Position numbers and translations under genes: made by a program
The notes under the pieces: generated by a model
The model's database searches: none
What the model was told of the DNA's origin: nothing
What the model saw: the letters and a program-made list of their open reading frames with translations, nothing else
Source: Clostridia bacterium
GTDB taxonomy: Bacteria; Bacillota; Clostridia; Oscillospirales; CAG-272
Length of the DNA: 64,000 nt
Reading direction: 5' to 3'
Assembly (NCBI GenBank): GCA_017472695.1
Contig: JAFUOQ010000003.1
Coordinates: forward strand, 40,804-104,803
Part shown: positions 1 through 64,000 of the stretch, piece by piece
Position numbering within the stretch: position 1 is the first letter of the stretch
Layout: each line of letters begins with the position of its first letter

Positions 1-410
1 GAGGCTTTTACGCACTCTTTTATAATTTCGGATGCTAAATCTATGTCACGCATAAGTGCCGAGCCATCTCCTGCCGACACTATTTTTTTGACAGGGCAGC
101 CCATATTTATATCAATTGTTTCGGGCAAAATTTTACTTTTTGTGTGCTCGTATAGACCTCGCGACAAAAGATATGATGCGTTTGCCATACACCTTGGCTC
201 GTGTCCAAAAATTTGAATACCTATTGGAGTGTCATCTTCTCTAATTTCAGCAAGAGTGCCTGTTTTTTTATCATTAAATTCCATAGCCTTGGCGCTAACC
301 ATTTCGCTAACGCAAAAATCAGCACCATATTCTCTCGCTATTTTTCTAAATGCGTAGTCGGTTACTCCTGCCATCGGGGCAAGAATTATTTTATTTTTGA
401 AATCTATCAT
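1..410 (-). CDS. dusB: tRNA-dihydrouridine synthase, 5' part (runs off the window edge)
   Basis: Manual translation MIDFKNKIILAPMAGVTDYAFR...SEMVSAKA...GIQIFG...IDINMGCPVKK; RBS AAGGAG; not in the ORF track. Confidence 0.92.
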   Translation of the reverse strand, partial: MIDFKNKIILAPMAGVTDYAFRKIAREYGADFCVSEMVSAKAMEFNDKKTGTLAEIREDDTPIGIQIFGHEPRCMANASYLLSRGLYEHTKSKILPETIDINMGCPVKKIVSAGDGSALMRDIDLASEIIKECVKA

Positions 411-434
411 TTCTCGCTCCTTTCAGCTTGGGTT

Positions 435-514
435 ACACCTCATCCACCGCTACTAACACTTCTTTTATATTTTTAGTAGTATCTTGCGGTCCCCCTTCCC
501 CACTGGGGAAGGCT
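435..514. repeat. REP-like double-hairpin element with an expanded loop
   Basis: ACACCTCATCCACCGC...GCGGTCCCCCTTCCCCACTGGGGAAGGCT, arms nearly identical to 35924-35973. Confidence 0.8.
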
Positions 515-556
515 GTGCGCCATCGGGGCAAGAATTATTTTATTTTTGAAGTCCAT
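473..556 (-). pseudogene. Duplicated dusB 5' end read into a REP element: 27-aa mini-ORF MDFKNKIILAPMAHSLPQWGRGTARYY
   Basis: 32 bp at 519-550 identical to 370-401; own GGAGG RBS; stop TAA at 473-475. Confidence 0.75.
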
Positions 557-580
557 AATCTTACCTCCTTGGAGAGTGTG

Positions 581-603
581 GAGGGCAGACCCCTCCCCTA
601 CAG
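581..603. repeat. GTAG-type REP-like palindrome
   Basis: GAGGGCAGACCCCTCCCCTACA; related copies at 1239-1263 and 3774-3797. Confidence 0.6.
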
Positions 604-661
604 TGTTTAGATAATATTTTAGGCGCACCACAGATAGAGGCGCAGACGCACTTCTTTACCC

Positions 662-786
662 TTTGGGATTAAAGAAGCAAGTTAGGCTAGGCGCAACTGA
701 GAGCCTCAGACGAAGGCTATCTTGACGATAGTCGAGGTTGAGGATTGAGGGGCAACAACGCATAACGTAGCTTATTTAATTCCAAA
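662..786. mobile_element. Small MITE-like element
   Basis: Terminal inverted repeats TTTGGGATTAAAGAAGC / GCTTATTTAATTCCAAA (15/17) and internal hairpin GGCTATC-TTGAC-GATAGTC. Confidence 0.5.
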
Positions 787-788
787 AT

Positions 789-965
789 TTAGTTCTGTTT
801 TTGTACAGACTTATACTCATCATAATATTTGTAGTAAGGACATTCTCTGTTCTTTGCTACAAGATAGTCTAAATATTCGTCCTCGTCAAGGTCTATTTTG
901 CAGACATAATCCTCTATTTCCTCGTCGTAGTCGAAATGTTCACAGCTTTCACAATTTTTTGGCAT
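789..965 (-). CDS. Small acidic Cys-containing protein, DUF6472-like (58 aa)
   Basis: Manual translation MPKNCESCEHFDYDEEIEDYVCKIDLDEDEYLDYLVAKNRECPYYKYYDEYKSVQKQN; below the ORF-track cutoff; family recalled from motifs CxxC, LDEDE, CPYY, DEY. Confidence 0.8.
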   Translation of the reverse strand: MPKNCESCEHFDYDEEIEDYVCKIDLDEDEYLDYLVAKNRECPYYKYYDEYKSVQKQN

Positions 966-1217
966 AATTTATCAATCCCTCCGTCAACACAGTTGACACC
1001 TCCCTTTGCACAAGGGAGGCAAATCACAGCTTTCACAATTTTTTGGCATAATTTATCAATCCCTCCGTCAACACAGTTGACACCTCCCTTTGCACAAGGG
1101 AGGCAAATCATAGCTTTCACAATTTTTTGGCATAATTTATCAATCCCTCCGTCAACACAGTTGACACCTCCCTTTGCACAAGGGAGGCAAATCATAGCTT
1201 TCACAATTTTTTGGCAT
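941..1217. repeat. 84-bp tandem repeat, about 3.3 copies; each unit is a gene-start copy plus a REP-like double hairpin
   Basis: Units begin at 941, 1025, 1109 and 1193; one C/T variant; each full unit has GTCAAC-ACA-GTTGAC and CCTCCCTT-TGCAC-AAGGGAGG hairpins. Confidence 0.95.
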
Positions 1218-1238
1218 ATTTTTCCTCTATAATAATAC

Positions 1239-1263
1239 GGGAGGAGCAAGCCCCTCCCCTACA
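1239..1263. repeat. GTAG-type REP-like palindrome
   Basis: GGGAGGAGCAAGCCCCTCCCCTACA, core identical to 3774-3797. Confidence 0.65.
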
Positions 1264-1323
1264 TTTTTATTTTTGCGTAGCAAATATTTCATGTTGCACA
1301 AGCAAAATTTCATTTTTACACGA

Positions 1324-2766
1324 TCAGTCGATTGTGTAAACTGTTCCCTCTCTTGTGTCCTTAATCGTAACACCCATATCGCTAAGCTCTCCACGAATTG
1401 CGTCGGCTGTGGCGAAGTCCTTTGCTTTTTTAGCCTCTACTCTTTTTGCGATTAGCTCTTCTATTTTTGCTTTTAGCTCTGGGGCGATGTTATCGTTTGC
1501 GCTTGGTTCGGTGCTCTCTTTTGTTGCTTGTGTGTTTAGCTTCTCGGCTCTATCAATAAGTCCTAATGAAAGAACATAATCAATGCTCTTAATAGCCTCT
1601 AGCTTTGATACATCATTTGTATTTGCTTTTAGTATATCGTAAATGCAAGTAATACCAAGTGCGGTATTTACATCATTACCAACCTTTTCAATAAAGGTGT
1701 TCTTTGCTCTCTCAACAAATGCTTTATCAACCTCGTCGTCCTTTTTAAGAGCAGCAATTCTTTTAATTAGCTTGTTGTAGGTTGCACTAGCCTGGTCAAG
1801 CGCCTCGTATGAGAACACAAGTGGCTTGCGATAGTGAGATTGCAAGCAGAAAAATCTATATGTGATAGGGTCATAGCCCTTGCTCTCAAGCAGGGAAACT
1901 GTCAAGAAGTCACCCTTTGATTTGCTCATTTTTCCTGTTTCATCATTTAGGTGGTGAACATGGAACCAATAGTTGCACCATTTATCGCCTGTATATGCTT
2001 CACTTTGTGCAATTTCGTTTGTATGGTGTGGAAAAATATTATCAACTCCACCACAGTGAATATCAAGCTTTGCACCTAGGTGCTTCATACAAATAGCCGA
2101 GCACTCAATATGCCAGCCTGGATAACCGATGCCCCAAGGGCTATCCCACTTTAATTCTTGGTCGTCGAACTTGGATTTTGTAAACCAAAGAACAAAGTCG
2201 CTCTTGTTTCTCTTTGACTTGTCTTCAGTTACATCATCACGCACGCCAACCATAAGCTCCTCTGTTGAGTGACCACTTAAATCGTTATAGTTTGGCACTT
2301 TAGAGGTGTCAAAATAAACGTTTCCATCAGCTAGGTATGCGTAGTCCTTTTCGATTAAGCCCTCTATCATTTCTATAAAGTTAGAAATGCAGTTTGTAGC
2401 AGGCTCAACAATATCCGGATATTTAATGTTTAATTTTTCGCAATCGTTAAAGAATGCTTTTCTATAAAACTCTGCAATTTCAAGCACGGTCTTGTGCTCT
2501 CTTTTTGCACCCTTTAGCATTTTATCTTCACCAGTGTCACCATCACTCGAAAGGTGGCCAACATCGGTTATATTCATTACTCTTGTAACGTCATAACCAC
2601 TATAGCGAAGAAGCTTTTCCAAAACATCCTCCATAATGTAGGTGCGCAAGTTGCCTATATGTGCAAAATGGTAAACGGTAGGTCCGCAGGTGTACATCTT
2701 TACCTTGCCGTTTTCATTTGGAATAAAATCATCTACTTTTTTTGTAAGTGTGTTGTATATCTTCAT
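1324..2766 (-). CDS. cysS: Cysteine--tRNA ligase
   Basis: CGPTVY, HIGN, PGWHIECS and KMSKS motifs. Confidence 0.98.
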   Translation of the reverse strand: MKIYNTLTKKVDDFIPNENGKVKMYTCGPTVYHFAHIGNLRTYIMEDVLEKLLRYSGYDVTRVMNITDVGHLSSDGDTGEDKMLKGAKREHKTVLEIAEFYRKAFFNDCEKLNIKYPDIVEPATNCISNFIEMIEGLIEKDYAYLADGNVYFDTSKVPNYNDLSGHSTEELMVGVRDDVTEDKSKRNKSDFVLWFTKSKFDDQELKWDSPWGIGYPGWHIECSAICMKHLGAKLDIHCGGVDNIFPHHTNEIAQSEAYTGDKWCNYWFHVHHLNDETGKMSKSKGDFLTVSLLESKGYDPITYRFFCLQSHYRKPLVFSYEALDQASATYNKLIKRIAALKKDDEVDKAFVERAKNTFIEKVGNDVNTALGITCIYDILKANTNDVSKLEAIKSIDYVLSLGLIDRAEKLNTQATKESTEPSANDNIAPELKAKIEELIAKRVEAKKAKDFATADAIRGELSDMGVTIKDTREGTVYTID

Positions 2767-3590
2767 AACTGCCTCCGAGATGTTTTTACAATATCTATAA
2801 TTGAGTAAATTATTAATGGAATACTGATTGCCATAGCTATATAAATACCTATGCCGTTTGGAATATATGACAAATAATTTGATGCGTTAAATAGCATATG
2901 GACAATAATGCACGGCAAGAGCGAACCAGTAAAATAGAATAACCAACCGAGCACAATGCCGAGTGAAAATGCATAAATAAAGCCTATTGGAAACGAGTGA
3001 ATAAGTCCAAAAATCAGAGCAACACCGATTATAGCTGCCCATTTTGGTGCTTTGCCGTTTAGTGTGGTCAGCATAAGCCCCCTAAAAACAAGCTCCTCGC
3101 AAATTGGTGCAATAACGACAGTATATATAATTGCAACAACCAAATTGCCGTTTAAAATGGATGCGGAGTGAGCATTTTGTGTTTCTATCCAATCCCTGGG
3201 TGCCACAAGTGCTATCAAGGCGACTATCGCTTGAAACGCACCGAGCATACCTATGCCCAAAAGTGCACTGTCAATACCTATTCTTGGCTTGATTTTATTT
3301 ACCGTTGCGATTCTAAAAAGGTTTGTTTTTAAAATCAACGCGATTAACGCAAAAATTAGTATAACCACTATATAGCCAATGGCTACTATAAGAGTACCAC
3401 TTGATTCCTTAATTTTTGCAATTTCGTCAGTGGGTAAGTCCTTATTTATTAGTTCTATTAGTATTTGAATAAGATAGCTAATAGCCGAGGGAACAAGGAA
3501 AAATATCAAAAGATAGATTATACATCGAAATGATGCCAAAAGCGATTCACCAACCGAGTATTCTCTCTCCATCATCCTTCTCCTCTCCAT
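2763..3590 (-). CDS. CPBP/CAAX-family intramembrane glutamic endopeptidase
   Basis: Multiple TM segments; EELVFRG, FGLIH and HMLFN motifs. Confidence 0.9.
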   Translation of the reverse strand: MERRRMMEREYSVGESLLASFRCIIYLLIFFLVPSAISYLIQILIELINKDLPTDEIAKIKESSGTLIVAIGYIVVILIFALIALILKTNLFRIATVNKIKPRIGIDSALLGIGMLGAFQAIVALIALVAPRDWIETQNAHSASILNGNLVVAIIYTVVIAPICEELVFRGLMLTTLNGKAPKWAAIIGVALIFGLIHSFPIGFIYAFSLGIVLGWLFYFTGSLLPCIIVHMLFNASNYLSYIPNGIGIYIAMAISIPLIIYSIIDIVKTSRRQL

Positions 3591-3773
3591 AAATTAAGGT
3601 TATTTTAGCACAAAAACACCCTTTTGTAAATATATAATAATAATTTTTTAAAAAAAGTATTGCATTTTTAAAATATTAGTGCTATAATACTTACATCATA
3701 CACGGCGAGAGAGGGCACACAGTCCTCTCTCATTTTTATGAACGGTTGGCTTAAATATAGAGGGATAAAGACA

Positions 3774-3797
3774 GGAGGAGCAAGCCCCTCCCCTACA
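3774..3797. repeat. GTAG-type REP-like palindrome in the rimP leader
   Basis: GGAGGAGCAAGCCCCTCCCCTACA. Confidence 0.6.
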
Positions 3798-3847
3798 TTT
3801 TCTGCTCTCTCTATTCAGCCAAATTTTATTCGAGGAGGTATTTTGAT

Positions 3848-4300
3848 TTGGCGAGTATTGTTGAAAGAGTTACCCCTCTTTGTGAAAGAGTCGCTTCTGA
3901 GCTTGGATATTTTATCTGGGACGTTGACTATGTTAAAGAGGGTACTGAATGGTTTTTGCGCATTGAAATTGACAAGGAGGAAGGCATTGACATTGAGGAT
4001 TGCGAAAAATATTCTCGTGCGATTGACCCGCTTCTTGACGAGGAAAACTACATTGAGGGCACATACCGTCTGGAGGTTTCCTCTCCTGGAATTGAAAGAG
4101 TTATAAAGAACGATTTTCACCTTTCAAAATGTACTGGTGAGGTTGTTGAAATAAAGCTATTTGCCGCTATTGAGGGCTGTAAGCTTGCACGCGGAACACT
4201 CTTCTCCTTTGACGACGAGAATGTTGTTTTAAAGGACGAAACAGAAATTATAATTCCTCGCAAAAACATAGCGAAGATGCATATATATTTTGAATTCTAA
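3848..4300 (+). CDS. rimP: Ribosome maturation factor RimP
   Basis: YRLEVSSPGIER motif; TTG start with GGAGG RBS; operon context. Confidence 0.95.
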   Translation: MASIVERVTPLCERVASELGYFIWDVDYVKEGTEWFLRIEIDKEEGIDIEDCEKYSRAIDPLLDEENYIEGTYRLEVSSPGIERVIKNDFHLSKCTGEVVEIKLFAAIEGCKLARGTLFSFDDENVVLKDETEIIIPRKNIAKMHIYFEF

Positions 4301-4332
4301 TGTTTGAATAATTATTAAAAAGGAGATATAAA

Positions 4333-5397
4333 ATGAACAAGGAGTTTTTTGAAGCACTTGATGTTCTTGAAAGAGAGCGTCATATTCCAAAGGCGTACAT
4401 GATTGAAAAGATCGAGGCGGCTTTAGCTACTGCTTGTAAGAGAGAGCTTGGCTCTTCTAACATCACAGTTGTTATCGACCCTGAAAAGCTCGATATGAAG
4501 GTGTACAGAAAGTATACTATTGTTGCAGAGGTTGAAGACCCAACAACAGAAATTACCAAGGAGCAAATTGAGGAGCTTGAGGCAAAACAAAAGGCTGCCG
4601 GTATTAAGCACAAGGTTCGTTCTCGCCGTCGCTCTATCGGTAGTGATTATGAATACGAGCTTCACACAAAGGAGTTCAGACGCTTGAGCGCTCAAAACGC
4701 AAAGCAAGTAATTATACAAGGTATCCGTGAGGCTGAAAGAAGCTATCAAGCGAAGGAATACGAGGATAAGAAGGGCGAGATGCTCTCCGCTATCGTTACA
4801 AGTGTTGATGACGCTACAGGAAATGTTACTGTTGACACAGGCATTTCACAAGCAGTTCTTCTAAAGAGCGAGCAAATCCCCGGTGAGGTTCTTCGTTATG
4901 ACGATAGAATCAAGGTTTTCGCAACACAAGTAAACACAGAGGCAAAGGGTCCACTTGTTTCTCTAACTCGTGTTCATCCTACTCTTGTTAAAAGACTTTT
5001 TGAGGCAGAGGTACCAGAAATTATTGATGGTACAGTTGCTATAAAGAACATCAGCCGTGAGGCAGGCTCAAGAACAAAGATTGCTGTTTACTCACGCGAC
5101 CCAGAGGTTGACGCAGTTGGCTCATGCATTGGTAACAAGGGCTCAAGAATTGGCTCCGTTGTTGCAGAGCTTAACGGTGAAAAAATTGATGTTATTCCAT
5201 ATAGCGACGATATTTGTGAGTATATTAAGAGTGCACTCTCCCCTGCTTCCGTTAAGAGTGTTGAGCTAGTTGGTGAGCGCCAAGCAAGAGTTATTGTTGC
5301 TCCTGATCAGCTTTCACTTGCTATCGGTAAGATGGGACAAAATGCGCGTTTAGCTGCTAGACTCACAGGCTGTAAGATAGATATAAAAAGCGAGTAA
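4333..5397 (+). CDS. nusA: Transcription factor NusA
   Basis: S1 and KH domains: REAGSRTKIAV, LSLAIGKMGQNARLAARLTG. Confidence 0.97.
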   Translation: MNKEFFEALDVLERERHIPKAYMIEKIEAALATACKRELGSSNITVVIDPEKLDMKVYRKYTIVAEVEDPTTEITKEQIEELEAKQKAAGIKHKVRSRRRSIGSDYEYELHTKEFRRLSAQNAKQVIIQGIREAERSYQAKEYEDKKGEMLSAIVTSVDDATGNVTVDTGISQAVLLKSEQIPGEVLRYDDRIKVFATQVNTEAKGPLVSLTRVHPTLVKRLFEAEVPEIIDGTVAIKNISREAGSRTKIAVYSRDPEVDAVGSCIGNKGSRIGSVVAELNGEKIDVIPYSDDICEYIKSALSPASVKSVELVGERQARVIVAPDQLSLAIGKMGQNARLAARLTGCKIDIKSE

Positions 5398-5400
5398 GTT

Positions 5401-5673
5401 ATGGAAAAAAAGGTTCCTTTAAGAAAATGTCTTGGTTGTATGAGCTCTTTTCCCAAAAAGGATCTTGTTAGGGTATTAAAAACACCCGATGGCGAGGTAA
5501 TAGTAGATTTGACCGGCAAAAAATCAGGCCGTGGTGCATATATTTGCAAGGATAAGGCTTGTTTAAAGAAGGCTATCAAATCAAAAAGAATCCAATCTAA
5601 TTTAGAGATTGAAATTCCTGAAGAAATATACCTCGAATTAGAAAAGGAGCTTGAAAAAGCCGATGAACAATAA
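5401..5673 (+). CDS. ylxR: YlxR/RnpM family RNA-binding protein
   Basis: PLRKCLGC...GRGAYIC; follows nusA. Confidence 0.93.
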   Translation: MEKKVPLRKCLGCMSSFPKKDLVRVLKTPDGEVIVDLTGKKSGRGAYICKDKACLKKAIKSKRIQSNLEIEIPEEIYLELEKELEKADEQ

Positions 5674-5971
5674 ATTTCTATTTATGCTCGGATTATGCCG
5701 TCGCGCAGGGAAGCTGATAACCGGAACGGACTTGGTGACAAAATCTCTCCCAAGTAAAAAAGCATATTTGGTTATCTACTCCGCCGATGCATCGGATAAT
5801 ACTAAAAAAAGAGTTACAGATAAATGTAGCTTTTATGGGGTTGAGTGTGTCAAAGTACCCTACTCCTCTTCGGAAATTTCTGATGCTATTGGTAAAAGCG
5901 GAGCAATATGCACCCTTGGCATTACCGACTTAAATTTCGCTAGTGAATTAAAATCACTTTGCCAGGAATAA
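5663..5971 (+). CDS. ylxQ: L7Ae/L30e family protein (YlxQ-like)
   Basis: LGLCRRAGKLITG, DASDNT; ATG at 5663 chosen. Confidence 0.9.
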   Translation: MNNKFLFMLGLCRRAGKLITGTDLVTKSLPSKKAYLVIYSADASDNTKKRVTDKCSFYGVECVKVPYSSSEISDAIGKSGAICTLGITDLNFASELKSLCQE

Positions 5972-6007
5972 TTCTTGGCACACTCTCAATGAAATGAGGT
6001 AACTTAT

Positions 6008-8818
6008 ATGGCAAGAATAAAGGATTTTGCAAAGGACTTAGGTCTTGATATAAAGGACGCCATTGAGCTTTTTGCTACTTATGGTCTTGGCACAAAGCAA
6101 TCAAGCGGAAACGTTGACGACAATGAAATGGCAATATTCCTAAATAAATATACTCTAGAAAAGCAATTTGGTGGTATTGATGCTTACTTTAATGGTGAAG
6201 CAACAATAAAGAGCCAAAAGAAAAAGGCAGCACCCAAGGCTAAAAAGGAAGAAGCTCAAGAGGTGAAGGTGGAAGAGCCCGTTGTAGCTGAAAAGCCTGT
6301 AAAGAAGGCAGAGTCAAAGCCTGAAAAGGTTGAGCCTAAAAAGGAAGCTGCTCCTGAAAAGCCTACCCCAAAGGCAGAACCAAAGCAAGAGGTTAAGGCT
6401 GAACCAAAGGTTGAGCTAAAGCAAGAGGTTAAGGTTGAGCCAAAGCAAGAGGTTAAGGTTGAGCCAAAGGTTGAGCCAAAGCAAGAGGTTAAGGTTGAGC
6501 AAAGGGCTGAAAAGCCTGTGGAGAAAAAGCCTTTTGAAAAGGAATTCAAGCCACAGGATAACAAATTTAATCGCGATAACAAAAAGCCATTTGAAAAGCC
6601 ACAAGGACAAGGTCAATTTACAAAGGGTGAAAAGACATTTGGCAAGGACGGCTTTACAAAGAGCTACGATAACAAGGGTGGCTTTGACAAGGTCGGATAT
6701 AATAAAAACGACAATGGTGGCTTTAACAAGGGCTTTGACAAGGGCTTCTCAAAGGATGGCTTTGACAAGGACTCAGGCGAAAGACGCTACAATGTAACTC
6801 CAAAGCAGAAAAAGCCTGAATCTAATGTTGTTGAAATTAAGACAAAGACAGGTGCAACTCGTATTGTTGATACAAGAACATCAAATGTTGACCTCTCTAA
6901 ATATGATGAAAAGAATGATTCATACGAGTCAAGCTACGGCCATTACAGCCAAGGCTCATCAAAGCAAAAATTAAAGAAGCAAAACAACAAGGATGTTAAC
7001 TCCAAGAAGGAAAAGGAACGCTTGGCTATGGAAAAAATCAAGCGTGAGGTATTTGAAAAGGCTAAGAATACTCAGCTTTCAATTACTGTTCCTGACGAGA
7101 TTTCCGTTGGCGAGCTTGCAACAAGACTTAAGGTTAATGCAAATGAGGTTGTTAAAAAGCTCTTTATGATGGGCGTTATGGCAACTGTTAATGAGGTTGT
7201 TGACTACGATACCGCTTATCTTATCGCTGACGAGCTTGGTGTTAAGGTTTCTAAAGAGGTTGTTGTTACAATTGAGGAAAAGCTATTCGACGAGGAAGAG
7301 GATGCTCCCGAATCACTTATCGAGCGCGCTCCTGTTGTTTGTGTAATGGGACACGTTGACCACGGTAAGACCTCATTGCTTGATGCAATTAGACACTCAA
7401 ATGTTACCACAGGCGAGGCTGGTGGTATTACACAGCACATTGGTGCTTATAGAGTAAATATCAACGGAAAGGATATTACATTCCTTGATACCCCTGGTCA
7501 CGAGGCGTTTACCGCTATGCGTTTGCGCGGTGCTATGGCTACTGATATTGCAATTATCGTTGTTGCGGCTGATGACGGAATCATGCCTCAGACAGTTGAG
7601 GCTATCAACCACGCAAAGGCTGCAGGTGTTGATATTGTAGTAGCTATTAACAAAATGGATAAGCCAACAGCTAATCCAGATAACATCAGACAAGAGCTCA
7701 CACAATATGACCTAGTTCCAGAGGAATGGGGCGGTGATGTTATGTGTATTCCTGTTTCTGCTCATACAAGAATGGGTATTGACGACCTACTCGAAAGCGT
7801 TCTTCTTATAGCTGAAGTTAAGGAATTAAAGGCTAACCCAGACCGTCTAGCTAAAGGTCTTGTTATTGAGGCGAAGCTTGACAAGGGACGTGGCCCTGTT
7901 GCTACTCTTCTCGTTCAAAATGGTACTCTTAAGTCAGGTGACGTTGTAATCGCCGGTAACGCAGTAGGACACGTAAGAGCTATGACTGACCACAATGGTA
8001 AGGCTCTAAAGGTTGCAGGACCTTCTGTTCCTGTTGAAATTACAGGTCTTTCCGAGGTTCCTTTGGCTGGTGACGAATTTAACGCAGTTAAGGACGAAAG
8101 AATGGCGAGAGAATTGGCTGAGCAAAGACGTGCAAAGGCTAAGGAGGCTGAATTTAAGGCTAACGCAAAGGTTAACCTTGAAGACCTATTTGCTCAAATT
8201 AGCGATGGTGCAAAGGAAATTAACATCATTATCAAGGCGGACGTTGGAGGCTCTTGCGAGGCTGTTAAGGCTTCACTTATTAAGCTTTCAAATGCAGAGG
8301 TTAAGATTAATGTTATTCATACCGCTGTTGGTGGTATCACAGAAAACGATGTTATGCTAGCTGCTGCATCTAATGCTATTATCGTTGGCTTTAACGTTCG
8401 TCCTGACAAGAAGGCTATTGACTCGGCTGAAAGACAAAAGGTTGATATTAGAACTCACAGAATCATTTACGAAATCATTGAGGAAATTGAAGCCGCTATG
8501 AAGGGTATGCTCGCGCCTACCTATAAAGAGGTTATCAACGGTCATGCTGAGGTTCGTCAAACAATCAGAGTTCCAAATGTTGGTACAATTGCCGGTTGTT
8601 ATATCCAAGATGGAAAGATTACTCGTACCTCACAAATTAGAATTATCCGTGATGGCGTTGTTATCTTTGAAGATAAGATTGCTTCACTTAAGAGATTTAA
8701 GGACGACGCAAAAGAGGTTGCTGCCGGATATGAATGTGGTGTTGGACTTGATAAGTTTAACGACATTAAAGAGGGCGACGTATTAGAGGCTTTCGTTATG
8801 GAAGAGGTTCAAAGATAA
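6008..8818 (+). CDS. infB: Translation initiation factor IF-2
   Basis: [20 protein letters not shown]; low-complexity N-terminal linker. Confidence 0.99.
6376..6500 (+). repeat. In-frame 24/12-bp repeats encoding (EPKQEVKV)n in the IF-2 linker
   Basis: Repeated CCAAAGCAAGAGGTTAAGGTTGAG. Confidence 0.85.
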
Positions 8819-8897
8819 GCACTAGCAGCCATAGAACGAAAAGCACAATTGCACTCTTTCCTATGTGTTGCTAATTCTAAAGTTATTCATTTAATGT

Positions 8898-8930
8898 AGA
8901 AAACAGGCATTTTGCCTGTTTTCTTTTTAT
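8898..8930 (+). terminator. Intrinsic terminator after infB
   Basis: AGAAAACAGGCA-TTT-TGCCTGTTTTCT followed by a T run. Confidence 0.75.
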
Positions 8931-8944
8931 GTGCTTTTGTAATT

Positions 8945-9146
8945 GCGACTGGTATCTCTGCTGTACACAAGTACAGCGACGAGCCTGCCACTCGCACTTT
9001 CTATAGCTACTCCTGCCCATCAAGATGAAGCATGCTTAGGGGAAAAACTGAAATAAAAATAAAGAAAGGAGGAGGCTTCAGGACGGAGGGAAAATGAACG
9101 AGTGCGTAGTCGTCGGCGTACTAGTGTACGCCAGAGTAGCAATCGT
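8945..9146. repeat. Imperfect ~57-bp inverted repeat pair, each arm with an internal GTAC hairpin (MITE/REPIN-like or structured RNA)
   Basis: 8945-9001 aligns with the reverse complement of 9090-9146. Confidence 0.6.
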
Positions 9147-9277
9147 TTATAGAAATCACAAAAAAAGAAAAACGCACATCTGTGCGTTTTTTCCTTATTC
9201 TTATTGCTATTACGCTGTCTTGCCTTATTAATTAAAGCTTTGTGATTTCGGTTTCACCCGTATCTGACAGTCTCCTA

Positions 9278-9886
9278 TTATAACGCTTTAACTATTGCGT
9301 TATAAAGGTCGTCATACTCCTCGTATGCTTCGAGGCTTGGGTTATCCCTCTTTATTTGCTCGGTGCTTTTAAAGAGGAAGCCCTTTTTACTTGCGTTAAT
9401 CATACCGAGATCATTGTAGCTATCGCCTGCGGCAATTGTTTCAAAGCCAACAGATTGAAGTGCTTTTACTGTTGAATATTTGGACTTTTCCACTCTCATT
9501 TTAAAGCCGACAATTTCACCATTATCTGCTACCTCAAGGGTATTACAGAAAATTGTTGGCCAGCCGAGCTTTTCCATAAGTGGCTTTGCAAATTGGGTAA
9601 ATGTATCGCTAATTATAATTACTTGAGTTTTCGCGCGTAGCTTGTCAAGGAACTCCTTTGCGCCCTTAAGTGGCTCTATTTTTGCAATAGTTTCTTGAAT
9701 TTCCTTAAGCCCAAGGCCATGCTCCTTGAGAATTGCTATACGGTAAGCCATTAATTTATCATAATCAGGCTCGTCTCTTGTTGTGCGCTTAAGCTCTGGT
9801 ATTCCACTTGCCTCTGCAAATGCAATCCAAATTTCAGGCACTAAAACTCCCTCTAAATCAAGACATACTATGTTCATTTCGCTCAT
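9278..9886 (-). CDS. thrH: Phosphoserine phosphatase / homoserine phosphotransferase
   Basis: CLDLEGVLVPEIW, TTRDEPDYD, AGDSYND. Confidence 0.95.
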   Translation of the reverse strand: MSEMNIVCLDLEGVLVPEIWIAFAEASGIPELKRTTRDEPDYDKLMAYRIAILKEHGLGLKEIQETIAKIEPLKGAKEFLDKLRAKTQVIIISDTFTQFAKPLMEKLGWPTIFCNTLEVADNGEIVGFKMRVEKSKYSTVKALQSVGFETIAAGDSYNDLGMINASKKGFLFKSTEQIKRDNPSLEAYEEYDDLYNAIVKAL

Positions 9887-10099
9887 TTTTGTGTTCTCCT
9901 AAAATAAAATATAAATCATTATATCACACCTTTTTTCTCGTGTCAACTTTATTATTTTAAAAGGCTAAAGTTTTTTGTATAAATTAATTATAAAAATTTT
10001 TCCTATTTCGATTTCTCTATTGCTTTTTTATTTTTTGTTTGTTATAATAGATGTAATGTATTTTAAGTTTAATATTTCATATTAAAGGAGGGAAAATTC

Positions 10100-11668
10100 A
10101 TGAGAATGCTTTTCGGCTCGCTCAAGGAGTCGCTTCAGTCCGTTTTACCAATTTGTGCGATAGTTTTGATTCTTAGTATTGTTCTCTCTACGATAAGCAC
10201 TGGAATTATGATTATGTTCCTTTTTGGAGCTTTGCTTGTTATTTTTGGCATGAGTATTTTTACTATTGGTTCTAACATTTCTATGCAACCTCTTGGAGAT
10301 GGCATGGGTGTTATTATAGGAAAATCAAAAAAGAGATTTTTGCCAATTTTGGTTTGTTTTATAGTAGGTATTCTTATCACAATTGCCGAACCTGACCTTA
10401 CTGTTCTTGCTGAAAAGGTTAAGGGTGTTAACAACTGGCTTCTTATTGGTCTTGTTGCTCTTGGCGTTGGTATCTTTTTGGCAGTTGCTCTTATAAGAAC
10501 CAGAAAAAAAATCCCTCTTGCGCGTATTTTAGTTCCGCTATATATCATTGTATTAATTATAGCTACACTTCCATTTATTACCAATGGTTTGGTTGGTTCA
10601 AAGGAATTTATTCCAACAGCATTTGACTCTGGCGGTGTTACAACAGGACCTATTACAGTTCCATTTATTATGGCTCTTGGTGCTGGTATTGCATCTATGC
10701 GTAAGGATAAGCGTTCGGGTGAGGACAGCTTTGGTCTTGTTTCACTCTGTTCTATCGGTCCTATTTTGTCAGTTCTTATTCTGAGCTTGATTAAAAAGCC
10801 CGATTCCGATGGCGGTGCTGAATCCGCTTTGATTATTCCTGAAAATATACAAGATGCATTTTTGGAATTTCTAAAGATTGATACTGGTATTGTTAAATAT
10901 ATGAAGGAGGTTGCACTCGCCTTTTTACCAATTGTTGGAATGTATCTAATATTCCAGTTGATTTTCAGACGTTTTAACAAGCTTCAAAATTTAAGAATTT
11001 GTGTCGGCTTTGCTTATACATATGTTGGACTCGTTCTGTTCTTAACAGGCGCTAATGTTGGCTTTATGCCAGCGGGTCAACTCCTTGGCGGTCAAATTGT
11101 TTTGGCTGGTTGGAAATGGGCACTCATACCTATTGGTATGATTCTTGGCTACTTTGTTGTTGCTGCTGAGCCTGCGGTTCACACCCTAAAGAAGCAAGTT
11201 TCTGAGGTTACAAACGGTGCTATTTCCGAAAAATCAATTAGTCTTGCACTTTCTATAGGTGTTGCGATTTCAGTTGGAATTTCTATGCTCCGCATTATTA
11301 CAGGAATGCCAATTCTTCCTGTTGTGATTATTGGTTATATAATTCCGCTTGTAATTACATTCTTTGTACCACCGATTTATACAGGTATAGCATTCGACTC
11401 GGGTGGTGTTGCATCCGGTCCTATGGCGACAACGTTCATTCTTCCATTTGCTATCGGTGCTTGTAGTGCTATGGGTGGTAACATTCTTACCGATGCCTTT
11501 GGTATCGTTGCTATGATTGCTATGACTCCTCTTATTACTATCCAAGTGCTTGGACTTATAGGCAAGATTAAGCAGGATAAGATGATGAAGAAGATTCACC
11601 GTGAAATTGAGCAAATTGATGACGGTATGGTTTACTATGATGAAGAGGAGGCTTATATAAATGGCTAA
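10100..11668 (+). CDS. DUF1538 family membrane protein (two fused repeats)
   Basis: Duplicated AEP and AFDSGGVxxGP motifs. Confidence 0.9.
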   Translation: MRMLFGSLKESLQSVLPICAIVLILSIVLSTISTGIMIMFLFGALLVIFGMSIFTIGSNISMQPLGDGMGVIIGKSKKRFLPILVCFIVGILITIAEPDLTVLAEKVKGVNNWLLIGLVALGVGIFLAVALIRTRKKIPLARILVPLYIIVLIIATLPFITNGLVGSKEFIPTAFDSGGVTTGPITVPFIMALGAGIASMRKDKRSGEDSFGLVSLCSIGPILSVLILSLIKKPDSDGGAESALIIPENIQDAFLEFLKIDTGIVKYMKEVALAFLPIVGMYLIFQLIFRRFNKLQNLRICVGFAYTYVGLVLFLTGANVGFMPAGQLLGGQIVLAGWKWALIPIGMILGYFVVAAEPAVHTLKKQVSEVTNGAISEKSISLALSIGVAISVGISMLRIITGMPILPVVIIGYIIPLVITFFVPPIYTGIAFDSGGVASGPMATTFILPFAIGACSAMGGNILTDAFGIVAMIAMTPLITIQVLGLIGKIKQDKMMKKIHREIEQIDDGMVYYDEEEAYING

Positions 11669-12335
11669 TGATTCTCGTATAGTAATGCTCCTTTCCATTA
11701 TTCGTCGTGGTAAGGGTGCGCAATATATTAAAATGCTACAGGAAAATGATATTGTTTTGCATTATCAATGCGTTGGTGAGGGTACTGCCCCATCTGAAAT
11801 GCTTGACATTCTTGGCTTTGGTAGCAGTGAAAAGGACATTATGATTAGCTTTGCCACTCGTGACACAGCCAATCGTATGGCTAAAAGCCTTAACAAAAAC
11901 CTCGGCACAAGCCTAGGCTACCAAGGCTTATTTATGATTATTCCAACTTCGGCATTTAGCAGAATTTCTTCTGAAATTATTAAGAAAAACAGTAATGATT
12001 ACACCAAAGGAGGCGGCGAAGCTATGCATAGCGAATATAAATACAGCTTAATTATGATTTCTGTAAACCGTGGTTACACAGATGCGGTTATGCAAACTGC
12101 AAAAAAAGCAGGTGCTACCGGCGGTACTATTATAAAGGCAAGACTTGCAGAATCTCAAATTGTTGAGGCTTATGCAAACACAAAGCTTGACGAGGAAAAG
12201 GAAATCGTTACAATTTTAGCTCCCGATAGCATTAGGAATCAAATTCTTGAGGATGTTAACAATGAGTTTGGTTTAAAGAGCGAGGCGCAGGGAGTTGTGC
12301 TTTCTGTTCCTGTTGACAAGGTGTTTAAAATCTAA
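11661..12335 (+). CDS. Tandem P-II-like regulator, usual partner of DUF1538
   Basis: GEGTA, AKKAGATGGTII, VPVD motifs; overlaps the upstream stop. Confidence 0.8.
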   Translation: MANDSRIVMLLSIIRRGKGAQYIKMLQENDIVLHYQCVGEGTAPSEMLDILGFGSSEKDIMISFATRDTANRMAKSLNKNLGTSLGYQGLFMIIPTSAFSRISSEIIKKNSNDYTKGGGEAMHSEYKYSLIMISVNRGYTDAVMQTAKKAGATGGTIIKARLAESQIVEAYANTKLDEEKEIVTILAPDSIRNQILEDVNNEFGLKSEAQGVVLSVPVDKVFKI

Positions 12336-12368
12336 AAAGAAGAGGTCGAAATGACCTCTTTTCTTTTT
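12336..12368 (+). terminator. Intrinsic terminator
   Basis: AAGAGGTC-GAAAT-GACCTCTT followed by a T run. Confidence 0.75.
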
Positions 12369-12525
12369 ATGATTTTACACACAATCATTCTCACTTGCTT
12401 CCCTCAAGGTGGAGTTGTGCTCTCTCCGTTTTGTTTATGCGTATCGTTATAGCAAATTAATTTTATATAATAATAAATTTATGTGTGATTTTTTTGCGAC
12501 ACTTTAAATTTTTTTGATTTTTCTA

Positions 12526-12645
12526 TTGACAAATTTGGGACAAGGTGTTATACTAAATGGGACAAGGCGTACCAAAATAATATGTTTTGCGTTTCATTTA
12601 GCTTATGGCTAGTGTCCCGTGAAGTGATGCTTTGGTGTCCCAAAT
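12526..12645 (+). promoter_or_regulatory. Sigma-A promoter with GGGACA operator half-sites
   Basis: TTGACA(12526)-17 bp-TATACT(12549); TGGGACAAGG at 12536 and 12558; TGTCCC at 12613 and 12636. Confidence 0.75.
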
Positions 12646-12666
12646 TAAGTTTTTAAGGAGTTTATT

Positions 12667-13266
12667 ATGAGAAACGTTAGCGCTGACACAATTATTATGA
12701 TAAGAAGATGTATTGAGGAATTTTTCGATGATTTTTCTCGCTCCCCTTCTTTGCGTGAAATTGCAACCTCAACAGGTATTAGCAAGAGCACTGTTCAAAG
12801 ATATATTGAAATTATGGAGCGCGTTGGCATTATAACAAGGACTGATGAAGGAATTGAAACTCCTTATATTTCAAAAACCGAAAGACAGATGGTTTCCGTT
12901 GCAAAGCTTGGTCGCATTCCTTGTGGTCCACTTGACGAAAAGGAAGAATATATTGAGGGTTATGTTAAATTGCCACAGTCCTTTGTTGGAAAGGGCAAAT
13001 TCTTTATTCTTACAGCCTCTGGTGACTCTATGATTGAGGCTGGAATTGATGACGGAGATATGATTATAATTAAGCAACAGGAAACTGCGCGTAAGGGTGA
13101 CATTGTTGTTGCTTTGGCAAACGGACAAAGCACATTGAAGCGCTATATGCCTGACCCAACAATTAAAAAAATCAGACTCCATCCAGAAAACGCCTCTATG
13201 GAGGATATTATCGTTGATAATTGTGAGATACAGGGTATTGCAATTAAGGTGATTAAATCATTATAA
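12667..13266 (+). CDS. lexA: LexA-like S24 repressor
   Basis: N-terminal wHTH (PSLREIA), putative cleavage site IPCG (Cys-Gly), catalytic GDSM and TLKR. Confidence 0.88.
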   Translation: MRNVSADTIIMIRRCIEEFFDDFSRSPSLREIATSTGISKSTVQRYIEIMERVGIITRTDEGIETPYISKTERQMVSVAKLGRIPCGPLDEKEEYIEGYVKLPQSFVGKGKFFILTASGDSMIEAGIDDGDMIIIKQQETARKGDIVVALANGQSTLKRYMPDPTIKKIRLHPENASMEDIIVDNCEIQGIAIKVIKSL

Positions 13267-13550
13267 TGAAATTTGTTCGCATACCACTTGCCGTCGGGGT
13301 TATATACAGCTCCGACGGCAATTTCAAGCCTAAAACTATTTCGGTAAATGGTCAAATCTTCTCTATTGATAGGGTTTTATATAAAAAGAACTATTGCCCT
13401 AAAAGTGTGCCTGCCATTGCTCCAATTGAGTTTACAGTTATGGTTGAGGGTGAAATAAAAAGGATATATTTTGAGCAGGATACCGGAAAATGGTTTTCTG
13501 TAAAAAAGGTTTTAAAGAGTAATGAAGGACAGAGTAATTTTACACAGTGA
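13266..13550 (+). CDS. Small hypothetical protein, probable accessory subunit of the mutagenesis cassette
   Basis: Translationally coupled (TAATG) to the lexA-like gene and overlaps dinB; ends ...IYFE...KWF. Confidence 0.75.
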   Translation: MKFVRIPLAVGVIYSSDGNFKPKTISVNGQIFSIDRVLYKKNYCPKSVPAIAPIEFTVMVEGEIKRIYFEQDTGKWFSVKKVLKSNEGQSNFTQ

Positions 13551-14754
13551 TGCCAACTGTTTTTATGCCTCTTGCGAAATGGTTTTAAATCCAGAATTGC
13601 GAGACAAGGCAGTTGCCGTTGGTGGGAACGAGGAGGAAAGGCACGGAATTATTCTTGCAAAGAGCGAAAAGGCAAAGCAAGCAGGGGTAACAACTGGCAT
13701 GCCTCTTTGGGAAGCCAAGCAAAAGTGCAAGGATTTAATAATCGTACCACCTCGATTTGAATATTATTCAAAATTTTCAAAGCTACTGCACAAAATTTAC
13801 GAGCGCTATACCGACTATATTGAGCCATTTGGTCTTGACGAGTGCTGGCTAGATGTTACCGATTGCAATACCGACGGATATTTAATTGCAGAGGAAATAA
13901 GAAAAACGGTAAAAGAGGAGCTAGGCTTGACTGTTAGCATAGGTGTTTCCTTTAACAAGGTTTTTGCAAAGCTAGGCTCGGACCTTAAAAAGCCAGATGC
14001 TGTGACGGTTATCACGCGTGAGAATTTTAAGGAAAAGGTGTGGTCCTTGCCTGTTTCAGACCTACTTTATTGTGGCAGGCAAACAAGCCGTACCTTGGGT
14101 AATGTAGGCATACGCACAATAGGCACTTTAGCGCAAGCACCAGAGGAATATTTGACAAGGAAGCTCGGCAAAAACGGACACTCTCTTTGGCTTTTTGCCA
14201 ATGGGCTAGACGACTCTCGTGTTGCACACAAGGACCACTACACTCCGCCTAAAAGCGTTGGGCATGGGGTTACCTGTGTTGAAAATTTGGAAAATATTGA
14301 CGAAGCCTCAAAGGTTATTGTTTCTCTATCTCTTGATATTGGTTACAAGCTACGCAAGGAGGGCTTATATGCAGGAGGGGTTAGCCTTGTGGTTAAGGAC
14401 GAGGGCTTCACCCACTATTCCTATCAAACAAAATTTGACTTTACAACTCAAGACGAGAGCGTTTTATCAAAAAATGCTATTCTTTTGCTAAAGGAAAATT
14501 ATCCGTGGAATTATAAAGTCCGCGCGCTTACAGTTACTGCCATATCAATAGAAACAACAGACACCCCTGTTCAAGCAGATATGTTTTTCGATTACGAAAA
14601 GGACGAAAAGAAAAAGAGATTAAGCTCGGTTATTGACAACATAAAGGACACATATGGAAAATCCTCGGTTTTACCTGCGACTGTGCTTGACGAAAAGAAA
14701 ATGCCAAAAAACAGACAAGCAGATACCGTTCTCCCAGGTATGATGCACAAATAA
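13522..14754 (+). CDS. dinB: Y-family DNA polymerase (Pol IV/UmuC-like)
   Basis: ILHSDANCFYAS, FGLDECWLD, SFNKVFAKLGSD. Confidence 0.93.
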   Translation: MKDRVILHSDANCFYASCEMVLNPELRDKAVAVGGNEEERHGIILAKSEKAKQAGVTTGMPLWEAKQKCKDLIIVPPRFEYYSKFSKLLHKIYERYTDYIEPFGLDECWLDVTDCNTDGYLIAEEIRKTVKEELGLTVSIGVSFNKVFAKLGSDLKKPDAVTVITRENFKEKVWSLPVSDLLYCGRQTSRTLGNVGIRTIGTLAQAPEEYLTRKLGKNGHSLWLFANGLDDSRVAHKDHYTPPKSVGHGVTCVENLENIDEASKVIVSLSLDIGYKLRKEGLYAGGVSLVVKDEGFTHYSYQTKFDFTTQDESVLSKNAILLLKENYPWNYKVRALTVTAISIETTDTPVQADMFFDYEKDEKKKRLSSVIDNIKDTYGKSSVLPATVLDEKKMPKNRQADTVLPGMMHK

Positions 14755-14821
14755 AACCATTAACTGAAATTGATAGAAATCGGTTAGACTCTATTTTTAA
14801 GCCAATAATTAGGAGATTTAT

Positions 14822-15502
14822 ATGGAAATAAAAGAAATAGGATATTTAAAGACACTCTTCCCTACAAAATTTGGCGCTCCACGTCAAAGTGGAGTATCAA
14901 AAAGCTCACCTGCCACCTTGATTTTTAATGAGGAGTTTCGCTCGCCCGAATCACTTGTTGGTTTGGATAAATACTCTCACGTATGGGTGATTTGGGGATT
15001 TTCCGAGGCAAAACATGAAAAATTCTCTCCTACTGTGCGCCCACCACGGCTAGGCGGTAACACAAGGGTTGGTGTTTTTGCATCTCGCTCACCATTCCGT
15101 CCAAACTCACTTGCTTTATCTGTTTTAAAGCTTGAGGGCATTGAGAAAACCGAAAAATACGGATACATATTGAAGCTTTCCGGAGCTGATATGATGGACA
15201 ACTCTCCTGTTTATGATATAAAGCCATATCTTCCATTTGCAGACTCAATCCCCGATGCTATTGGGGGCTTCACAGAGAAGCTTGAAGATTTTATTTTAGA
15301 GGTTAGTATCCCAGACGAAATTAAGTCTCTTCTCTCAACCGAGCTTTATGATTGCCTGGTTGAGGTATTAAAAAATGACCCTCGCCCATCATACATTGAT
15401 GCTCCAGATAGAGTTTTTGGATTTTTCTACGATGCATATGAGGTAAAATTCAAAGTTGATGGCAAGCAGCTCACCGTTATTTCTTGTGAGAAAATTAAAT
15501 AA
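14822..15502 (+). CDS. tsaA: tRNA (t6A37) N6-methyltransferase TrmO/TsaA
   Basis: KFGAPRQS, VRPPRLGGN, GVFASRSPFRPN, DIKPY. Confidence 0.93.
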   Translation: MEIKEIGYLKTLFPTKFGAPRQSGVSKSSPATLIFNEEFRSPESLVGLDKYSHVWVIWGFSEAKHEKFSPTVRPPRLGGNTRVGVFASRSPFRPNSLALSVLKLEGIEKTEKYGYILKLSGADMMDNSPVYDIKPYLPFADSIPDAIGGFTEKLEDFILEVSIPDEIKSLLSTELYDCLVEVLKNDPRPSYIDAPDRVFGFFYDAYEVKFKVDGKQLTVISCEKIK

Positions 15503-15521
15503 TTTTCTGTTAAACAAACAT

Positions 15522-15549
15522 AAAAACCCAACCACGTGGTTGGGTTTTT
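15522..15549. terminator. Bidirectional terminator between convergent genes
   Basis: AAAAACCCAACC-ACGT-GGTTGGGTTTTT. Confidence 0.8.
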
Positions 15550-15569
15550 GTTTTATTTAATTGTGACCA

Positions 15570-15845
15570 TCACTGAAAGTAATATTCAAAGCCACCTAAA
15601 AATACAAACGCCAAGAAAAAGATTACAGTTATTACGCCGAGTGTTATAAACATAGGCACAAGCATACTTCTAACTGCCGCCCAATAGGTATTCCACTTAT
15701 CCTTTGCGGTTGATGGCGGGCGCACAAAGTTTTTATCGTCAGTCTTGAAGCCTGAATTTTTACGAAAAGCTGACATATCTGCAATAGTTCTGCCATCGTC
15801 GATATATTTCACCTTTTCATTTTTCTTTTTCTTTTTATCGCTCAT
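15570..15845 (-). CDS. Small membrane protein, last gene of the opp operon
   Basis: DDGRTIADMS motif, C-terminal TM helix, GAGG RBS. Confidence 0.75.
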   Translation of the reverse strand: MSDKKKKKNEKVKYIDDGRTIADMSAFRKNSGFKTDDKNFVRPPSTAKDKWNTYWAAVRSMLVPMFITLGVITVIFFLAFVFLGGFEYYFQ

Positions 15846-15855
15846 ATTTTACCTC

Positions 15856-16983
15856 TTAAATAAGATGACAAGCAGCAAAGTGCCCGTTTTCATATTCCTT
15901 GTATTCAGGAACTACATGCTTACATATTTCCTTGGCGTATGGGCAACGAGTATGGAAGCGACAGCCCTTTGGTGGGTTCGCAGGGGATGGAATATCGCCC
16001 TTCAATACCATACGATTCATCTTCACATCGGGATTCGGATTAGGAATAGCCGAGAAAAGTGCCTTTGTATAAGGATGTAGTGGGTTAGCAAAAATGTCAT
16101 CCTTGCTACCGAACTCCATCATTGCGCCAAGATACATAACTCCGATTTTATCAGAAATAAACTTTACAACTGAAAGGTCGTGGGAAATGAAGAGATATGT
16201 AAGTCCCATCGACTCCTGTAAGCTCTTTAGAAGGTTGATTATCTGCGCTTGGATTGATACGTCAAGAGCTGAAACTGGCTCGTCACAAACAACAAGCTTA
16301 GGGTTTACTGAAAGTGCTCTTGCTATACAAATTCTTTGACGCTGACCGCCTGAAAATTCGTGTGGGTATCTTTCATAGTAATAATCACGAAGTCCGCACT
16401 TATCCATAAGCTCAAGCACGTATTCCTTTCTTTGTGACTTTGGTACTATGTTATGAACCTCAACAGGCTCTGAAAGAATACCTCCGACAGTTGAACGTGG
16501 TGGCAAGGATGAATATGGGTCTTGGAAAATTATTTGCATTTGACGGCGAATCTCGCGCATTTGTGAGGATTTATAATTTGTTATGTCCTTACCATCAAAA
16601 ATAATTTGTCCACCATTTGACGGGTGAAGCTTCAAAATAGTTCTACCCATTGTAGTCTTTCCACAGCCAGACTCACCAACAATACCAAGAGTTTCTCCCT
16701 TTTTTAGGGTAAACGAAACATCATCAACTGCTATAAGCTCTTGCAAAACCTTACCGGTTAAGGATTTCTTAATTGGGAAGCTTTTGCGTAGGTGTCTTAC
16801 CTCTAAAAGTGCATCAGGGTCAAATGGCTTTGATTTATCAGCCTCAATTTGAGCCTTACGCTTTGCCAAGAATTTTTCCTGCTCATATGCATCATCATAT
16901 ACCGTTGTTTCATTTTCACAAGGAGCTTTTACAGCATCTGGAACTACTGCTTCTTCCAAATTGGTTATTTGTTCATTAGCCAT
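15856..16983 (-). CDS. oppF: Oligopeptide ABC transporter ATPase
   Basis: GESGCGKT, FSGGQRQR, HPYT, GCRFHTRC. Confidence 0.93.
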   Translation of the reverse strand: MANEQITNLEEAVVPDAVKAPCENETTVYDDAYEQEKFLAKRKAQIEADKSKPFDPDALLEVRHLRKSFPIKKSLTGKVLQELIAVDDVSFTLKKGETLGIVGESGCGKTTMGRTILKLHPSNGGQIIFDGKDITNYKSSQMREIRRQMQIIFQDPYSSLPPRSTVGGILSEPVEVHNIVPKSQRKEYVLELMDKCGLRDYYYERYPHEFSGGQRQRICIARALSVNPKLVVCDEPVSALDVSIQAQIINLLKSLQESMGLTYLFISHDLSVVKFISDKIGVMYLGAMMEFGSKDDIFANPLHPYTKALFSAIPNPNPDVKMNRMVLKGDIPSPANPPKGCRFHTRCPYAKEICKHVVPEYKEYENGHFAACHLI

Positions 16984-18218
16984 TTGTCATTCTCCTTATT
17001 CATATCTTCGTATAAGTGACAGGCAACAAAGTGTGTTTCGCTTACCTGTCTCATTTTTGGATAAAGTCCTGAGCAGCCCTTTACGCACTCACTGCATCTT
17101 TCCTTGAAGTAGCAGTGATTTGGCATATTGATTGGGTTAGGAACGTTACCTGGTATATTAAACAATTCGTCGGTATTTGATTCAAGCGTAGGCTTAGATT
17201 TTTGAAGTCCCTTTGTGTATGGGTGCAAGGGATTATGAAAAATCTCCTTTACTGTACCCTTTTCAATAACTCTACCTGCGTACATAACAACCACGTAGTC
17301 TGCCATTTCAGCAATAATACCGAGGTCGTGAGTGATAAGAAGGATTGAGCCATCAATTTTTGTTTTTAAATCGCGCAAAAGGTCAAGGATCTGTGCTTGA
17401 ATAGTAACGTCGAGCGCTGTTGTTGGCTCATCCGCGATAATTAAACGTGGGTTACATGCGAGTGCCATTGAAATCATAACACGCTGACGCATACCACCAG
17501 ACAGTTCGTGTGGATATGATTTGTATACGCGCTCTGGCATTGCAATACCAACAAGCTCAAGCATTTCAAGGGATTTAGCCTTTGCCTCCTCCTTTGTAGC
17601 GCCTGGCACGTGAATAAATGTAACCTCATCAAGCTGTTGTCCTATTGTAAAAATAGGGTTAAGCGATGTCATTGGCTCTTGGAAAATCATAGCTATTTGC
17701 TTTCCACGAACACGATGTATCTCGCGAATAGGCATTCTAGCAATATCGTAAACCTTTTCCTCTGTTTTTGTTTCCTTGGAAATTACCTGTCCTAGCTCAT
17801 TCTTTACAGGGAAACTGATAGGCTTTCCGTTCTTACCTCTTACATAGTCCTTTGCGGCAAATCTGATACTACCAGAATAGATTTGTCCTGTTGGACCTTG
17901 TAAAAGACGCATAATTGACATACTGGTTACACTCTTACCACAACCAGACTCACCAACTACACCAACGGTTTTGTTCTTTGGAATATCGAATGAAACGCCA
18001 TTTACTGCCTTTACAACGCCTTGGTCAGTAAAGAAGTATGTGTTTAAGTCCTCTATTTCCAAAATATTAGATGGATCTCTCATTTCGGAGAGAAACTCAC
18101 TCTCGTCTGCTTTACGATTCTTATAGTTTTCCAAAACGCGCATGGTTTTGGCGTTTTCTTTTGCAATTTTTCTAATTTCCTTGCCAGTTAGGTAAGATTT
18201 TGTTTTCTTTTCAGCCAT
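16965..18218 (-). CDS. oppD: Oligopeptide ABC transporter ATPase
   Basis: GESGCGKS, LSGGMRQR, DEPTTALD. Confidence 0.93.
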   Translation of the reverse strand: MAEKKTKSYLTGKEIRKIAKENAKTMRVLENYKNRKADESEFLSEMRDPSNILEIEDLNTYFFTDQGVVKAVNGVSFDIPKNKTVGVVGESGCGKSVTSMSIMRLLQGPTGQIYSGSIRFAAKDYVRGKNGKPISFPVKNELGQVISKETKTEEKVYDIARMPIREIHRVRGKQIAMIFQEPMTSLNPIFTIGQQLDEVTFIHVPGATKEEAKAKSLEMLELVGIAMPERVYKSYPHELSGGMRQRVMISMALACNPRLIIADEPTTALDVTIQAQILDLLRDLKTKIDGSILLITHDLGIIAEMADYVVVMYAGRVIEKGTVKEIFHNPLHPYTKGLQKSKPTLESNTDELFNIPGNVPNPINMPNHCYFKERCSECVKGCSGLYPKMRQVSETHFVACHLYEDMNKENDKWLMNK

Positions 18219-18223
18219 TTCTC

Positions 18224-19396
18224 TTACCTCCTAGATTTTGGGTCAAGCGCATCGCGCAAGCCGTCACCGACAAAGTTGAAGCCAAGCACCGCAATAACGA
18301 TACAAAGACCAGCTGGCACCCAAATCAAAGGATTAGCCATGGCAATTTCAAAGCCATTTTGCTCCTCGAATAGGTTCAGTATCGTACCCCACGCAGTATT
18401 TGGTGCTTTTACACCAAAGCCGAGGTATGAAAGTGTTGACTCATAAATAATCATTGAGCCAAGACCAAGTGTCATTTGTACGATAAGCTGTGGCATTACG
18501 TTTGGAATTAAGTGCTTAAATATCTTACGGAAGGTTGAATAACCCATAGCCTCGGCAGCTACCATATATTCCTGCTCACGAAGTGAGAGGATTTGTCCTC
18601 TAACTAGACGAGCTGTGCCTGGCCATGAAATACAGGAGATAAATATCATTAGGAAGTAAATTCTTGATTCGCCACTAATAAAGAAGTATCCCTTACTAAT
18701 CCAACCATTTAGAAGCACACCGACAATCAAAAGGATTGGAATACCTGGTAGACACATCAAAATATCACAAATTCTCATTATGATGTTATCAATAACTCCG
18801 CCAAAGTATCCAGCCAAGCCTCCTGCAATTACACCAAGAACAGTGATAATAAATACCGCCAAGAAGCTTACTATAAGTGAAACTCGTCCACCATACATAA
18901 GTCTTGAAAGCACGTCATAGCCTGACTTATCAGTTCCTAATGGGTGAAGCTTTGATGGCTTTGCTAAAACATTATCCTTCTCATATTTTTCAAGAGTTTG
19001 ATAAACTGTGTACTCTTTTCCGTTTACGGTATAGGTATATTCACTAGTTGTTTGCTCCCATCTACCGCTTTCGTCCTTTTCGTCCTGTTGCCAGCCATTG
19101 CCGTCAAGACCTGGAACTACTGCGTGATAGATAAATGGTCCAACAAACGAGAACAAGAATAGTCCTATTATCATAACAAGACCTACAACGCTGAGCTTTG
19201 AACGGAAGAAACGGCGAATAACCATTCTTGTTGGTGACATAAGCTTTAGGTTCTTGTCTAGAGGTACTTCCTCCTCAAAGGAAGCTTTTTCCCTTGGATT
19301 TTCTACCCTTACCTCTTCTAGCTCTGTGTAAAAGCATTGATTTGCATCAGTTTTGTGTGCAGTTAAATATACAGTATTCTTTGTTGTCTTTTTCAT
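18224..19396 (-). CDS. oppC: Oligopeptide ABC permease
   Basis: HPLGTD, EYMVAAEAMG, GDGLRDALDP. Confidence 0.93.
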   Translation of the reverse strand: MKKTTKNTVYLTAHKTDANQCFYTELEEVRVENPREKASFEEEVPLDKNLKLMSPTRMVIRRFFRSKLSVVGLVMIIGLFLFSFVGPFIYHAVVPGLDGNGWQQDEKDESGRWEQTTSEYTYTVNGKEYTVYQTLEKYEKDNVLAKPSKLHPLGTDKSGYDVLSRLMYGGRVSLIVSFLAVFIITVLGVIAGGLAGYFGGVIDNIIMRICDILMCLPGIPILLIVGVLLNGWISKGYFFISGESRIYFLMIFISCISWPGTARLVRGQILSLREQEYMVAAEAMGYSTFRKIFKHLIPNVMPQLIVQMTLGLGSMIIYESTLSYLGFGVKAPNTAWGTILNLFEEQNGFEIAMANPLIWVPAGLCIVIAVLGFNFVGDGLRDALDPKSRR

Positions 19397-19410
19397 TTTA
19401 TCTGCACCCC

Positions 19411-20472
19411 CTACTTCAGCTTTACTCGTGGGTCAACAATTGCGTACATAATATCAGACATAAGTATTCCTATTACACTCAATGTAGCAAGGAACATATT
19501 ATATCCCATAATGAACGGAATGTCACCGTTATTTGTTAAGTTAAGAGCAGTTGTACCAATACCATCAAGACCGAAAATCTTTTCTGTGATGATAGCGCCC
19601 GAGAATAGCGCAGGTATTAGTCCTGCAAGTGTCGTTACAAGTGGGATTAATGTATTTCTAAAGGCGTGCTTGTATATTACCTTACTTTCCTTTAGTCCCT
19701 TTGCTCTGGCTGTACGAATATAGTCAGAGTTTAGAACCTCAAGCATATTGGTTCTTGTCATTCTCATTCTTCCACCAAGGCTCAAAATAGTTATGGTGAA
19801 GATTGGCAAAATGTAATATTTTAGGTTGCCTAAAATACCCATAATACCCGTTGCACTTTGCGATGCGTCAGTTGTACCAGAAACAGGGAAAACAAGGAAG
19901 CGACTAAAGAATTCATAGGCTGACGAGCCCTCGGTGAATATTTTAGCCAAAATGCTTTCCATAAGTCCACCATCACCAAATCCAGCCTTAAAGATGTTGG
20001 CAAAGAAGAAGGATGGAAGTGAAATACCTACCATTACAAGAACTGTAATGAAGTAATCTCTGAATGAATACTGGTGAGTTGCAGCTGTAATTCCTAGAGG
20101 AATTGCAATCAAGAACTCAAATATAGTCGCAATTAAAGCAACGATGAATGACACTGGTAAGCCTTGGAGAATTACCTGTGAAACCGGTTGATTATTAAGC
20201 TTGAATGAACGACCGAGAGTGATAAAGCCATTCTCAAATTCAAACAAGTTACCGAGCCACTCGAAATAGCCCTTTACAATTCCCCAAAAGCTATTATCGC
20301 CAATGCCGAGCTGCTCACGGATTTTATCAAGAGTTTCTGGCTCTGAATTCATACCCGCGTTAGCAGCAACGAAGTCTACCGGCATTAAACGTACCAAAAA
20401 GTAAATGATAAGGGATACAGCTACTAATATAAGAACAGATAATCCTACTCTTTTTAGTATATATTTTAACAT
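19411..20472 (-). CDS. oppB: Oligopeptide ABC permease
   Basis: DYIRTARAKGL, HAFRN, YAIVDPR. Confidence 0.93.
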   Translation of the reverse strand: MLKYILKRVGLSVLILVAVSLIIYFLVRLMPVDFVAANAGMNSEPETLDKIREQLGIGDNSFWGIVKGYFEWLGNLFEFENGFITLGRSFKLNNQPVSQVILQGLPVSFIVALIATIFEFLIAIPLGITAATHQYSFRDYFITVLVMVGISLPSFFFANIFKAGFGDGGLMESILAKIFTEGSSAYEFFSRFLVFPVSGTTDASQSATGIMGILGNLKYYILPIFTITILSLGGRMRMTRTNMLEVLNSDYIRTARAKGLKESKVIYKHAFRNTLIPLVTTLAGLIPALFSGAIITEKIFGLDGIGTTALNLTNNGDIPFIMGYNMFLATLSVIGILMSDIMYAIVDPRVKLK

Positions 20473-20486
20473 TGTATCACTCCAAA

Positions 20487-23126
20487 TTAGTCTTTAAATT
20501 CAAGCTCCCAAATTCTATCAAGTGGTGATGAATAAGGATTAGATACATCAGGGAATGACTCTGAGTCAATCACGTCTGAATTGTATGCATAAACTACGCT
20601 TCTTTGATATACAGGAAGCTCAACAGCTAGGTCAAGAAGCAAGCTCATTGCTTCCTTGTAGATAGCAGCACGCTCTTTCTCGTCAAGAATTTCTCTTGCC
20701 TCATCAATCTTTTCGCTGAGGTCGTCAAGAATAGCCTCTTGCTCTCCGCCCTCTGTTCTCAAGTATGAGTAGCCCCATGCTCTTGTACTTGATGCGGTTG
20801 AGTTCTTGTGGTATACCTGATACATATCAGGGTCAAGTGTTGAGCCCCAAGCAGCTGCCCAAACTGTAAGACCACCGCTTGAAAGCTTTGTAAGTGCTGT
20901 TGCATCAGGAACAACCGTGATGTCCCAGCCCATGCTGTTAAGGAGTGCTGCAGCGTCGATAAAGGTTTGGAAGGTTGGGTGGTCTGTTGATGCACCAGCT
21001 ATGGTAAATTCAATCTTTAATTTGTCGTCACCAGCCTTAACGCCTGCATCGTCCATAAGTGATTGAATCTTATTTCTTGCTGCTGCCTCACCATCAGCCA
21101 TACCGTCGCCATTAGCGTCCTTGCTCCAGTTACCGATGTAAGGATAGTCCTTACCATTTGCGTTATCAAATGAACCGTCCTCATTTGTTGGGTATGCCCA
21201 GCTTACTGTTGACATTGGCCAATAAATTTGCTCGGCTGTACCAGGACGATAGTAGTTTAGTGATGTTGATGTGTTCATAGCACACATAATTGCTTGACGA
21301 AGCTCAAGGTCTTGAATAATTGATGCGTTAATACCAATATAACCATAACCGAGCTGCTTTTCTTGAATAAAGTCAAAGCCACCCTTGTTGTCTCTTAAAT
21401 TAACTAATTTGTCATAGTTTTCATTTGTTAATTGAGGTGAAATATAGTGTACATTTCCACTCTCAAGAAGTGTAATCGCGTCAGCGGCTGGAAGTGCTTG
21501 ATAACGAACCTTTTCAATCTTTGCGTTTTCAATATTCTCGCCTACTGTTTCAAACTTATCGTTAGCCTTGAAGTAAACAACGTTATTTGCAAGGAAGCCT
21601 GTACCTGATGGATTGTCCTCGTTTTTAACGTTTGTTGCCTTGTATGCGCCAGCACCAACAGGAACTGCTGTCTTATTTGGATTTTGAATTATATTCTTCA
21701 TAAATTCATATTCACCAAATGCAACACCGAATTGGTTGCTTTCAATATCTACAGGATATTTGCTGTCGCCATAGTAATGTTGAGGTGCAACGGAGAAAGC
21801 GAAGTTCCATTTAGCTTTTGGATCTTGTCCCTCAATTGTAATTTGAAGAACGTCGTACTCGTCATCATTTTTAGGAGTTCCGTCCTCGTTGTGCTCTTGT
21901 GCGATTTTGTATGTTGTGCCGTTTACGTTAATTGATGTTTCGTCTGTGTTATGACCGAGGGAAACAATGCCTGAAATGTGGTCATACTTAAGTGTTCCGT
22001 CTGTGGACTTGTTTTCATCAAGAATTACACCCTTTGCCTCGGCTGTGTACTCTGTCAAGAGCTCTGCTGCTGTTGCCCAAGCGGAAAGAATTATATGAAG
22101 CTCTGTTTCAATCTTTGTATTGTATACATAGTCGATTGCATCTTCCTTTGTAGCTACAACATCCTTGTTGTAGTTTGCAGTTACAGACTCAATAACACTC
22201 TTATCATCTGTTTCCTTGCCGTTAACTACCTTTTTGCCCCACTTAATTGTAACGAAGCCCTCCTCGTGATACATAAAGCGAGCAATCTCGTCCTTGAAGA
22301 AATCATTTGACTTATATGGCTCGGACTCTGTATAAGCGCTTTGTGCCGCTACATAGTCGTCGTTCAATTCTTCCTTGAATAGCTTGAGTGCATATTCATA
22401 GTCCTCGATAAGTGTTTCGTTTGTTCCACCACCCGCAACTGCAGATACATATCCTTCTGATAGCTTCTTCTTTTTCTCGATAGCCTCTATCATTTCGTCA
22501 TAGGTTGCGTTATAACCGCTTTGTTCCTTACCAATAGACATAAATAGGTTGATAAGCTCGTTGATACGCGCTTGTGCTCTTTGAGTAGCCTGTTCAGTAA
22601 TAAGCTCGTCTTGGCTTGTGCCAGATGTTGCATTTGACTGGGTTCTATACTCGGTTAAGCCCTTAATCTTTGTTGAGTAGATTGTTGAAGAGCCCGTGTA
22701 GGATGGGTCAAGATATACATAGAGGTTGAAAAGCACGTCCTCCATTGTAAGTGGCTCTCCGTCTGAATACTTAATACCATTCTTTAAAACGAAGGTATAA
22801 ACTGTTTCATCGTTCTTTTTGTCATAGTCTGAAATTTCAAAGTCCTTTGTTACTGTTGCATGGTCCTCACCATATGCAACGTCAACTACACCCTTGACAT
22901 ACTCTGATGAGAGCATACCAATTTGTGTCATTGATACAATTGTACCATCAGCTGCTGTTGTTGAGAAGAATGGGTTGAATACACCATCAAAATCCTCTGA
23001 CATAATAACGAAGGCATCTGGCTTTTCACCATCACCTGTGTTACTACCACCACAGCTTGAGAAAAGTGCAACTGTACTCATACACATAGCAAGACAAAGT
23101 ACAAGTGCTAAAATTCTCTTTTTCAT
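20487..23126 (-). CDS. oppA: Large oligopeptide-binding lipoprotein (SBP family 5, 879 aa)
   Basis: Lipobox FSSC; FNPFF, SDGEPLTMEDV, PVGAGAY. Confidence 0.9.
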   Translation of the reverse strand: MKKRILALVLCLAMCMSTVALFSSCGGSNTGDGEKPDAFVIMSEDFDGVFNPFFSTTAADGTIVSMTQIGMLSSEYVKGVVDVAYGEDHATVTKDFEISDYDKKNDETVYTFVLKNGIKYSDGEPLTMEDVLFNLYVYLDPSYTGSSTIYSTKIKGLTEYRTQSNATSGTSQDELITEQATQRAQARINELINLFMSIGKEQSGYNATYDEMIEAIEKKKKLSEGYVSAVAGGGTNETLIEDYEYALKLFKEELNDDYVAAQSAYTESEPYKSNDFFKDEIARFMYHEEGFVTIKWGKKVVNGKETDDKSVIESVTANYNKDVVATKEDAIDYVYNTKIETELHIILSAWATAAELLTEYTAEAKGVILDENKSTDGTLKYDHISGIVSLGHNTDETSINVNGTTYKIAQEHNEDGTPKNDDEYDVLQITIEGQDPKAKWNFAFSVAPQHYYGDSKYPVDIESNQFGVAFGEYEFMKNIIQNPNKTAVPVGAGAYKATNVKNEDNPSGTGFLANNVVYFKANDKFETVGENIENAKIEKVRYQALPAADAITLLESGNVHYISPQLTNENYDKLVNLRDNKGGFDFIQEKQLGYGYIGINASIIQDLELRQAIMCAMNTSTSLNYYRPGTAEQIYWPMSTVSWAYPTNEDGSFDNANGKDYPYIGNWSKDANGDGMADGEAAARNKIQSLMDDAGVKAGDDKLKIEFTIAGASTDHPTFQTFIDAAALLNSMGWDITVVPDATALTKLSSGGLTVWAAAWGSTLDPDMYQVYHKNSTASSTRAWGYSYLRTEGGEQEAILDDLSEKIDEAREILDEKERAAIYKEAMSLLLDLAVELPVYQRSVVYAYNSDVIDSESFPDVSNPYSSPLDRIWELEFKD

Positions 23127-23170
23127 TTTGTTTTCTCCTTTTGTATATGTAAAATTTTAATAAGCATTAA

Positions 23171-24661
23171 TTATTCGGTTTCCTTTTGCTCGAACACCAA
23201 TATCAATTTATTGCCGTCTGCATCCTTTGTAATTATTAGGTTATGAATATCATATTCCTCTGCAATTACATTGTAGGAAATATCGCTTATGTCAATTCCT
23301 AGATCCTCACCATAGCCTTCAGCACAGAGGAGTGCAACCTCGTAGTCCTGCGTTTCTATAGCGTAAGAGGAGGCGCAAATATTAAGTGTTGCGTTTGTCA
23401 AGCTAACATTCTTAAATGGCTTTCTTGCTCCATCCTCATCTCTTGCGATAACTGCTGCAAACAACGCATATCTACCACCTGGGTATCTATATGTTTTATC
23501 AATTGTAGCTGATACGTTATCAAATGTAATATTCTCAATAACTGCATCCTCGGAAATACCGCCAAACATTGCAAAATATTGTCCGTTTGTGGATTTGATT
23601 TGAATATTGCTTATTGTATGACCGTTACCCTTAATCACACCTGTAAACTCATTGTTTTTAAATGCGTTTGGCCAAGTGATTCTTTCAGTAAATTCAAGGT
23701 CAGCCATAATTTCATAATTGCCATCTGCGCTTGCGTTATCATCAAGCTGGGAGGCTGTATAAATCTTAAACCATTCACCAATTTTTTCCTCATATTTGGT
23801 GTAAAGCTTTAGTGTATCATTTTGAATAGTAGCGGTCTCGCTATCATAAACAAATGGGAAAGTGTATGTACCGCTTGCCTTATTTTGTCGAGCTGAATCT
23901 ATATAAAAGCCGTCAAAATATTTTGTAACCTTAATTGTTGTAGATCCGTTTTCCGTCATGGCGACTGTGTCAACAACTTCTCTTTCCTGCCAGTCGCTAA
24001 CTGCTGCCAACGTGTTAAACTTTAAATAGCCTGTTTCACTATCAATTTCTGGCATAATTATTTTATTGCCATTGGTCGAGAGTGGCTTGGTTATTTCATA
24101 TGTGCCGATAAGTGTATCTACGCCCTTTACCTTTTCATATACCTCAACACGTGGGCATCTTACCCATGCGGCATATACAGTAATGGCAGGCTCATCAGCC
24201 GAATATTTTTTTGTTGGGTCAATTTCTATTATTTGTGGAAACTCAATTTTTCCAGAGTAGCTATATACTACATTTCCTAAATCGTCCTTTATTGCTTTTC
24301 CGTTTTCATCGGTCATTGCCGTCTTCTCTGTGTACCAGCCTGCATGGAAATATCCAGTGTTTGATGCAGTATCAAGAGGATACATATTAGCTTTTCCTCT
24401 CGATGGGTCATTCAAATCCACTAGCTTGATTTCCTTCATTCCGTTTTCATTGATTCTTACCTTGCCGATGTTGTAGGTATCATTAACATAGAGCTGTCCT
24501 GCGTTTCCAAAGAATCCGCCGTTTGCATCATATCTAATCGTTACCTTATATCCGTCCTCGTTGTATTCATCATACACATCGGACTCTGAACAGGAAGCAA
24601 CAAACAAGCACATAAGGAAAATTGCACCCGCAAGAATGAGTAATTTAATTTTCTTATTCAT
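23171..24661 (-). CDS. Hypothetical lipoprotein with a C-terminal beta-helix/GLUG-like region
   Basis: Lipobox FVASC; YDANGG; FTGVIKGNGHTISNI; ATG at 24661 preferred over 24706. Confidence 0.8.
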   Translation of the reverse strand: MNKKIKLLILAGAIFLMCLFVASCSESDVYDEYNEDGYKVTIRYDANGGFFGNAGQLYVNDTYNIGKVRINENGMKEIKLVDLNDPSRGKANMYPLDTASNTGYFHAGWYTEKTAMTDENGKAIKDDLGNVVYSYSGKIEFPQIIEIDPTKKYSADEPAITVYAAWVRCPRVEVYEKVKGVDTLIGTYEITKPLSTNGNKIIMPEIDSETGYLKFNTLAAVSDWQEREVVDTVAMTENGSTTIKVTKYFDGFYIDSARQNKASGTYTFPFVYDSETATIQNDTLKLYTKYEEKIGEWFKIYTASQLDDNASADGNYEIMADLEFTERITWPNAFKNNEFTGVIKGNGHTISNIQIKSTNGQYFAMFGGISEDAVIENITFDNVSATIDKTYRYPGGRYALFAAVIARDEDGARKPFKNVSLTNATLNICASSYAIETQDYEVALLCAEGYGEDLGIDISDISYNVIAEEYDIHNLIITKDADGNKLILVFEQKETE

Positions 24662-24731
24662 ATTTGTTCCTTTTCTTTGCGACCCACGTATTGTGCCACT
24701 CGGCACAATACGTCTGTCACTTTACTTATCC

Positions 24732-27700
24732 TTATTCGTTTTCATTAGTTTCAGAGGTTGTCACTGCTTCTTCAACAACTACGTCCTCTTTTAAAGCTTT
24801 TTTAGATTTTTTGCTTGATTTTTTCTCTGCCTTTTCAGCTTTTTTTATAGCCTTTTGTTGCTCCTTTTCCATTTTCTTTGCCTGCTTTGCAAGCTTTTTA
24901 AGGAGTCGTTTTTGCATTCTCTTCATTATGAAGGTTGCAATTATTACAGAGATTGATGCTTGTGTCTTTATGGAAGCAACGATGAGTGCGATAGCGATTA
25001 CTAAAGCTACTAGTAATACTGCACCTACGCAAGAAACAACAACGATTATTACAGCTAGACCAGAATTTGAATCCTCATTCTTTTCTTCCTCGTTTGTTTC
25101 ATTATCTGTTCCGTCCTCCGGAGCTGTACCATCTGGTGCTTCTCCATCGGTTGTATCATCATCCTGCAAGCTCTTTAATGCCAAAATTGTACTTTCAGCA
25201 GAAACTAGTGTGGAATAATTTGTAATAAGTGCCTTTTGGTCGTTAATGGCTGCTGCTATATCATATAGCTTTCTTGCGTGGATAACCGCTTCTTCGTCTT
25301 CAAGGGTGAGCTTTGCTGGAAGCTTGCTTATTGCCTCGATTGCCTCAAGGGTAGCATCCTGCTTTGCAACAATACCATCAACCACAGTTGTGAAATATTG
25401 TGAGTAAATAAATGTTTCGTAGTATAAGCCGTTTGTAGGTCTTACCATAACGAGCTCTGGGTTGCCATGTCCGATTTGATTTACAAAGCTTGCACCATAA
25501 TATGCGTTGGAGTATTTTCCGTCAGAAACGTTCCACATATAGTAAGGTACTATTCCGAGCCCCTCAAATACAAGAATGTTTCCGTTGTAGTCTGTAAATT
25601 CATAATCACCTGTTGCCGGAAGGTTTTCAAAGCTATCGTAATACGCGCTATCAAATTCCTCCTCCAAAACAGGAGCCTCATAGCTTCTAAAGATTACAGT
25701 AACTAGCTTGTCACAGTCATAGAATGCCTTGTGACCGATTGAGTTAAGAACCTCGGAGAGTGTTACTCTTACAACATCGCTACCTGCAAATGCCATAGCG
25801 GATATTCTAACTGTTTCATCAGCTATTTTAACGTTTTGAACCTCTGTTCCTGCAAATGTGATAAGCTCAAGTCCTAATGGAACTCTTTGGTAAAGTGAGC
25901 CATCAATTACTATTACATTTTCGCTAATATCAAAGCTGTAATTGTAATCAACATAAACCTTACCATTAAACTCCTTCTCTACCTTTTGGCTGAATGGAGC
26001 TAGCTTGCACATTGCAAATGGGTTATCACCAAGCTCTTGAAGTGCATCCCCTAGTGTAACTTCAAAGTCTGTTAGGCTTTCCTTTAAGAATGCCCAATCT
26101 CCTATAGATACACAGGATGAAAGGTCTGCACTGGTAAGTGCTGTGTATGCAAATGCATATGCTGAAATTGATTTTACCTTATCAAGGTTTTCAATATTTG
26201 TAAGTGATTCTGCATAAGCAAATGCACCCTCATTTACTGCTGCGCCATTTGTACCGAAGACAACAGTTGTTAGCTCCTTACAGTTAACAAAAGCATAATT
26301 GCCAACCACCTCGCAGGATGAGAGGTTAATTAATACAAGTGGTGCTTCTGCAAACGCTTGCAAGCCAATAACCTTAACGTTTTCAAGATTGATGCTTGTG
26401 AGCGCTGTACAGTTCATAAATGCGTTTGCTGAAATTTCGGTAAGCTTTTTACCGAGTGTAACTGTTGTAAGCTCATGACAGTTAGAGAACGCATCCTCGC
26501 CAATAAATGTAAGGCTTGAAAGGTTAATCTCTGTCAATGGAGCTGAATAGTAGTGATAAATGTAATAGCCGTTAGCATCGAGTGCAACAGATTGCGCGCC
26601 TTGGTCGGAATATGTATAAAGAATATCTCCGCTAAAGGCTCTATCACCTATTGATTTAACCTTTGATAAGTCAATTGACTTTAGGCATGGTGTATTATAG
26701 AAGGCTTGTGCGCCAAGTGTAGCGCCATCACCAAGAGTAACGCTCTCAAGCTTTGATGCGCCCATAAATGCGCTATCACCAATTACAACATTTTTACCGA
26801 TTGTAAGGCTCTTTAGCTTTGAGGTAAGCTCATAGTAATATACCTTTTGAGAGTAATTTGGATCTCTCTTCAATTCCTCTGTGTTATAGTTGTTATCTCT
26901 TGCAAGCATAAACGCTCCAAGACCGAGCACTGCATTATCGCCAATTGTAACAGATTTTATTTCCTTACACTCGGAGAATGCACCCTCTCCAACAACCATA
27001 TTTTCAGGGATATCTACGCTTGTAATCCTTGTGTATGCAAATGCGTAAGCACCAAGCTCCTTTATATTATTAAATGAAGGAAGTTGTGTTATGCCTGTTC
27101 TAAAGTATGCATAATCGCCGATTTCTGTAAGCTCACCTAGGGTGATATTTTCAAGCTTTGTGCAGTATGCAAAGGCATTTGCCCCAACTGCGGTTACGCT
27201 TGGAATATTAATTGAGGTTAGCTTACTATTATAAGCAAATGCGCCCTTACCAATTCTTGTAACGTTTGCGTTGTCTAGTGAGAACTCGCCCTCAAGAGTT
27301 GGAGAAACGAACAAGAGTGTTGTTCCATCGGCTGAAAGCACATAGTCACCATTTTCGGAAACTATAAATGAGTTGTTTTCCTCTACTAGATTGAAGCTTG
27401 AAATGTTTGTTCTTGTAAATGCAAATTCGCCAATTGTTGAAACGTCCTTACCGATAACAACGTTTTCAAGGCTTGTACAGCCAAGGAATGCTCCCTCTGG
27501 AATTACGTTTGCATTCATTTTGATTTCTTTAAGTGATGTACAGTAAGCAAATACGTATGGTCCGTATTTAACCTTTTCTGCATTGACTGTGATATCAGTT
27601 AAGCTTTCATTGTGATAGAATGCATATCCGCCGATAGACTGAAGCTTTTCCGGTAGGATTGCGCCCACTAGGTTATAGGACACTATTCTATCGTACATAT

Positions 27701-30700
27701 CAATTATGCCATCTTCGTTTGAATCCTCTCTTGTGCCGTTTTCAGCAAATGCGTAGTCACCAATTGCACACGCGTTATCAAGAGAAATTGTTCCCTCAAG
27801 GTTGCAATATGCAAATGCGTCCTTGTTTATAAGCTGAACGTATTCAAGTCCCTCAACCTTTTTAAGGTTTACACAGCCAAGGAATGCGCCGTATTCAATT
27901 GCCTCCATTGTTGAAGGAAGAACAACCTCCTCAAGAGCGGTAAGGTTTGCAAAGGCATATGGATTGATTTTCTTAACACCCTCTGGGATTATTACCTTTG
28001 TAATGGTGTTCTCACCAATGTACCACATCTTTGATGTGCTTGGGTCATCTGGGTCAAGCTCCCATGATTCCTTTGGAACATAATCAAAGTTGGAGAATGC
28101 AAATTGTCCAATTTCAGTAAGGAGCAAGGATTCAGGAATTTCTACGACCCCACCATTACCATAATAGTGAGTAAGTGTTGGTGCAGTAGTAACATATGGG
28201 TCCTTAACCTCTATGCTAACAGTTTGTGAGTAATATGTGCTCTTTCCATTGAGAAGCACCTTTACGCTTACCGAGGAATAGCCCTCATCAACTGCAACTA
28301 TTGTACCATCCTCTGAAATTGTAACTATTGAATCATCATTTGATTCAAATATTACTGATGTAATATCTGGGAAGTATGCATCAAGCTTATATTTAAGCTT
28401 AACAGATTCTGATGGATATAGTGTAATGCTATAATTCTTGCTTGGGAATATTGTAACGTCGCCTGTAACTCCAATCTCACGCTCATTACTATCAACTATG
28501 TAATATGCCTTGATTGTGTCATAGCCGATTAATGTGAACTCGTCAGCAACCGGCTTATCGTATTCAACATAGCCCTCGTCATCCTCACTTAATACTGTCA
28601 GCTTAAATGACGTTGTCGTATGGTCAACTGGGTCTGTTGCGAAAATTCTTGTAACACCAGGATTTAGTGCGATAACCTTGTTGTTAACAACAATTGCAAC
28701 ATTTTCGTTTGTTGAGTGGTATTTGAGAAGCTCTGTCCACTCTGTTTCCGGATAAATGTCAGGAGTTAGATTGTAAAGCTCGTTAGGGCTTAATACTACC
28801 TCCTCGGTTTCAAAGAAGAAATCTTCAAACTCATCCGGGAGTCCGATCTCATAGGTTGCATCATTTAGCGCGTAGTCGTAGCACGCAACAACGATTGAGT
28901 TAAGATTTACTGCATCATTCTTAATATCGAAAATGTAGTCGGTCAATTCAACCTCAACATATGAAATACCATTGTATTCAGAATATATTGGGGTCATATA
29001 TGAGCTGAATGGAACGAAGTTGTATTCCTTATCAACATAGCCGATTTGAGCTGCCATTGAATAGTGGTTATCGTAGATAGCCATTCTTGCATAAAGTCTG
29101 TTCTTTTCAAGGTCCTTGTCATACTCTGTGTAGAATTCACAGCCTGTGATTGCAGGAGCCTCAAAGTCAGTTGTGAATGGGAACTCAAAGGTGTTGTTTT
29201 GGTTGGTTTCAAGACCATCATTTTCATAGTCGAGATAGCCAACAACCTTTACTGTATATTTTGTATTGTTCTTTAGGTTGTGCTCTTTTGCATCAAACTC
29301 AACGTCTACGTTTGCAGGATATAGATATGAGCCACCATCTCCATAGGACTTACGAACGTCCTTTTCAACGGTTTCAAATACAACCTCGCCTGTTTGGTCA
29401 TCGGTTATTGTAACCTCTATCTTGCTTGCGTTACGTAGCATACCAGCCCAAATAAATCTGATTGAGTGGATTGTACCCTCTGTGTTTGAGATTGCAATAT
29501 AATCTCTGCTTGCAGAAATTACTTTGTTATTTGGGTTTTGGAGGAAGTAATATGAGCCAAGATAGCTAACATAGTCCTCCTCAATGCCACCGATTGGACG
29601 GGTAGCATATGCATCAGGTAATGTTTTATCAAGTGTTGGAATATTATCGTTTAATTCGTCTGCGTTTGTTTCAAAGTAGTCAAGGTCAAAGAGTGGCGCT
29701 TGTGTCCAGTCACCATAGAATGCAAGGTAAGGAACGTTCAAGGAAATATCTGTGCCCCATGTAGGAGTCAAGGTAACAAAGCCTTCAACGTACATACCAT
29801 TTTCAAAGCTTTCGTCGATATATTTCTTGTTTTCCTCTGTTAGAGTGATAGTAACTGTAACATTAGAAATTCCACCAGCTGGTACAGTTACGTTGTTGCC
29901 AACGAGTGTACCATTCTTAACCTTGATGTCTACGCCTGCGCCCTCAAGGAGATAGCCCTCCTCTGTAACAGTGGTTTCACCCTGGTGAGTTTTTACATCA
30001 CTAACGCCCTCTGTCATTACATAAGCTGAAATATCGTATGAATAGTATGTAGTACCAAAGTTTACAACTGAAAAGTTAAGTGTGTATACGCCTGTCTTTT
30101 CTGGATCGTCGCCAAGCTCAATCTTGGTCTTATCCATAGCCTCGCCTGTTAATCTATCGTGTGTAAGAATATACGCCTTGGTAACAGTTGCACTAGTTAG
30201 GTTTGCAAGACCTGCACCCTGCTTTCTTACCGCGTAAGGAAGGCCGTTTTTGTTGTATATAATATCGGCAGTTGACATCATAAGGCGATTAACGGTTGCA
30301 TTGATGTTTACATCGCGCTTGTACTCGTTTGTTTCGCCATCGCCGATGATTTTATCATAATTTTCTGTTACGTACTGACGAAGAAGAATTGTAACGCCTG
30401 CAAGGTTAGGACATGCCATTGATGTACCTGACAAGCGGTCGTAGCCACCACCTGTAATGGAGGAAAGAATGTTTCCACCGTGAGCGGTGATTTCCGGCTT
30501 GATGCCAAGTGATGGAGATGGTCCCCAAGATGAGAAGTCGGACATAAATGGTCCTGATGCTTGAGAACGGCTAACGGTGATAGTTCCAGAGCCTGCCGCT
30601 GCCAAAACCTCTCCGTCCTTTTGTGAAATTGAACAAACAGCAAGGCTTGATGTACCAACGTTCATTTTAATATCACCTGATACGTTGTTGAATATGATAA

Positions 30701-32249
30701 TACCTGCTGCTCCCTTTCTTGCGGCAACGTTTGCCTTCTCCTCGAAGGTGTTAGAGCCACGCTCTACAAGAACGATTTTGCCCTTAACATCCATTCCTGT
30801 GTAGTCCGCATTACGACCTGCACCTGGAACTAGAACGTATTCGTATTCCTTTTCGTCCTCGCTATCGCTTAAAAGGTCCTCAACAAAGTTTCTTTCCTTT
30901 GCTGCACTATTGGTTGACTCTACAAAGTAAATGATTTGACCATTGTAAAGTATATATGGAGTTTTAACACCATTGATTGACGCAACGGACATAGCTCCCT
31001 CATATGTAGAAGGTGAGCCTACTGTTGCGGTATCTGGGTTTGATGTAAGACCTAGGTTACCATTCTTTTCAGAGCCATACGAGGATGTAAAGCTGTTTGA
31101 AGCGGCAACAACCAAGCTAATGCCTTGGTTACGAATCTTATCATAAACACCTGTCATAGCCTCCTTGTCTGACTCACGGCTGAAGCCACAAGCAGTACCG
31201 AGTGACATATTGATTACGTCAACGTCAAGAATAACACAGTCCTCAAGCGCGTCAAGAATCCAGGATGCCTTTGCAGAATCCTGTATGTCAGAGAATATTT
31301 TCATTGAAACAAGCTGTGCGTTTGGCGCAACACCTGTAATTGTATCGTCCTTACCTACAATTACACCTGATACGTGAGTACCATGGTTATTATGTAATGA
31401 ATAAACGTCTGCGTCCTGGTCTGCATAGTCGAACGAGAATGGAACCTTGTCGTTCAAATATACATCATCAACAGACAATCCGTTTAAAAGAGCTGCTGCC
31501 TTTGTCTTATTGAGCTTTAAGGCAACCATATCTCTTGTTAAGCCAAGTCTATTTCTATCGGCAGTGAAATTATCAATAGAAAATGCAGAATGAGTGTAGT
31601 CAAGACCAGTGTCTAGAACTGCAACTGTCATTCCTGTTCCGTCATATTTATAGCTTGAGCTATCAAAGATACCTGTCTCGTATACGTTAACGCTGTTTTC
31701 AACGAGTCGTGTTTCGCTTACGTTATAAACCTCACTAACTATTGCGGTAGCCTTACCCTCAAAGCTTTGGCATGCAAGCTCAAAGTCCTTTGCCTTAAGT
31801 ATGATTTCAAAGCCACTAAGGAGCACGGAATAATCTACTCCAGCCTGAAAATCAACATTATTTTCTTTGAGAAGCTCGATGATTGTCGCCTTTTCACAAG
31901 CGATATCCTCCTCGATTTCCTTTGCCTCATCAGTCAATACATACTCTGCAAAGGAGATGTCCCTATCCTTTTGATTGTATGCATCAAGAAGAGGTGAGTT
32001 GTCAAGAGTAACGATAACTGATATTTCATCATTATCCTTAACAGTAGATGGTAGTTGTTGAACAACTCCTCCATCGTAATATTGGCTAGCGTCTATGCTC
32101 ACGTTGTTTGACACGTCCTTGATGTAAGACGAATTATAAACTGACTCGTCTTGACCAAAAACAGGAAGTGCAAGTGAGAAAATAGTTGCACATAGCAATA
32201 TCAGCGATAGCATAATTGTCGTTGTTCTTGTCAGTACTTTTCTGTTCAT
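24732..32249 (-). CDS. Cell-surface S8 subtilase with PA domain, Ig-like domains and BspA-type LRR_5 repeats (2505 aa)
   Basis: Signal peptide; VLDTG, HGTHVSG and GTSMACP triad; many IGxxAFxxCxxL repeats; C-terminal TM and basic tail. Confidence 0.93.
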   Translation of the reverse strand: MNRKVLTRTTTIMLSLILLCATIFSLALPVFGQDESVYNSSYIKDVSNNVSIDASQYYDGGVVQQLPSTVKDNDEISVIVTLDNSPLLDAYNQKDRDISFAEYVLTDEAKEIEEDIACEKATIIELLKENNVDFQAGVDYSVLLSGFEIILKAKDFELACQSFEGKATAIVSEVYNVSETRLVENSVNVYETGIFDSSSYKYDGTGMTVAVLDTGLDYTHSAFSIDNFTADRNRLGLTRDMVALKLNKTKAAALLNGLSVDDVYLNDKVPFSFDYADQDADVYSLHNNHGTHVSGVIVGKDDTITGVAPNAQLVSMKIFSDIQDSAKASWILDALEDCVILDVDVINMSLGTACGFSRESDKEAMTGVYDKIRNQGISLVVAASNSFTSSYGSEKNGNLGLTSNPDTATVGSPSTYEGAMSVASINGVKTPYILYNGQIIYFVESTNSAAKERNFVEDLLSDSEDEKEYEYVLVPGAGRNADYTGMDVKGKIVLVERGSNTFEEKANVAARKGAAGIIIFNNVSGDIKMNVGTSSLAVCSISQKDGEVLAAAGSGTITVSRSQASGPFMSDFSSWGPSPSLGIKPEITAHGGNILSSITGGGYDRLSGTSMACPNLAGVTILLRQYVTENYDKIIGDGETNEYKRDVNINATVNRLMMSTADIIYNKNGLPYAVRKQGAGLANLTSATVTKAYILTHDRLTGEAMDKTKIELGDDPEKTGVYTLNFSVVNFGTTYYSYDISAYVMTEGVSDVKTHQGETTVTEEGYLLEGAGVDIKVKNGTLVGNNVTVPAGGISNVTVTITLTEENKKYIDESFENGMYVEGFVTLTPTWGTDISLNVPYLAFYGDWTQAPLFDLDYFETNADELNDNIPTLDKTLPDAYATRPIGGIEEDYVSYLGSYYFLQNPNNKVISASRDYIAISNTEGTIHSIRFIWAGMLRNASKIEVTITDDQTGEVVFETVEKDVRKSYGDGGSYLYPANVDVEFDAKEHNLKNNTKYTVKVVGYLDYENDGLETNQNNTFEFPFTTDFEAPAITGCEFYTEYDKDLEKNRLYARMAIYDNHYSMAAQIGYVDKEYNFVPFSSYMTPIYSEYNGISYVEVELTDYIFDIKNDAVNLNSIVVACYDYALNDATYEIGLPDEFEDFFFETEEVVLSPNELYNLTPDIYPETEWTELLKYHSTNENVAIVVNNKVIALNPGVTRIFATDPVDHTTTSFKLTVLSEDDEGYVEYDKPVADEFTLIGYDTIKAYYIVDSNEREIGVTGDVTIFPSKNYSITLYPSESVKLKYKLDAYFPDITSVIFESNDDSIVTISEDGTIVAVDEGYSSVSVKVLLNGKSTYYSQTVSIEVKDPYVTTAPTLTHYYGNGGVVEIPESLLLTEIGQFAFSNFDYVPKESWELDPDDPSTSKMWYIGENTITKVIIPEGVKKINPYAFANLTALEEVVLPSTMEAIEYGAFLGCVNLKKVEGLEYVQLINKDAFAYCNLEGTISLDNACAIGDYAFAENGTREDSNEDGIIDMYDRIVSYNLVGAILPEKLQSIGGYAFYHNESLTDITVNAEKVKYGPYVFAYCTSLKEIKMNANVIPEGAFLGCTSLENVVIGKDVSTIGEFAFTRTNISSFNLVEENNSFIVSENGDYVLSADGTTLLFVSPTLEGEFSLDNANVTRIGKGAFAYNSKLTSINIPSVTAVGANAFAYCTKLENITLGELTEIGDYAYFRTGITQLPSFNNIKELGAYAFAYTRITSVDIPENMVVGEGAFSECKEIKSVTIGDNAVLGLGAFMLARDNNYNTEELKRDPNYSQKVYYYELTSKLKSLTIGKNVVIGDSAFMGASKLESVTLGDGATLGAQAFYNTPCLKSIDLSKVKSIGDRAFSGDILYTYSDQGAQSVALDANGYYIYHYYSAPLTEINLSSLTFIGEDAFSNCHELTTVTLGKKLTEISANAFMNCTALTSINLENVKVIGLQAFAEAPLVLINLSSCEVVGNYAFVNCKELTTVVFGTNGAAVNEGAFAYAESLTNIENLDKVKSISAYAFAYTALTSADLSSCVSIGDWAFLKESLTDFEVTLGDALQELGDNPFAMCKLAPFSQKVEKEFNGKVYVDYNYSFDISENVIVIDGSLYQRVPLGLELITFAGTEVQNVKIADETVRISAMAFAGSDVVRVTLSEVLNSIGHKAFYDCDKLVTVIFRSYEAPVLEEEFDSAYYDSFENLPATGDYEFTDYNGNILVFEGLGIVPYYMWNVSDGKYSNAYYGASFVNQIGHGNPELVMVRPTNGLYYETFIYSQYFTTVVDGIVAKQDATLEAIEAISKLPAKLTLEDEEAVIHARKLYDIAAAINDQKALITNYSTLVSAESTILALKSLQDDDTTDGEAPDGTAPEDGTDNETNEEEKNEDSNSGLAVIIVVVSCVGAVLLVALVIAIALIVASIKTQASISVIIATFIMKRMQKRLLKKLAKQAKKMEKEQQKAIKKAEKAEKKSSKKSKKALKEDVVVEEAVTTSETNENE

Positions 32250-32817
32250 TGATTTTTTGCCTTTCTTTTATTTTGCGTGTGATATATATAATATTGTTAA
32301 CATACGGTAGTATTTTATCATAGTAGATATCAAATTTCAAGTGCAAAATTAGAATTGGAGTCTTTATTAACTAATTTTAAATGAATAAAAAATGAATATT
32401 TCTTTATTGTGATAAAACAAAAAAGTGTTAAAACGCTAAACAATATAAGGTGTTTGAAGGATTTCTACAAATTGCATTTTTTATTTATTAATTTTATAAA
32501 ATCATTTTAATCTTAAAAAAATTTACAATTTCTTAAATTTTTGCCCTCTTTTTTGGAACACGCTCTAACTTCGCAGCTAAAAAGTGCCACCCAGTGTGTA
32601 ATTTTTATTTTTTAACCAAGGGGAGTGTCTATTTTTAGAACTTCATTTTTTATATTTTTTAAAGCTTGCTTAAAATTCACTCCTTGCACTGTTTTTCAAG
32701 CAAGCAATGCAAATTTTTTTGGCAATCTTTTACATAAGATGTAAAAACCGCTATATCCCTTGACAAGATAATATTTTTATGCTAAAATTACGGGTAAGTA
32801 ATATTATATAGGACAAG

Positions 32818-33678
32818 GTGATTCAAATGACTGAAAAACAAACAAGGCTAGTTCACTTGATATATGGAATTGCTCTTTCCTTGCTCCTTGTAGCACTTGG
32901 CGTTTGCTTTGCATTATCCTGCTTGGATATCTATCAAAGCGGTGAAGCATCTCCATTCACTCCCGAGGCTATCAAGTCGCATTTTATGAGCATTTTAGTT
33001 CCTACAATTTTGTGCATTGTTGCAATCATTGGCGGTGCATGCCTACACATCTTTATGCCAGCAGAGGACAAAAAGATTCGATCCTCGGTTTCTGACAAGG
33101 TTGTTATTAGAAACCTATCCAAAAGAATAGATTTTAAGGAAGCACCTACCGCTTTAGTTAAGGTGGTCAAGAGCCAGCGTGGATTTAGACTCGCCTTTTT
33201 GATTATCACAATTTTCAATGCTATTGTAAATGCAGTTAGTGCTGCGCTTCATTTAGTATCCGCTATGGGTGATTATTATGCCCCTGATGTAAAGGTTCTT
33301 GAGTTGCCATTTGAAACAATTTTGCCAATTATTTTGACAACTCTTTCATACTCAATTATTCCTATTTTCGTTATTGCAGTTTACCTTGTTTTTGCAAGCT
33401 TCACTTATGAAAAGGAATTAGAGGCTGTGCGTGGAATTGTCGAGCATAACGCAAAAAAAGGCAACCCAGTGTCTAAAAAAGAGTCACATAATGAAAAGGC
33501 TTGTTTTTTAAAAAAGCATAGCAAGAAATTAAAAATTGCATTACAATGCATTATTTTGGTTTTATCTATTACACTCATTGCTCTTGGCGCATTGAATGTT
33601 AGCGGAAATATGAATGAATTTGATTTTGTATCTTCTCTTGCAAACAGAATTTGCACAGGCTGTATCGGTTTAGGTTAA
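32818..33678 (+). CDS. Multi-TM membrane protein ending in a CD1871A-type CxxC motif
   Basis: About 5 TM helices; C-terminus ANRICTGCIGLG. Confidence 0.8.
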   Translation: MIQMTEKQTRLVHLIYGIALSLLLVALGVCFALSCLDIYQSGEASPFTPEAIKSHFMSILVPTILCIVAIIGGACLHIFMPAEDKKIRSSVSDKVVIRNLSKRIDFKEAPTALVKVVKSQRGFRLAFLIITIFNAIVNAVSAALHLVSAMGDYYAPDVKVLELPFETILPIILTTLSYSIIPIFVIAVYLVFASFTYEKELEAVRGIVEHNAKKGNPVSKKESHNEKACFLKKHSKKLKIALQCIILVLSITLIALGALNVSGNMNEFDFVSSLANRICTGCIGLG

Positions 33679-33688
33679 GGAGGTTTAA

Positions 33689-35653
33689 ATGAAGGACACA
33701 AGAAAAAGAGTCATTTTAAATCTCGTTCCATCTGACAATGAAGGCGTATATGTACATCACACAAAGCCTCTTTATAGCGATGACGACTTGGTAAATGTCA
33801 ACATCACGGACTTCATTGAGGATGATGATTTAAGATTTAGAGATTATAACGATAGCTTTACAACAGAATTTAGAATTCCTGATGCACCACCAAAAATAGA
33901 GGACGAGGAAGCATCAGAATATGTAAAGGATGTTTCTATCGCTCACGACACTATGGTTGTAAACCTGGAAGAAGAGGAAAAGCCTACCTACAAGAACAAG
34001 CTTCTTGGTGCTCTTAAAAAGCTTATACCCTCCAAGAGAAGGCTTATTCAGCTTTATGCTGCTCTTCTCTTCAACGCCAACATCAAGGGCTACATTCAAG
34101 GAAATATGTATCAAGGAAACGACAAATTCATTTGCTCTCCTGGCATAAACTGTTACTCATGCCCTGGTGCTATCGGCTCATGTCCGCTCGGTGCTTTGCA
34201 AAACAGCATTGGCGACCACAAATATTCCTTCTATGCTTTGGGAATTATTTTCCTTTACGCACTTATGTTTGGTCGTTTTATTTGCGGTTGGCTCTGCCCA
34301 TTCGGACTTGTTCAAGATTTGTTACATAAAATAAAGACACCCAAATTAAAAAAGAGCCCCGTTACTCGCGCTCTTTCTTATTTGAAATATGTAATTTTAG
34401 TCCTGTTCGTCTTTGTTTTCGCCCCGATTGGCGTTTACCCCGCTTTCTGTAAATTTATATGTCCTGCAGGTATTTTAGAGGCGGCATTCGGTATTTTACC
34501 ACAGGATACAGAGCTATTAACACAGCTCGGTCCTTTATTCACTTGGAAATTCACTTTATTTATTTGCTTTGTTGTTATTTGTATATTTGTATACAGAGCA
34601 TTTTGTCGTTTTATTTGCCCAATGGGTGCCATTTACGGTATTTTTAATAAAATTTCATTCTTTGGAATTAAGCTTGAAAAGTCAAAGTGCACCAGCTGTG
34701 GACGTTGTATCACAAAATGTAAAATGGATATTAGACACGTTGGTGACCACGAATGTATCAGCTGCGGTGATTGTATAGACGTATGTCCTACCAAAGCAAT
34801 CTCATTCAAGGGTCCAAAGATTTTTCTCGCTCCTAACGAAATCAACATTCCAGAGCATGCATCATATGAAGAACTTGAGGCTCTCGAGCAAAAGCAACAG
34901 GAAATAAACACAAAAACAAAGAAAAGAAATAACACAATAAAAACCATTATTGGCATTATCATGGCTGTAGTACTAGCCGGAGCTCTTATTTACTATAATG
35001 TTATAAGGAACGATGAGCTTTGGAATTGGGTAGACAGCTTGCAAGCAGTTGACACTGACACAAATACAGATACCGATTCAAGCGCTGATACCGAAACAGA
35101 CACAAGCACAGACTCCGGCTCTACCGATACAGAATCAGACACAGAAACCGGCACGGAAACCGAAGCTATTCAAAAGCCACCTATTGGAAACAAGGTGGGT
35201 AACACCTGTCCCGGCAGTGAGCTACAGGTATTTGACGAGCACGGCATCTCTGCCCAAACATTTGACCCTACAAAGACTGGCAAGGTTACTGTTATCAACT
35301 TCTGGTACACGACCTGCGCCTCCTGTATTGCAGAGCTACCATATTTTGACGAGCTAGCAACCCAATACAAGGATTCAGTTGTAGTTGTTGCAGTCCACTC
35401 TACAGACCCAAGCTTTGCATCTGCTTTTGATTTTGTAAAGGCAAATTATCCAGAAACAGAAATGGTATTCGTTAAGGACACCGCCCTAGGAACTGGAAAC
35501 GATGCATACTACATGGATCTTGGTGGTAGTAAGTATAACACATATCCAATGACTGTAATCATTGATGAAGATGGTGTTATTACCTTCACAAAGCGTATAG
35601 CTATCGAAAAAGATGTTCTCTTTGACGAGGTTGAAAAGGCTTTAGGCAAGTAA
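33689..35653 (+). CDS. Membrane polyferredoxin (NapH/MauN-like) fused to a TlpA-type thioredoxin domain
   Basis: CGWLCP, CKFICP, CRFICP; CTSCGRCITKC and CISCGDCIDVCP; TM, D/T/E linker, then NFWYTTCASC and YPMTVIID. Confidence 0.9.
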   Translation: MKDTRKRVILNLVPSDNEGVYVHHTKPLYSDDDLVNVNITDFIEDDDLRFRDYNDSFTTEFRIPDAPPKIEDEEASEYVKDVSIAHDTMVVNLEEEEKPTYKNKLLGALKKLIPSKRRLIQLYAALLFNANIKGYIQGNMYQGNDKFICSPGINCYSCPGAIGSCPLGALQNSIGDHKYSFYALGIIFLYALMFGRFICGWLCPFGLVQDLLHKIKTPKLKKSPVTRALSYLKYVILVLFVFVFAPIGVYPAFCKFICPAGILEAAFGILPQDTELLTQLGPLFTWKFTLFICFVVICIFVYRAFCRFICPMGAIYGIFNKISFFGIKLEKSKCTSCGRCITKCKMDIRHVGDHECISCGDCIDVCPTKAISFKGPKIFLAPNEINIPEHASYEELEALEQKQQEINTKTKKRNNTIKTIIGIIMAVVLAGALIYYNVIRNDELWNWVDSLQAVDTDTNTDTDSSADTETDTSTDSGSTDTESDTETGTETEAIQKPPIGNKVGNTCPGSELQVFDEHGISAQTFDPTKTGKVTVINFWYTTCASCIAELPYFDELATQYKDSVVVVAVHSTDPSFASAFDFVKANYPETEMVFVKDTALGTGNDAYYMDLGGSKYNTYPMTVIIDEDGVITFTKRIAIEKDVLFDEVEKALGK

Positions 35654-35658
35654 ATAAC

Positions 35659-35688
35659 AAAACGCGGGACTTTCGTTCCGCGTTTTTT
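35659..35688 (+). terminator. Intrinsic terminator
   Basis: AAAACGCGG...CCGCGTTTTTT. Confidence 0.7.
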
Positions 35689-35856
35689 GTGTAAACGAAA
35701 AGGACAATAAATGGTGCGTAAAGGACAGTTTTTAAAAATCATAGAATACGTAACCTACCGACAGAAAAAGGACAGAAAATTTTTACGTTCTCCGTCATCT
35801 TTTTGTTTGATAATAGTGACTAAAAGTTATTTGCTTGCTTTTCGGACGGTAAAAAA

Positions 35857-35973
35857 GCCTTCTCCTGTGGGAGAAGGTGGCAGCCGCAGGCTGACGGATG
35901 AGGAGTTAGTTTGTCGTTTGATGACACCTCATCCACCGCTATCGCGGTCCCCCTTCCCCCACTGGGGAAGGCT
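35857..35973. repeat. Inverted pair of REP-like double-hairpin elements (REPIN-like)
   Basis: 35857-35903 (reverse) and 35924-35973 (forward); same architecture as the elements at 435-514 and in the 84-bp repeat. Confidence 0.8.
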
Positions 35974-36205
35974 TGATTCATACAAACCCATTTGTTTGCA
36001 AACAGACAAAAATTTGGTTGTAGTCTTTAATTAAGACTTGACAAGCACTGCATTTGCGGGCACAAATGCAAAAATACGGCATACCTCTTTCGAGATATAC
36101 CGTATTCTTGCAGAACTATCCTTTAGAGCAACGCTCTAAATCTCGTCCTTTTTGATTTTGAAATGAAACTGCTTTACGGTTGATACACCAAGGCAGCCTT
36201 TTTAT

Positions 36206-38416
36206 TTATTCTTCAACCTCTGGGGCTTTAATTGTTATATTCACCTCTCCGCTAGCGGTGGAGTCTGCCATTGAAACAAGCAAAAGAACTCTCGAATTTG
36301 TGTTTGAGCTTTGGTTTTCATTAGATGTAACAAGTACATATGATAAAACCTCGCCTGTCAAAATTTCCTTCGTTTCACCATTCACGATAATTTCAAGCTT
36401 TGCATCCTTATTGTCAATAGAGATTGTTGCACCGTTGATATCAAACATTGTGTAATATACGCTTTTTCCAGCCTCTATTATAACATTTGTTATACTGCTT
36501 GTATTTTCATCGCCATTTACAAGGAATGGATATTCTTGGCTTCCATCTCTTTCATGGTTGATGTGAACAATAAGCTCCGTTTCATCGCCAAATGGAATGT
36601 ATTCGTTTTGTGTTTCATAGCCGTCTGGGCAAATTGCCTTTATATAGTAGTCGGCACATTCTGTAATAGAAGAAAATGTGTATTGTCCGTTTGCATCGCA
36701 GGTTACTGCTGTATCCTCATTGCAAGGAATGTAGCTTCCGTTTTCTAGTATATAAAGCTTAATTTCAGCATTCGCTAAAGGCTCATTTTCAAGAAGAACC
36801 TTTACATTGTAATCCGCACTTGTTTGTGCAAAGGTCAAGGCTGCACTGATAGTAATAGCTGGTTGCTCGGTAACATTGCCATTTACCTTTTGAGATGCAA
36901 AGCAAACAACTACTGTATCGCCAGTTTTAACTGATTTTTTGTTTGGATTGCCATTAATTGTGATATAAGCATATTCTGTTTCGCTTGTTACTCTTACTGT
37001 GCCATCCTTATCAGCTACAAATGTGTAGTAAACTGCACCATTTTCTGCAACCTTAACATCAAGGATAAGACTCTCACCAATTTCATTTACATTAATTTCA
37101 TAAGGTGTTTTTCTTGAGCCTGGGAGATAAACCTTACCTGTGATATGGTCCTCACCATCGGTAGCTGTAGTTGTAAGCTTTACTGTTGCTCCACTCTTTA
37201 ATGTTACCTTAAGCTTTCCATCAACAGGCTTCTTTGTAGAGCCGTTATACACGATATTTGCGGTGGTTGAGTCAATTTCAACAACCTTGTCCTGTGAATC
37301 CGGAATAAAGAACCAAACAAAGCCACCGTTTAAAAGTGTAACATCAATTGTATCAGTTAAGAAAATTGGGCATTCTTTTGTTGTTCCTGCTATGTTGCTT
37401 GTAGCTGTGATTTCACCAGTTGTTTTTCCATCCCTTGTGAACTCAACATAGTTGGCATAGTAGCCACCCTCTACAGTTGCGACAGCAAAATAGTTACCAT
37501 TAGGAACTGCAAATTTAGCCACGCCATCGGCTGTTGTTGTTTGCTCGTCCAAGAGGTCAAGCTCTTTACTATAAAGTGACACCTTCGCGCCCTCTAGTGC
37601 ACCATTGGAATCCTTTACATTTAATGTATAGTCAATTTCTGTTTCCAGAACCGTGAATTGAACAGTCTTTTTCTTTGAGTCCTTGAAGTCGAAATACTCC
37701 TCGCCCTCAAGAGTTATAAGCTTATATGCGCCATTATTCTCACTATGCTTTGCCCTTGCATAGTATGTTCCAGGCTCAACAACAAACTCTGCTTTTCCGT
37801 CACTTTTGGTAATTACGCTCTCTACAACCTCTAGCTTGTCATTGAGAAGCTCAACCAAAATGCCAGAAAGCTTTACACCATGAAGGTCAGAAACATTTAC
37901 TATATATGTTTCATTTTGCTTAATTGTAACTGTTACTTTTGTTTTTCCTTCTGGGAATGGGATTTCCTTTTCCTCTGGCATCACATATCCATCAGGAACA
38001 CTATTCAATTGAACCTTAAATTGTGTAATTTCCTCATATTCGTATTTTACAACGCCTTCTGCGTCAGAAAACTTGGAAGGCAAGCAGAAGCCCTCCTTGC
38101 TACAAATTTGAAGGTTTACGCCCTCTACAGGCTCACCAAACTGGTTTTCTACATAAACTGTGTAAACAACCTCAACATGCTCTTGCTCTGTTTCTGTTTC
38201 GGTTTCAGTTTCTGTTTCAGTTTGGGTCTCTGTGTCGGTTTCTGTATCTGTTTCGGTTTCTGTTTCAGTATTTGTCTCGGTTTCTGTTTCAGCTTCGGTC
38301 TCTGTTTCAGTATTGGTATTTGTGTCGCCAGAGCCACCGCATGAAGCAAATACAAGAGTCACACCAACAAGTGTCATTACAAGCAAAATCGCTAGTAATT
38401 TCTTAAATTTACTCAT
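36206..38416 (-). CDS. Lipoprotein with a (TE)n linker and repeated prealbumin/Cna-B-like beta domains
   Basis: Lipobox FASC; TETE tract; repeated YxVxV...GVxVxL...DGxAxF; GS/T-xxx-P repeats. Confidence 0.85.
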   Translation of the reverse strand: MSKFKKLLAILLVMTLVGVTLVFASCGGSGDTNTNTETETEAETETETNTETETETDTETDTETQTETETETETETEQEHVEVVYTVYVENQFGEPVEGVNLQICSKEGFCLPSKFSDAEGVVKYEYEEITQFKVQLNSVPDGYVMPEEKEIPFPEGKTKVTVTIKQNETYIVNVSDLHGVKLSGILVELLNDKLEVVESVITKSDGKAEFVVEPGTYYARAKHSENNGAYKLITLEGEEYFDFKDSKKKTVQFTVLETEIDYTLNVKDSNGALEGAKVSLYSKELDLLDEQTTTADGVAKFAVPNGNYFAVATVEGGYYANYVEFTRDGKTTGEITATSNIAGTTKECPIFLTDTIDVTLLNGGFVWFFIPDSQDKVVEIDSTTANIVYNGSTKKPVDGKLKVTLKSGATVKLTTTATDGEDHITGKVYLPGSRKTPYEINVNEIGESLILDVKVAENGAVYYTFVADKDGTVRVTSETEYAYITINGNPNKKSVKTGDTVVVCFASQKVNGNVTEQPAITISAALTFAQTSADYNVKVLLENEPLANAEIKLYILENGSYIPCNEDTAVTCDANGQYTFSSITECADYYIKAICPDGYETQNEYIPFGDETELIVHINHERDGSQEYPFLVNGDENTSSITNVIIEAGKSVYYTMFDINGATISIDNKDAKLEIIVNGETKEILTGEVLSYVLVTSNENQSSNTNSRVLLLVSMADSTASGEVNITIKAPEVEE

Positions 38417-38493
38417 TTTTTCCTCCGTAATTTATATTTTAATATTTGTCGAAAACATTATATCATTTAAAATGTGTTTTTGCAACACTTTTC

Positions 38494-40245
38494 TTATCCT
38501 ACAAAGGTAGAGTAAGTAAATTCTATATCTTGCTTTTCTTCGCTAATGCTTACAATTTCAAATTCGATTATTGTTATTTCAGTTTCTTCGCCTGTTTCCT
38601 CGTCGGTCGCGGTTTGGGTTTGAGGATAAAGAGTAATTTCTATTGTTCCTTTCTCATCCGCCACATATTCTTCGCCCAAAACAACAACCTTAACGCCTTG
38701 CGCATTTTTTATTGTCAAGGTAGCGATTCTTCCTTGCAATGATTTGAAATATAGGGTTTCATTAGCATCAATCTTTACAAGACTTGCTGGTGCATCAACC
38801 ACGTCAGCAACAACGATTTTAGAGTCTTCTCCGCCCTTGTCGTTTTCAACAAGAGTACAGCATGCAAAGAGCCATGCATTTTCTTCTGTTATGCCCTCAA
38901 TTACTGCACCCTCAATAATGTCAAAAACTCCATTAGCTCCTGGAACAATCGTATTTGGCTCTTTAAAGATATTGCTATCACCGTAATACCATCCACATTG
39001 CTCCATTACATTTTTAATAACATATTCAAGCTCCTTTGTAAGAGGAGTAACGCCTGCGCTATCACACTTGCTTGCATATTTTTCAAAGAAGGAATTGTAT
39101 GTTTCTCTTCTTAAAGCATTTCCATTTTCATCGGTGAAAATCTTAAATAGTCCAGTGTAATCGCACATTTGCTTGAATGAATCTATATATTTGCTTGATG
39201 ATGTAATTCTCACAAGCACAATTACACCATCCTCTGTGCCGAGGTGATAATATCCATCATTCTCGTTATATACGACTGTTAGCTCAGCATCAGTTACATC
39301 TAGGTCAACAAGATCACAGTTTAGATAGTTATACTTGCTTATTGCACTTGGAACTTCCTTTGCAACATAATCAATTTCTTGGATTGGCTTTGAAGCATCT
39401 CCTGTACGCTCGATTGTAAGGAAGCAAGTATCTGTTGCCAAGGATTTAACTCCTATAACATAGGTTGCAGTTCCACCGGTGCCAGTTGACACGCTAGAAT
39501 CAAGCACTTCTATCTCGAATGTTCCATCCTCATTTTCAACGCTGGAGTCCTTTTCTGCAAAAACATTGTGTGTACCACCATAATATCCGATGTTTATCGC
39601 GACATCGCAAATATATCCAAATTTGTACACTCCCCCGCGTGTAGGTCTAAAAATGTAATATGATTTTTTATCAATTGCAACCTTGTTTGCGCCCTCTGTG
39701 ACAAAGCCTGCCTCGTACTCATATTGCTCATCAGTCTTTTCATCATAAGGGAAAATTGTTTGTTTGTCCTCGTTTGGTATATTATAAAGCAAAATTTCCT
39801 TTGATGGCTTTTTAGCTGTTACAACACACTCGTTTTCATCATAGATAAGATTATTGTCTTGATAGGTAAGGTCAAAGGTATAATCGCCCTTTTCAAGTGA
39901 AATAGTAGCAACGCCATCTGTTGTTTTAGTCATATTGCCAACAGGCTCTCCATCCTTGTACATTTGCACAAAAGCTCTAGACGAAATAGGCTTGCCTGTA
40001 TAGTCTATAACAGTGATTGTATATTCAATTTCGTTTGACGGAGTGTCTGTATTTGTTTCAGTTTCAGCTTCAGTTTCAGATTCTGTTGCCGTATCAGTTT
40101 CAGTATCTGTTTCGGTTTCAGTTTCAGTATTTGTTTCAGTCTCTGTATTTGTTTCTGTATCTGTGTTAGATACACCACCACATGCACAAAGTAGCATAGA
40201 AAGTGCAAAAGCAAGACATATAATAAATATTATTTTCTTATTCAT
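38494..40245 (-). CDS. Lipoprotein with a (TE)n linker and one DGYYH...W...C domain
   Basis: Lipobox LCAC; TETE tract. Confidence 0.85.
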   Translation of the reverse strand: MNKKIIFIICLAFALSMLLCACGGVSNTDTETNTETETNTETETETDTETDTATESETEAETETNTDTPSNEIEYTITVIDYTGKPISSRAFVQMYKDGEPVGNMTKTTDGVATISLEKGDYTFDLTYQDNNLIYDENECVVTAKKPSKEILLYNIPNEDKQTIFPYDEKTDEQYEYEAGFVTEGANKVAIDKKSYYIFRPTRGGVYKFGYICDVAINIGYYGGTHNVFAEKDSSVENEDGTFEIEVLDSSVSTGTGGTATYVIGVKSLATDTCFLTIERTGDASKPIQEIDYVAKEVPSAISKYNYLNCDLVDLDVTDAELTVVYNENDGYYHLGTEDGVIVLVRITSSSKYIDSFKQMCDYTGLFKIFTDENGNALRRETYNSFFEKYASKCDSAGVTPLTKELEYVIKNVMEQCGWYYGDSNIFKEPNTIVPGANGVFDIIEGAVIEGITEENAWLFACCTLVENDKGGEDSKIVVADVVDAPASLVKIDANETLYFKSLQGRIATLTIKNAQGVKVVVLGEEYVADEKGTIEITLYPQTQTATDEETGEETEITIIEFEIVSISEEKQDIEFTYSTFVG

Positions 40246-40305
40246 AAAATCTCCAATTAAGAATGCTCTTAAATAAATTAGGCGGTTGTAAAACCGCCTA
40301 ATAAA

Positions 40306-43300
40306 TTATTCGGTTACTTCTGGACCGAGATATTCATAATAGTAGCAAAGCTTTGTCCAAGAGTTTTCAACGCCCTCGAATGTGAATTTGTCCATAAGGA
40401 ACTGGAGCATTTGCGCTAGCTCCTCGTCAACCATAACACATCCTTGTCTTTCGGGATAGCCTTCCTCGTCAAGCATAAGCTCAAGATATTTTTTTGCAGC
40501 CTCTGTTAAGTCAGGTGCTAGCTCTGCTCCCTCTGGTGGGGTTTGAAGCTGCATCTCTGTTTCAAGAGTTTCCTCGTCAATTATGACATATTCGTAGCCA
40601 TAAGCTCTATACTGACCATCAACGATATATCCGTGATATACACCATTCATAATATCGTCCATTTGGTAGAATTGCCAGTTTGCATCGAAGTCTGCGCCCC
40701 AAAGCTCGCGTAGTCCGTCCTCGCCATAGTTGTCAAGGTAAGCGATAGCCTCTTGGTCAACGGCGGTTCTTTCAAAAATGAAAGCGTTAGCCTCTATTAA
40801 TTCTTTTATTGATTGTGTTGTAAATATGTTTGTGTATTGATGGAAATCGGCATAAAGAACTGAACCAAGTGTGCCGTCCTCACGAACATGGTGATAATAT
40901 CCGTCATCACCTAGTGCAACATCAATACCACCCGCGATAGTGTCACCTTGTACACCGCCTATACCCTCTTCGTATGTGAATGGGCCTGGAGATGCAACAA
41001 CAAAGTAATCAAATGTTTCACCGATATATTGTACATCAAATGTAAACTTACCATATTGATATTGGTCATAATAAGCGAAGTTGATGTAGTACTCCTCACC
41101 AGCCTCCATATATGCTACCATTGATGCGTTGGTAAAATCTCTTTCATATACGCCATCGCCATCCGGGTCAACAAGAAGCTCCTTGCAGAAGCGCTCACCA
41201 AGGTCAGAGTTTGTGTACTCTATTCTGTCACCGTTTGCAACCCATGTATCATGGTCACCAACGAAAATCCAACCATTAACCTCATATACGCTATTTGTTG
41301 TGAATCTATATACGCCTGATGTTGTTGGAACGAACTTGTAGAGCAAGCCTCTTGGCATAATAACTCTGTTATATTCTACAACATTTGGTAGATCCTCTTT
41401 AACCTCGTATGCGCTAAAGGAAGCGAGTCCCTTAATTGGATCCTCAAGCTGCTTACCATCTGTTCCGTATGCATCATAGTAGTAGCAAAGAGTTAACCAT
41501 TGGTCAGGGTTACCCTCGCCTATACCTGTTTCCTGCTTAACAAAAGCATCAAGATATTTTTGAAGAGTTGGAGTTACAGGACAGTATGAATAAATTTGCG
41601 AGTTAGATGCGTAGTTGCAATACTTAATAAGATCATCATAGCAGTTTACGCCATCAACCATAAGCTCCTTTGAATCAGTAATTGTAAGTGTTATGGAGAT
41701 GTCGCTTGCAAAATTGGTGTAGTTAATAAGGCTAGCCAAAAGAAGCGGACCATCCTTTGTGCCAACGTGGTAGTATCCATCATCGCCAAGAACTGCTGTT
41801 ATATATTTTTCATAATCGGAACGATCCTCTGTCAAGCCTGACACTGCATCGCGTGGAATGTATGTTTCAACATTTATATTCTCCGCGTTTACAACATGGA
41901 AATTTTTGAGATAAACTGTATCGTCACCTTCATAATCAGAAATATTCTTTAGATATACAAATGTAACATCGTATGTACCATCCTCGGTAGCAACCCATGG
42001 GCAACAGCCCTTCCACTCTTCGCTCTCACCGGAAATTGTGTATATGTCCTTGCCATTAACTAAAACGTAAAGAACATCATAGCCTTGTTCAGTTGAAGCA
42101 AAATAGTCAAACATAAATGCTTCGCCAGCCTTGAGTACTACCTCTGCATGGAGAATAGCGTATGATGAATCCTTATCGAAGTTAGATGCCTTGATACAAT
42201 CAACGCCATCTAATTTTGTGATTATAAATGGCCATGCATATTCTGCATCGCTTGATTCAGTTTCTGGCAAATATGTAACATCGATTTCGCCGTTATTAAG
42301 AACCGCCTCAAGCTCCTCTTGAGAAGGCATTTCCTCTGTTGGTTTATCTGTTGGAGTCAATTCAGTTACGCTACTAAAGAGTCTTTGTTGATAGTCATCA
42401 TCGCTAACTAGATAGTATTCAAACATCATATCAAAGTATTTCTCACTTGGAACTGCACCAGTATGCATAAGTGAAACCATACCATAGCGGTCAATAACTA
42501 TTGTTACAGGGTTACCAGCAATGCCAAATGCGCTTTCAATATCATTTGCATCCTTAATCATTTGTAAATCAAGTGCGAATGCGCCAACGATGCCTTCCTT
42601 TGCGTTTGCAAAAACATCATCAATATTTTCTGAATTTGCATCCTTTAAATCAGTTGAGAAGTTAGCAAGTGCTATTCTTAACTTATTGCTGTCTGCCTCT
42701 GCTATTGCTGTTTCGATTGCTAAGGCAAGCGCGTCAGCTGCAGCGCTTATATCATCCTCGCTTTTAATGCTTTCAAGCAAAGCATCAAGCGCTTCTTCTA
42801 TTTTTGTTTCATCAAAATTCTTCAACTCAATATTAGAGTTAGTAACAAGTGTAGCAGCAAGAGCCTTTAAAGAATCATTCTTTTTAAGCTCATCACATAT
42901 TGCGTTGTAGCTTCCAAATTTTGCATAGAATCCGTCTTTAAAATTCTTTACAGTTGTTTCATTATCTCCACCAAGCTTACCATTGAGTGCGAAAAGCGCA
43001 ACCCTGTCGCTGTATTTTGTATATGAAGACTCCATATCTGGGAACTCCTCAATACAGTACGAGCAGGTTGTGAACCAAAAGTTAAGAACTATAGCATCCT
43101 TCTCCTCTAAAAGCTCGGAGAACTTGTATGTAACACCGTCTACTGTAATTGAGTAGTCATAAATAATGTCACCAAGCTTGAAGCTAGATGGCTTCTCTGT
43201 AAGAAGACTGGATTCTAGCACGATGTCAGCGCCAGTTTCGCCCAGTTCATAGAATTCTTCAACAAAGTAGCCCTTTGGAGCTTCGTCAAGCTCGATTGTA

Positions 43301-43689
43301 AACTTCTCATCTGTAGGCAAGGTGAATGTAGCTACGCCCTTACTATCGGTAACGCCCATTCTATCCTTTGATATATTGCCATTAGAATCATAAATATAAA
43401 CTCTAACGCCCTCGAGTGCCATCTTACCAGCTGATTTTACAGTAATAGTATAGGTAGCCTCGCCTTCCTCGTTTTCAGTTTCGGTTTCAGTCTCTGTTTC
43501 TGTATCTGTTTCAGTTTCGGTCTCTGTATCCGTTTCAGTTTCGGTTTCGATGTTTGTTTCCGTCTCCGTTTCTGTGCTGGTGTTTGTATCGGTATCACCA
43601 TTTCCACCACATGATGCAACAAAGGCAACACAGGAAAGAAGCATAATCATAGCCAAGACAAGCAATAGCACCTTCTTTGTTTTTTGCAT
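40306..43689 (-). CDS. Large lipoprotein with a (TE)n linker, a TlpA/redoxin domain and two DGYYH...W...C domains
   Basis: Lipobox VASC; LNFWFTTCSYC and NPVTIVIDRYG. Confidence 0.88.
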   Translation of the reverse strand: MQKTKKVLLLVLAMIMLLSCVAFVASCGGNGDTDTNTSTETETETNIETETETDTETETETDTETETETETENEEGEATYTITVKSAGKMALEGVRVYIYDSNGNISKDRMGVTDSKGVATFTLPTDEKFTIELDEAPKGYFVEEFYELGETGADIVLESSLLTEKPSSFKLGDIIYDYSITVDGVTYKFSELLEEKDAIVLNFWFTTCSYCIEEFPDMESSYTKYSDRVALFALNGKLGGDNETTVKNFKDGFYAKFGSYNAICDELKKNDSLKALAATLVTNSNIELKNFDETKIEEALDALLESIKSEDDISAAADALALAIETAIAEADSNKLRIALANFSTDLKDANSENIDDVFANAKEGIVGAFALDLQMIKDANDIESAFGIAGNPVTIVIDRYGMVSLMHTGAVPSEKYFDMMFEYYLVSDDDYQQRLFSSVTELTPTDKPTEEMPSQEELEAVLNNGEIDVTYLPETESSDAEYAWPFIITKLDGVDCIKASNFDKDSSYAILHAEVVLKAGEAFMFDYFASTEQGYDVLYVLVNGKDIYTISGESEEWKGCCPWVATEDGTYDVTFVYLKNISDYEGDDTVYLKNFHVVNAENINVETYIPRDAVSGLTEDRSDYEKYITAVLGDDGYYHVGTKDGPLLLASLINYTNFASDISITLTITDSKELMVDGVNCYDDLIKYCNYASNSQIYSYCPVTPTLQKYLDAFVKQETGIGEGNPDQWLTLCYYYDAYGTDGKQLEDPIKGLASFSAYEVKEDLPNVVEYNRVIMPRGLLYKFVPTTSGVYRFTTNSVYEVNGWIFVGDHDTWVANGDRIEYTNSDLGERFCKELLVDPDGDGVYERDFTNASMVAYMEAGEEYYINFAYYDQYQYGKFTFDVQYIGETFDYFVVASPGPFTYEEGIGGVQGDTIAGGIDVALGDDGYYHHVREDGTLGSVLYADFHQYTNIFTTQSIKELIEANAFIFERTAVDQEAIAYLDNYGEDGLRELWGADFDANWQFYQMDDIMNGVYHGYIVDGQYRAYGYEYVIIDEETLETEMQLQTPPEGAELAPDLTEAAKKYLELMLDEEGYPERQGCVMVDEELAQMLQFLMDKFTFEGVENSWTKLCYYYEYLGPEVTE

Positions 43690-43909
43690 AGCATAACTCC
43701 TTAATATAAAATATAATTTTTAAGTCTTTTATATTATAGCACACGCGTAGCATTTTGTCAATAGAGGGCTTTTCCTCTTACACCATATGTCATATTTTTT
43801 CAAAAAACGTAGCACCCTGTGTCTAATTTATTCAGAAATTTGAACAAATGTTCATTAAAAATTAACAAAAGAACCCTCCTTGTTTTTGAGGAAGGTTCTT
43901 CATGTTCAA

Positions 43910-45145
43910 TTATAATTTATTTTTTAAAAAAATTCTTGCTTTCGAGCCTTTTTTGAAGATTTTAAGCCCGATTTTATAGATAAGCTTGTTATAAACGAAT
44001 TTGTGAGAAAGCTTGTTCTGTCTTTTTGGAACTATAATCAGCTTGCTTGAGCTTTTGTTGATTTTTTTGCCTTCGTTATTAATTAGATAATTAATTGATT
44101 TGCCAACATATTGGTCTTTCTCATTATAAATAAGGTTAACATCGTCTGTACGATAAAACTTATATAGTTCTCTTTCAATATCGTCAAAATTGTCACCAAG
44201 CAGCTCTGTTCCTATATATGCATAAGAGTCACTCGCCAGTGAAAGCTGAAGCTTGGTTGTGTCATACTTTTCTTTAATATAATCATACATATGCTCGAGT
44301 TTATTTGCTTTTGCATATGAATAATGCTTTCTTGCCATCATTTCGGACCATTCCTTTAAGTTAGCCTTAATCTCGTCCTTAAATGAGTTCTCTGGTAAAT
44401 TTGCATACATAGTATTAAATGTAAAGGTCATCGAGTCAATCTCATTTTTGAGTCCTGCCTCGCCCACTGTCACAACGCTCTGATTAGTGTGAACACGATA
44501 AAAGTAGTACCCTGTGTGCGTATTTACTAGTTTTTTTGCATTTTTCATTGTGAAAAAGTTGTAAAGCGCATCCTCTGAAAATGTGTATTTTTTTGCAAAT
44601 GCATCTGTTTTTTCGAGCTCCTTTTTCGCCTCTAGCAAAAGTGATTTTTTGTACATTTTGTTCCACAAAACAAAGTAAGAATGCATTTTTCCCTTGCCCG
44701 ATGCGAAAAACCTTAAGATATTATTGTTTTCATAGCAAATATCATTTTTTATCGTCAAGTCATCACCGCAAACAAATCTTGTGCGCTCTGTTAAGAACGC
44801 CCAGTCATTTATAACAATGTCTGCGCCACTTTCCTGCGCCTTTTTTATCATTGGTGCGTGATAGTTAAATGTAACGTAATCGTCAGCATCACAAAAGGCA
44901 ACATATTCGCCCTTTGATATTAAAATGCCCAAAAATCTTGCTGCCATTTGTCCCCTATTTTCTGTTTTTACGTACACAGGGTCGTACTTTTTTATAATTT
45001 CACTATAATTTTCATTTGAGCCATCATCAATTACAACTATCTCATATTCGTCCTTTTTCAAGGTGCTATTTCTTATTGATTTTAGAGCCTGTTCAAAAAA
45101 ATCCTTATTTGTGTTATAAAGACACATTACTATACTTAATTTCAT
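43910..45145 (-). CDS. Glycosyltransferase family 2
   Basis: LSIVMCLYN, IDDGS, FCDADD, SEDAL; ATG at 45145 preferred. Confidence 0.9.
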   Translation of the reverse strand: MKLSIVMCLYNTNKDFFEQALKSIRNSTLKKDEYEIVVIDDGSNENYSEIIKKYDPVYVKTENRGQMAARFLGILISKGEYVAFCDADDYVTFNYHAPMIKKAQESGADIVINDWAFLTERTRFVCGDDLTIKNDICYENNNILRFFASGKGKMHSYFVLWNKMYKKSLLLEAKKELEKTDAFAKKYTFSEDALYNFFTMKNAKKLVNTHTGYYFYRVHTNQSVVTVGEAGLKNEIDSMTFTFNTMYANLPENSFKDEIKANLKEWSEMMARKHYSYAKANKLEHMYDYIKEKYDTTKLQLSLASDSYAYIGTELLGDNFDDIERELYKFYRTDDVNLIYNEKDQYVGKSINYLINNEGKKINKSSSKLIIVPKRQNKLSHKFVYNKLIYKIGLKIFKKGSKARIFLKNKL

Positions 45146-45406
45146 TTTTCTTTTTCCTTTTTCTTTTACTAATTCTTTATCTATTATACATTCACTTTCG
45201 AAAATTGTCAATATTTAGTATAACATCATTTTAATGCTTATTTTTATTAATTAATTTCGATATTCAATTGACTTTTCACTTCATTTATATTATACTATAT
45301 TCAGTGCAAAAATTACCAATTTATTATGTAAGTTGCACAAAATACAATTTTGCGATTTTGTTTGCCACACCGCACTTAAACCATTGTGGCATAAAGGAGA
45401 CATGAA

Positions 45407-47371
45407 ATGAACAAAACACAAAAAATCAGAGTTACCCCTGATATGATTATTAATGATATGGGTATTGAAAAGGTTGAAAACTTTTTCTGCGAATTTGATA
45501 ATGATGGCGACCCACTATATGGTGTAGAGGGTTCAATACCTCAAGTTCATCCAAGACACGACCACTGGTGGGTTGGTCAAACCGACCTTCAGTTCACGGT
45601 AGAGCTTGACGGTATTTATCAAATTACCAATATGTATATTTATAATGACTACGACGCATATAAGCCTGAAAAGGATAAGCACGACTATGGCGTTCGTAAG
45701 GTTAGGGTTAAAATGGGTACTCCATTTAGTTGGGAATATAATGAGGAGCTTGCGCCGGAGGTTAGAAAATGGACCGGCTTCGAAACAAGCCACAAGACAC
45801 GTTATATAAACTTTTCCTTTAACAACAACCAAGCGCCAAGTGAAATTGTAATTTATGGCTACAAGGTTGAAGATATTGACCTCACTCCTCCTCCAAGAAA
45901 GGAGCACAAGCGGAGTGACCTTTCAAAGTTTGTTGGTATGAACGGCTTTGTTAATGATGGTGACGATATTGCTCGCGCTTGTACATACATTCGTGAGTAT
46001 CACCCTTGGCTATGGAGCTGCACCCCCGACCTTGAAAACACCACTCTTTCTATGAACCCAAGCTTTGCAGGTCCTTGGTACTTTGATGAGTACTATGAAA
46101 GAATGCATAGCCATGGAATTGATGTTGCTACCACAATTTCTACTCATCATAAGAGAACTCCTAAAGACAACACCTGTGACTCTTGCGATCCTAAAAACTA
46201 TATGTCCTACGCAGCAATGCTTTTCCAATTTGTTGCTCGTTATGGGCACAATAAGGATATCGACCCTGAGCTTATCAAGGTTGGCCCTGGTCAAGAAAAG
46301 AAAATCGGTCTTGGTTATATGACCGCGGTTGAGCCACTTAATGAGCCTGACGGCACATGGCTTGGTCGTGAGCCTTACTTCTCTCCTTTTGAGATGGCTG
46401 CATTTTTAAGTATGTGCTATGACGGGCACGAGGGAATGTACAAGAATGTCGGTGTTAAACAGGCTGACCCTAACTTTATTATGTCAATGTCGGGTGGTGC
46501 TGGACTTCACCTTGGCAGACTCAAGGCTATGCAGTTCTGGTGCGAATACAACCGTAAGGACAAGAAATTGCCATTTGATGTTATAAACGCTCACAGATAC
46601 TGTGGTAAGCGCACTAACCTAAAGACCGGTAAAACAAAGAACGTTGACGTAAATATTGCTGACCGTGGCGACCAATCACAAATGGTTTACGTTGGCATTT
46701 CTCCTGAGGAAGGCGATATTATCGGCGCTTTCAGTACTATTATGGACTGGCGTGATAGATACTATCCAGATATGGAAATTTGGCTTACAGAATTCGGCTG
46801 GGACACTAACCAATCATATGAAACCTCAACCTCTGCTCACGCATATGGTGAATACACAGGCAGACAAGTACAAGGCATGTGGCTTGTTCGCGAGTACTTG
46901 CTCCTCTCCTCTATCGGTGTTGAGCGTGCGGCTATGTATATGTCCCGTGACTGTGGCCCTGAGGAAACAGCTGTTGGTAAGTATGGTTCTTCCGGCTTGG
47001 TTCGTCATCCTATTGAGATTGACCCAACCAATGTAATCCAAGGCAATAAGAAGGACTCCTTCTATTATATTTACACCTTAAAGGAAATTTTGAAGGACAC
47101 TCGCTTTGTTAGTGAGATTGATTCAGGCAATCCAAAGGTTAAAGTGTTCAAATATGAAACCGCCGATGGTAAGGCAAGATACGCTGTATGGTGCCCAACC
47201 TCTAACTCAACAAAGGTTAAAAGATTCAAGCTCAATGTTGGTGAGGGCGAATTCGTGCTTGCTGAGCTTGAGTTTGAATACTACAAGGGCAAGCGTAGTG
47301 ATTTGAAGAATAAAAATGGATTTGTTACATTCTGTTCTTCAGAAAAGCCTGTATTTATAATTGAAAAATAA
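45407..47371 (+). CDS. Clan GH-A-like glycoside hydrolase with no signal peptide
   Basis: Acid/base LNEPD, INAHRY, nucleophile WLTEFGWD. Confidence 0.75.
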   Translation: MNKTQKIRVTPDMIINDMGIEKVENFFCEFDNDGDPLYGVEGSIPQVHPRHDHWWVGQTDLQFTVELDGIYQITNMYIYNDYDAYKPEKDKHDYGVRKVRVKMGTPFSWEYNEELAPEVRKWTGFETSHKTRYINFSFNNNQAPSEIVIYGYKVEDIDLTPPPRKEHKRSDLSKFVGMNGFVNDGDDIARACTYIREYHPWLWSCTPDLENTTLSMNPSFAGPWYFDEYYERMHSHGIDVATTISTHHKRTPKDNTCDSCDPKNYMSYAAMLFQFVARYGHNKDIDPELIKVGPGQEKKIGLGYMTAVEPLNEPDGTWLGREPYFSPFEMAAFLSMCYDGHEGMYKNVGVKQADPNFIMSMSGGAGLHLGRLKAMQFWCEYNRKDKKLPFDVINAHRYCGKRTNLKTGKTKNVDVNIADRGDQSQMVYVGISPEEGDIIGAFSTIMDWRDRYYPDMEIWLTEFGWDTNQSYETSTSAHAYGEYTGRQVQGMWLVREYLLLSSIGVERAAMYMSRDCGPEETAVGKYGSSGLVRHPIEIDPTNVIQGNKKDSFYYIYTLKEILKDTRFVSEIDSGNPKVKVFKYETADGKARYAVWCPTSNSTKVKRFKLNVGEGEFVLAELEFEYYKGKRSDLKNKNGFVTFCSSEKPVFIIEK

Positions 47372-47382
47372 TATTAATAAAT

Positions 47383-47411
47383 AAAAGGTAGGTTTTTAGC
47401 CTACCTTTTTG
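47383..47411. terminator. Bidirectional terminator
   Basis: AAAAGGTAGG...CCTACCTTTT between convergent genes. Confidence 0.75.
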
Positions 47412-47414
47412 TTT

Positions 47415-48194
47415 TTAGAATAGTGGAATAACTGGTCTTTTTTCTCTATATTCGCTTGGTGTCATTTTACATATGGACTTAAAATTTCTCATAAATGAAT
47501 AAACGGAGCTATAGCCACATTCGATGGAGCATTCAAGAACGGACTTGTCTGTGTTTTTGAGCAGATAGCACGCTTTGCTGATTCTAAACTGATTCACAAA
47601 TGAATTATAGGAAATTCCAAAGCTTTTTTGGAAATATCTTGATATATAGGAATACGAATAACCGAGCTGAGATGATGCTTTAGAGAGTGAGCAATCAAGC
47701 GAATAATTGTTTTCGACAAAATCAAGCACCTTATCTAAAAAGTGAAGATTCAAGCTGCTCTTTTCTGTGTACTCAGCTGTCTGGTCAAATTCTGCAAGAA
47801 GCGAATACAAAGCACCTTTCTTTTTTAGAATTGAATCTGTCCCTCTTACACTAAACACCATATCTACAACCGATTGTGAGGGCTTAAATTTGTTGCTTTT
47901 AGGTATCTTATATGATACGCGAGAGGAAAACGCCTCCACCAGCTTTTGCGAAAACATACAATACCCGTGCTCGGATATCTTGCTCGAAAATGAGTGCTTT
48001 TGATTTGGAAAAATTAAAACCGCCTCGCCCTTATGTAGTATGTATTCACAATCATTTATATAAACCTTGACCTCTCCCCCTGTTACATAGAAAAGCTCAA
48101 AGGAATAGTGCATGTGATCATAAAACGAGAGATTTTTTCCTTTCTTTGTAAAGTAATCCTGCAATGTGCCAAAATTAGAAAATTCGTAAACCAT
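47415..48194 (-). CDS. AraC family regulator
   Basis: Cupin HMHYSFE; C-terminal HTH CGYSSVYSFMRNFK...TPSEYR. Confidence 0.92.
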   Translation of the reverse strand: MVYEFSNFGTLQDYFTKKGKNLSFYDHMHYSFELFYVTGGEVKVYINDCEYILHKGEAVLIFPNQKHSFSSKISEHGYCMFSQKLVEAFSSRVSYKIPKSNKFKPSQSVVDMVFSVRGTDSILKKKGALYSLLAEFDQTAEYTEKSSLNLHFLDKVLDFVENNYSLDCSLSKASSQLGYSYSYISRYFQKSFGISYNSFVNQFRISKACYLLKNTDKSVLECSIECGYSSVYSFMRNFKSICKMTPSEYREKRPVIPLF

Positions 48195-48312
48195 ACAAGC
48201 TCCATAGAACAAATTTTGTAACTATATTATACACAAAATAACAAGAAAAGTCAATACACTGTGTGATAAAATAAAATTGGATTATTAGAATTAAAATAAA
48301 GGAGATTTTAAT

Positions 48313-49971
48313 ATGAAGAAAAAAATCGTTTTATTTTTAGCCGTTATTAGTATTTTGACTTGTTTCTTTGCAATTTCTGCTGGTGCAGCTGTTTTGGATT
48401 CTTACGAAGAAAAAGCAATTCTCACATACGACGAAAGCGAGCTTGTAGTTTTTGACGATGGTGCTTCTTACCCATCTTACTACATTTTTGCAGATTCCGA
48501 GTCCTTCACAACCAATTATGAATGGTTGAACGAGAAAACTGGAAAAAGCTATTCTGATGCGAATGTTGTTGAGCTTTATGTTCCAACAGGCATTACAACT
48601 GGTGGATATTTTAAAAAGGACTCATCCTTTACTAAGCTTTTAAAGCTTAACACCGGTAAAACATTGCAAAATACCAATGGCGACTTTTGGTACAACCAAA
48701 CTCTTACCCATGTTACCTTTGGAGAAGGATTTACAAACGCGGGGCTATCCAAGTATTTCTTCAATGGTACAAAGGTAGAATATGTTATTTTTGATGACAA
48801 CTCCGGCGTTTCCACCTTGCCTACTCAATTTTTTGCTAGTCACTCTACATTAAAGGGTATATATTTTGGAAAGTCCATAACAAACATCGGCTCAGGAACA
48901 TTCCAAAGCATGAGCGCTTCAAACGTATTTTTGATGGACACTCCAACCTCAACCGAGCCTTCCGAGGTTTACTACTTCAAATCAGATTTACTTGAAGCGA
49001 ACTTCTATGGATTTAGAACAAATGCGACAACTACTACTTGGGTTTTCCCTAGTGCAGTAAATAGCCTTGCCAACATAAACATAGACTCAACAGCAAACAT
49101 GCCAAAAAATTTTGTTTTCTTAACAAATGTTGCATCAAGCGTTTCTTTAAGCGATGCTATTGGTAGTACAAAGCTAAACAACACAAATATTTATTTCCCT
49201 AACATTAATTCAGACAGTACCTCAAGCATGAGTGTTGCTCCAAAAACCACGTATTTCTTTGGAGATGGCAAAAAGGCTTCATTTAATGGTGGTTGGCAAG
49301 CATCTGTTGATATGGCAGAGTCAGACCACATTCACGACTTAGCAAGTGATGAGCATTTCGAGCCAACATGTGATAAAAACGGAGAGACAAACACATATTG
49401 CTTCTGTGGCAATCTCATTTCCTCTGTTGTCGTTTCAGCAAAGGGACACGACTACACCTTAAAGGAAAACGGTGTAGCACCTTCACGTTATTCTTATATA
49501 TATGAAAATAACAACTATTTTTCAAACGCAACTGAGCAATTTAAGTGCCTAGATTGCGATAGCCTATATTTAGGAGAAAAAATAGAAAACACCAACCTGT
49601 TTGATTCTCTTGGTTATTCTGCTCCTTTGGAAGGCGCTGTTGATAGCCTTTCATACTCTATAAAAGTTAACCACTCCAATATAGAAAAATACCAAAAGGA
49701 TTTTGATATCACTCTAAGATATGGCACTGTTGCGGCAGTTGGAAGCGCCCTTGGCTCTCCAATTTCAATTGTAAATGGAGAGATATCTACAATGTCGCAA
49801 TCAATAGCTTGTGAAATGACCGAAACTCCTTATGTTTCTATAACAATAAAGATTATGAATTTACCAAAAGCGACAAGCGTTAACTGTTGTGCATTTGCGA
49901 TTGTAAATGACAAGGTTACTTACTTGGGCGATGGCAGCGTAGGCAACACGGCTGAGGAAAAACAAATATAA
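48313..49971 (+). CDS. Secreted protein with degenerate BspA-like LRRs and a Cys/His-rich repeat
   Basis: Signal peptide; ITNIGSGTF; PTCDKNGE...CFCG...AKGHDY. Confidence 0.7.
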   Translation: MKKKIVLFLAVISILTCFFAISAGAAVLDSYEEKAILTYDESELVVFDDGASYPSYYIFADSESFTTNYEWLNEKTGKSYSDANVVELYVPTGITTGGYFKKDSSFTKLLKLNTGKTLQNTNGDFWYNQTLTHVTFGEGFTNAGLSKYFFNGTKVEYVIFDDNSGVSTLPTQFFASHSTLKGIYFGKSITNIGSGTFQSMSASNVFLMDTPTSTEPSEVYYFKSDLLEANFYGFRTNATTTTWVFPSAVNSLANINIDSTANMPKNFVFLTNVASSVSLSDAIGSTKLNNTNIYFPNINSDSTSSMSVAPKTTYFFGDGKKASFNGGWQASVDMAESDHIHDLASDEHFEPTCDKNGETNTYCFCGNLISSVVVSAKGHDYTLKENGVAPSRYSYIYENNNYFSNATEQFKCLDCDSLYLGEKIENTNLFDSLGYSAPLEGAVDSLSYSIKVNHSNIEKYQKDFDITLRYGTVAAVGSALGSPISIVNGEISTMSQSIACEMTETPYVSITIKIMNLPKATSVNCCAFAIVNDKVTYLGDGSVGNTAEEKQI

Positions 49972-50079
49972 TTAAAATGGACACATTTCTGTGTCCATTT
50001 TTCTTTTATGCCTTTCACTCTATTGCTTTTTTTGTTTCAAAATGATATAATTATAATACACCATTTAAGGAGAATTAAA

Positions 50080-50772
50080 ATGAACTTTTCAGGATTTCAA
50101 AAGTTAACATTACTTGACTATCCAGGCAAGGTTGCGTGCACGCTTTTTACCTCTGGCTGTAATTTACGTTGTCCTTTTTGCCATAATGCAAGCTTGGTTA
50201 CTCATATAGATAACTCTAATATATATAAAAAGGAAGAAATTCTTTCGTATCTCAAAAAGCGTACAGGAATTTTAGAGGGGGTTTGTATCACAGGTGGTGA
50301 GCCGCTTTTACAGCCTGAAATTGAGGATTTTATAAGTGAAGTAAAATCACTCGGTTACAGCGTAAAGCTTGATACTAATGGCTTTTTCCCTGACAAATTA
50401 ATAAAATTGGTCGAAGGTGGACTTATAGATTATGTTGCGGTGGACTTCAAAAACTCTTATGAAAAGTATCCAGTGACCACCGGAATTGAAAATTTAGATA
50501 TCTCCCCTTTTAAGAAAACCGTTGAATTTTTACTTTCAGACAAGGTTGATTTTGAGTTCAGAACAACTGTAGTCGAAGGGATACACGAAACACAAGATAT
50601 TGTGGAGATAGCTAAAACCATACAAGGGGCGCCGAGGTACTTTTTGCAGAGCTTTGTTGACTCAGGTGATTTAATTTCGAACGGGCTTTGTGCAATTTCA
50701 CCCGAAAATATGAAAAAAATGGCTCTTTTGGCGAGCACTTTTGTAACAAATACCAAAATTCGCGGAATTTGA
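50080..50772 (+). CDS. nrdG: Anaerobic RNR activating radical-SAM protein
   Basis: GCNLRCPFCHN, ITGGEP; ATG at 50080 with AAGGAG RBS. Confidence 0.92.
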   Translation: MNFSGFQKLTLLDYPGKVACTLFTSGCNLRCPFCHNASLVTHIDNSNIYKKEEILSYLKKRTGILEGVCITGGEPLLQPEIEDFISEVKSLGYSVKLDTNGFFPDKLIKLVEGGLIDYVAVDFKNSYEKYPVTTGIENLDISPFKKTVEFLLSDKVDFEFRTTVVEGIHETQDIVEIAKTIQGAPRYFLQSFVDSGDLISNGLCAISPENMKKMALLASTFVTNTKIRGI

Positions 50773-50777
50773 TAAAA

Positions 50778-50831
50778 ACACAAGATATTGTTAAAAATCC
50801 TATTGACATAACACAAGATATGTGATATAAT
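50778..50831 (+). promoter_or_regulatory. nrdD promoter with tandem NrdR-box-like sites
   Basis: ACACAAGATATTGTTA (50778) and ACACAAGATATGTGAT (50811); TTGACA(50803)-17-TATAAT(50826). Confidence 0.8.
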
Positions 50832-51024
50832 TGATTTCAACACCGTAAAAAATTATGTCACATTTTGTCTTTTGTGGGCTAAAATACCTGTAATACAAGG
50901 CTTTTGAGACATTTTAAAAAATCTTGGTGTTTTTTTGCACCAATCTAGGCAATAGTAATTTGGGCAAAATCAATATATAGTTTTAGCAAAAAATAAAAAT
51001 ACGAGAAAAAGAAGGAGAAAAATT

Positions 51025-53394
51025 ATGTACAATGTAGTTAAGCGTGACGGCAAAATAGTTGATTTTAACATTAAGAAAATCAGCGAAGCTATTATTCAAG
51101 CATTTGACGCATGTCAAAAGCAATTTAATCAAGATGTTATCGATTTCTTGGCTTTAAAGGTTACTGCCGAGTTCGAACCAAAAATAGAAAATGGAAAAAT
51201 CTCTGTTGAGAACATTCAGGACTCTGTTGAGTCTGTTCTTATCAAGGCTGGTTACGACGATGTTGCAAAGGCATACATCATCTACCGTCGTCAAAGAGAA
51301 AAAATCCGTAACATTAATGCTACAATGGTTGACTATAAGGCAATCATTGACAACTATCTAAACATCAACGACTGGAGAGTTAAGGAGAACTCAACTGTTA
51401 CCTACTCTGTTGGTGGTCTTATCCTTTCAAACTCCGGTGCAGTTACTGCTAACTACTGGCTATCCGAGATTTACGATGACGAAATCGGAAATGCTCACCG
51501 TAATGCAGACATTCACATTCACGACCTTTCAATGCTCACAGGCTACTGTGCCGGTTGGTCACTAAAGCAACTTATTCAAGAAGGTCTTGGCGGTGTTACT
51601 GGTAAGATTACATCAGCTCCTGCATCACACCTTTCTACTCTTTGCAACCAAATGGTTAACTTCCTTGGTATCATGCAAAACGAGTGGGCTGGCGCTCAAG
51701 CGTTCTCCTCATTTGACACATACCTTGCTCCTTTCGTAAAGGTTGATAACCTTTCATATAAAGAGGTTAAGCAATGCATCCAATCCTTCGTTTACGGTGT
51801 TAACACACCTTCTCGTTGGGGTACACAAGCTCCATTCTCCAACATCACTCTTGACTGGACAGTTCCAGCTGACTTGGCTGAGCTAAACTGTATCATAGGT
51901 GGTAAAGAGGTTGACTTCAAGTACAAGGATTGTAAGAAGGAAATGGACATGGTCAACAAGGCATTCATCGAGATTATGATCGAGGGTGACGCAAACGGCC
52001 GTGGCTTCCAATACCCAATCCCAACATACTCAATCACAAGAGATTTTGACTGGTCAGAAACAGAAAACAACAAGCTTCTATTTGAAATGACCGCTAAATA
52101 TGGTACACCTTACTTCTCCAACTACATCAACAGTGATATGGAGCCAAGTGACGTTCGTTCAATGTGCTGTCGTCTCCGTCTTGACCTCCGTGAGCTCCGT
52201 AAAAAATCCGGTGGCTTCTTTGGTAGTGGTGAGTCAACAGGTTCAGTTGGTGTTGTTACAATCAACATGCCAAGAATTGCTTACCTTGCAACAGACGAAG
52301 AGGATTTCTATGCTCGTCTTGACAGACTCATGGACATCTCTGCTCGTTCACTAAAGGTTAAGAGAACAGTTATTACAAGACTTCTTGAAAATGGTCTTTA
52401 CCCATACACAAAGAGATACCTCGGCACATTTGCTAACCACTTCTCCACTATCGGTCTTGTTGGTATGAATGAGGCTTGTCTCAATGCTAAATGGATTAGA
52501 GAAAACCTAACACAAGAAAAGGCTCAAGAGTTTACTAAAGAGGTTCTCAACCACATGAGAGAAAAGCTCTCCGACTATCAAGAGAAGTACGGCGACCTTT
52601 ACAACCTCGAGGCTACTCCTGCTGAATCAACATCATTCCGTCTTGCTAAGCACGACAAGAAGCACTTCCCTGACATCATTACAGCTGCAAAGACAGAGGA
52701 CGATACTCCTTACTACACTAACTCCTCACACTTGCCTGTTGGATATACAGAAGATATCTTCACTGCTCTTGATATTCAAGACGAGCTACAAACGCTTTAT
52801 ACATCAGGTACTGTATTCCATGCATTCCTTGGTGAAAAGCTTCCTGATTGGAAGGCTGCTGCCAACCTTGTAAGAAAGATTGCAGAAAACTACAAGCTTC
52901 CATACTACACAATGTCACCAACATACTCTGTATGTAAGAACCATGGTTACATCGCTGGCGAGCACTATTCTTGCCCAGAATGTAAGTCAAGAACAGAGGT
53001 TTATAGCCGTATTACTGGTTACTACCGTCCTGTTCAAAACTGGAACGATGGTAAGGCTCAAGAGTACAAGGACAGACTTGTTTACAACATCGAAACATCA
53101 AAATTAAACAAGGCTGAAAAGGTTGAAGCAAAGGTAGAAGAGGCTTGCGAATGCCAAGCTAATGCAAACGACGGCATTTATCTCTTTACAACAGCTACAT
53201 GTCCTAACTGTAAGATCGCTTGCTCATTCCTTGATAAAGCAGGCGTTAAGTACGATAAGCTTCTAGCTAACGAAAACAAGGAGCTTGTTGAGGAGCTAGG
53301 AATTAAGGCTGCTCCAACACTTGTTGTAATTGAAGGTGGAAATGTTGCAAAATATGCAGGCGTTTCTGAAATTAAAAAGTATCTTGGCGCATAA
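51025..53394 (+). CDS. nrdD: Class III ribonucleotide reductase with ATP cone and C-terminal glutaredoxin-like domain
   Basis: VVKRDG ATP cone; SMCCRL; EATPAE; glycyl radical YSRITGYY; C-terminal TATCPNCK...APTL. Confidence 0.95.
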   Translation: MYNVVKRDGKIVDFNIKKISEAIIQAFDACQKQFNQDVIDFLALKVTAEFEPKIENGKISVENIQDSVESVLIKAGYDDVAKAYIIYRRQREKIRNINATMVDYKAIIDNYLNINDWRVKENSTVTYSVGGLILSNSGAVTANYWLSEIYDDEIGNAHRNADIHIHDLSMLTGYCAGWSLKQLIQEGLGGVTGKITSAPASHLSTLCNQMVNFLGIMQNEWAGAQAFSSFDTYLAPFVKVDNLSYKEVKQCIQSFVYGVNTPSRWGTQAPFSNITLDWTVPADLAELNCIIGGKEVDFKYKDCKKEMDMVNKAFIEIMIEGDANGRGFQYPIPTYSITRDFDWSETENNKLLFEMTAKYGTPYFSNYINSDMEPSDVRSMCCRLRLDLRELRKKSGGFFGSGESTGSVGVVTINMPRIAYLATDEEDFYARLDRLMDISARSLKVKRTVITRLLENGLYPYTKRYLGTFANHFSTIGLVGMNEACLNAKWIRENLTQEKAQEFTKEVLNHMREKLSDYQEKYGDLYNLEATPAESTSFRLAKHDKKHFPDIITAAKTEDDTPYYTNSSHLPVGYTEDIFTALDIQDELQTLYTSGTVFHAFLGEKLPDWKAAANLVRKIAENYKLPYYTMSPTYSVCKNHGYIAGEHYSCPECKSRTEVYSRITGYYRPVQNWNDGKAQEYKDRLVYNIETSKLNKAEKVEAKVEEACECQANANDGIYLFTTATCPNCKIACSFLDKAGVKYDKLLANENKELVEELGIKAAPTLVVIEGGNVAKYAGVSEIKKYLGA

Positions 53395-53473
53395 TAATTA
53401 AAAAGTTAATAGGGTGTTGGCATTAGCAAACACCCTATTTTATCCTAATCTAATAAAAGGAAGGATTTATATT

Positions 53474-54376
53474 ATGATATATGACGTTGTAATTATCGGT
53501 GGTGGACCCGCCGGCTTAACAGCGGCACTGTACGCAAGACGCGCAAACAAAACCGTTTTAGTAATTGAAAAGGCTACCTTTGGTGGACAAATCACCTATT
53601 CTCCAAAGGTTGAAAACATTCCTGGCTTTGTAGCTCTTTCAGGAAATGAATTTGCTGAAAAAATGATTGAACAAGTTATGGAACAAGGCGCTGATATTGA
53701 ATGTGCAGAGGTTTTAGAGGTTATCGACGGCGATATTAAAGCTGTTAAAACTGACTCCGGCGATTTTGAGGGCAAGAGTGTTATTGTAGCAACTGGTGCT
53801 AAACATCGCAGACTTGGTCTTGAACGCGAAGAACAATTCATTGGTGATGGCATTTCCTTCTGTGCAGTTTGTGACGGTGCTTTTTACACAGGCAAAACCG
53901 TTGCTGTTATCGGTGGTGGTAACTCTGCACTTCAAGAGGCACTTATGCTTTCTGACCTTTGCAAAAAGGTTTATGTTGTTCAAAATCTTGACTATTTAAC
54001 AGGCGAAAAGAAGCTTGCCGACCTTTTGAGTCAAAAGGATAATGTTGAGGTTATTCTTGGCACAACAGTTGAGTCTCTTATGGGTGATAGCTCACTTGAT
54101 GGAATAGTTGTTAAAAAGGGCGAGGAAAGAAAAACTCTGCTTATTGATGGTATGTTTGTGGCTATTGGTCTTATTCCTCAAAACGAGATTGTGGCTGATT
54201 TGATAGCACTAAACTCTTATGGCTATGTAGATGCTACAGAGAACTGTTTAACTGACAAAAAAGGCATTTTTGTAGCCGGTGACTGCCGTTCCAAGCGTAT
54301 TCGTCAGGTTGCAACTGCTTGCTCTGATGGTGCAGTGGCGGCGTTGGCAGCTTGTGACTACGTTGACTCATTATAA
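53474..54376 (+). CDS. trxB: Thioredoxin reductase
   Basis: GGGPAG, CAVCDG, GGGNSA, VAGD. Confidence 0.93.
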   Translation: MIYDVVIIGGGPAGLTAALYARRANKTVLVIEKATFGGQITYSPKVENIPGFVALSGNEFAEKMIEQVMEQGADIECAEVLEVIDGDIKAVKTDSGDFEGKSVIVATGAKHRRLGLEREEQFIGDGISFCAVCDGAFYTGKTVAVIGGGNSALQEALMLSDLCKKVYVVQNLDYLTGEKKLADLLSQKDNVEVILGTTVESLMGDSSLDGIVVKKGEERKTLLIDGMFVAIGLIPQNEIVADLIALNSYGYVDATENCLTDKKGIFVAGDCRSKRIRQVATACSDGAVAALAACDYVDSL

Positions 54377-54543
54377 TAAAAAAGCCCATGAGCATAATGG
54401 CTGTTGTCCTTATCGGAGAAATAAAATAAGGGTATGGGCATAGCCCGATGCATTTGTTAAACAAATGCGAAACTGGCAATAAAAGCAGAAGAGAGAGTAA
54501 CACGGTTACAAAATTCCGTGAAACTCTCTCTTCTCTGTTTTTT

Positions 54544-54749
54544 AGTGATATTCTTTGCTCTCGCAAAGAGTGATATTATCGCTAACGCGATAGTGATATT
54601 GAAGCCTTGCGGCTTCAGTGATATTCTATTCGCCTCAAAAACTCGCGAAGCGAATACCACTCGGCGTAAGCCGAATATCACTGCGTAGCAATATCACTCG
54701 CCGCAGGCGAATAGAACTGGCGTGATACTCCGATAAGAGTATCACGCCA
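54544..54749. repeat. Mirror-symmetric array of GTGATAT/ATATCAC heptamers separated by variable hairpins
   Basis: GTGATAT at 54545, 54570, 54593, 54618; ATACCAC 54654, ATATCAC 54675 and 54691, ATAGAAC 54711; terminal 13-bp hairpin. Confidence 0.85.
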
Positions 54750-54888
54750 ATTAGCTCAAGGGTTTTTTTATTTATGGCAAAATATTACTATAAAAATCTT
54801 AAACAAGAATAAACAAAAATGAGTATTTTTTATGATATTATGTTGACTATTGAATAAAAAGGTGGTATAATTTATAAAAAATAATATT

Positions 54889-55001
54889 CGTTGAAGTTGT
54901 CGGGGAAGCTCGGCAATCGAGAAAACTCTGGAGAATCCCGTAAAATCGGGTGCCGAAGGTGCAAGGCATGAGCCGAATCTCTCAGGCAAAAGGATAGAGG
55001 A
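54889..55001 (+). ncRNA. Glycine riboswitch (singlet with a short upstream hairpin)
   Basis: CTCTGGAGA...GCCGAAGGTGCAA...CTCTCAGGCAAAAGGATAGAG; promoter TTGACT(54843)-17-TATAAT(54866); precedes an AGCS transporter. Confidence 0.88.
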
Positions 55002-55083
55002 AATTTAGTATATCTTTTGTATATCTTTATTTTTGGAGTTGCTGTTTTTTAGCAACTCTTTCTTTTTTAGTAAAGGAGCTTTT

Positions 55084-56514
55084 ATGAAAGAATTTTTAGA
55101 TGGTGTTTTAAACGTAGTCAAAACAATTAACGCATATTCCTCCGACTATATTTTGGTAATTTTGCTAATTGCTGTGGGCTTGTATTTCACAATAAGGACA
55201 CGCTTTGTGCAGGTGCGGTGCTTTGGCGAGGGGCTTAAAAAGGTTTTTGGCGGTTTTTCGTTTCACGGCAAGGGACAAAAAAGTGGTATAAGCTCGTTTC
55301 AGGCACTTGCAACTGCTGCTGCGGCTCAGGTTGGCACAGGTAATATTATAGGTGCTAGTGCGGCTATTTTAGTAGGTGGACCGGGTGCTATTTTTTGGAT
55401 GTGGGTAATTGCCTTTTTTGGTATGGCAACTATGTATTCCGAGGCTGTTTTATCACAAAAGACACGTAAGGTTGAAGCTGACGGCACTGTGCTTGGTGGG
55501 CCTGTTTACTATATAAAAACCGCTTTCAAGGGCAAATTTGGCAAAATACTTGCAGGATTTTTTGCAGTCTCGTGTATCCTTGCCCTTGGCTTTATGGGTT
55601 CTATGGTGCAATCAAACTCCATAGGCGAAACAAGCAATAATGCTTTTAAAATTCCTGCATGGGTTATTGGTATTATAGTAGCGGTGCTTTCTGCTGTTAT
55701 TTTCATTGGTGGCATTAAAAGAATCGCATCCGTTACTGAAAAATTAGTTCCATTTATGGCAATTTTGTATATTGTGCTTTGCTTAATTGTTATTTGCGCA
55801 AAAATTACATATTTACCAGAAGCCTTTGGTATGATTTTTAAATATGCGTTTAATCCACAGGCAATTTTGGGTGGTGGTTTTGGCATGGCTCTAAAGGCAG
55901 CAATTAGCCAAGGTGCAAAGCGCGGGCTGTTCTCCAATGAGGCAGGCATGGGCTCAACCCCTCATGCACACGCGCTCGCAAATGTTAAAAGCCCACACGA
56001 CCAAGGCGTTGTTGCTATGATGGGTGTGTTTATTGATACATTCATTGTTTTATCAATTACAGCAACCACAATTATTATTACTCTTTACGCAGGCGGTGGT
56101 ATTCTCGCTGACGGAAGTGAGGTGGATGTTGACAAGAGCAATATGGCACAGCTTGCCTTTGGTACAGTATTCGGTAATACAGCAGGCGGCATACTTGTGG
56201 CTATATGTCTATTCTTTTTCGCCTTCTCTACCATTATCGGCTGGAATCTTTTTGGAAAGGTAAACTTCACATATCTTTTCGGTAAAAGGTCTGCTATCAT
56301 TTATTCGATTCTTTCAATTATATTTATCTTCCTTGGCTCTTGTCTTTCAAACGAGCTGGTCTGGGAATTAACTGACCTATTTAACTATATTATGGTAATC
56401 CCTAACGTAATAGCTATGATAGCACTTACCAAGCTAGTCGTTGATGAGGTAAAAAGTGCAAGGGTAAGAAAAAAGCAAGAAGCAATCAACAAGCTAGAAG
56501 ATGGTAAGAATTAA
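55084..56514 (+). CDS. Alanine/glycine:cation symporter (AlsT/AgcS family)
   Basis: QVGTGNI, GGPGAIFWMW, RGLFSNEAGMGS. Confidence 0.95.
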   Translation: MKEFLDGVLNVVKTINAYSSDYILVILLIAVGLYFTIRTRFVQVRCFGEGLKKVFGGFSFHGKGQKSGISSFQALATAAAAQVGTGNIIGASAAILVGGPGAIFWMWVIAFFGMATMYSEAVLSQKTRKVEADGTVLGGPVYYIKTAFKGKFGKILAGFFAVSCILALGFMGSMVQSNSIGETSNNAFKIPAWVIGIIVAVLSAVIFIGGIKRIASVTEKLVPFMAILYIVLCLIVICAKITYLPEAFGMIFKYAFNPQAILGGGFGMALKAAISQGAKRGLFSNEAGMGSTPHAHALANVKSPHDQGVVAMMGVFIDTFIVLSITATTIIITLYAGGGILADGSEVDVDKSNMAQLAFGTVFGNTAGGILVAICLFFFAFSTIIGWNLFGKVNFTYLFGKRSAIIYSILSIIFIFLGSCLSNELVWELTDLFNYIMVIPNVIAMIALTKLVVDEVKSARVRKKQEAINKLEDGKN

Positions 56515-56639
56515 TTTTGCATTTGGGCGCTCTGCATTTTGCAGGTCGCCTTTTTGCTTTCTTTTTTATTTAAAATCTTTGTTATGATATTGAAAAATTT
56601 AACCACGTGTGTTATAATTAGTAAAAAATTTTATTTGAG

Positions 56640-57176
56640 GTGTTTATGTTACCTAAAAAATTTAAAGCTAATCAAACACGAACTATCGTTGTTGCAAGTA
56701 TTACATTAGTTATAGGAGTTCTATTTTGTTGCTCCCTAAACTTTGGAGATGGGCTTAGCTGGCTTATCGGTGGTTCTCTTTGCTTTGCAGGTGCGCTTTA
56801 CATAATCAATTCAATGGTTAAGTATAGGTCGCTCTTTACCGCAGAGGCTATTATAGGCGTTGGCGCTGTTTCATTTGGAATTATGTTTATGATCGAAAAG
56901 CTTGCGCACATTCTTCTTGCATATGTACCTTACCTTATGATTGCTATTGGAATTGCGGTTATTATAGAAGCATTTTTGTCTAAATTTGCAAGATACAACA
57001 GTATTGTTGAGTTTATAATCACTCTTATTGTAGGTATGGGAATTACAGCGCTTGGCTTTTGCCTTATGTTTATCCCTGGCTGGACAAACATTGCCGCTGT
57101 TGTCTTTGGTTGTATTTTAATTGCAATCTCACTCTACACTCTGATTTCTCTGTTTTTATCCAGAAAAGAAAATTAA
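56640..57176 (+). CDS. Six-TM membrane protein (DUF308/HdeD-like)
   Basis: Hydrophobic helices only; followed by a terminator. Confidence 0.65.
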   Translation: MFMLPKKFKANQTRTIVVASITLVIGVLFCCSLNFGDGLSWLIGGSLCFAGALYIINSMVKYRSLFTAEAIIGVGAVSFGIMFMIEKLAHILLAYVPYLMIAIGIAVIIEAFLSKFARYNSIVEFIITLIVGMGITALGFCLMFIPGWTNIAAVVFGCILIAISLYTLISLFLSRKEN

Positions 57177-57180
57177 AAAT

Positions 57181-57212
57181 AAAAAACGACAAGCTTCGGC
57201 TTGTCGTTTTTT
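57181..57212. terminator. Bidirectional terminator
   Basis: AAAAAACGACAAGC-TTCG-GCTTGTCGTTTTTT. Confidence 0.85.
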
Positions 57213-57364
57213 GGCACACCCTTACAAAACAGATCCGTATAAGTCCATCATACAAAAATAGTCCGTGATTTTTTTATTTTATGGTACACTTATTCCTTGG
57301 CAATGATGGGAGTTGCACTTGACCGCTATCTTCCGGGCTGTCAACACCATGCTTGTAAACGTAT

Positions 57365-58330
57365 CTATGTATTTTTGTTGCGGACTGCATTTGCGATGAT
57401 TGCCGCAACAGCACCCGAAGCAATGATGACCAAAATATCCACCGGTGCAAGTACAATCCCGGGTATTCCTGCGAAAAAGACCCCATCGCCAAAGCGATAA
57501 AGATGTCCGCTAAGTAATATCATTTCGCCAATGTACATAACCAGAGTAACAATAGCCGCAGATATACTCGGTAACCACACGGACAGAAGTGGCTTCTTAT
57601 TCAGCGTAAAGGAAGCAACGTATATGCCAACCGTTACACCGAACAGAACGAAAAATGCGCTCATCAGTATTGCGGAAAGCGCAGAAACCTTAACGTCGCC
57701 GTTTCGATAAAAGGCTGTAAAGCACGCCCAAATGCACATCCCAAGAAAAGCGCTGCTTGCGATCGATTGAATGGTAAGGGACTTGCAGCGGCTCTTATCG
57801 CCCGTATGTATCATCTTTGCAAATCCGTAAAAGCAATTCAAAATGGATATAATGAGGACAATAGAAATTATGTAAAAATGAAGCTTGAACGCAGGGCTGT
57901 ATTCTCCCATCAAAACATCAACTTCTGTCCAAGTTCTTTCTTCAAAGCTGTTTGGCGGAACATAACACATAAACATCTGCCAATCTTCCAATGTGGAGAA
58001 AATACCGGTTACAGTGCGAGTGACAGTTACAGTCCTTTCCAAAATAAATTCAAATACAAAAAATAATACAGTTGAAATTACAGTTCCAAACAGTAATGCG
58101 TATTTCTTAAAGTATTTGAGTGCAACGGGTATCAGAGCAACACCGACCAAGAGAGCAAGTGCGATCGGTGTGTACGGAATGATATACTTGGGATAGTTTT
58201 CGGCATATACCGTACCGTACCGAATCATATCAACAATGACGGTTATTCCCATATAAATGGGATAACAAGATGCGAGTAATACGCCGAGGAGTGATAGCAG
58301 GTAATAGTTTTTGAACTTTTTGTTTTCCAT
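57365..58330 (-). CDS. Multi-TM hypothetical membrane protein in the blaI/M56 operon
   Basis: About 8 TM helices; AAGGAG RBS. Confidence 0.8.
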   Translation of the reverse strand: MENKKFKNYYLLSLLGVLLASCYPIYMGITVIVDMIRYGTVYAENYPKYIIPYTPIALALLVGVALIPVALKYFKKYALLFGTVISTVLFFVFEFILERTVTVTRTVTGIFSTLEDWQMFMCYVPPNSFEERTWTEVDVLMGEYSPAFKLHFYIISIVLIISILNCFYGFAKMIHTGDKSRCKSLTIQSIASSAFLGMCIWACFTAFYRNGDVKVSALSAILMSAFFVLFGVTVGIYVASFTLNKKPLLSVWLPSISAAIVTLVMYIGEMILLSGHLYRFGDGVFFAGIPGIVLAPVDILVIIASGAVAAIIANAVRNKNT

Positions 58331-58342
58331 AATGTACTCCTT

Positions 58343-59257
58343 TCAGGATGCGTTAGTAAGAAGAACGTAACAGATTGCTATAATAAGCGCGGAAAATGCA
58401 GCAATGGAGAAATACGAGATCTTTTTGTAAGACAAGATATTTTCGATTCTGATTCTGATTTTTGAGCCACCAAAGGATGCGGCAAATATGTTTGTTTTCT
58501 CTGCTGTTGAGAGCAGTGTATATGCATATTCTTTTCGCTCTGTTTCGTTGCATTTTGACAGTACAGTTTCGTCGCAAGCAAGCTCAATATCGGAATAAAG
58601 CATTTTTAGCAAGAGCCACGCAAAGGGATTGAACCAATGAACACACACAACGATATACGCCAAAAGACGAATGAAGTTATCTTTTCGTTTTAGGTGGGCT
58701 TTTTCATGCATCAATATGAAGTTCAGTCTGTTTGTATCGTATTCGGTCGGAAGGATGATTTTCGGTTTTATGATTCCATAAACCGCAGGTGTTTTGTTCT
58801 TGTCTGAAATATAGATATTATCCTTTAATTTTTGGGCATCCTTCATTTCGCCAAGCGTAATGAAATAAATGATCGTCAAAGTGAGGATTGCTGCCAATGC
58901 TACGATAAGCCATACCACAGAAGCAATATTAAAGAGATCCTCAAGAAGATTGACCTTATAAGTGATTGGAAAATAACTGTTTGCCCCCATTACGTGATTC
59001 ATCATAGTAAGTGCCGAGTCATCGCCAATTTGAACGATAGTAACGGTTTTAGTTGTAACCTTGGAAAGCAAAGCCATAATACCGTATTTGCTTGAAATTC
59101 CAACGGGAATACACATTCGAACAAACGGCACAAGCCACAGCCAAATAAAAATTCGACGCGGGATTTTTTTGAATAAGCGAATAAGCAATACGGGTATCAT
59201 ACAAATCGTGGCGGCGATACTCATATTGAATATCCAATAAAAGATTTCTCCAAGCAT
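58343..59257 (-). CDS. M56 (BlaR1/MecR1-like) metallopeptidase without a penicillin-binding sensor domain
   Basis: TPAVYG, HEKAH, HWFNP, ELACDE. Confidence 0.93.
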   Translation of the reverse strand: MLGEIFYWIFNMSIAATICMIPVLLIRLFKKIPRRIFIWLWLVPFVRMCIPVGISSKYGIMALLSKVTTKTVTIVQIGDDSALTMMNHVMGANSYFPITYKVNLLEDLFNIASVVWLIVALAAILTLTIIYFITLGEMKDAQKLKDNIYISDKNKTPAVYGIIKPKIILPTEYDTNRLNFILMHEKAHLKRKDNFIRLLAYIVVCVHWFNPFAWLLLKMLYSDIELACDETVLSKCNETERKEYAYTLLSTAEKTNIFAASFGGSKIRIRIENILSYKKISYFSIAAFSALIIAICYVLLTNAS

Positions 59258-59261
59258 GGTA

Positions 59262-59615
59262 TCACCTCTTGTCGATCAACTTTCGAAGCTCTTCGATTTC
59301 ATCCTTTGTTAGTTTTTCGTCTTCTATCAAAGCCGAAAAAAGTGCTTTTCTTGAACCGCCAAAGAGCTTGTCAATCAAGGTCTGTGTTTCACTTTCACAA
59401 ACATCTTTTTTAGAGATAAGTGAAATACATATAAAACCGGGATCGGTACGCTTGATGTAACCTTTTGCCTCAATTTTCTTAATAACGGTGTATGTGGTGT
59501 TCTTATTCCATCCGAATTCCTTATCTGCAAGGATACTTAATTCTTTCGCGCTGATGGGTTCGTTTGCCCAAATCAGCTCCATCACCTTTAATTCGCTGTC
59601 AAATAATTTTTGCAT
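59262..59615 (-). CDS. BlaI/MecI/CopY family repressor
   Basis: SELKVMELIW, WNKNTTYTVIKK, LFGGS; ATG at 59615. Confidence 0.93.
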   Translation of the reverse strand: MQKLFDSELKVMELIWANEPISAKELSILADKEFGWNKNTTYTVIKKIEAKGYIKRTDPGFICISLISKKDVCESETQTLIDKLFGGSRKALFSALIEDEKLTKDEIEELRKLIDKR

Positions 59616-59630
59616 AATTATCGCCTCCAG

Positions 59631-59675
59631 ACTATTACTATAGTATATACTATCACAATAGTCTGTGTTTGTCAA
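59631..59675 (-). promoter_or_regulatory. Promoter of the blaI-like gene with two ACTAT-N4-ATAGT palindromic operators
   Basis: Palindromes at 59631-59644 and 59649-59662; minus-strand TTGACA-17-TAGTAT. Confidence 0.75.
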
Positions 59676-60006
59676 TAGCTTTTTTAAAATTCGTGGTTCG
59701 GATCCTCTCGAAGAAGGGGCGGATCTGTTTTAGAAGCAACTATTTGTAAACAATTTGTGTCTAACGCAAAAAACCGGAAGAATTTGAAACCCTGTCGTGG
59801 GTTCAAGTCCTTCCGGTCGCTTGTGTTCCGTATTTAATTCTTGAAAAAGTGCGTTTTCGGTAGTTCGAATCCTTCGGCTCGAAGAAAAATCGGAAATGGA
59901 TCTATGGAACTTTGAAAAAAAGTAGGCGTGAAAAAACGGGAGGAATCTCTCGAAATCTCCCGTTTTCTCTTGTTTTCTCGGTCGGATCTTTTTTGACCGA
60001 TAATGA

Positions 60007-60082
60007 TGGCAGGGGCGCAAGGACTCGAACCCTGGACACCCAGTTTTGGAGACTGGTGTTCTACCAACTGAACTACACCCCT
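60007..60082 (-). tRNA. tRNA-Trp(CCA)
   Basis: AGGGGTG...CTCCAAA...GGTTCGAGTCC...CCCCTGCCA cloverleaf. Confidence 0.96.
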
Positions 60083-60262
60083 ATTGGACTATAAAATTAT
60101 AGCATATGTTTTTTAGAATTGCAATACCTTTTTTAAAATTTTTATTTTTGGAATAAATCTATGCTTGTGTGCGTATAATATAATATGATTCCGATTAAAA
60201 ATTTTTTATAAAAAAGCACTTGACAAGTCAATTTTTGTGTGCTATACTTATTAGGCTAATAA

Positions 60263-60351
60263 GCCGATGTGGCGGAATCGGTAGACGCCACGGACTTAAA
60301 ATCCGTTGGGAAGAAATTCCCGTGCCGGTTCGAGTCCGGCTATCGGCACCA
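60263..60351 (+). tRNA. tRNA-Leu(TAA)
   Basis: GCCGATG...CTTAAAA...long variable arm...GGTTCGAGTCC...CGGCACCA. Confidence 0.96.
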
Positions 60352-60376
60352 AACTCTCTTTTATGAGAGTATATAT

Positions 60377-60454
<78 letters not shown>

Positions 60455-60544
60455 AACAAAAACCCTTGTAGCATGTGGCTTCAAGGGTGTTTTTATTTAT
60501 CTGTAAATTTGGTTAGTTTATCACTTTTGTTCTTTATTTGTTCT

Positions 60545-60778
60545 TTATTGCTCTAAAACCTGTATTTCCGATACGCAAATGAATTCGCTTTGCTCGTCTT
60601 TATACCTGTGCCCTGATATACTTATTCTTGTGCCCTCTCTCAATGAACCGACATTTGTTTTTTGGGTTAAACCTATACAAACATTATTTGCTACTTGGAA
60701 ACAGCAAAATTTTTGTGATATATCGATAACTGTTAAATTTCCCGAGATATGACATTCTTTAAAATTGCTTTTATTCAT
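60545..60778 (-). CDS. Hypothetical protein (possible OB-fold)
   Basis: ATG with GGAGAGG RBS; beta-rich sequence. Confidence 0.5.
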   Translation of the reverse strand: MNKSNFKECHISGNLTVIDISQKFCCFQVANNVCIGLTQKTNVGSLREGTRISISGHRYKDEQSEFICVSEIQVLEQ

Positions 60779-60788
60779 TATCCCTCTC

Positions 60789-61127
60789 CTACATCTCAAA
60801 TTGGCAACATACAACTTGCCCAATAATTTTTATTCGGTTGAATTCTTCATAATCAAGAGCTTCAACGTCGTTCGGTGTCTGAATTACTATATTGCCCTTT
60901 TCTTCAATGTATGTAATACGTGCTATTTCTATTGTCTCGTTATCCTCTTTGAGCATTACGGCAATTTTGCCATTTTCTGCATATATTTGTTTTTTGCATA
61001 TTATTATACTACCCTCGGGGATGTTCCATTCTTTCAAACCGTTATCTGCTACTGTTAGCATAAAAAGGTCTTTTACTTTTATATTTTCTGTAAATGGTGT
61101 TATTGGTGTTTTGACTTTGTTTTTCAT
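60789..61127 (-). CDS. Degenerate S24/LexA-C-terminal-like protein
   Basis: FMLTVADNGL...IPEGSIII...AENGKIAV...IIGQVV; catalytic Ser/Lys apparently absent. Confidence 0.6.
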   Translation of the reverse strand: MKNKVKTPITPFTENIKVKDLFMLTVADNGLKEWNIPEGSIIICKKQIYAENGKIAVMLKEDNETIEIARITYIEEKGNIVIQTPNDVEALDYEEFNRIKIIGQVVCCQFEM

Positions 61128-61182
61128 TGTTGATTCCTTTTCAATTTCATTGTTCGCCCTCTCGGTTAGGAGAGGGCTTTTA

Positions 61183-61452
61183 TTATGCGATTACTAATCT
61201 TTTATATACTGTATTTATAGTGTATCTTGCAACTATATCAGGAATTTCTTTTTTCATACTCTTTGTATCAACTCGTGAACTTTCAATGCTCCTATATGTG
61301 ATTTTATGTGTACCCATGCGTATTTCCTCGTTATCCCCCATAAAGTCCTTTATTTCAGCCTCTAACGCGCCTATTTTCGTGTTTATTTGGTCTTGTCTCG
61401 CCTTTAGTCTTTTTAGTTCTCTTAACTTTGCGTTCAATTCTGTACTACTCAT
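61183..61452 (-). CDS. Phage/ICE-type hypothetical protein resembling a YqaJ C-terminal region
   Basis: Coiled coil then IKDFMGDNE...SSRVDTKSMKKEIPD. Confidence 0.7.
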   Translation of the reverse strand: MSSTELNAKLRELKRLKARQDQINTKIGALEAEIKDFMGDNEEIRMGTHKITYRSIESSRVDTKSMKKEIPDIVARYTINTVYKRLVIA

Positions 61453-61690
61453 TATAATTCTCCTTAAATTTAGTTATTGACTTTTGTTTTTTAGTGTGTT
61501 ATAATTACTACAACATCATTGCTTATTGATGTTCTATGTTTTGGGGTGCGTTGTTCGTAGTGGCGCGCCCTCTTTCTTTTTATATTTCGTTTTCACTCTC
61601 CTTGTTTTTTCGTTTAGGCTTTGGGAAAGCTCTCAAAGGTATATCACGCAACCTCTCCGTTTTATGCCTTTCCCTATGCCTTACGATTAT

Positions 61691-61832
61691 AGTATACCAC
61701 TATTGTACCCAATAGTCAATAGAAAAACACTAACTTTTTGCTTTTCTACCATTTGCGCAAAATATTGTACCCAATAGTTGAGATATTTGTGCATTTTGAC
61801 ATATTGCACCCAATAGCAAATTGTGATATAAT
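61691..61832. promoter_or_regulatory. Divergent promoters with three TATTG-N4-CAATA operators
   Basis: Palindromes at 61701, 61763 and 61802. Confidence 0.7.
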
Positions 61833-61865
61833 AAGTTTGATAAAGCAAAATAGGAGGAAAAACAA

Positions 61866-62057
61866 ATGGCAATAAGTAAAAACCAACAGAAGTCAGTTGC
61901 TAAATATGTTAAAAATCATTATGACGATATTAAGGTTAGAGTGCCTAAGGGAGAAAGAGATATAATTCAAGCTCACGCAGAAGTTCAGGGAGAAACTACA
62001 AATGCATTTATAAATAGAGCCATTAAAGAAGCAATAGAAAGAGATACATCAAAATAA
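61866..62057 (+). CDS. Ribbon-helix-helix/Arc-like DNA-binding protein (possible antitoxin)
   Basis: YDDIKVRVPKGERDIIQAHAE...NAFINRAI. Confidence 0.85.
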   Translation: MAISKNQQKSVAKYVKNHYDDIKVRVPKGERDIIQAHAEVQGETTNAFINRAIKEAIERDTSK

Positions 62058-62091
62058 GTTCGCGAAAGTTCGCAACTATAAAGGAGAAAAA

Positions 62092-62754
62092 ATGAATTAC
62101 GCAAATAAATATAACTTAACCCAAGAACAAAGTTTATTTCTTGCTAAAAAGAAATGGGATGAAAATGTGTATTGTGGTATGAGAATGGAAAACAGAGCCG
62201 TTACATTTCCACAAACGCAAACAATTTTGAATGGTGTAAATGTTCCTAATGTACAACTTGACGATATACAAGCAATACTAAATATGCGTGATGCGTGGAA
62301 ATATCTATTTAAAACAATCAATGAGCCACTAACGATTGAATATATCTGTGAATTAAACGGATATATAGCGAGAAACGAAGCTCTTGAATGGGGTAAATTG
62401 AGAAAAGGCATTGTTGGTATATCGGGAACAGACTACAAGCCACCAATACCCGAATATGAAACAATCAAAGCCGAATTAGACGAAATACTCACATCTAATA
62501 CAACAGCAACCGAAAAAGCCCTTAATGCGTTTGTATGGGGTGCAAGAGGTCAATTCTTTTGGGATGGAAACAAAAGAACAAGCCTAACAGTTGCTAATAA
62601 AATACTCGTTGCAAATGGCGCAGGTGTTTTAACAATTACAGATAAGCATATGGAAGAATTCAACGCCCTACTTTTAGACTATTACAACTCCGGAATATCA
62701 GACAATTTAAAACAGTTTTTATATGATAATGCAATACAAGGAATTGAGTTATAA
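62092..62754 (+). CDS. Fic/Doc family protein
   Basis: QFFWDGNKRTS variant of the Fic motif. Confidence 0.88.
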   Translation: MNYANKYNLTQEQSLFLAKKKWDENVYCGMRMENRAVTFPQTQTILNGVNVPNVQLDDIQAILNMRDAWKYLFKTINEPLTIEYICELNGYIARNEALEWGKLRKGIVGISGTDYKPPIPEYETIKAELDEILTSNTTATEKALNAFVWGARGQFFWDGNKRTSLTVANKILVANGAGVLTITDKHMEEFNALLLDYYNSGISDNLKQFLYDNAIQGIEL

Positions 62755-62945
62755 TTTTTATTCTCTGAGAGGGACAAAAATAACTCTATAAATGTCTATT
62801 TTTTTATAAAAAAACCTTGATTGCACTAATAAAATATGCTATAATTATAATAGCAAAAGTATGTATAAATATTGAGAGCGCAGCCTAATAAAAGGCTGTG
62901 CTCTTTTTTATACATATTGGCTATATACAAGAAAGGAGGAACACA

Positions 62946-63212
62946 ATGATTACTTTTGACTTTTACGTTAAAAATCGTGCTATTGGCAACTATGAAAAGA
63001 TTGATGGAACGGTTACACCTTTAACAACTGAGGATTTATTAGATAAAGCTTTAGACCAGGCATTTATTGTTTTGGAAAACACAACAATAGAAACAATAGA
63101 GCCATCAACTGAGGTAAAAATAGTAATACATCAAGAGGGCAAGGAAGATGTAGAAAAATACTATATATCAGGCTCTGATGAAAGCACACAAACGCCACTT
63201 AATGTAGGTTGA
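62946..63212 (+). CDS. Hypothetical protein, possibly of phage origin
   Basis: Strong AAAGGAGG RBS before ATG at 62946. Confidence 0.6.
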   Translation: MITFDFYVKNRAIGNYEKIDGTVTPLTTEDLLDKALDQAFIVLENTTIETIEPSTEVKIVIHQEGKEDVEKYYISGSDESTQTPLNVG

Positions 63213-63241
63213 CAAATTGAGCAATAAGAGGTATAATAAAT

Positions 63242-63610
63242 ATGGCACAATTTAAAGAAAGCGAACATCCAAGAGACAATGATGGTAAGTTTATCGATAA
63301 GGGAAAATCAAGCTCGAATGGACGAAAACAAAAGTTTTCCCAGGCTTTAAATACATATGCGAATAAAAGAAAAAGCCCCACCGTTACAAATCAAGAATGG
63401 GCTTTATGGTATAAGGCAATTGGAGATATTGAAAGAGGCGAAAGATATGAGCCGACCAATGACGGGAAAACTTACATACCAATAGACAATAAAGTGTTTG
63501 TAACATCGGGAACATATGTTAAACCTAATTTAGAAACAGTAATAGAATTTGACAGTATTGACGAAATGGATGATTTTATATCGGATATGGCAGGTAATGA
63601 TATATGGTAA
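63242..63610 (+). CDS. Phage-type protein with an N-terminal HPRDxxGKF motif
   Basis: MAQFKESEHPRDNDGKFIDKG. Confidence 0.7.
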   Translation: MAQFKESEHPRDNDGKFIDKGKSSSNGRKQKFSQALNTYANKRKSPTVTNQEWALWYKAIGDIERGERYEPTNDGKTYIPIDNKVFVTSGTYVKPNLETVIEFDSIDEMDDFISDMAGNDIW

Positions 63611-63831
63611 ATCAAGAATTAAAGAAAACTTGGAGAAATTATATCAAAAAAGCAAGAGATAAAAAGTTTCGTGAAGAAACAATAAAAGTAATGGGAATGT
63701 TGGCGCTCTCCAAAAACGCAGTTATGCATTTTGGGAATAGTCAAATAGCATTTGAACACCTTATATCTCTTGTCGATAAATACGAGGAGCAAGAGGTTTT
63801 TAAACTGTTTACAAATGAAATAGGAGTATAG
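63604..63831 (+). CDS. Hypothetical protein
   Basis: Overlaps the upstream stop; GCAGGT RBS-like site. Confidence 0.55.
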   Translation: MVNQELKKTWRNYIKKARDKKFREETIKVMGMLALSKNAVMHFGNSQIAFEHLISLVDKYEEQEVFKLFTNEIGV

Positions 63832-64000
63832 GACACTATTGTGTCCTTTTCTTAAAAGTGTTGCACTTGATAGTATAATTCACCATATGCAATAGAAAAG
63901 GAGAGTACTACTCTCCTTTTAGTTTTTCAATTTCGCTATTCAACTTTTCTAATTGATTTAATTGCTTTTGTGATTTTTTGAAAGTGAATAAACACATGCT

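Follow-up and report, generated by a model that had tools for sequence, protein, structure and literature searches.

A NapH-like iron–sulfur/TlpA fusion and thioredoxin-type lipoproteins: a probable route for outward reducing power beside a protease–Opp system in a gut Clostridia bacterium

Five genes, labelled A, B, C, D and E in their order along the window (the 64,000-nucleotide stretch of DNA analysed here) of an uncultured gut Clostridia bacterium, raise the question of how reducing power might be carried to the cell surface. A sequence-only reading had proposed a thiol-redox relay, independent of DsbD and CcdA, that leads from Fe-S clusters through tethered thioredoxin domains to surface lipoproteins. 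By ORF and motif reading, all five genes, their motifs and their lipoboxes lie at the places claimed (Table 1). This conserved cluster, which adjoins the genes for a giant surface protease and a peptide importer, probably lets an Fe-S membrane protein pass reducing power outward to surface lipoproteins of thioredoxin type.

Table 1. Features of the gene cluster, with nucleotide positions in the window and residue numbers of the encoded proteins.
Feature	Position	Residues	Strand	Description and basis
Opp-type importer and 511-aa lipoprotein	15856-24706		-	OppF, D, C, B and 879-aa SBP_bac_5 binding protein; downstream of protease, same direction; Pfam
Giant cell-envelope protease	24732-32249		-	Peptidase_S8, PA, Fn3_5 and BspA-type LRRs; TM anchor at the C-terminus; divergent from A-B; Pfam
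Promoter-like site upstream of A	32760-32788		+	TTGACA-17-TAAAAT, TG; consensus match only
A	32818-33678	286 aa	+	5 TM; N-terminus inside, C-terminal CTGCIGLG tail outside; CD1871A-like long form; ORF reading, profile scan, topology estimate
B	33689-35653	654 aa	+	NapH-like Fer4_5 x2, 2x[4Fe-4S], TM helix, T/D-rich linker, Redoxin domain with FWYTTCASC
B membrane module		about 114-327		NapH-like, four CxxxCP-type motifs
B 2x[4Fe-4S]		328-380
B TM5		416-434
B T/D linker		about 452-495
B TlpA/Redoxin domain		503-654		C543-A-S-C546
Terminator-like hairpin and T run 3' of B	35658-35690		+	Sequence reading
C	36206-38416		-	Lipoprotein; first domain, then bMG3/CarboxypepD_reg-type domains
C first domain	37913-38173	82-168	-	CnaB/carboxypeptidase-regulatory-like sandwich with conserved Cys hairpin (QxC..C)
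D	38494-40245		-	Lipoprotein; CnaB-like (70-156), beta-sandwich, central Cys/His module, PPC/collagen-binding-like C-terminal sandwich (470-583)
D central Cys/His module	38830-39390	286-472	-	Invariant D330, H334, W419, C462
E	40306-43689		-	Lipoprotein; CnaB-like domain, TlpA/ResA-like fold, two D-like modules
E TlpA/ResA-like fold	42370-43188	about 168-440	-	Long helical insert; C209-S-Y-C212 (FWFTTCSYC), P394
E D-like modules		H641/C735; C1084/C1115		Match D module residues
Promoter-like site upstream of E	43733-43761		-	TTGACA-17-TATAAT, TG; 12/12; consensus match only

B has the layout of NapH/MauN proteins, in which a membrane module of four helices bears two CX3CP motifs and two 4Fe-4S motifs come after it, and Fer4_5 matches two stretches of B at 57.5 bits (cut-off 22). 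The best NCBIfam match, TIGR02163 (NapH/MauN), reaches 77.9 bits, below its cut-off of 213.05, and the NapH equivalog NF007013 gives 64.5 bits against a cut-off of 234. Invariant Cys residues of B number 10 in the membrane module and eight in the Fe-S motifs, plus the CxxC of the TlpA domain; C199/C203, C306/C310 and the eight Fe-S Cys are kept in 14/14, as are C543, C546 and the cis-Pro P620. The TlpA domain matches Redoxin (PF08534) at 48.4 bits (cut-off 26.6), with ResA and StoA as its best solved relatives. The fusion is widespread, PF12801 and PF08534 occurring together in 118 of the 120 best B matches, and a total of 515 B relatives were identified in species genomes. Among 81 CxxC motifs of the TlpA domain in relatives of B, 36 are CTPC, 26 are CGPC and none is CPHC; as read from the motif, CTPC and CGPC are of the reducing type.

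As in the CD1871A family, gene A lies immediately 5' of a Fer4_5 gene and its product has a helix with a CxxC at the C-terminus; this last helix and the tail align to all 38 positions of the NF040920 (CD1871A_fam) model. The scores, 17.1 bits for the tail and 14.0 for the whole protein, are below the 32-bit cut-off, which long-form relatives of A in two other genomes, G012 and G100, exceed (34.8 and 33.3 bits). Typical members of NF040920 lie in ORFs of 49-96 aa, whereas A is a five-helix long form. Within 151 genomes of the order, CD1871A_fam is over the cut-off in 12, a set that coincides with the 12 other genomes that have a NapH-like match, and in 11 of these 12 a member is located directly upstream of the NapH-like gene. 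The tail CxxC[IV]G[LMI][GF] ends 70 of 71 ORFs upstream of B relatives, and A and B are an obligate pair. Homologues of A begin at the Met of MTEKQ, so that 32827 may be the true start. A literature search on the name CD1871A found no paper using it.

Structure prediction of the A-B complex, a check of the kind named in the sequence-only reading, gave an ipSAE of 0.70 (runs 0.71, 0.70 and 0.70), against 0.00 for the best of three controls. The ipSAE mark, which the pair passes, is attained by 116 of 157 solved complexes and by 2 of 215 mismatched pairs, counts that hold roughly here, where own alignments were used. At least 92% of contacts were in common between runs, and partner pLDDT was at least 75. 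One predicted interface joins the tail of A (residues 267-286) to residues 149, 155-157, 163-165, 254-256 and 258 of B; the other joins a K/R-rich loop of A to the cytoplasmic loop and Fe-S domain of B. These contacts agree with both independent topology estimates. Both TlpA domains had been assumed to face outward, and prediction places them there, that of E by its signal peptide and lipobox Cys, and that of B by positive-inside K/R loop counts, homology to NapH and the consistent A-B contacts. From these models, A and B may form one membrane complex, a claim that shares the even chance given below to the explanation as a whole.

The lipoboxes of C, D and E read FASC, LCAC and VASC, by pattern only, and the lipobox Cys is conserved in D (C22, 23/23 relatives) and in E (C27, 26/27). 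C209, C212 and the cis-Pro P394 of the thioredoxin domain of E are invariant in 27/27; the domain scores 21.8 bits with Redoxin (cut-off 26.6), 23.9 with AhpC-TSA (26) and 51.2 with the ResA subfamily (170), and ResA chains are its only PDB matches. The CxxC of 40 lipoprotein motifs is of the thioredoxin/ResA type (CTPC, CGPC), with no CPHC. D and E have one Cys/His module in common, present in two copies in E, of which D330, H334 and C462 are invariant in 23/23 relatives of D. The D module was modelled with confidence (pLDDT 85.1, pTM 0.82), the PDB gave no structural match for it (best VIA Z 2.5 over 48,161 chains, best Foldseek E 0.24), and a Redoxin domain is fused N-terminal to the module in 17 of 36 long relatives scanned. 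A literature search found no paper on the module or on the gene cluster. By this model, the D/E module is a new, undescribed protein family of neither known fold nor known function that recurs in fusions with thioredoxin.

The Cys pairs read in the two smaller lipoproteins fared differently. That of C (QICSKEGFC) is kept in 30/30 rows, these rows being selected by similarity to C, but in the FACC of D only C462 is invariant (23/23), the second Cys being kept in 13/23. The (T[ED])n linker carried by each of C, D and E had been taken as a tie between the genes; it is generic: 16 ORFs across the genome carry it, seven other contigs accounting for 12 of these, and in 11 of the 16 it comes directly after a lipobox, so that this argument fails.

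The gene neighbourhood was compared among 80 species-level loci; these are the closest of the 515 B relatives, so that the counts are biased towards near relatives and kin are not independent. The S8 protease occurs in 39 of the 40 loci that are fully flanked by at least 9 kb on both sides; E is found in 26 of them, D in 25 and the full set of five genes in 11. The expected co-occurrence of the lipoproteins and S8/Opp with A-B is seen. Among the 59 loci with at least 9 kb upstream, the protease is found in 58 and is adjoined in 56 by the gene for the 511-aa lipoprotein, which matches no Pfam family; the protease is still in the cluster after rearrangement at six loci (L014, L016, L022, L026, L050 and L052). 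C is conserved at full length in only 11 loci. E lies farther than 10 kb from B in 14 of the 40 fully flanked loci, and 10 of 10 tested genomes without a nearby E have it elsewhere. Two or three Trx lipoproteins stand downstream of B at many loci, and synteny ends just past E (GT2 in 9/80, the next gene in 6/80) while S8-A-B-D-E persists. The recurrence of the A-B pairing and of the S8 and E/D neighbours over the 80 loci is more than chance. In the sample of 151 order genomes, only four of which carry fused B, E occurs in 3/4 of these and in 0/147 others, the one fused-B genome without E being 72% complete. The protease-linked 511-aa lipoprotein and E have one phyletic pattern in common, both being confined to the fused-B genomes of this sample. 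Nine unfused NapH-like/CD1871A pairs of the order genomes go without E and without the 511-aa lipoprotein, and therefore the conduit is not tied to the protease system in general.

An anchored S8 protease with PA/Fn3-like domains adjoining OppABCDF is the layout of a cell-envelope proteinase with its Opp system. The protease is not Cys-rich (25 Cys, 1.0%, against 1.73% for the long ORFs of the genome). A-B (+) and C-D-E (-) are convergent and not one operon, and the promoter-like and terminator-like sites suggest separate transcripts. In agreement with the claimed independence from DsbD/CcdA, the PF02683 profile found no match in the host genome, while as a control it found matches in 10 of 14 genomes. 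MsrA/MsrB (PF01625, PF01641) and menA were likewise not found in the host genome, and no NapG-type partner lies in the gene cluster; the missing menA argues against a quinol donor. The host genome is 90.65% complete, so that its absences are provisional.

The mechanism we favour is as follows; each electron-transfer step, the direction, the donor and the final substrate are what we infer from the architecture, conservation, pairing and co-occurrence observed, together with the predicted topology and A-B contact. Without CcdA/DsbD, the A-B complex would move reducing equivalents to the outside. The two cytoplasmic [4Fe-4S] clusters of B would be loaded by a donor in the cytoplasm, for which reduced ferredoxin is the most likely candidate, and from them electrons would pass through the two inner CxxxCP motifs to an outward-facing eight-Cys centre, made of six Cys in two outer loops of B and the two of the C-terminal CxxC tail of A. 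This centre would reduce the tethered TlpA domain of B, and that in turn the TlpA domain of E and, elsewhere, a standalone TlpA lipoprotein. The final clients may be the hairpin Cys of C together with the Cys conserved in the modules of D and E, and beyond these, most likely, disulfide bonds of surface-held proteins, which S8 could then cut and whose peptides Opp could import. The whole chain, from the A-B relay through the TlpA domains and lipoprotein modules to surface disulfides and S8/Opp, has in our judgement about an even chance of being correct. The relay reading as first put forward is favoured by the computational checks, although its linker and FACC links are weak and full-length C is confined to 11 loci; electron flow, reductase activity and the link to proteolysis belong to its conjectural part.

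A rather unlikely alternative is that the relay keeps surface proteins, including the Cys of the lipoproteins, reduced against oxygen or oxidants near the gut wall, the protease gaining at most indirectly. The closest studied analogue, CcdA-Etrx1/2-MsrAB2, is reported to act in this manner (PMC3914529), the Trx domains of B and E match ResA, StoA and 'thioredoxin family protein' chains (4hqs, 4hqz, 2yp6), and in the modules of D and E the single Cys that is conserved could be a thiol under protection; however, the known client is missing, as MsrA/MsrB were not found, and the adjacency of S8, which survives rearrangement, and the phyletic pattern common to E and the 511-aa lipoprotein speak against it. 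The same lack of MsrA/B would suit the D/E module being itself a thiol-dependent enzyme of new fold, either a reductase whose catalytic Cys the fused thioredoxin recycles, in the manner of Trx-MsrA/B fusions, or a hydrolase needing reduction, with the relay recycling the module. The invariant D330, H334 and C462 with their counterparts in E, the N-terminal Redoxin fusions and a confident model that has no solved match all accord with this, but no match to a catalytic family points to an enzyme, the CnaB-, PPC- and collagen-binding-like sandwiches on either side fit binding proteins, and the conserved residues could be structural; we consider it improbable.

Reversal of the flow is most improbable: A-B would then draw electrons from the TlpA domains and make disulfides in exported proteins, as a stand-in for DsbB/VKOR. 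The module Cys of D and E and the hairpin of C could be structural disulfides, and no recognised oxidase was found in the genome among those looked for, but against this stand the thioredoxin/ResA-type CxxC without CPHC in 81 B and 40 lipoprotein motifs, the failure to find menA, and with it a quinone sink, in the genome, and the cytoplasmic low-potential Fe-S clusters, which fit donation. It is also very unlikely that A-B serves its own TlpA domain for another client while C, D and E are adhesins or binding proteins that lie nearby by common ancestry. The generic linker, the convergent genes with separate promoter-like sites, the distant E at some loci and the rarity of full-length C would all be expected; yet E itself has the conserved TlpA fold, Trx lipoproteins accompany B at many loci, S8-A-B-D-E outlasts the synteny past E, and co-occurrence holds at the genome level (10/10, and 3/4 against 0/147).

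Taken further, the outward relay would make A-B a ferredoxin-driven transmembrane disulfide reductase of a new kind, with an outside Cys centre working as a disulfide cascade or even a metal cluster, that replaces CcdA/DsbD in hundreds of gut anaerobes and, together with thioredoxin lipoproteins that bear the new-fold Cys/His module, forms a surface disulfide-breaking machine unlocking disulfide-rich host or dietary proteins for the protease and Opp; this extended form we offer tentatively, as possible but doubtful. To our knowledge, outward export of reducing power across a bacterial membrane is known only through the Cys-pair carriers DsbD, CcdA and their kin. An Fe-S route, if true, would be a second solution, used by many CcdA-less strict gut anaerobes. 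The link to a protease and importer suggests that such bacteria may feed on disulfide-locked proteins such as mucins, antibodies or plant storage proteins, and the D/E module adds, on its model, a protein family without a known fold that is often fused to thioredoxin.

The logic in common with DsbD/CcdA and its TlpA, ResA and CcmG partners is that of a cytoplasmic reductant, a membrane conduit, a tethered outside CxxC thioredoxin domain and further clients; conduit and thioredoxin can also be one fused protein, as in DsbD itself. The difference is that the conduit here, in a genome without a PF02683 match, is of the Fer4_5/NapH type with eight Fe-S and ten further invariant Cys, and has a separate CxxC-tailed partner, A. 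Fe-S clusters that reduce an adjacent disulfide by one-electron steps have a precedent in ferredoxin:thioredoxin reductase and heterodisulfide reductase, which are soluble or cytoplasm-facing and unrelated in sequence. With NapH, NosR and RdhC(PceC) (TIGR02163, PF12801), B has in common the four-helix CX3CP and 2x[4Fe-4S] module, in which helices 2 and 4 are each followed by a CX3CP motif and two [4Fe-4S] motifs then lie on the cytoplasmic side (PMC5928378, PMC5449189). In contrast to NapH, B has an obligate CD1871A-type partner, a fifth helix that leads to a TlpA domain on the outside, and, in the loops predicted to face outward, two Cys motifs more; neither menA, as a sign of a quinone pool, in the genome nor a NapG-type partner in the cluster was found. 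The CX3CP motifs are reported to have no assigned function (PMC5928378), and the Fe-S route, if true, would give those of NapH, NosR and RdhC a testable role.

In Streptococcus pneumoniae CcdA1/2-Etrx1/2-MsrAB2, membrane-fed surface thioredoxin lipoproteins are reported to hand electrons to a surface client (PMC3914529). The likeness lies in lipoproteins of thioredoxin fold that are supplied from the membrane at the surface of a Firmicute, but the feeder there is CcdA, the MsrAB2 client has no counterpart found here, and, in contrast to the Etrx lipoproteins, the thioredoxin domain of E is joined in one protein with two copies of a module not described before, and its gene lies beside a protease-Opp operon. 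The lactic-acid-bacteria system likewise has an anchored S8 protease with PA/Fn3-like domains, PrtP, beside Opp and with a divergent accessory gene pair, whereas the divergent genes here are a redox pair rather than a PrtM-type foldase, and the protease bears BspA-type LRRs.

ORF listing and family scans bore out the sequence-only account of the genes and motifs at this locus, in which a CxxC-tailed membrane protein (A) and a NapH-like 4Fe-4S protein fused to a TlpA domain (B) face three tethered lipoproteins (C, D, and E), with a giant surface protease (S8) and an oligopeptide importer (Opp) alongside. The source genome is 1.78 Mb in 43 contigs (completeness 90.65%). The Redoxin domain of B was detected at 48.4 bits (cut-off 26.6), with the active site C-A-S-C. 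The Rfam scan gave no match within 32-44 kb of the window. The spacer between B and C contains a dispersed repeat, for which blastn detected copies of 43-221 bases (76-97% identity) spread over nine other contigs, plus two more on its own contig, several being close to contig ends. The 654-aa ORF is unusually conserved, with 81-96% identity across five related loci in which its neighbors show about 57-84%, and it contains motifs that we take to be reminiscent of clan GH-A glycosidases.

Features of the locus and its surroundings (positions within the window)
Feature	Position	Strand or orientation	Description
A	32818-33678	+	286-aa membrane protein, C-terminal end CTGCIGLG
B	33689-35653	+	two Fer4_5 stretches, two 4Fe-4S motifs, further helix, T/D-rich linker, Redoxin domain
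B residues 1-110	33689-34018		acidic N-terminal extension
B-C spacer	35700-36205		dispersed repeat
C		convergent on A-B	lipoprotein; bMG3 and CarboxypepD_reg matches
D		convergent on A-B	lipoprotein; no Pfam family
E		convergent on A-B	lipoprotein; weak Redoxin/AhpC-TSA matches, ResA-like by NCBIfam
S8 protease		divergent from A	2505 aa; PA, Fn3_5, BspA-type LRRs
511-aa lipoprotein		after S8	
SBP_bac_5 protein and OppBCDF		after the 511-aa lipoprotein	SBP_bac_5 protein of 879 aa
654-aa ORF	45407-47371	+	no Pfam match
LRR protein	48313-49971	+	another BspA-type LRR protein, 552 aa; few genes past the cluster, after an AraC-type regulator
Gut-1 RNA	54649-54719	-	Rfam, 50.8 bits (cut-off 50)
Glycine riboswitch	54918-55007	+	Rfam
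ORF	55033-56514		downstream of the Gut-1 RNA and the glycine riboswitch

The species-genome scan for B yielded 515 relatives, from MAGs of gut Clostridia/Oscillospiraceae, and the 80 closest were retained for analysis. Fer4_5 and Redoxin occurred together in 118 of B's 120 top-ranking relatives, and 20 Cys residues were invariant among 14 aligned relatives, comprising C149, C155, C158, C165, C199, C203, C254, C258, C306, and C310 of the membrane part, eight Fe-S Cys, and C543 and C546. A B ORF was present in 79 loci; in 71 of them an ORF of at least 100 aa ended at the start of B, and all but one of these upstream ORFs (70/71) contained the C-terminal motif CxxC[IV]G[LMI][GF]; in the alignment of 38 A proteins only A275, C279, C282, and G284 were invariant. 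The tail of A gave a weak match to CD1871A_fam of NCBIfam (17.1 bits versus a cut-off of 32). This family exceeded its cut-off in 12 of 151 genomes of the order sample, the same 12 that, besides the source genome, possess a NapH-like gene, and in 11 of them the member is located directly upstream of that gene. Because of this co-occurrence and adjacency, A is a long form of CD1871A_fam, a family known solely by its pairing with the NapH-like gene. The acidic N-terminal extension of B is missing from most relatives and conserved solely in the closest ones (such as P0005, P0006, P0012, and P0094); the electron donor may dock there. In some B relatives (P0038, P0057, P0072; loci L046 and L059) the TlpA domain occurs twice in tandem, its CxxC intact, and in P0044 and P0111 a degenerate thioredoxin-like segment is additionally inserted between TM5 and the active domain.

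Hydropathy and K/R counts placed the N-terminus of A inside and its CxxC tail outside. By the same estimate loop 200-234 of B (7 K/R) is inside, and therefore C149-C165, C254/C258, and the TlpA domain are outside and the Fe-S domain inside, assuming that residues 118-137, weakly hydrophobic and preceded by KRR, form the first helix. The predicted topology agrees with that published for NapH, with four helices and clusters on the cytoplasmic side according to an excerpt of PMC5449189. A NapH-NapG fusion carries a Tat-exported Fe-S domain (same excerpt); such export was rejected for B, in which inspection by eye found no twin-arginine motif before TM4. The membrane module of B matched no solved structure by sequence. 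Complex prediction of B residues 105-445 with A gave an ipSAE of 0.70 (runs 0.71, 0.70, and 0.70; best of three controls 0.00), a score that expresses model confidence and is no measurement, and for which 116 of 157 solved complexes attain the mark versus 2 of 215 mismatched pairs, counts that hold roughly since our own alignments were used. The runs had at least 92% of contacts in common, with a partner pLDDT of at least 75. In the predicted interface the tail of A lies against the outer Cys loops of B and its basic loop against the cytoplasmic loop and Fe-S domain of B, consistent with the topology estimates of both proteins. The model thus supports binding of A to B.

The proposed association of the lipoproteins and the S8/Opp neighborhood with A-B held both by tblastn over loci and in genome-level searches. 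All of these counts overstate independence, because they derive from related genomes and from the 80 nearest among 515 loci. S8 was present in 58 and the 511-aa gene in 56 of the 59 loci with at least 9 kb upstream; among the 40 with at least 9 kb on both sides, S8 was found in 39, E in 26, D in 25, and C in 12, with A, B, D, and E together in 24 and all five genes in 11. The S8 gene was relocated to the far side of E in L014, L016, L022, L026, and L050, and next to B in L052, still within the cluster, and the genes beyond E were retained in just 9 and 6 of 80 loci. Motif scans showed that E relatives retain WxxxCxxC and that many loci have two or three thioredoxin lipoproteins. All of 10 tested genomes without E within 10 kb of the locus carry it elsewhere. 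A single in-frame TAA interrupts the match of one E relative (G156:C28:1142-3178, in the genome of L008), where the gene is disrupted, the sequence is in error, or two genes are present. Protease maturation on account of many Cys is not favored, the Cys content of S8 being 1.0% versus 1.73% for long ORFs of the genome.

The first domain of C contains a Cys hairpin (QxC..C) in 30/30 rows, chosen by similarity to C, and occurs as a small lipoprotein of 136-232 aa in 18 loci, full-length C being present in 11. In D, the FACC motif had been read as a Cys pair, a claim we abandon because the second Cys is kept in only 13/23. The D model (pLDDT 83.5) contains a CnaB/transthyretin-like domain (3e8v, Z 10.7, rmsd 1.9, 76 aligned) and a collagen-binding/PPC-like end (3jqw, Z 8.7, rmsd 2.7, 101 aligned), and whole D gave multi-sandwich matches only by Foldseek. 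The central Cys/His module of D, present twice in E, folded well alone (pLDDT 85.1, pTM 0.82) and matched no known fold, the best VIA Z being 2.5, with Z of at least 2 in only 4 of 48,161 chains, and the best Foldseek E 0.24. Atlas searches returned unnamed clusters and PPC for D 160-470 and no usable named match for D 300-470. The motifs had prompted a caspase-like His/Cys interpretation of this module, which was dropped for want of a fold match. Profile search detected 1040 representatives at E <=0.001 among 1.84 billion; a Redoxin/AhpC-TSA domain was present at the N-terminus in 17 of 36 members selected for their length, and a dockerin in two. The D/E module is thus extracellular and repeatedly tied to thioredoxin. 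The dockerins of the two members (P0237 and P0259) are C-terminal and of type I, so that the module is also found on cellulosome-type scaffolds.

We propose a relay, in our judgment evenly balanced between right and wrong, in which electrons from a ferredoxin-type donor would enter the Fe-S clusters of B, move through the inner CxxxCP motifs to an outer eight-Cys center common to A and B, and pass by way of the TlpA domain of B to that of E, then to the Cys of the D/E modules and of C, and finally to disulfides of surface-held proteins bound for S8 and Opp. What the analysis shows is limited to architecture, conservation, co-occurrence, and predicted contacts, and we infer every electron-transfer step. 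For the CX3CP motifs of NapH, NosR, and RdhC, disulfide or 2Fe-2S roles are under discussion (excerpt of PMC5928378). No paper on the NapH-like/thioredoxin fusion, the CD1871A family, or the D/E module was found in the open-access and bioRxiv literature. The present analysis contributes the CD1871A co-occurrence test, the A-B complex prediction for the present copy, the co-occurrence of E at the level of genomes, and the module without a fold match.

The lipoproteins might instead be unrelated neighbors. The (TE)n linker, taken by the sequence-only reading as a specific tie between them and B, proved generic, being carried by 16 ORFs genome-wide, 12 of them on seven other contigs; since a lipobox precedes it in 11 of the 16, the T/D/E linker is an outside tether in the source genome. 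Co-occurrence held at the genome level: fused B was found in 4 of the 151 order genomes, and E in three of these four (the fourth being 72% complete) versus none of the 147 others; the 511-aa lipoprotein was in the same three, and nine unfused NapH-like pairs were without either. Electron flow might also be reversed. Among 81 motifs of B relatives, the CxxC was CTPC in 36 and CGPC in 26, the lipoproteins have CGPC, CSWC, CTYC, and similar motifs, and none of either set was of DsbA type. B is the only Fer4_5 protein in the genome, in which (90.65% complete) no match was found to DsbD_TM/CcdA, MsrA, MsrB, or menA (controls positive in 10, 12, 10, and 9 of 14 known genomes, respectively), in keeping with the suggested independence from DsbD/CcdA. 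The CxxC types and this redox gene content favor the reducing direction and a donor that is cytoplasmic, not quinol. A standalone TlpA lipoprotein of 222 aa (WGTWCGYC; contig C33, L003:1282-1950), 41% identical to the thioredoxin domain of B, is likely another client of the relay or a side branch of it; its gene adjoins that of a HemK-like methyltransferase.

Two further rivals to the relay concern its end point. The D/E module might itself act in a thiol-enzyme role: the only invariant Cys of D are the lipobox Cys and C462, accompanied by invariant R280, D330, H334, and W419, and in E the two D-like modules keep H641, C735, C1084, and C1115 (26/27), as its thioredoxin domain keeps C209, C212, and P394 (27/27). 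Alternatively, the system might serve surface maintenance, as described for pneumococcal CcdA-Etrx-MsrAB2 (PMC3914529).
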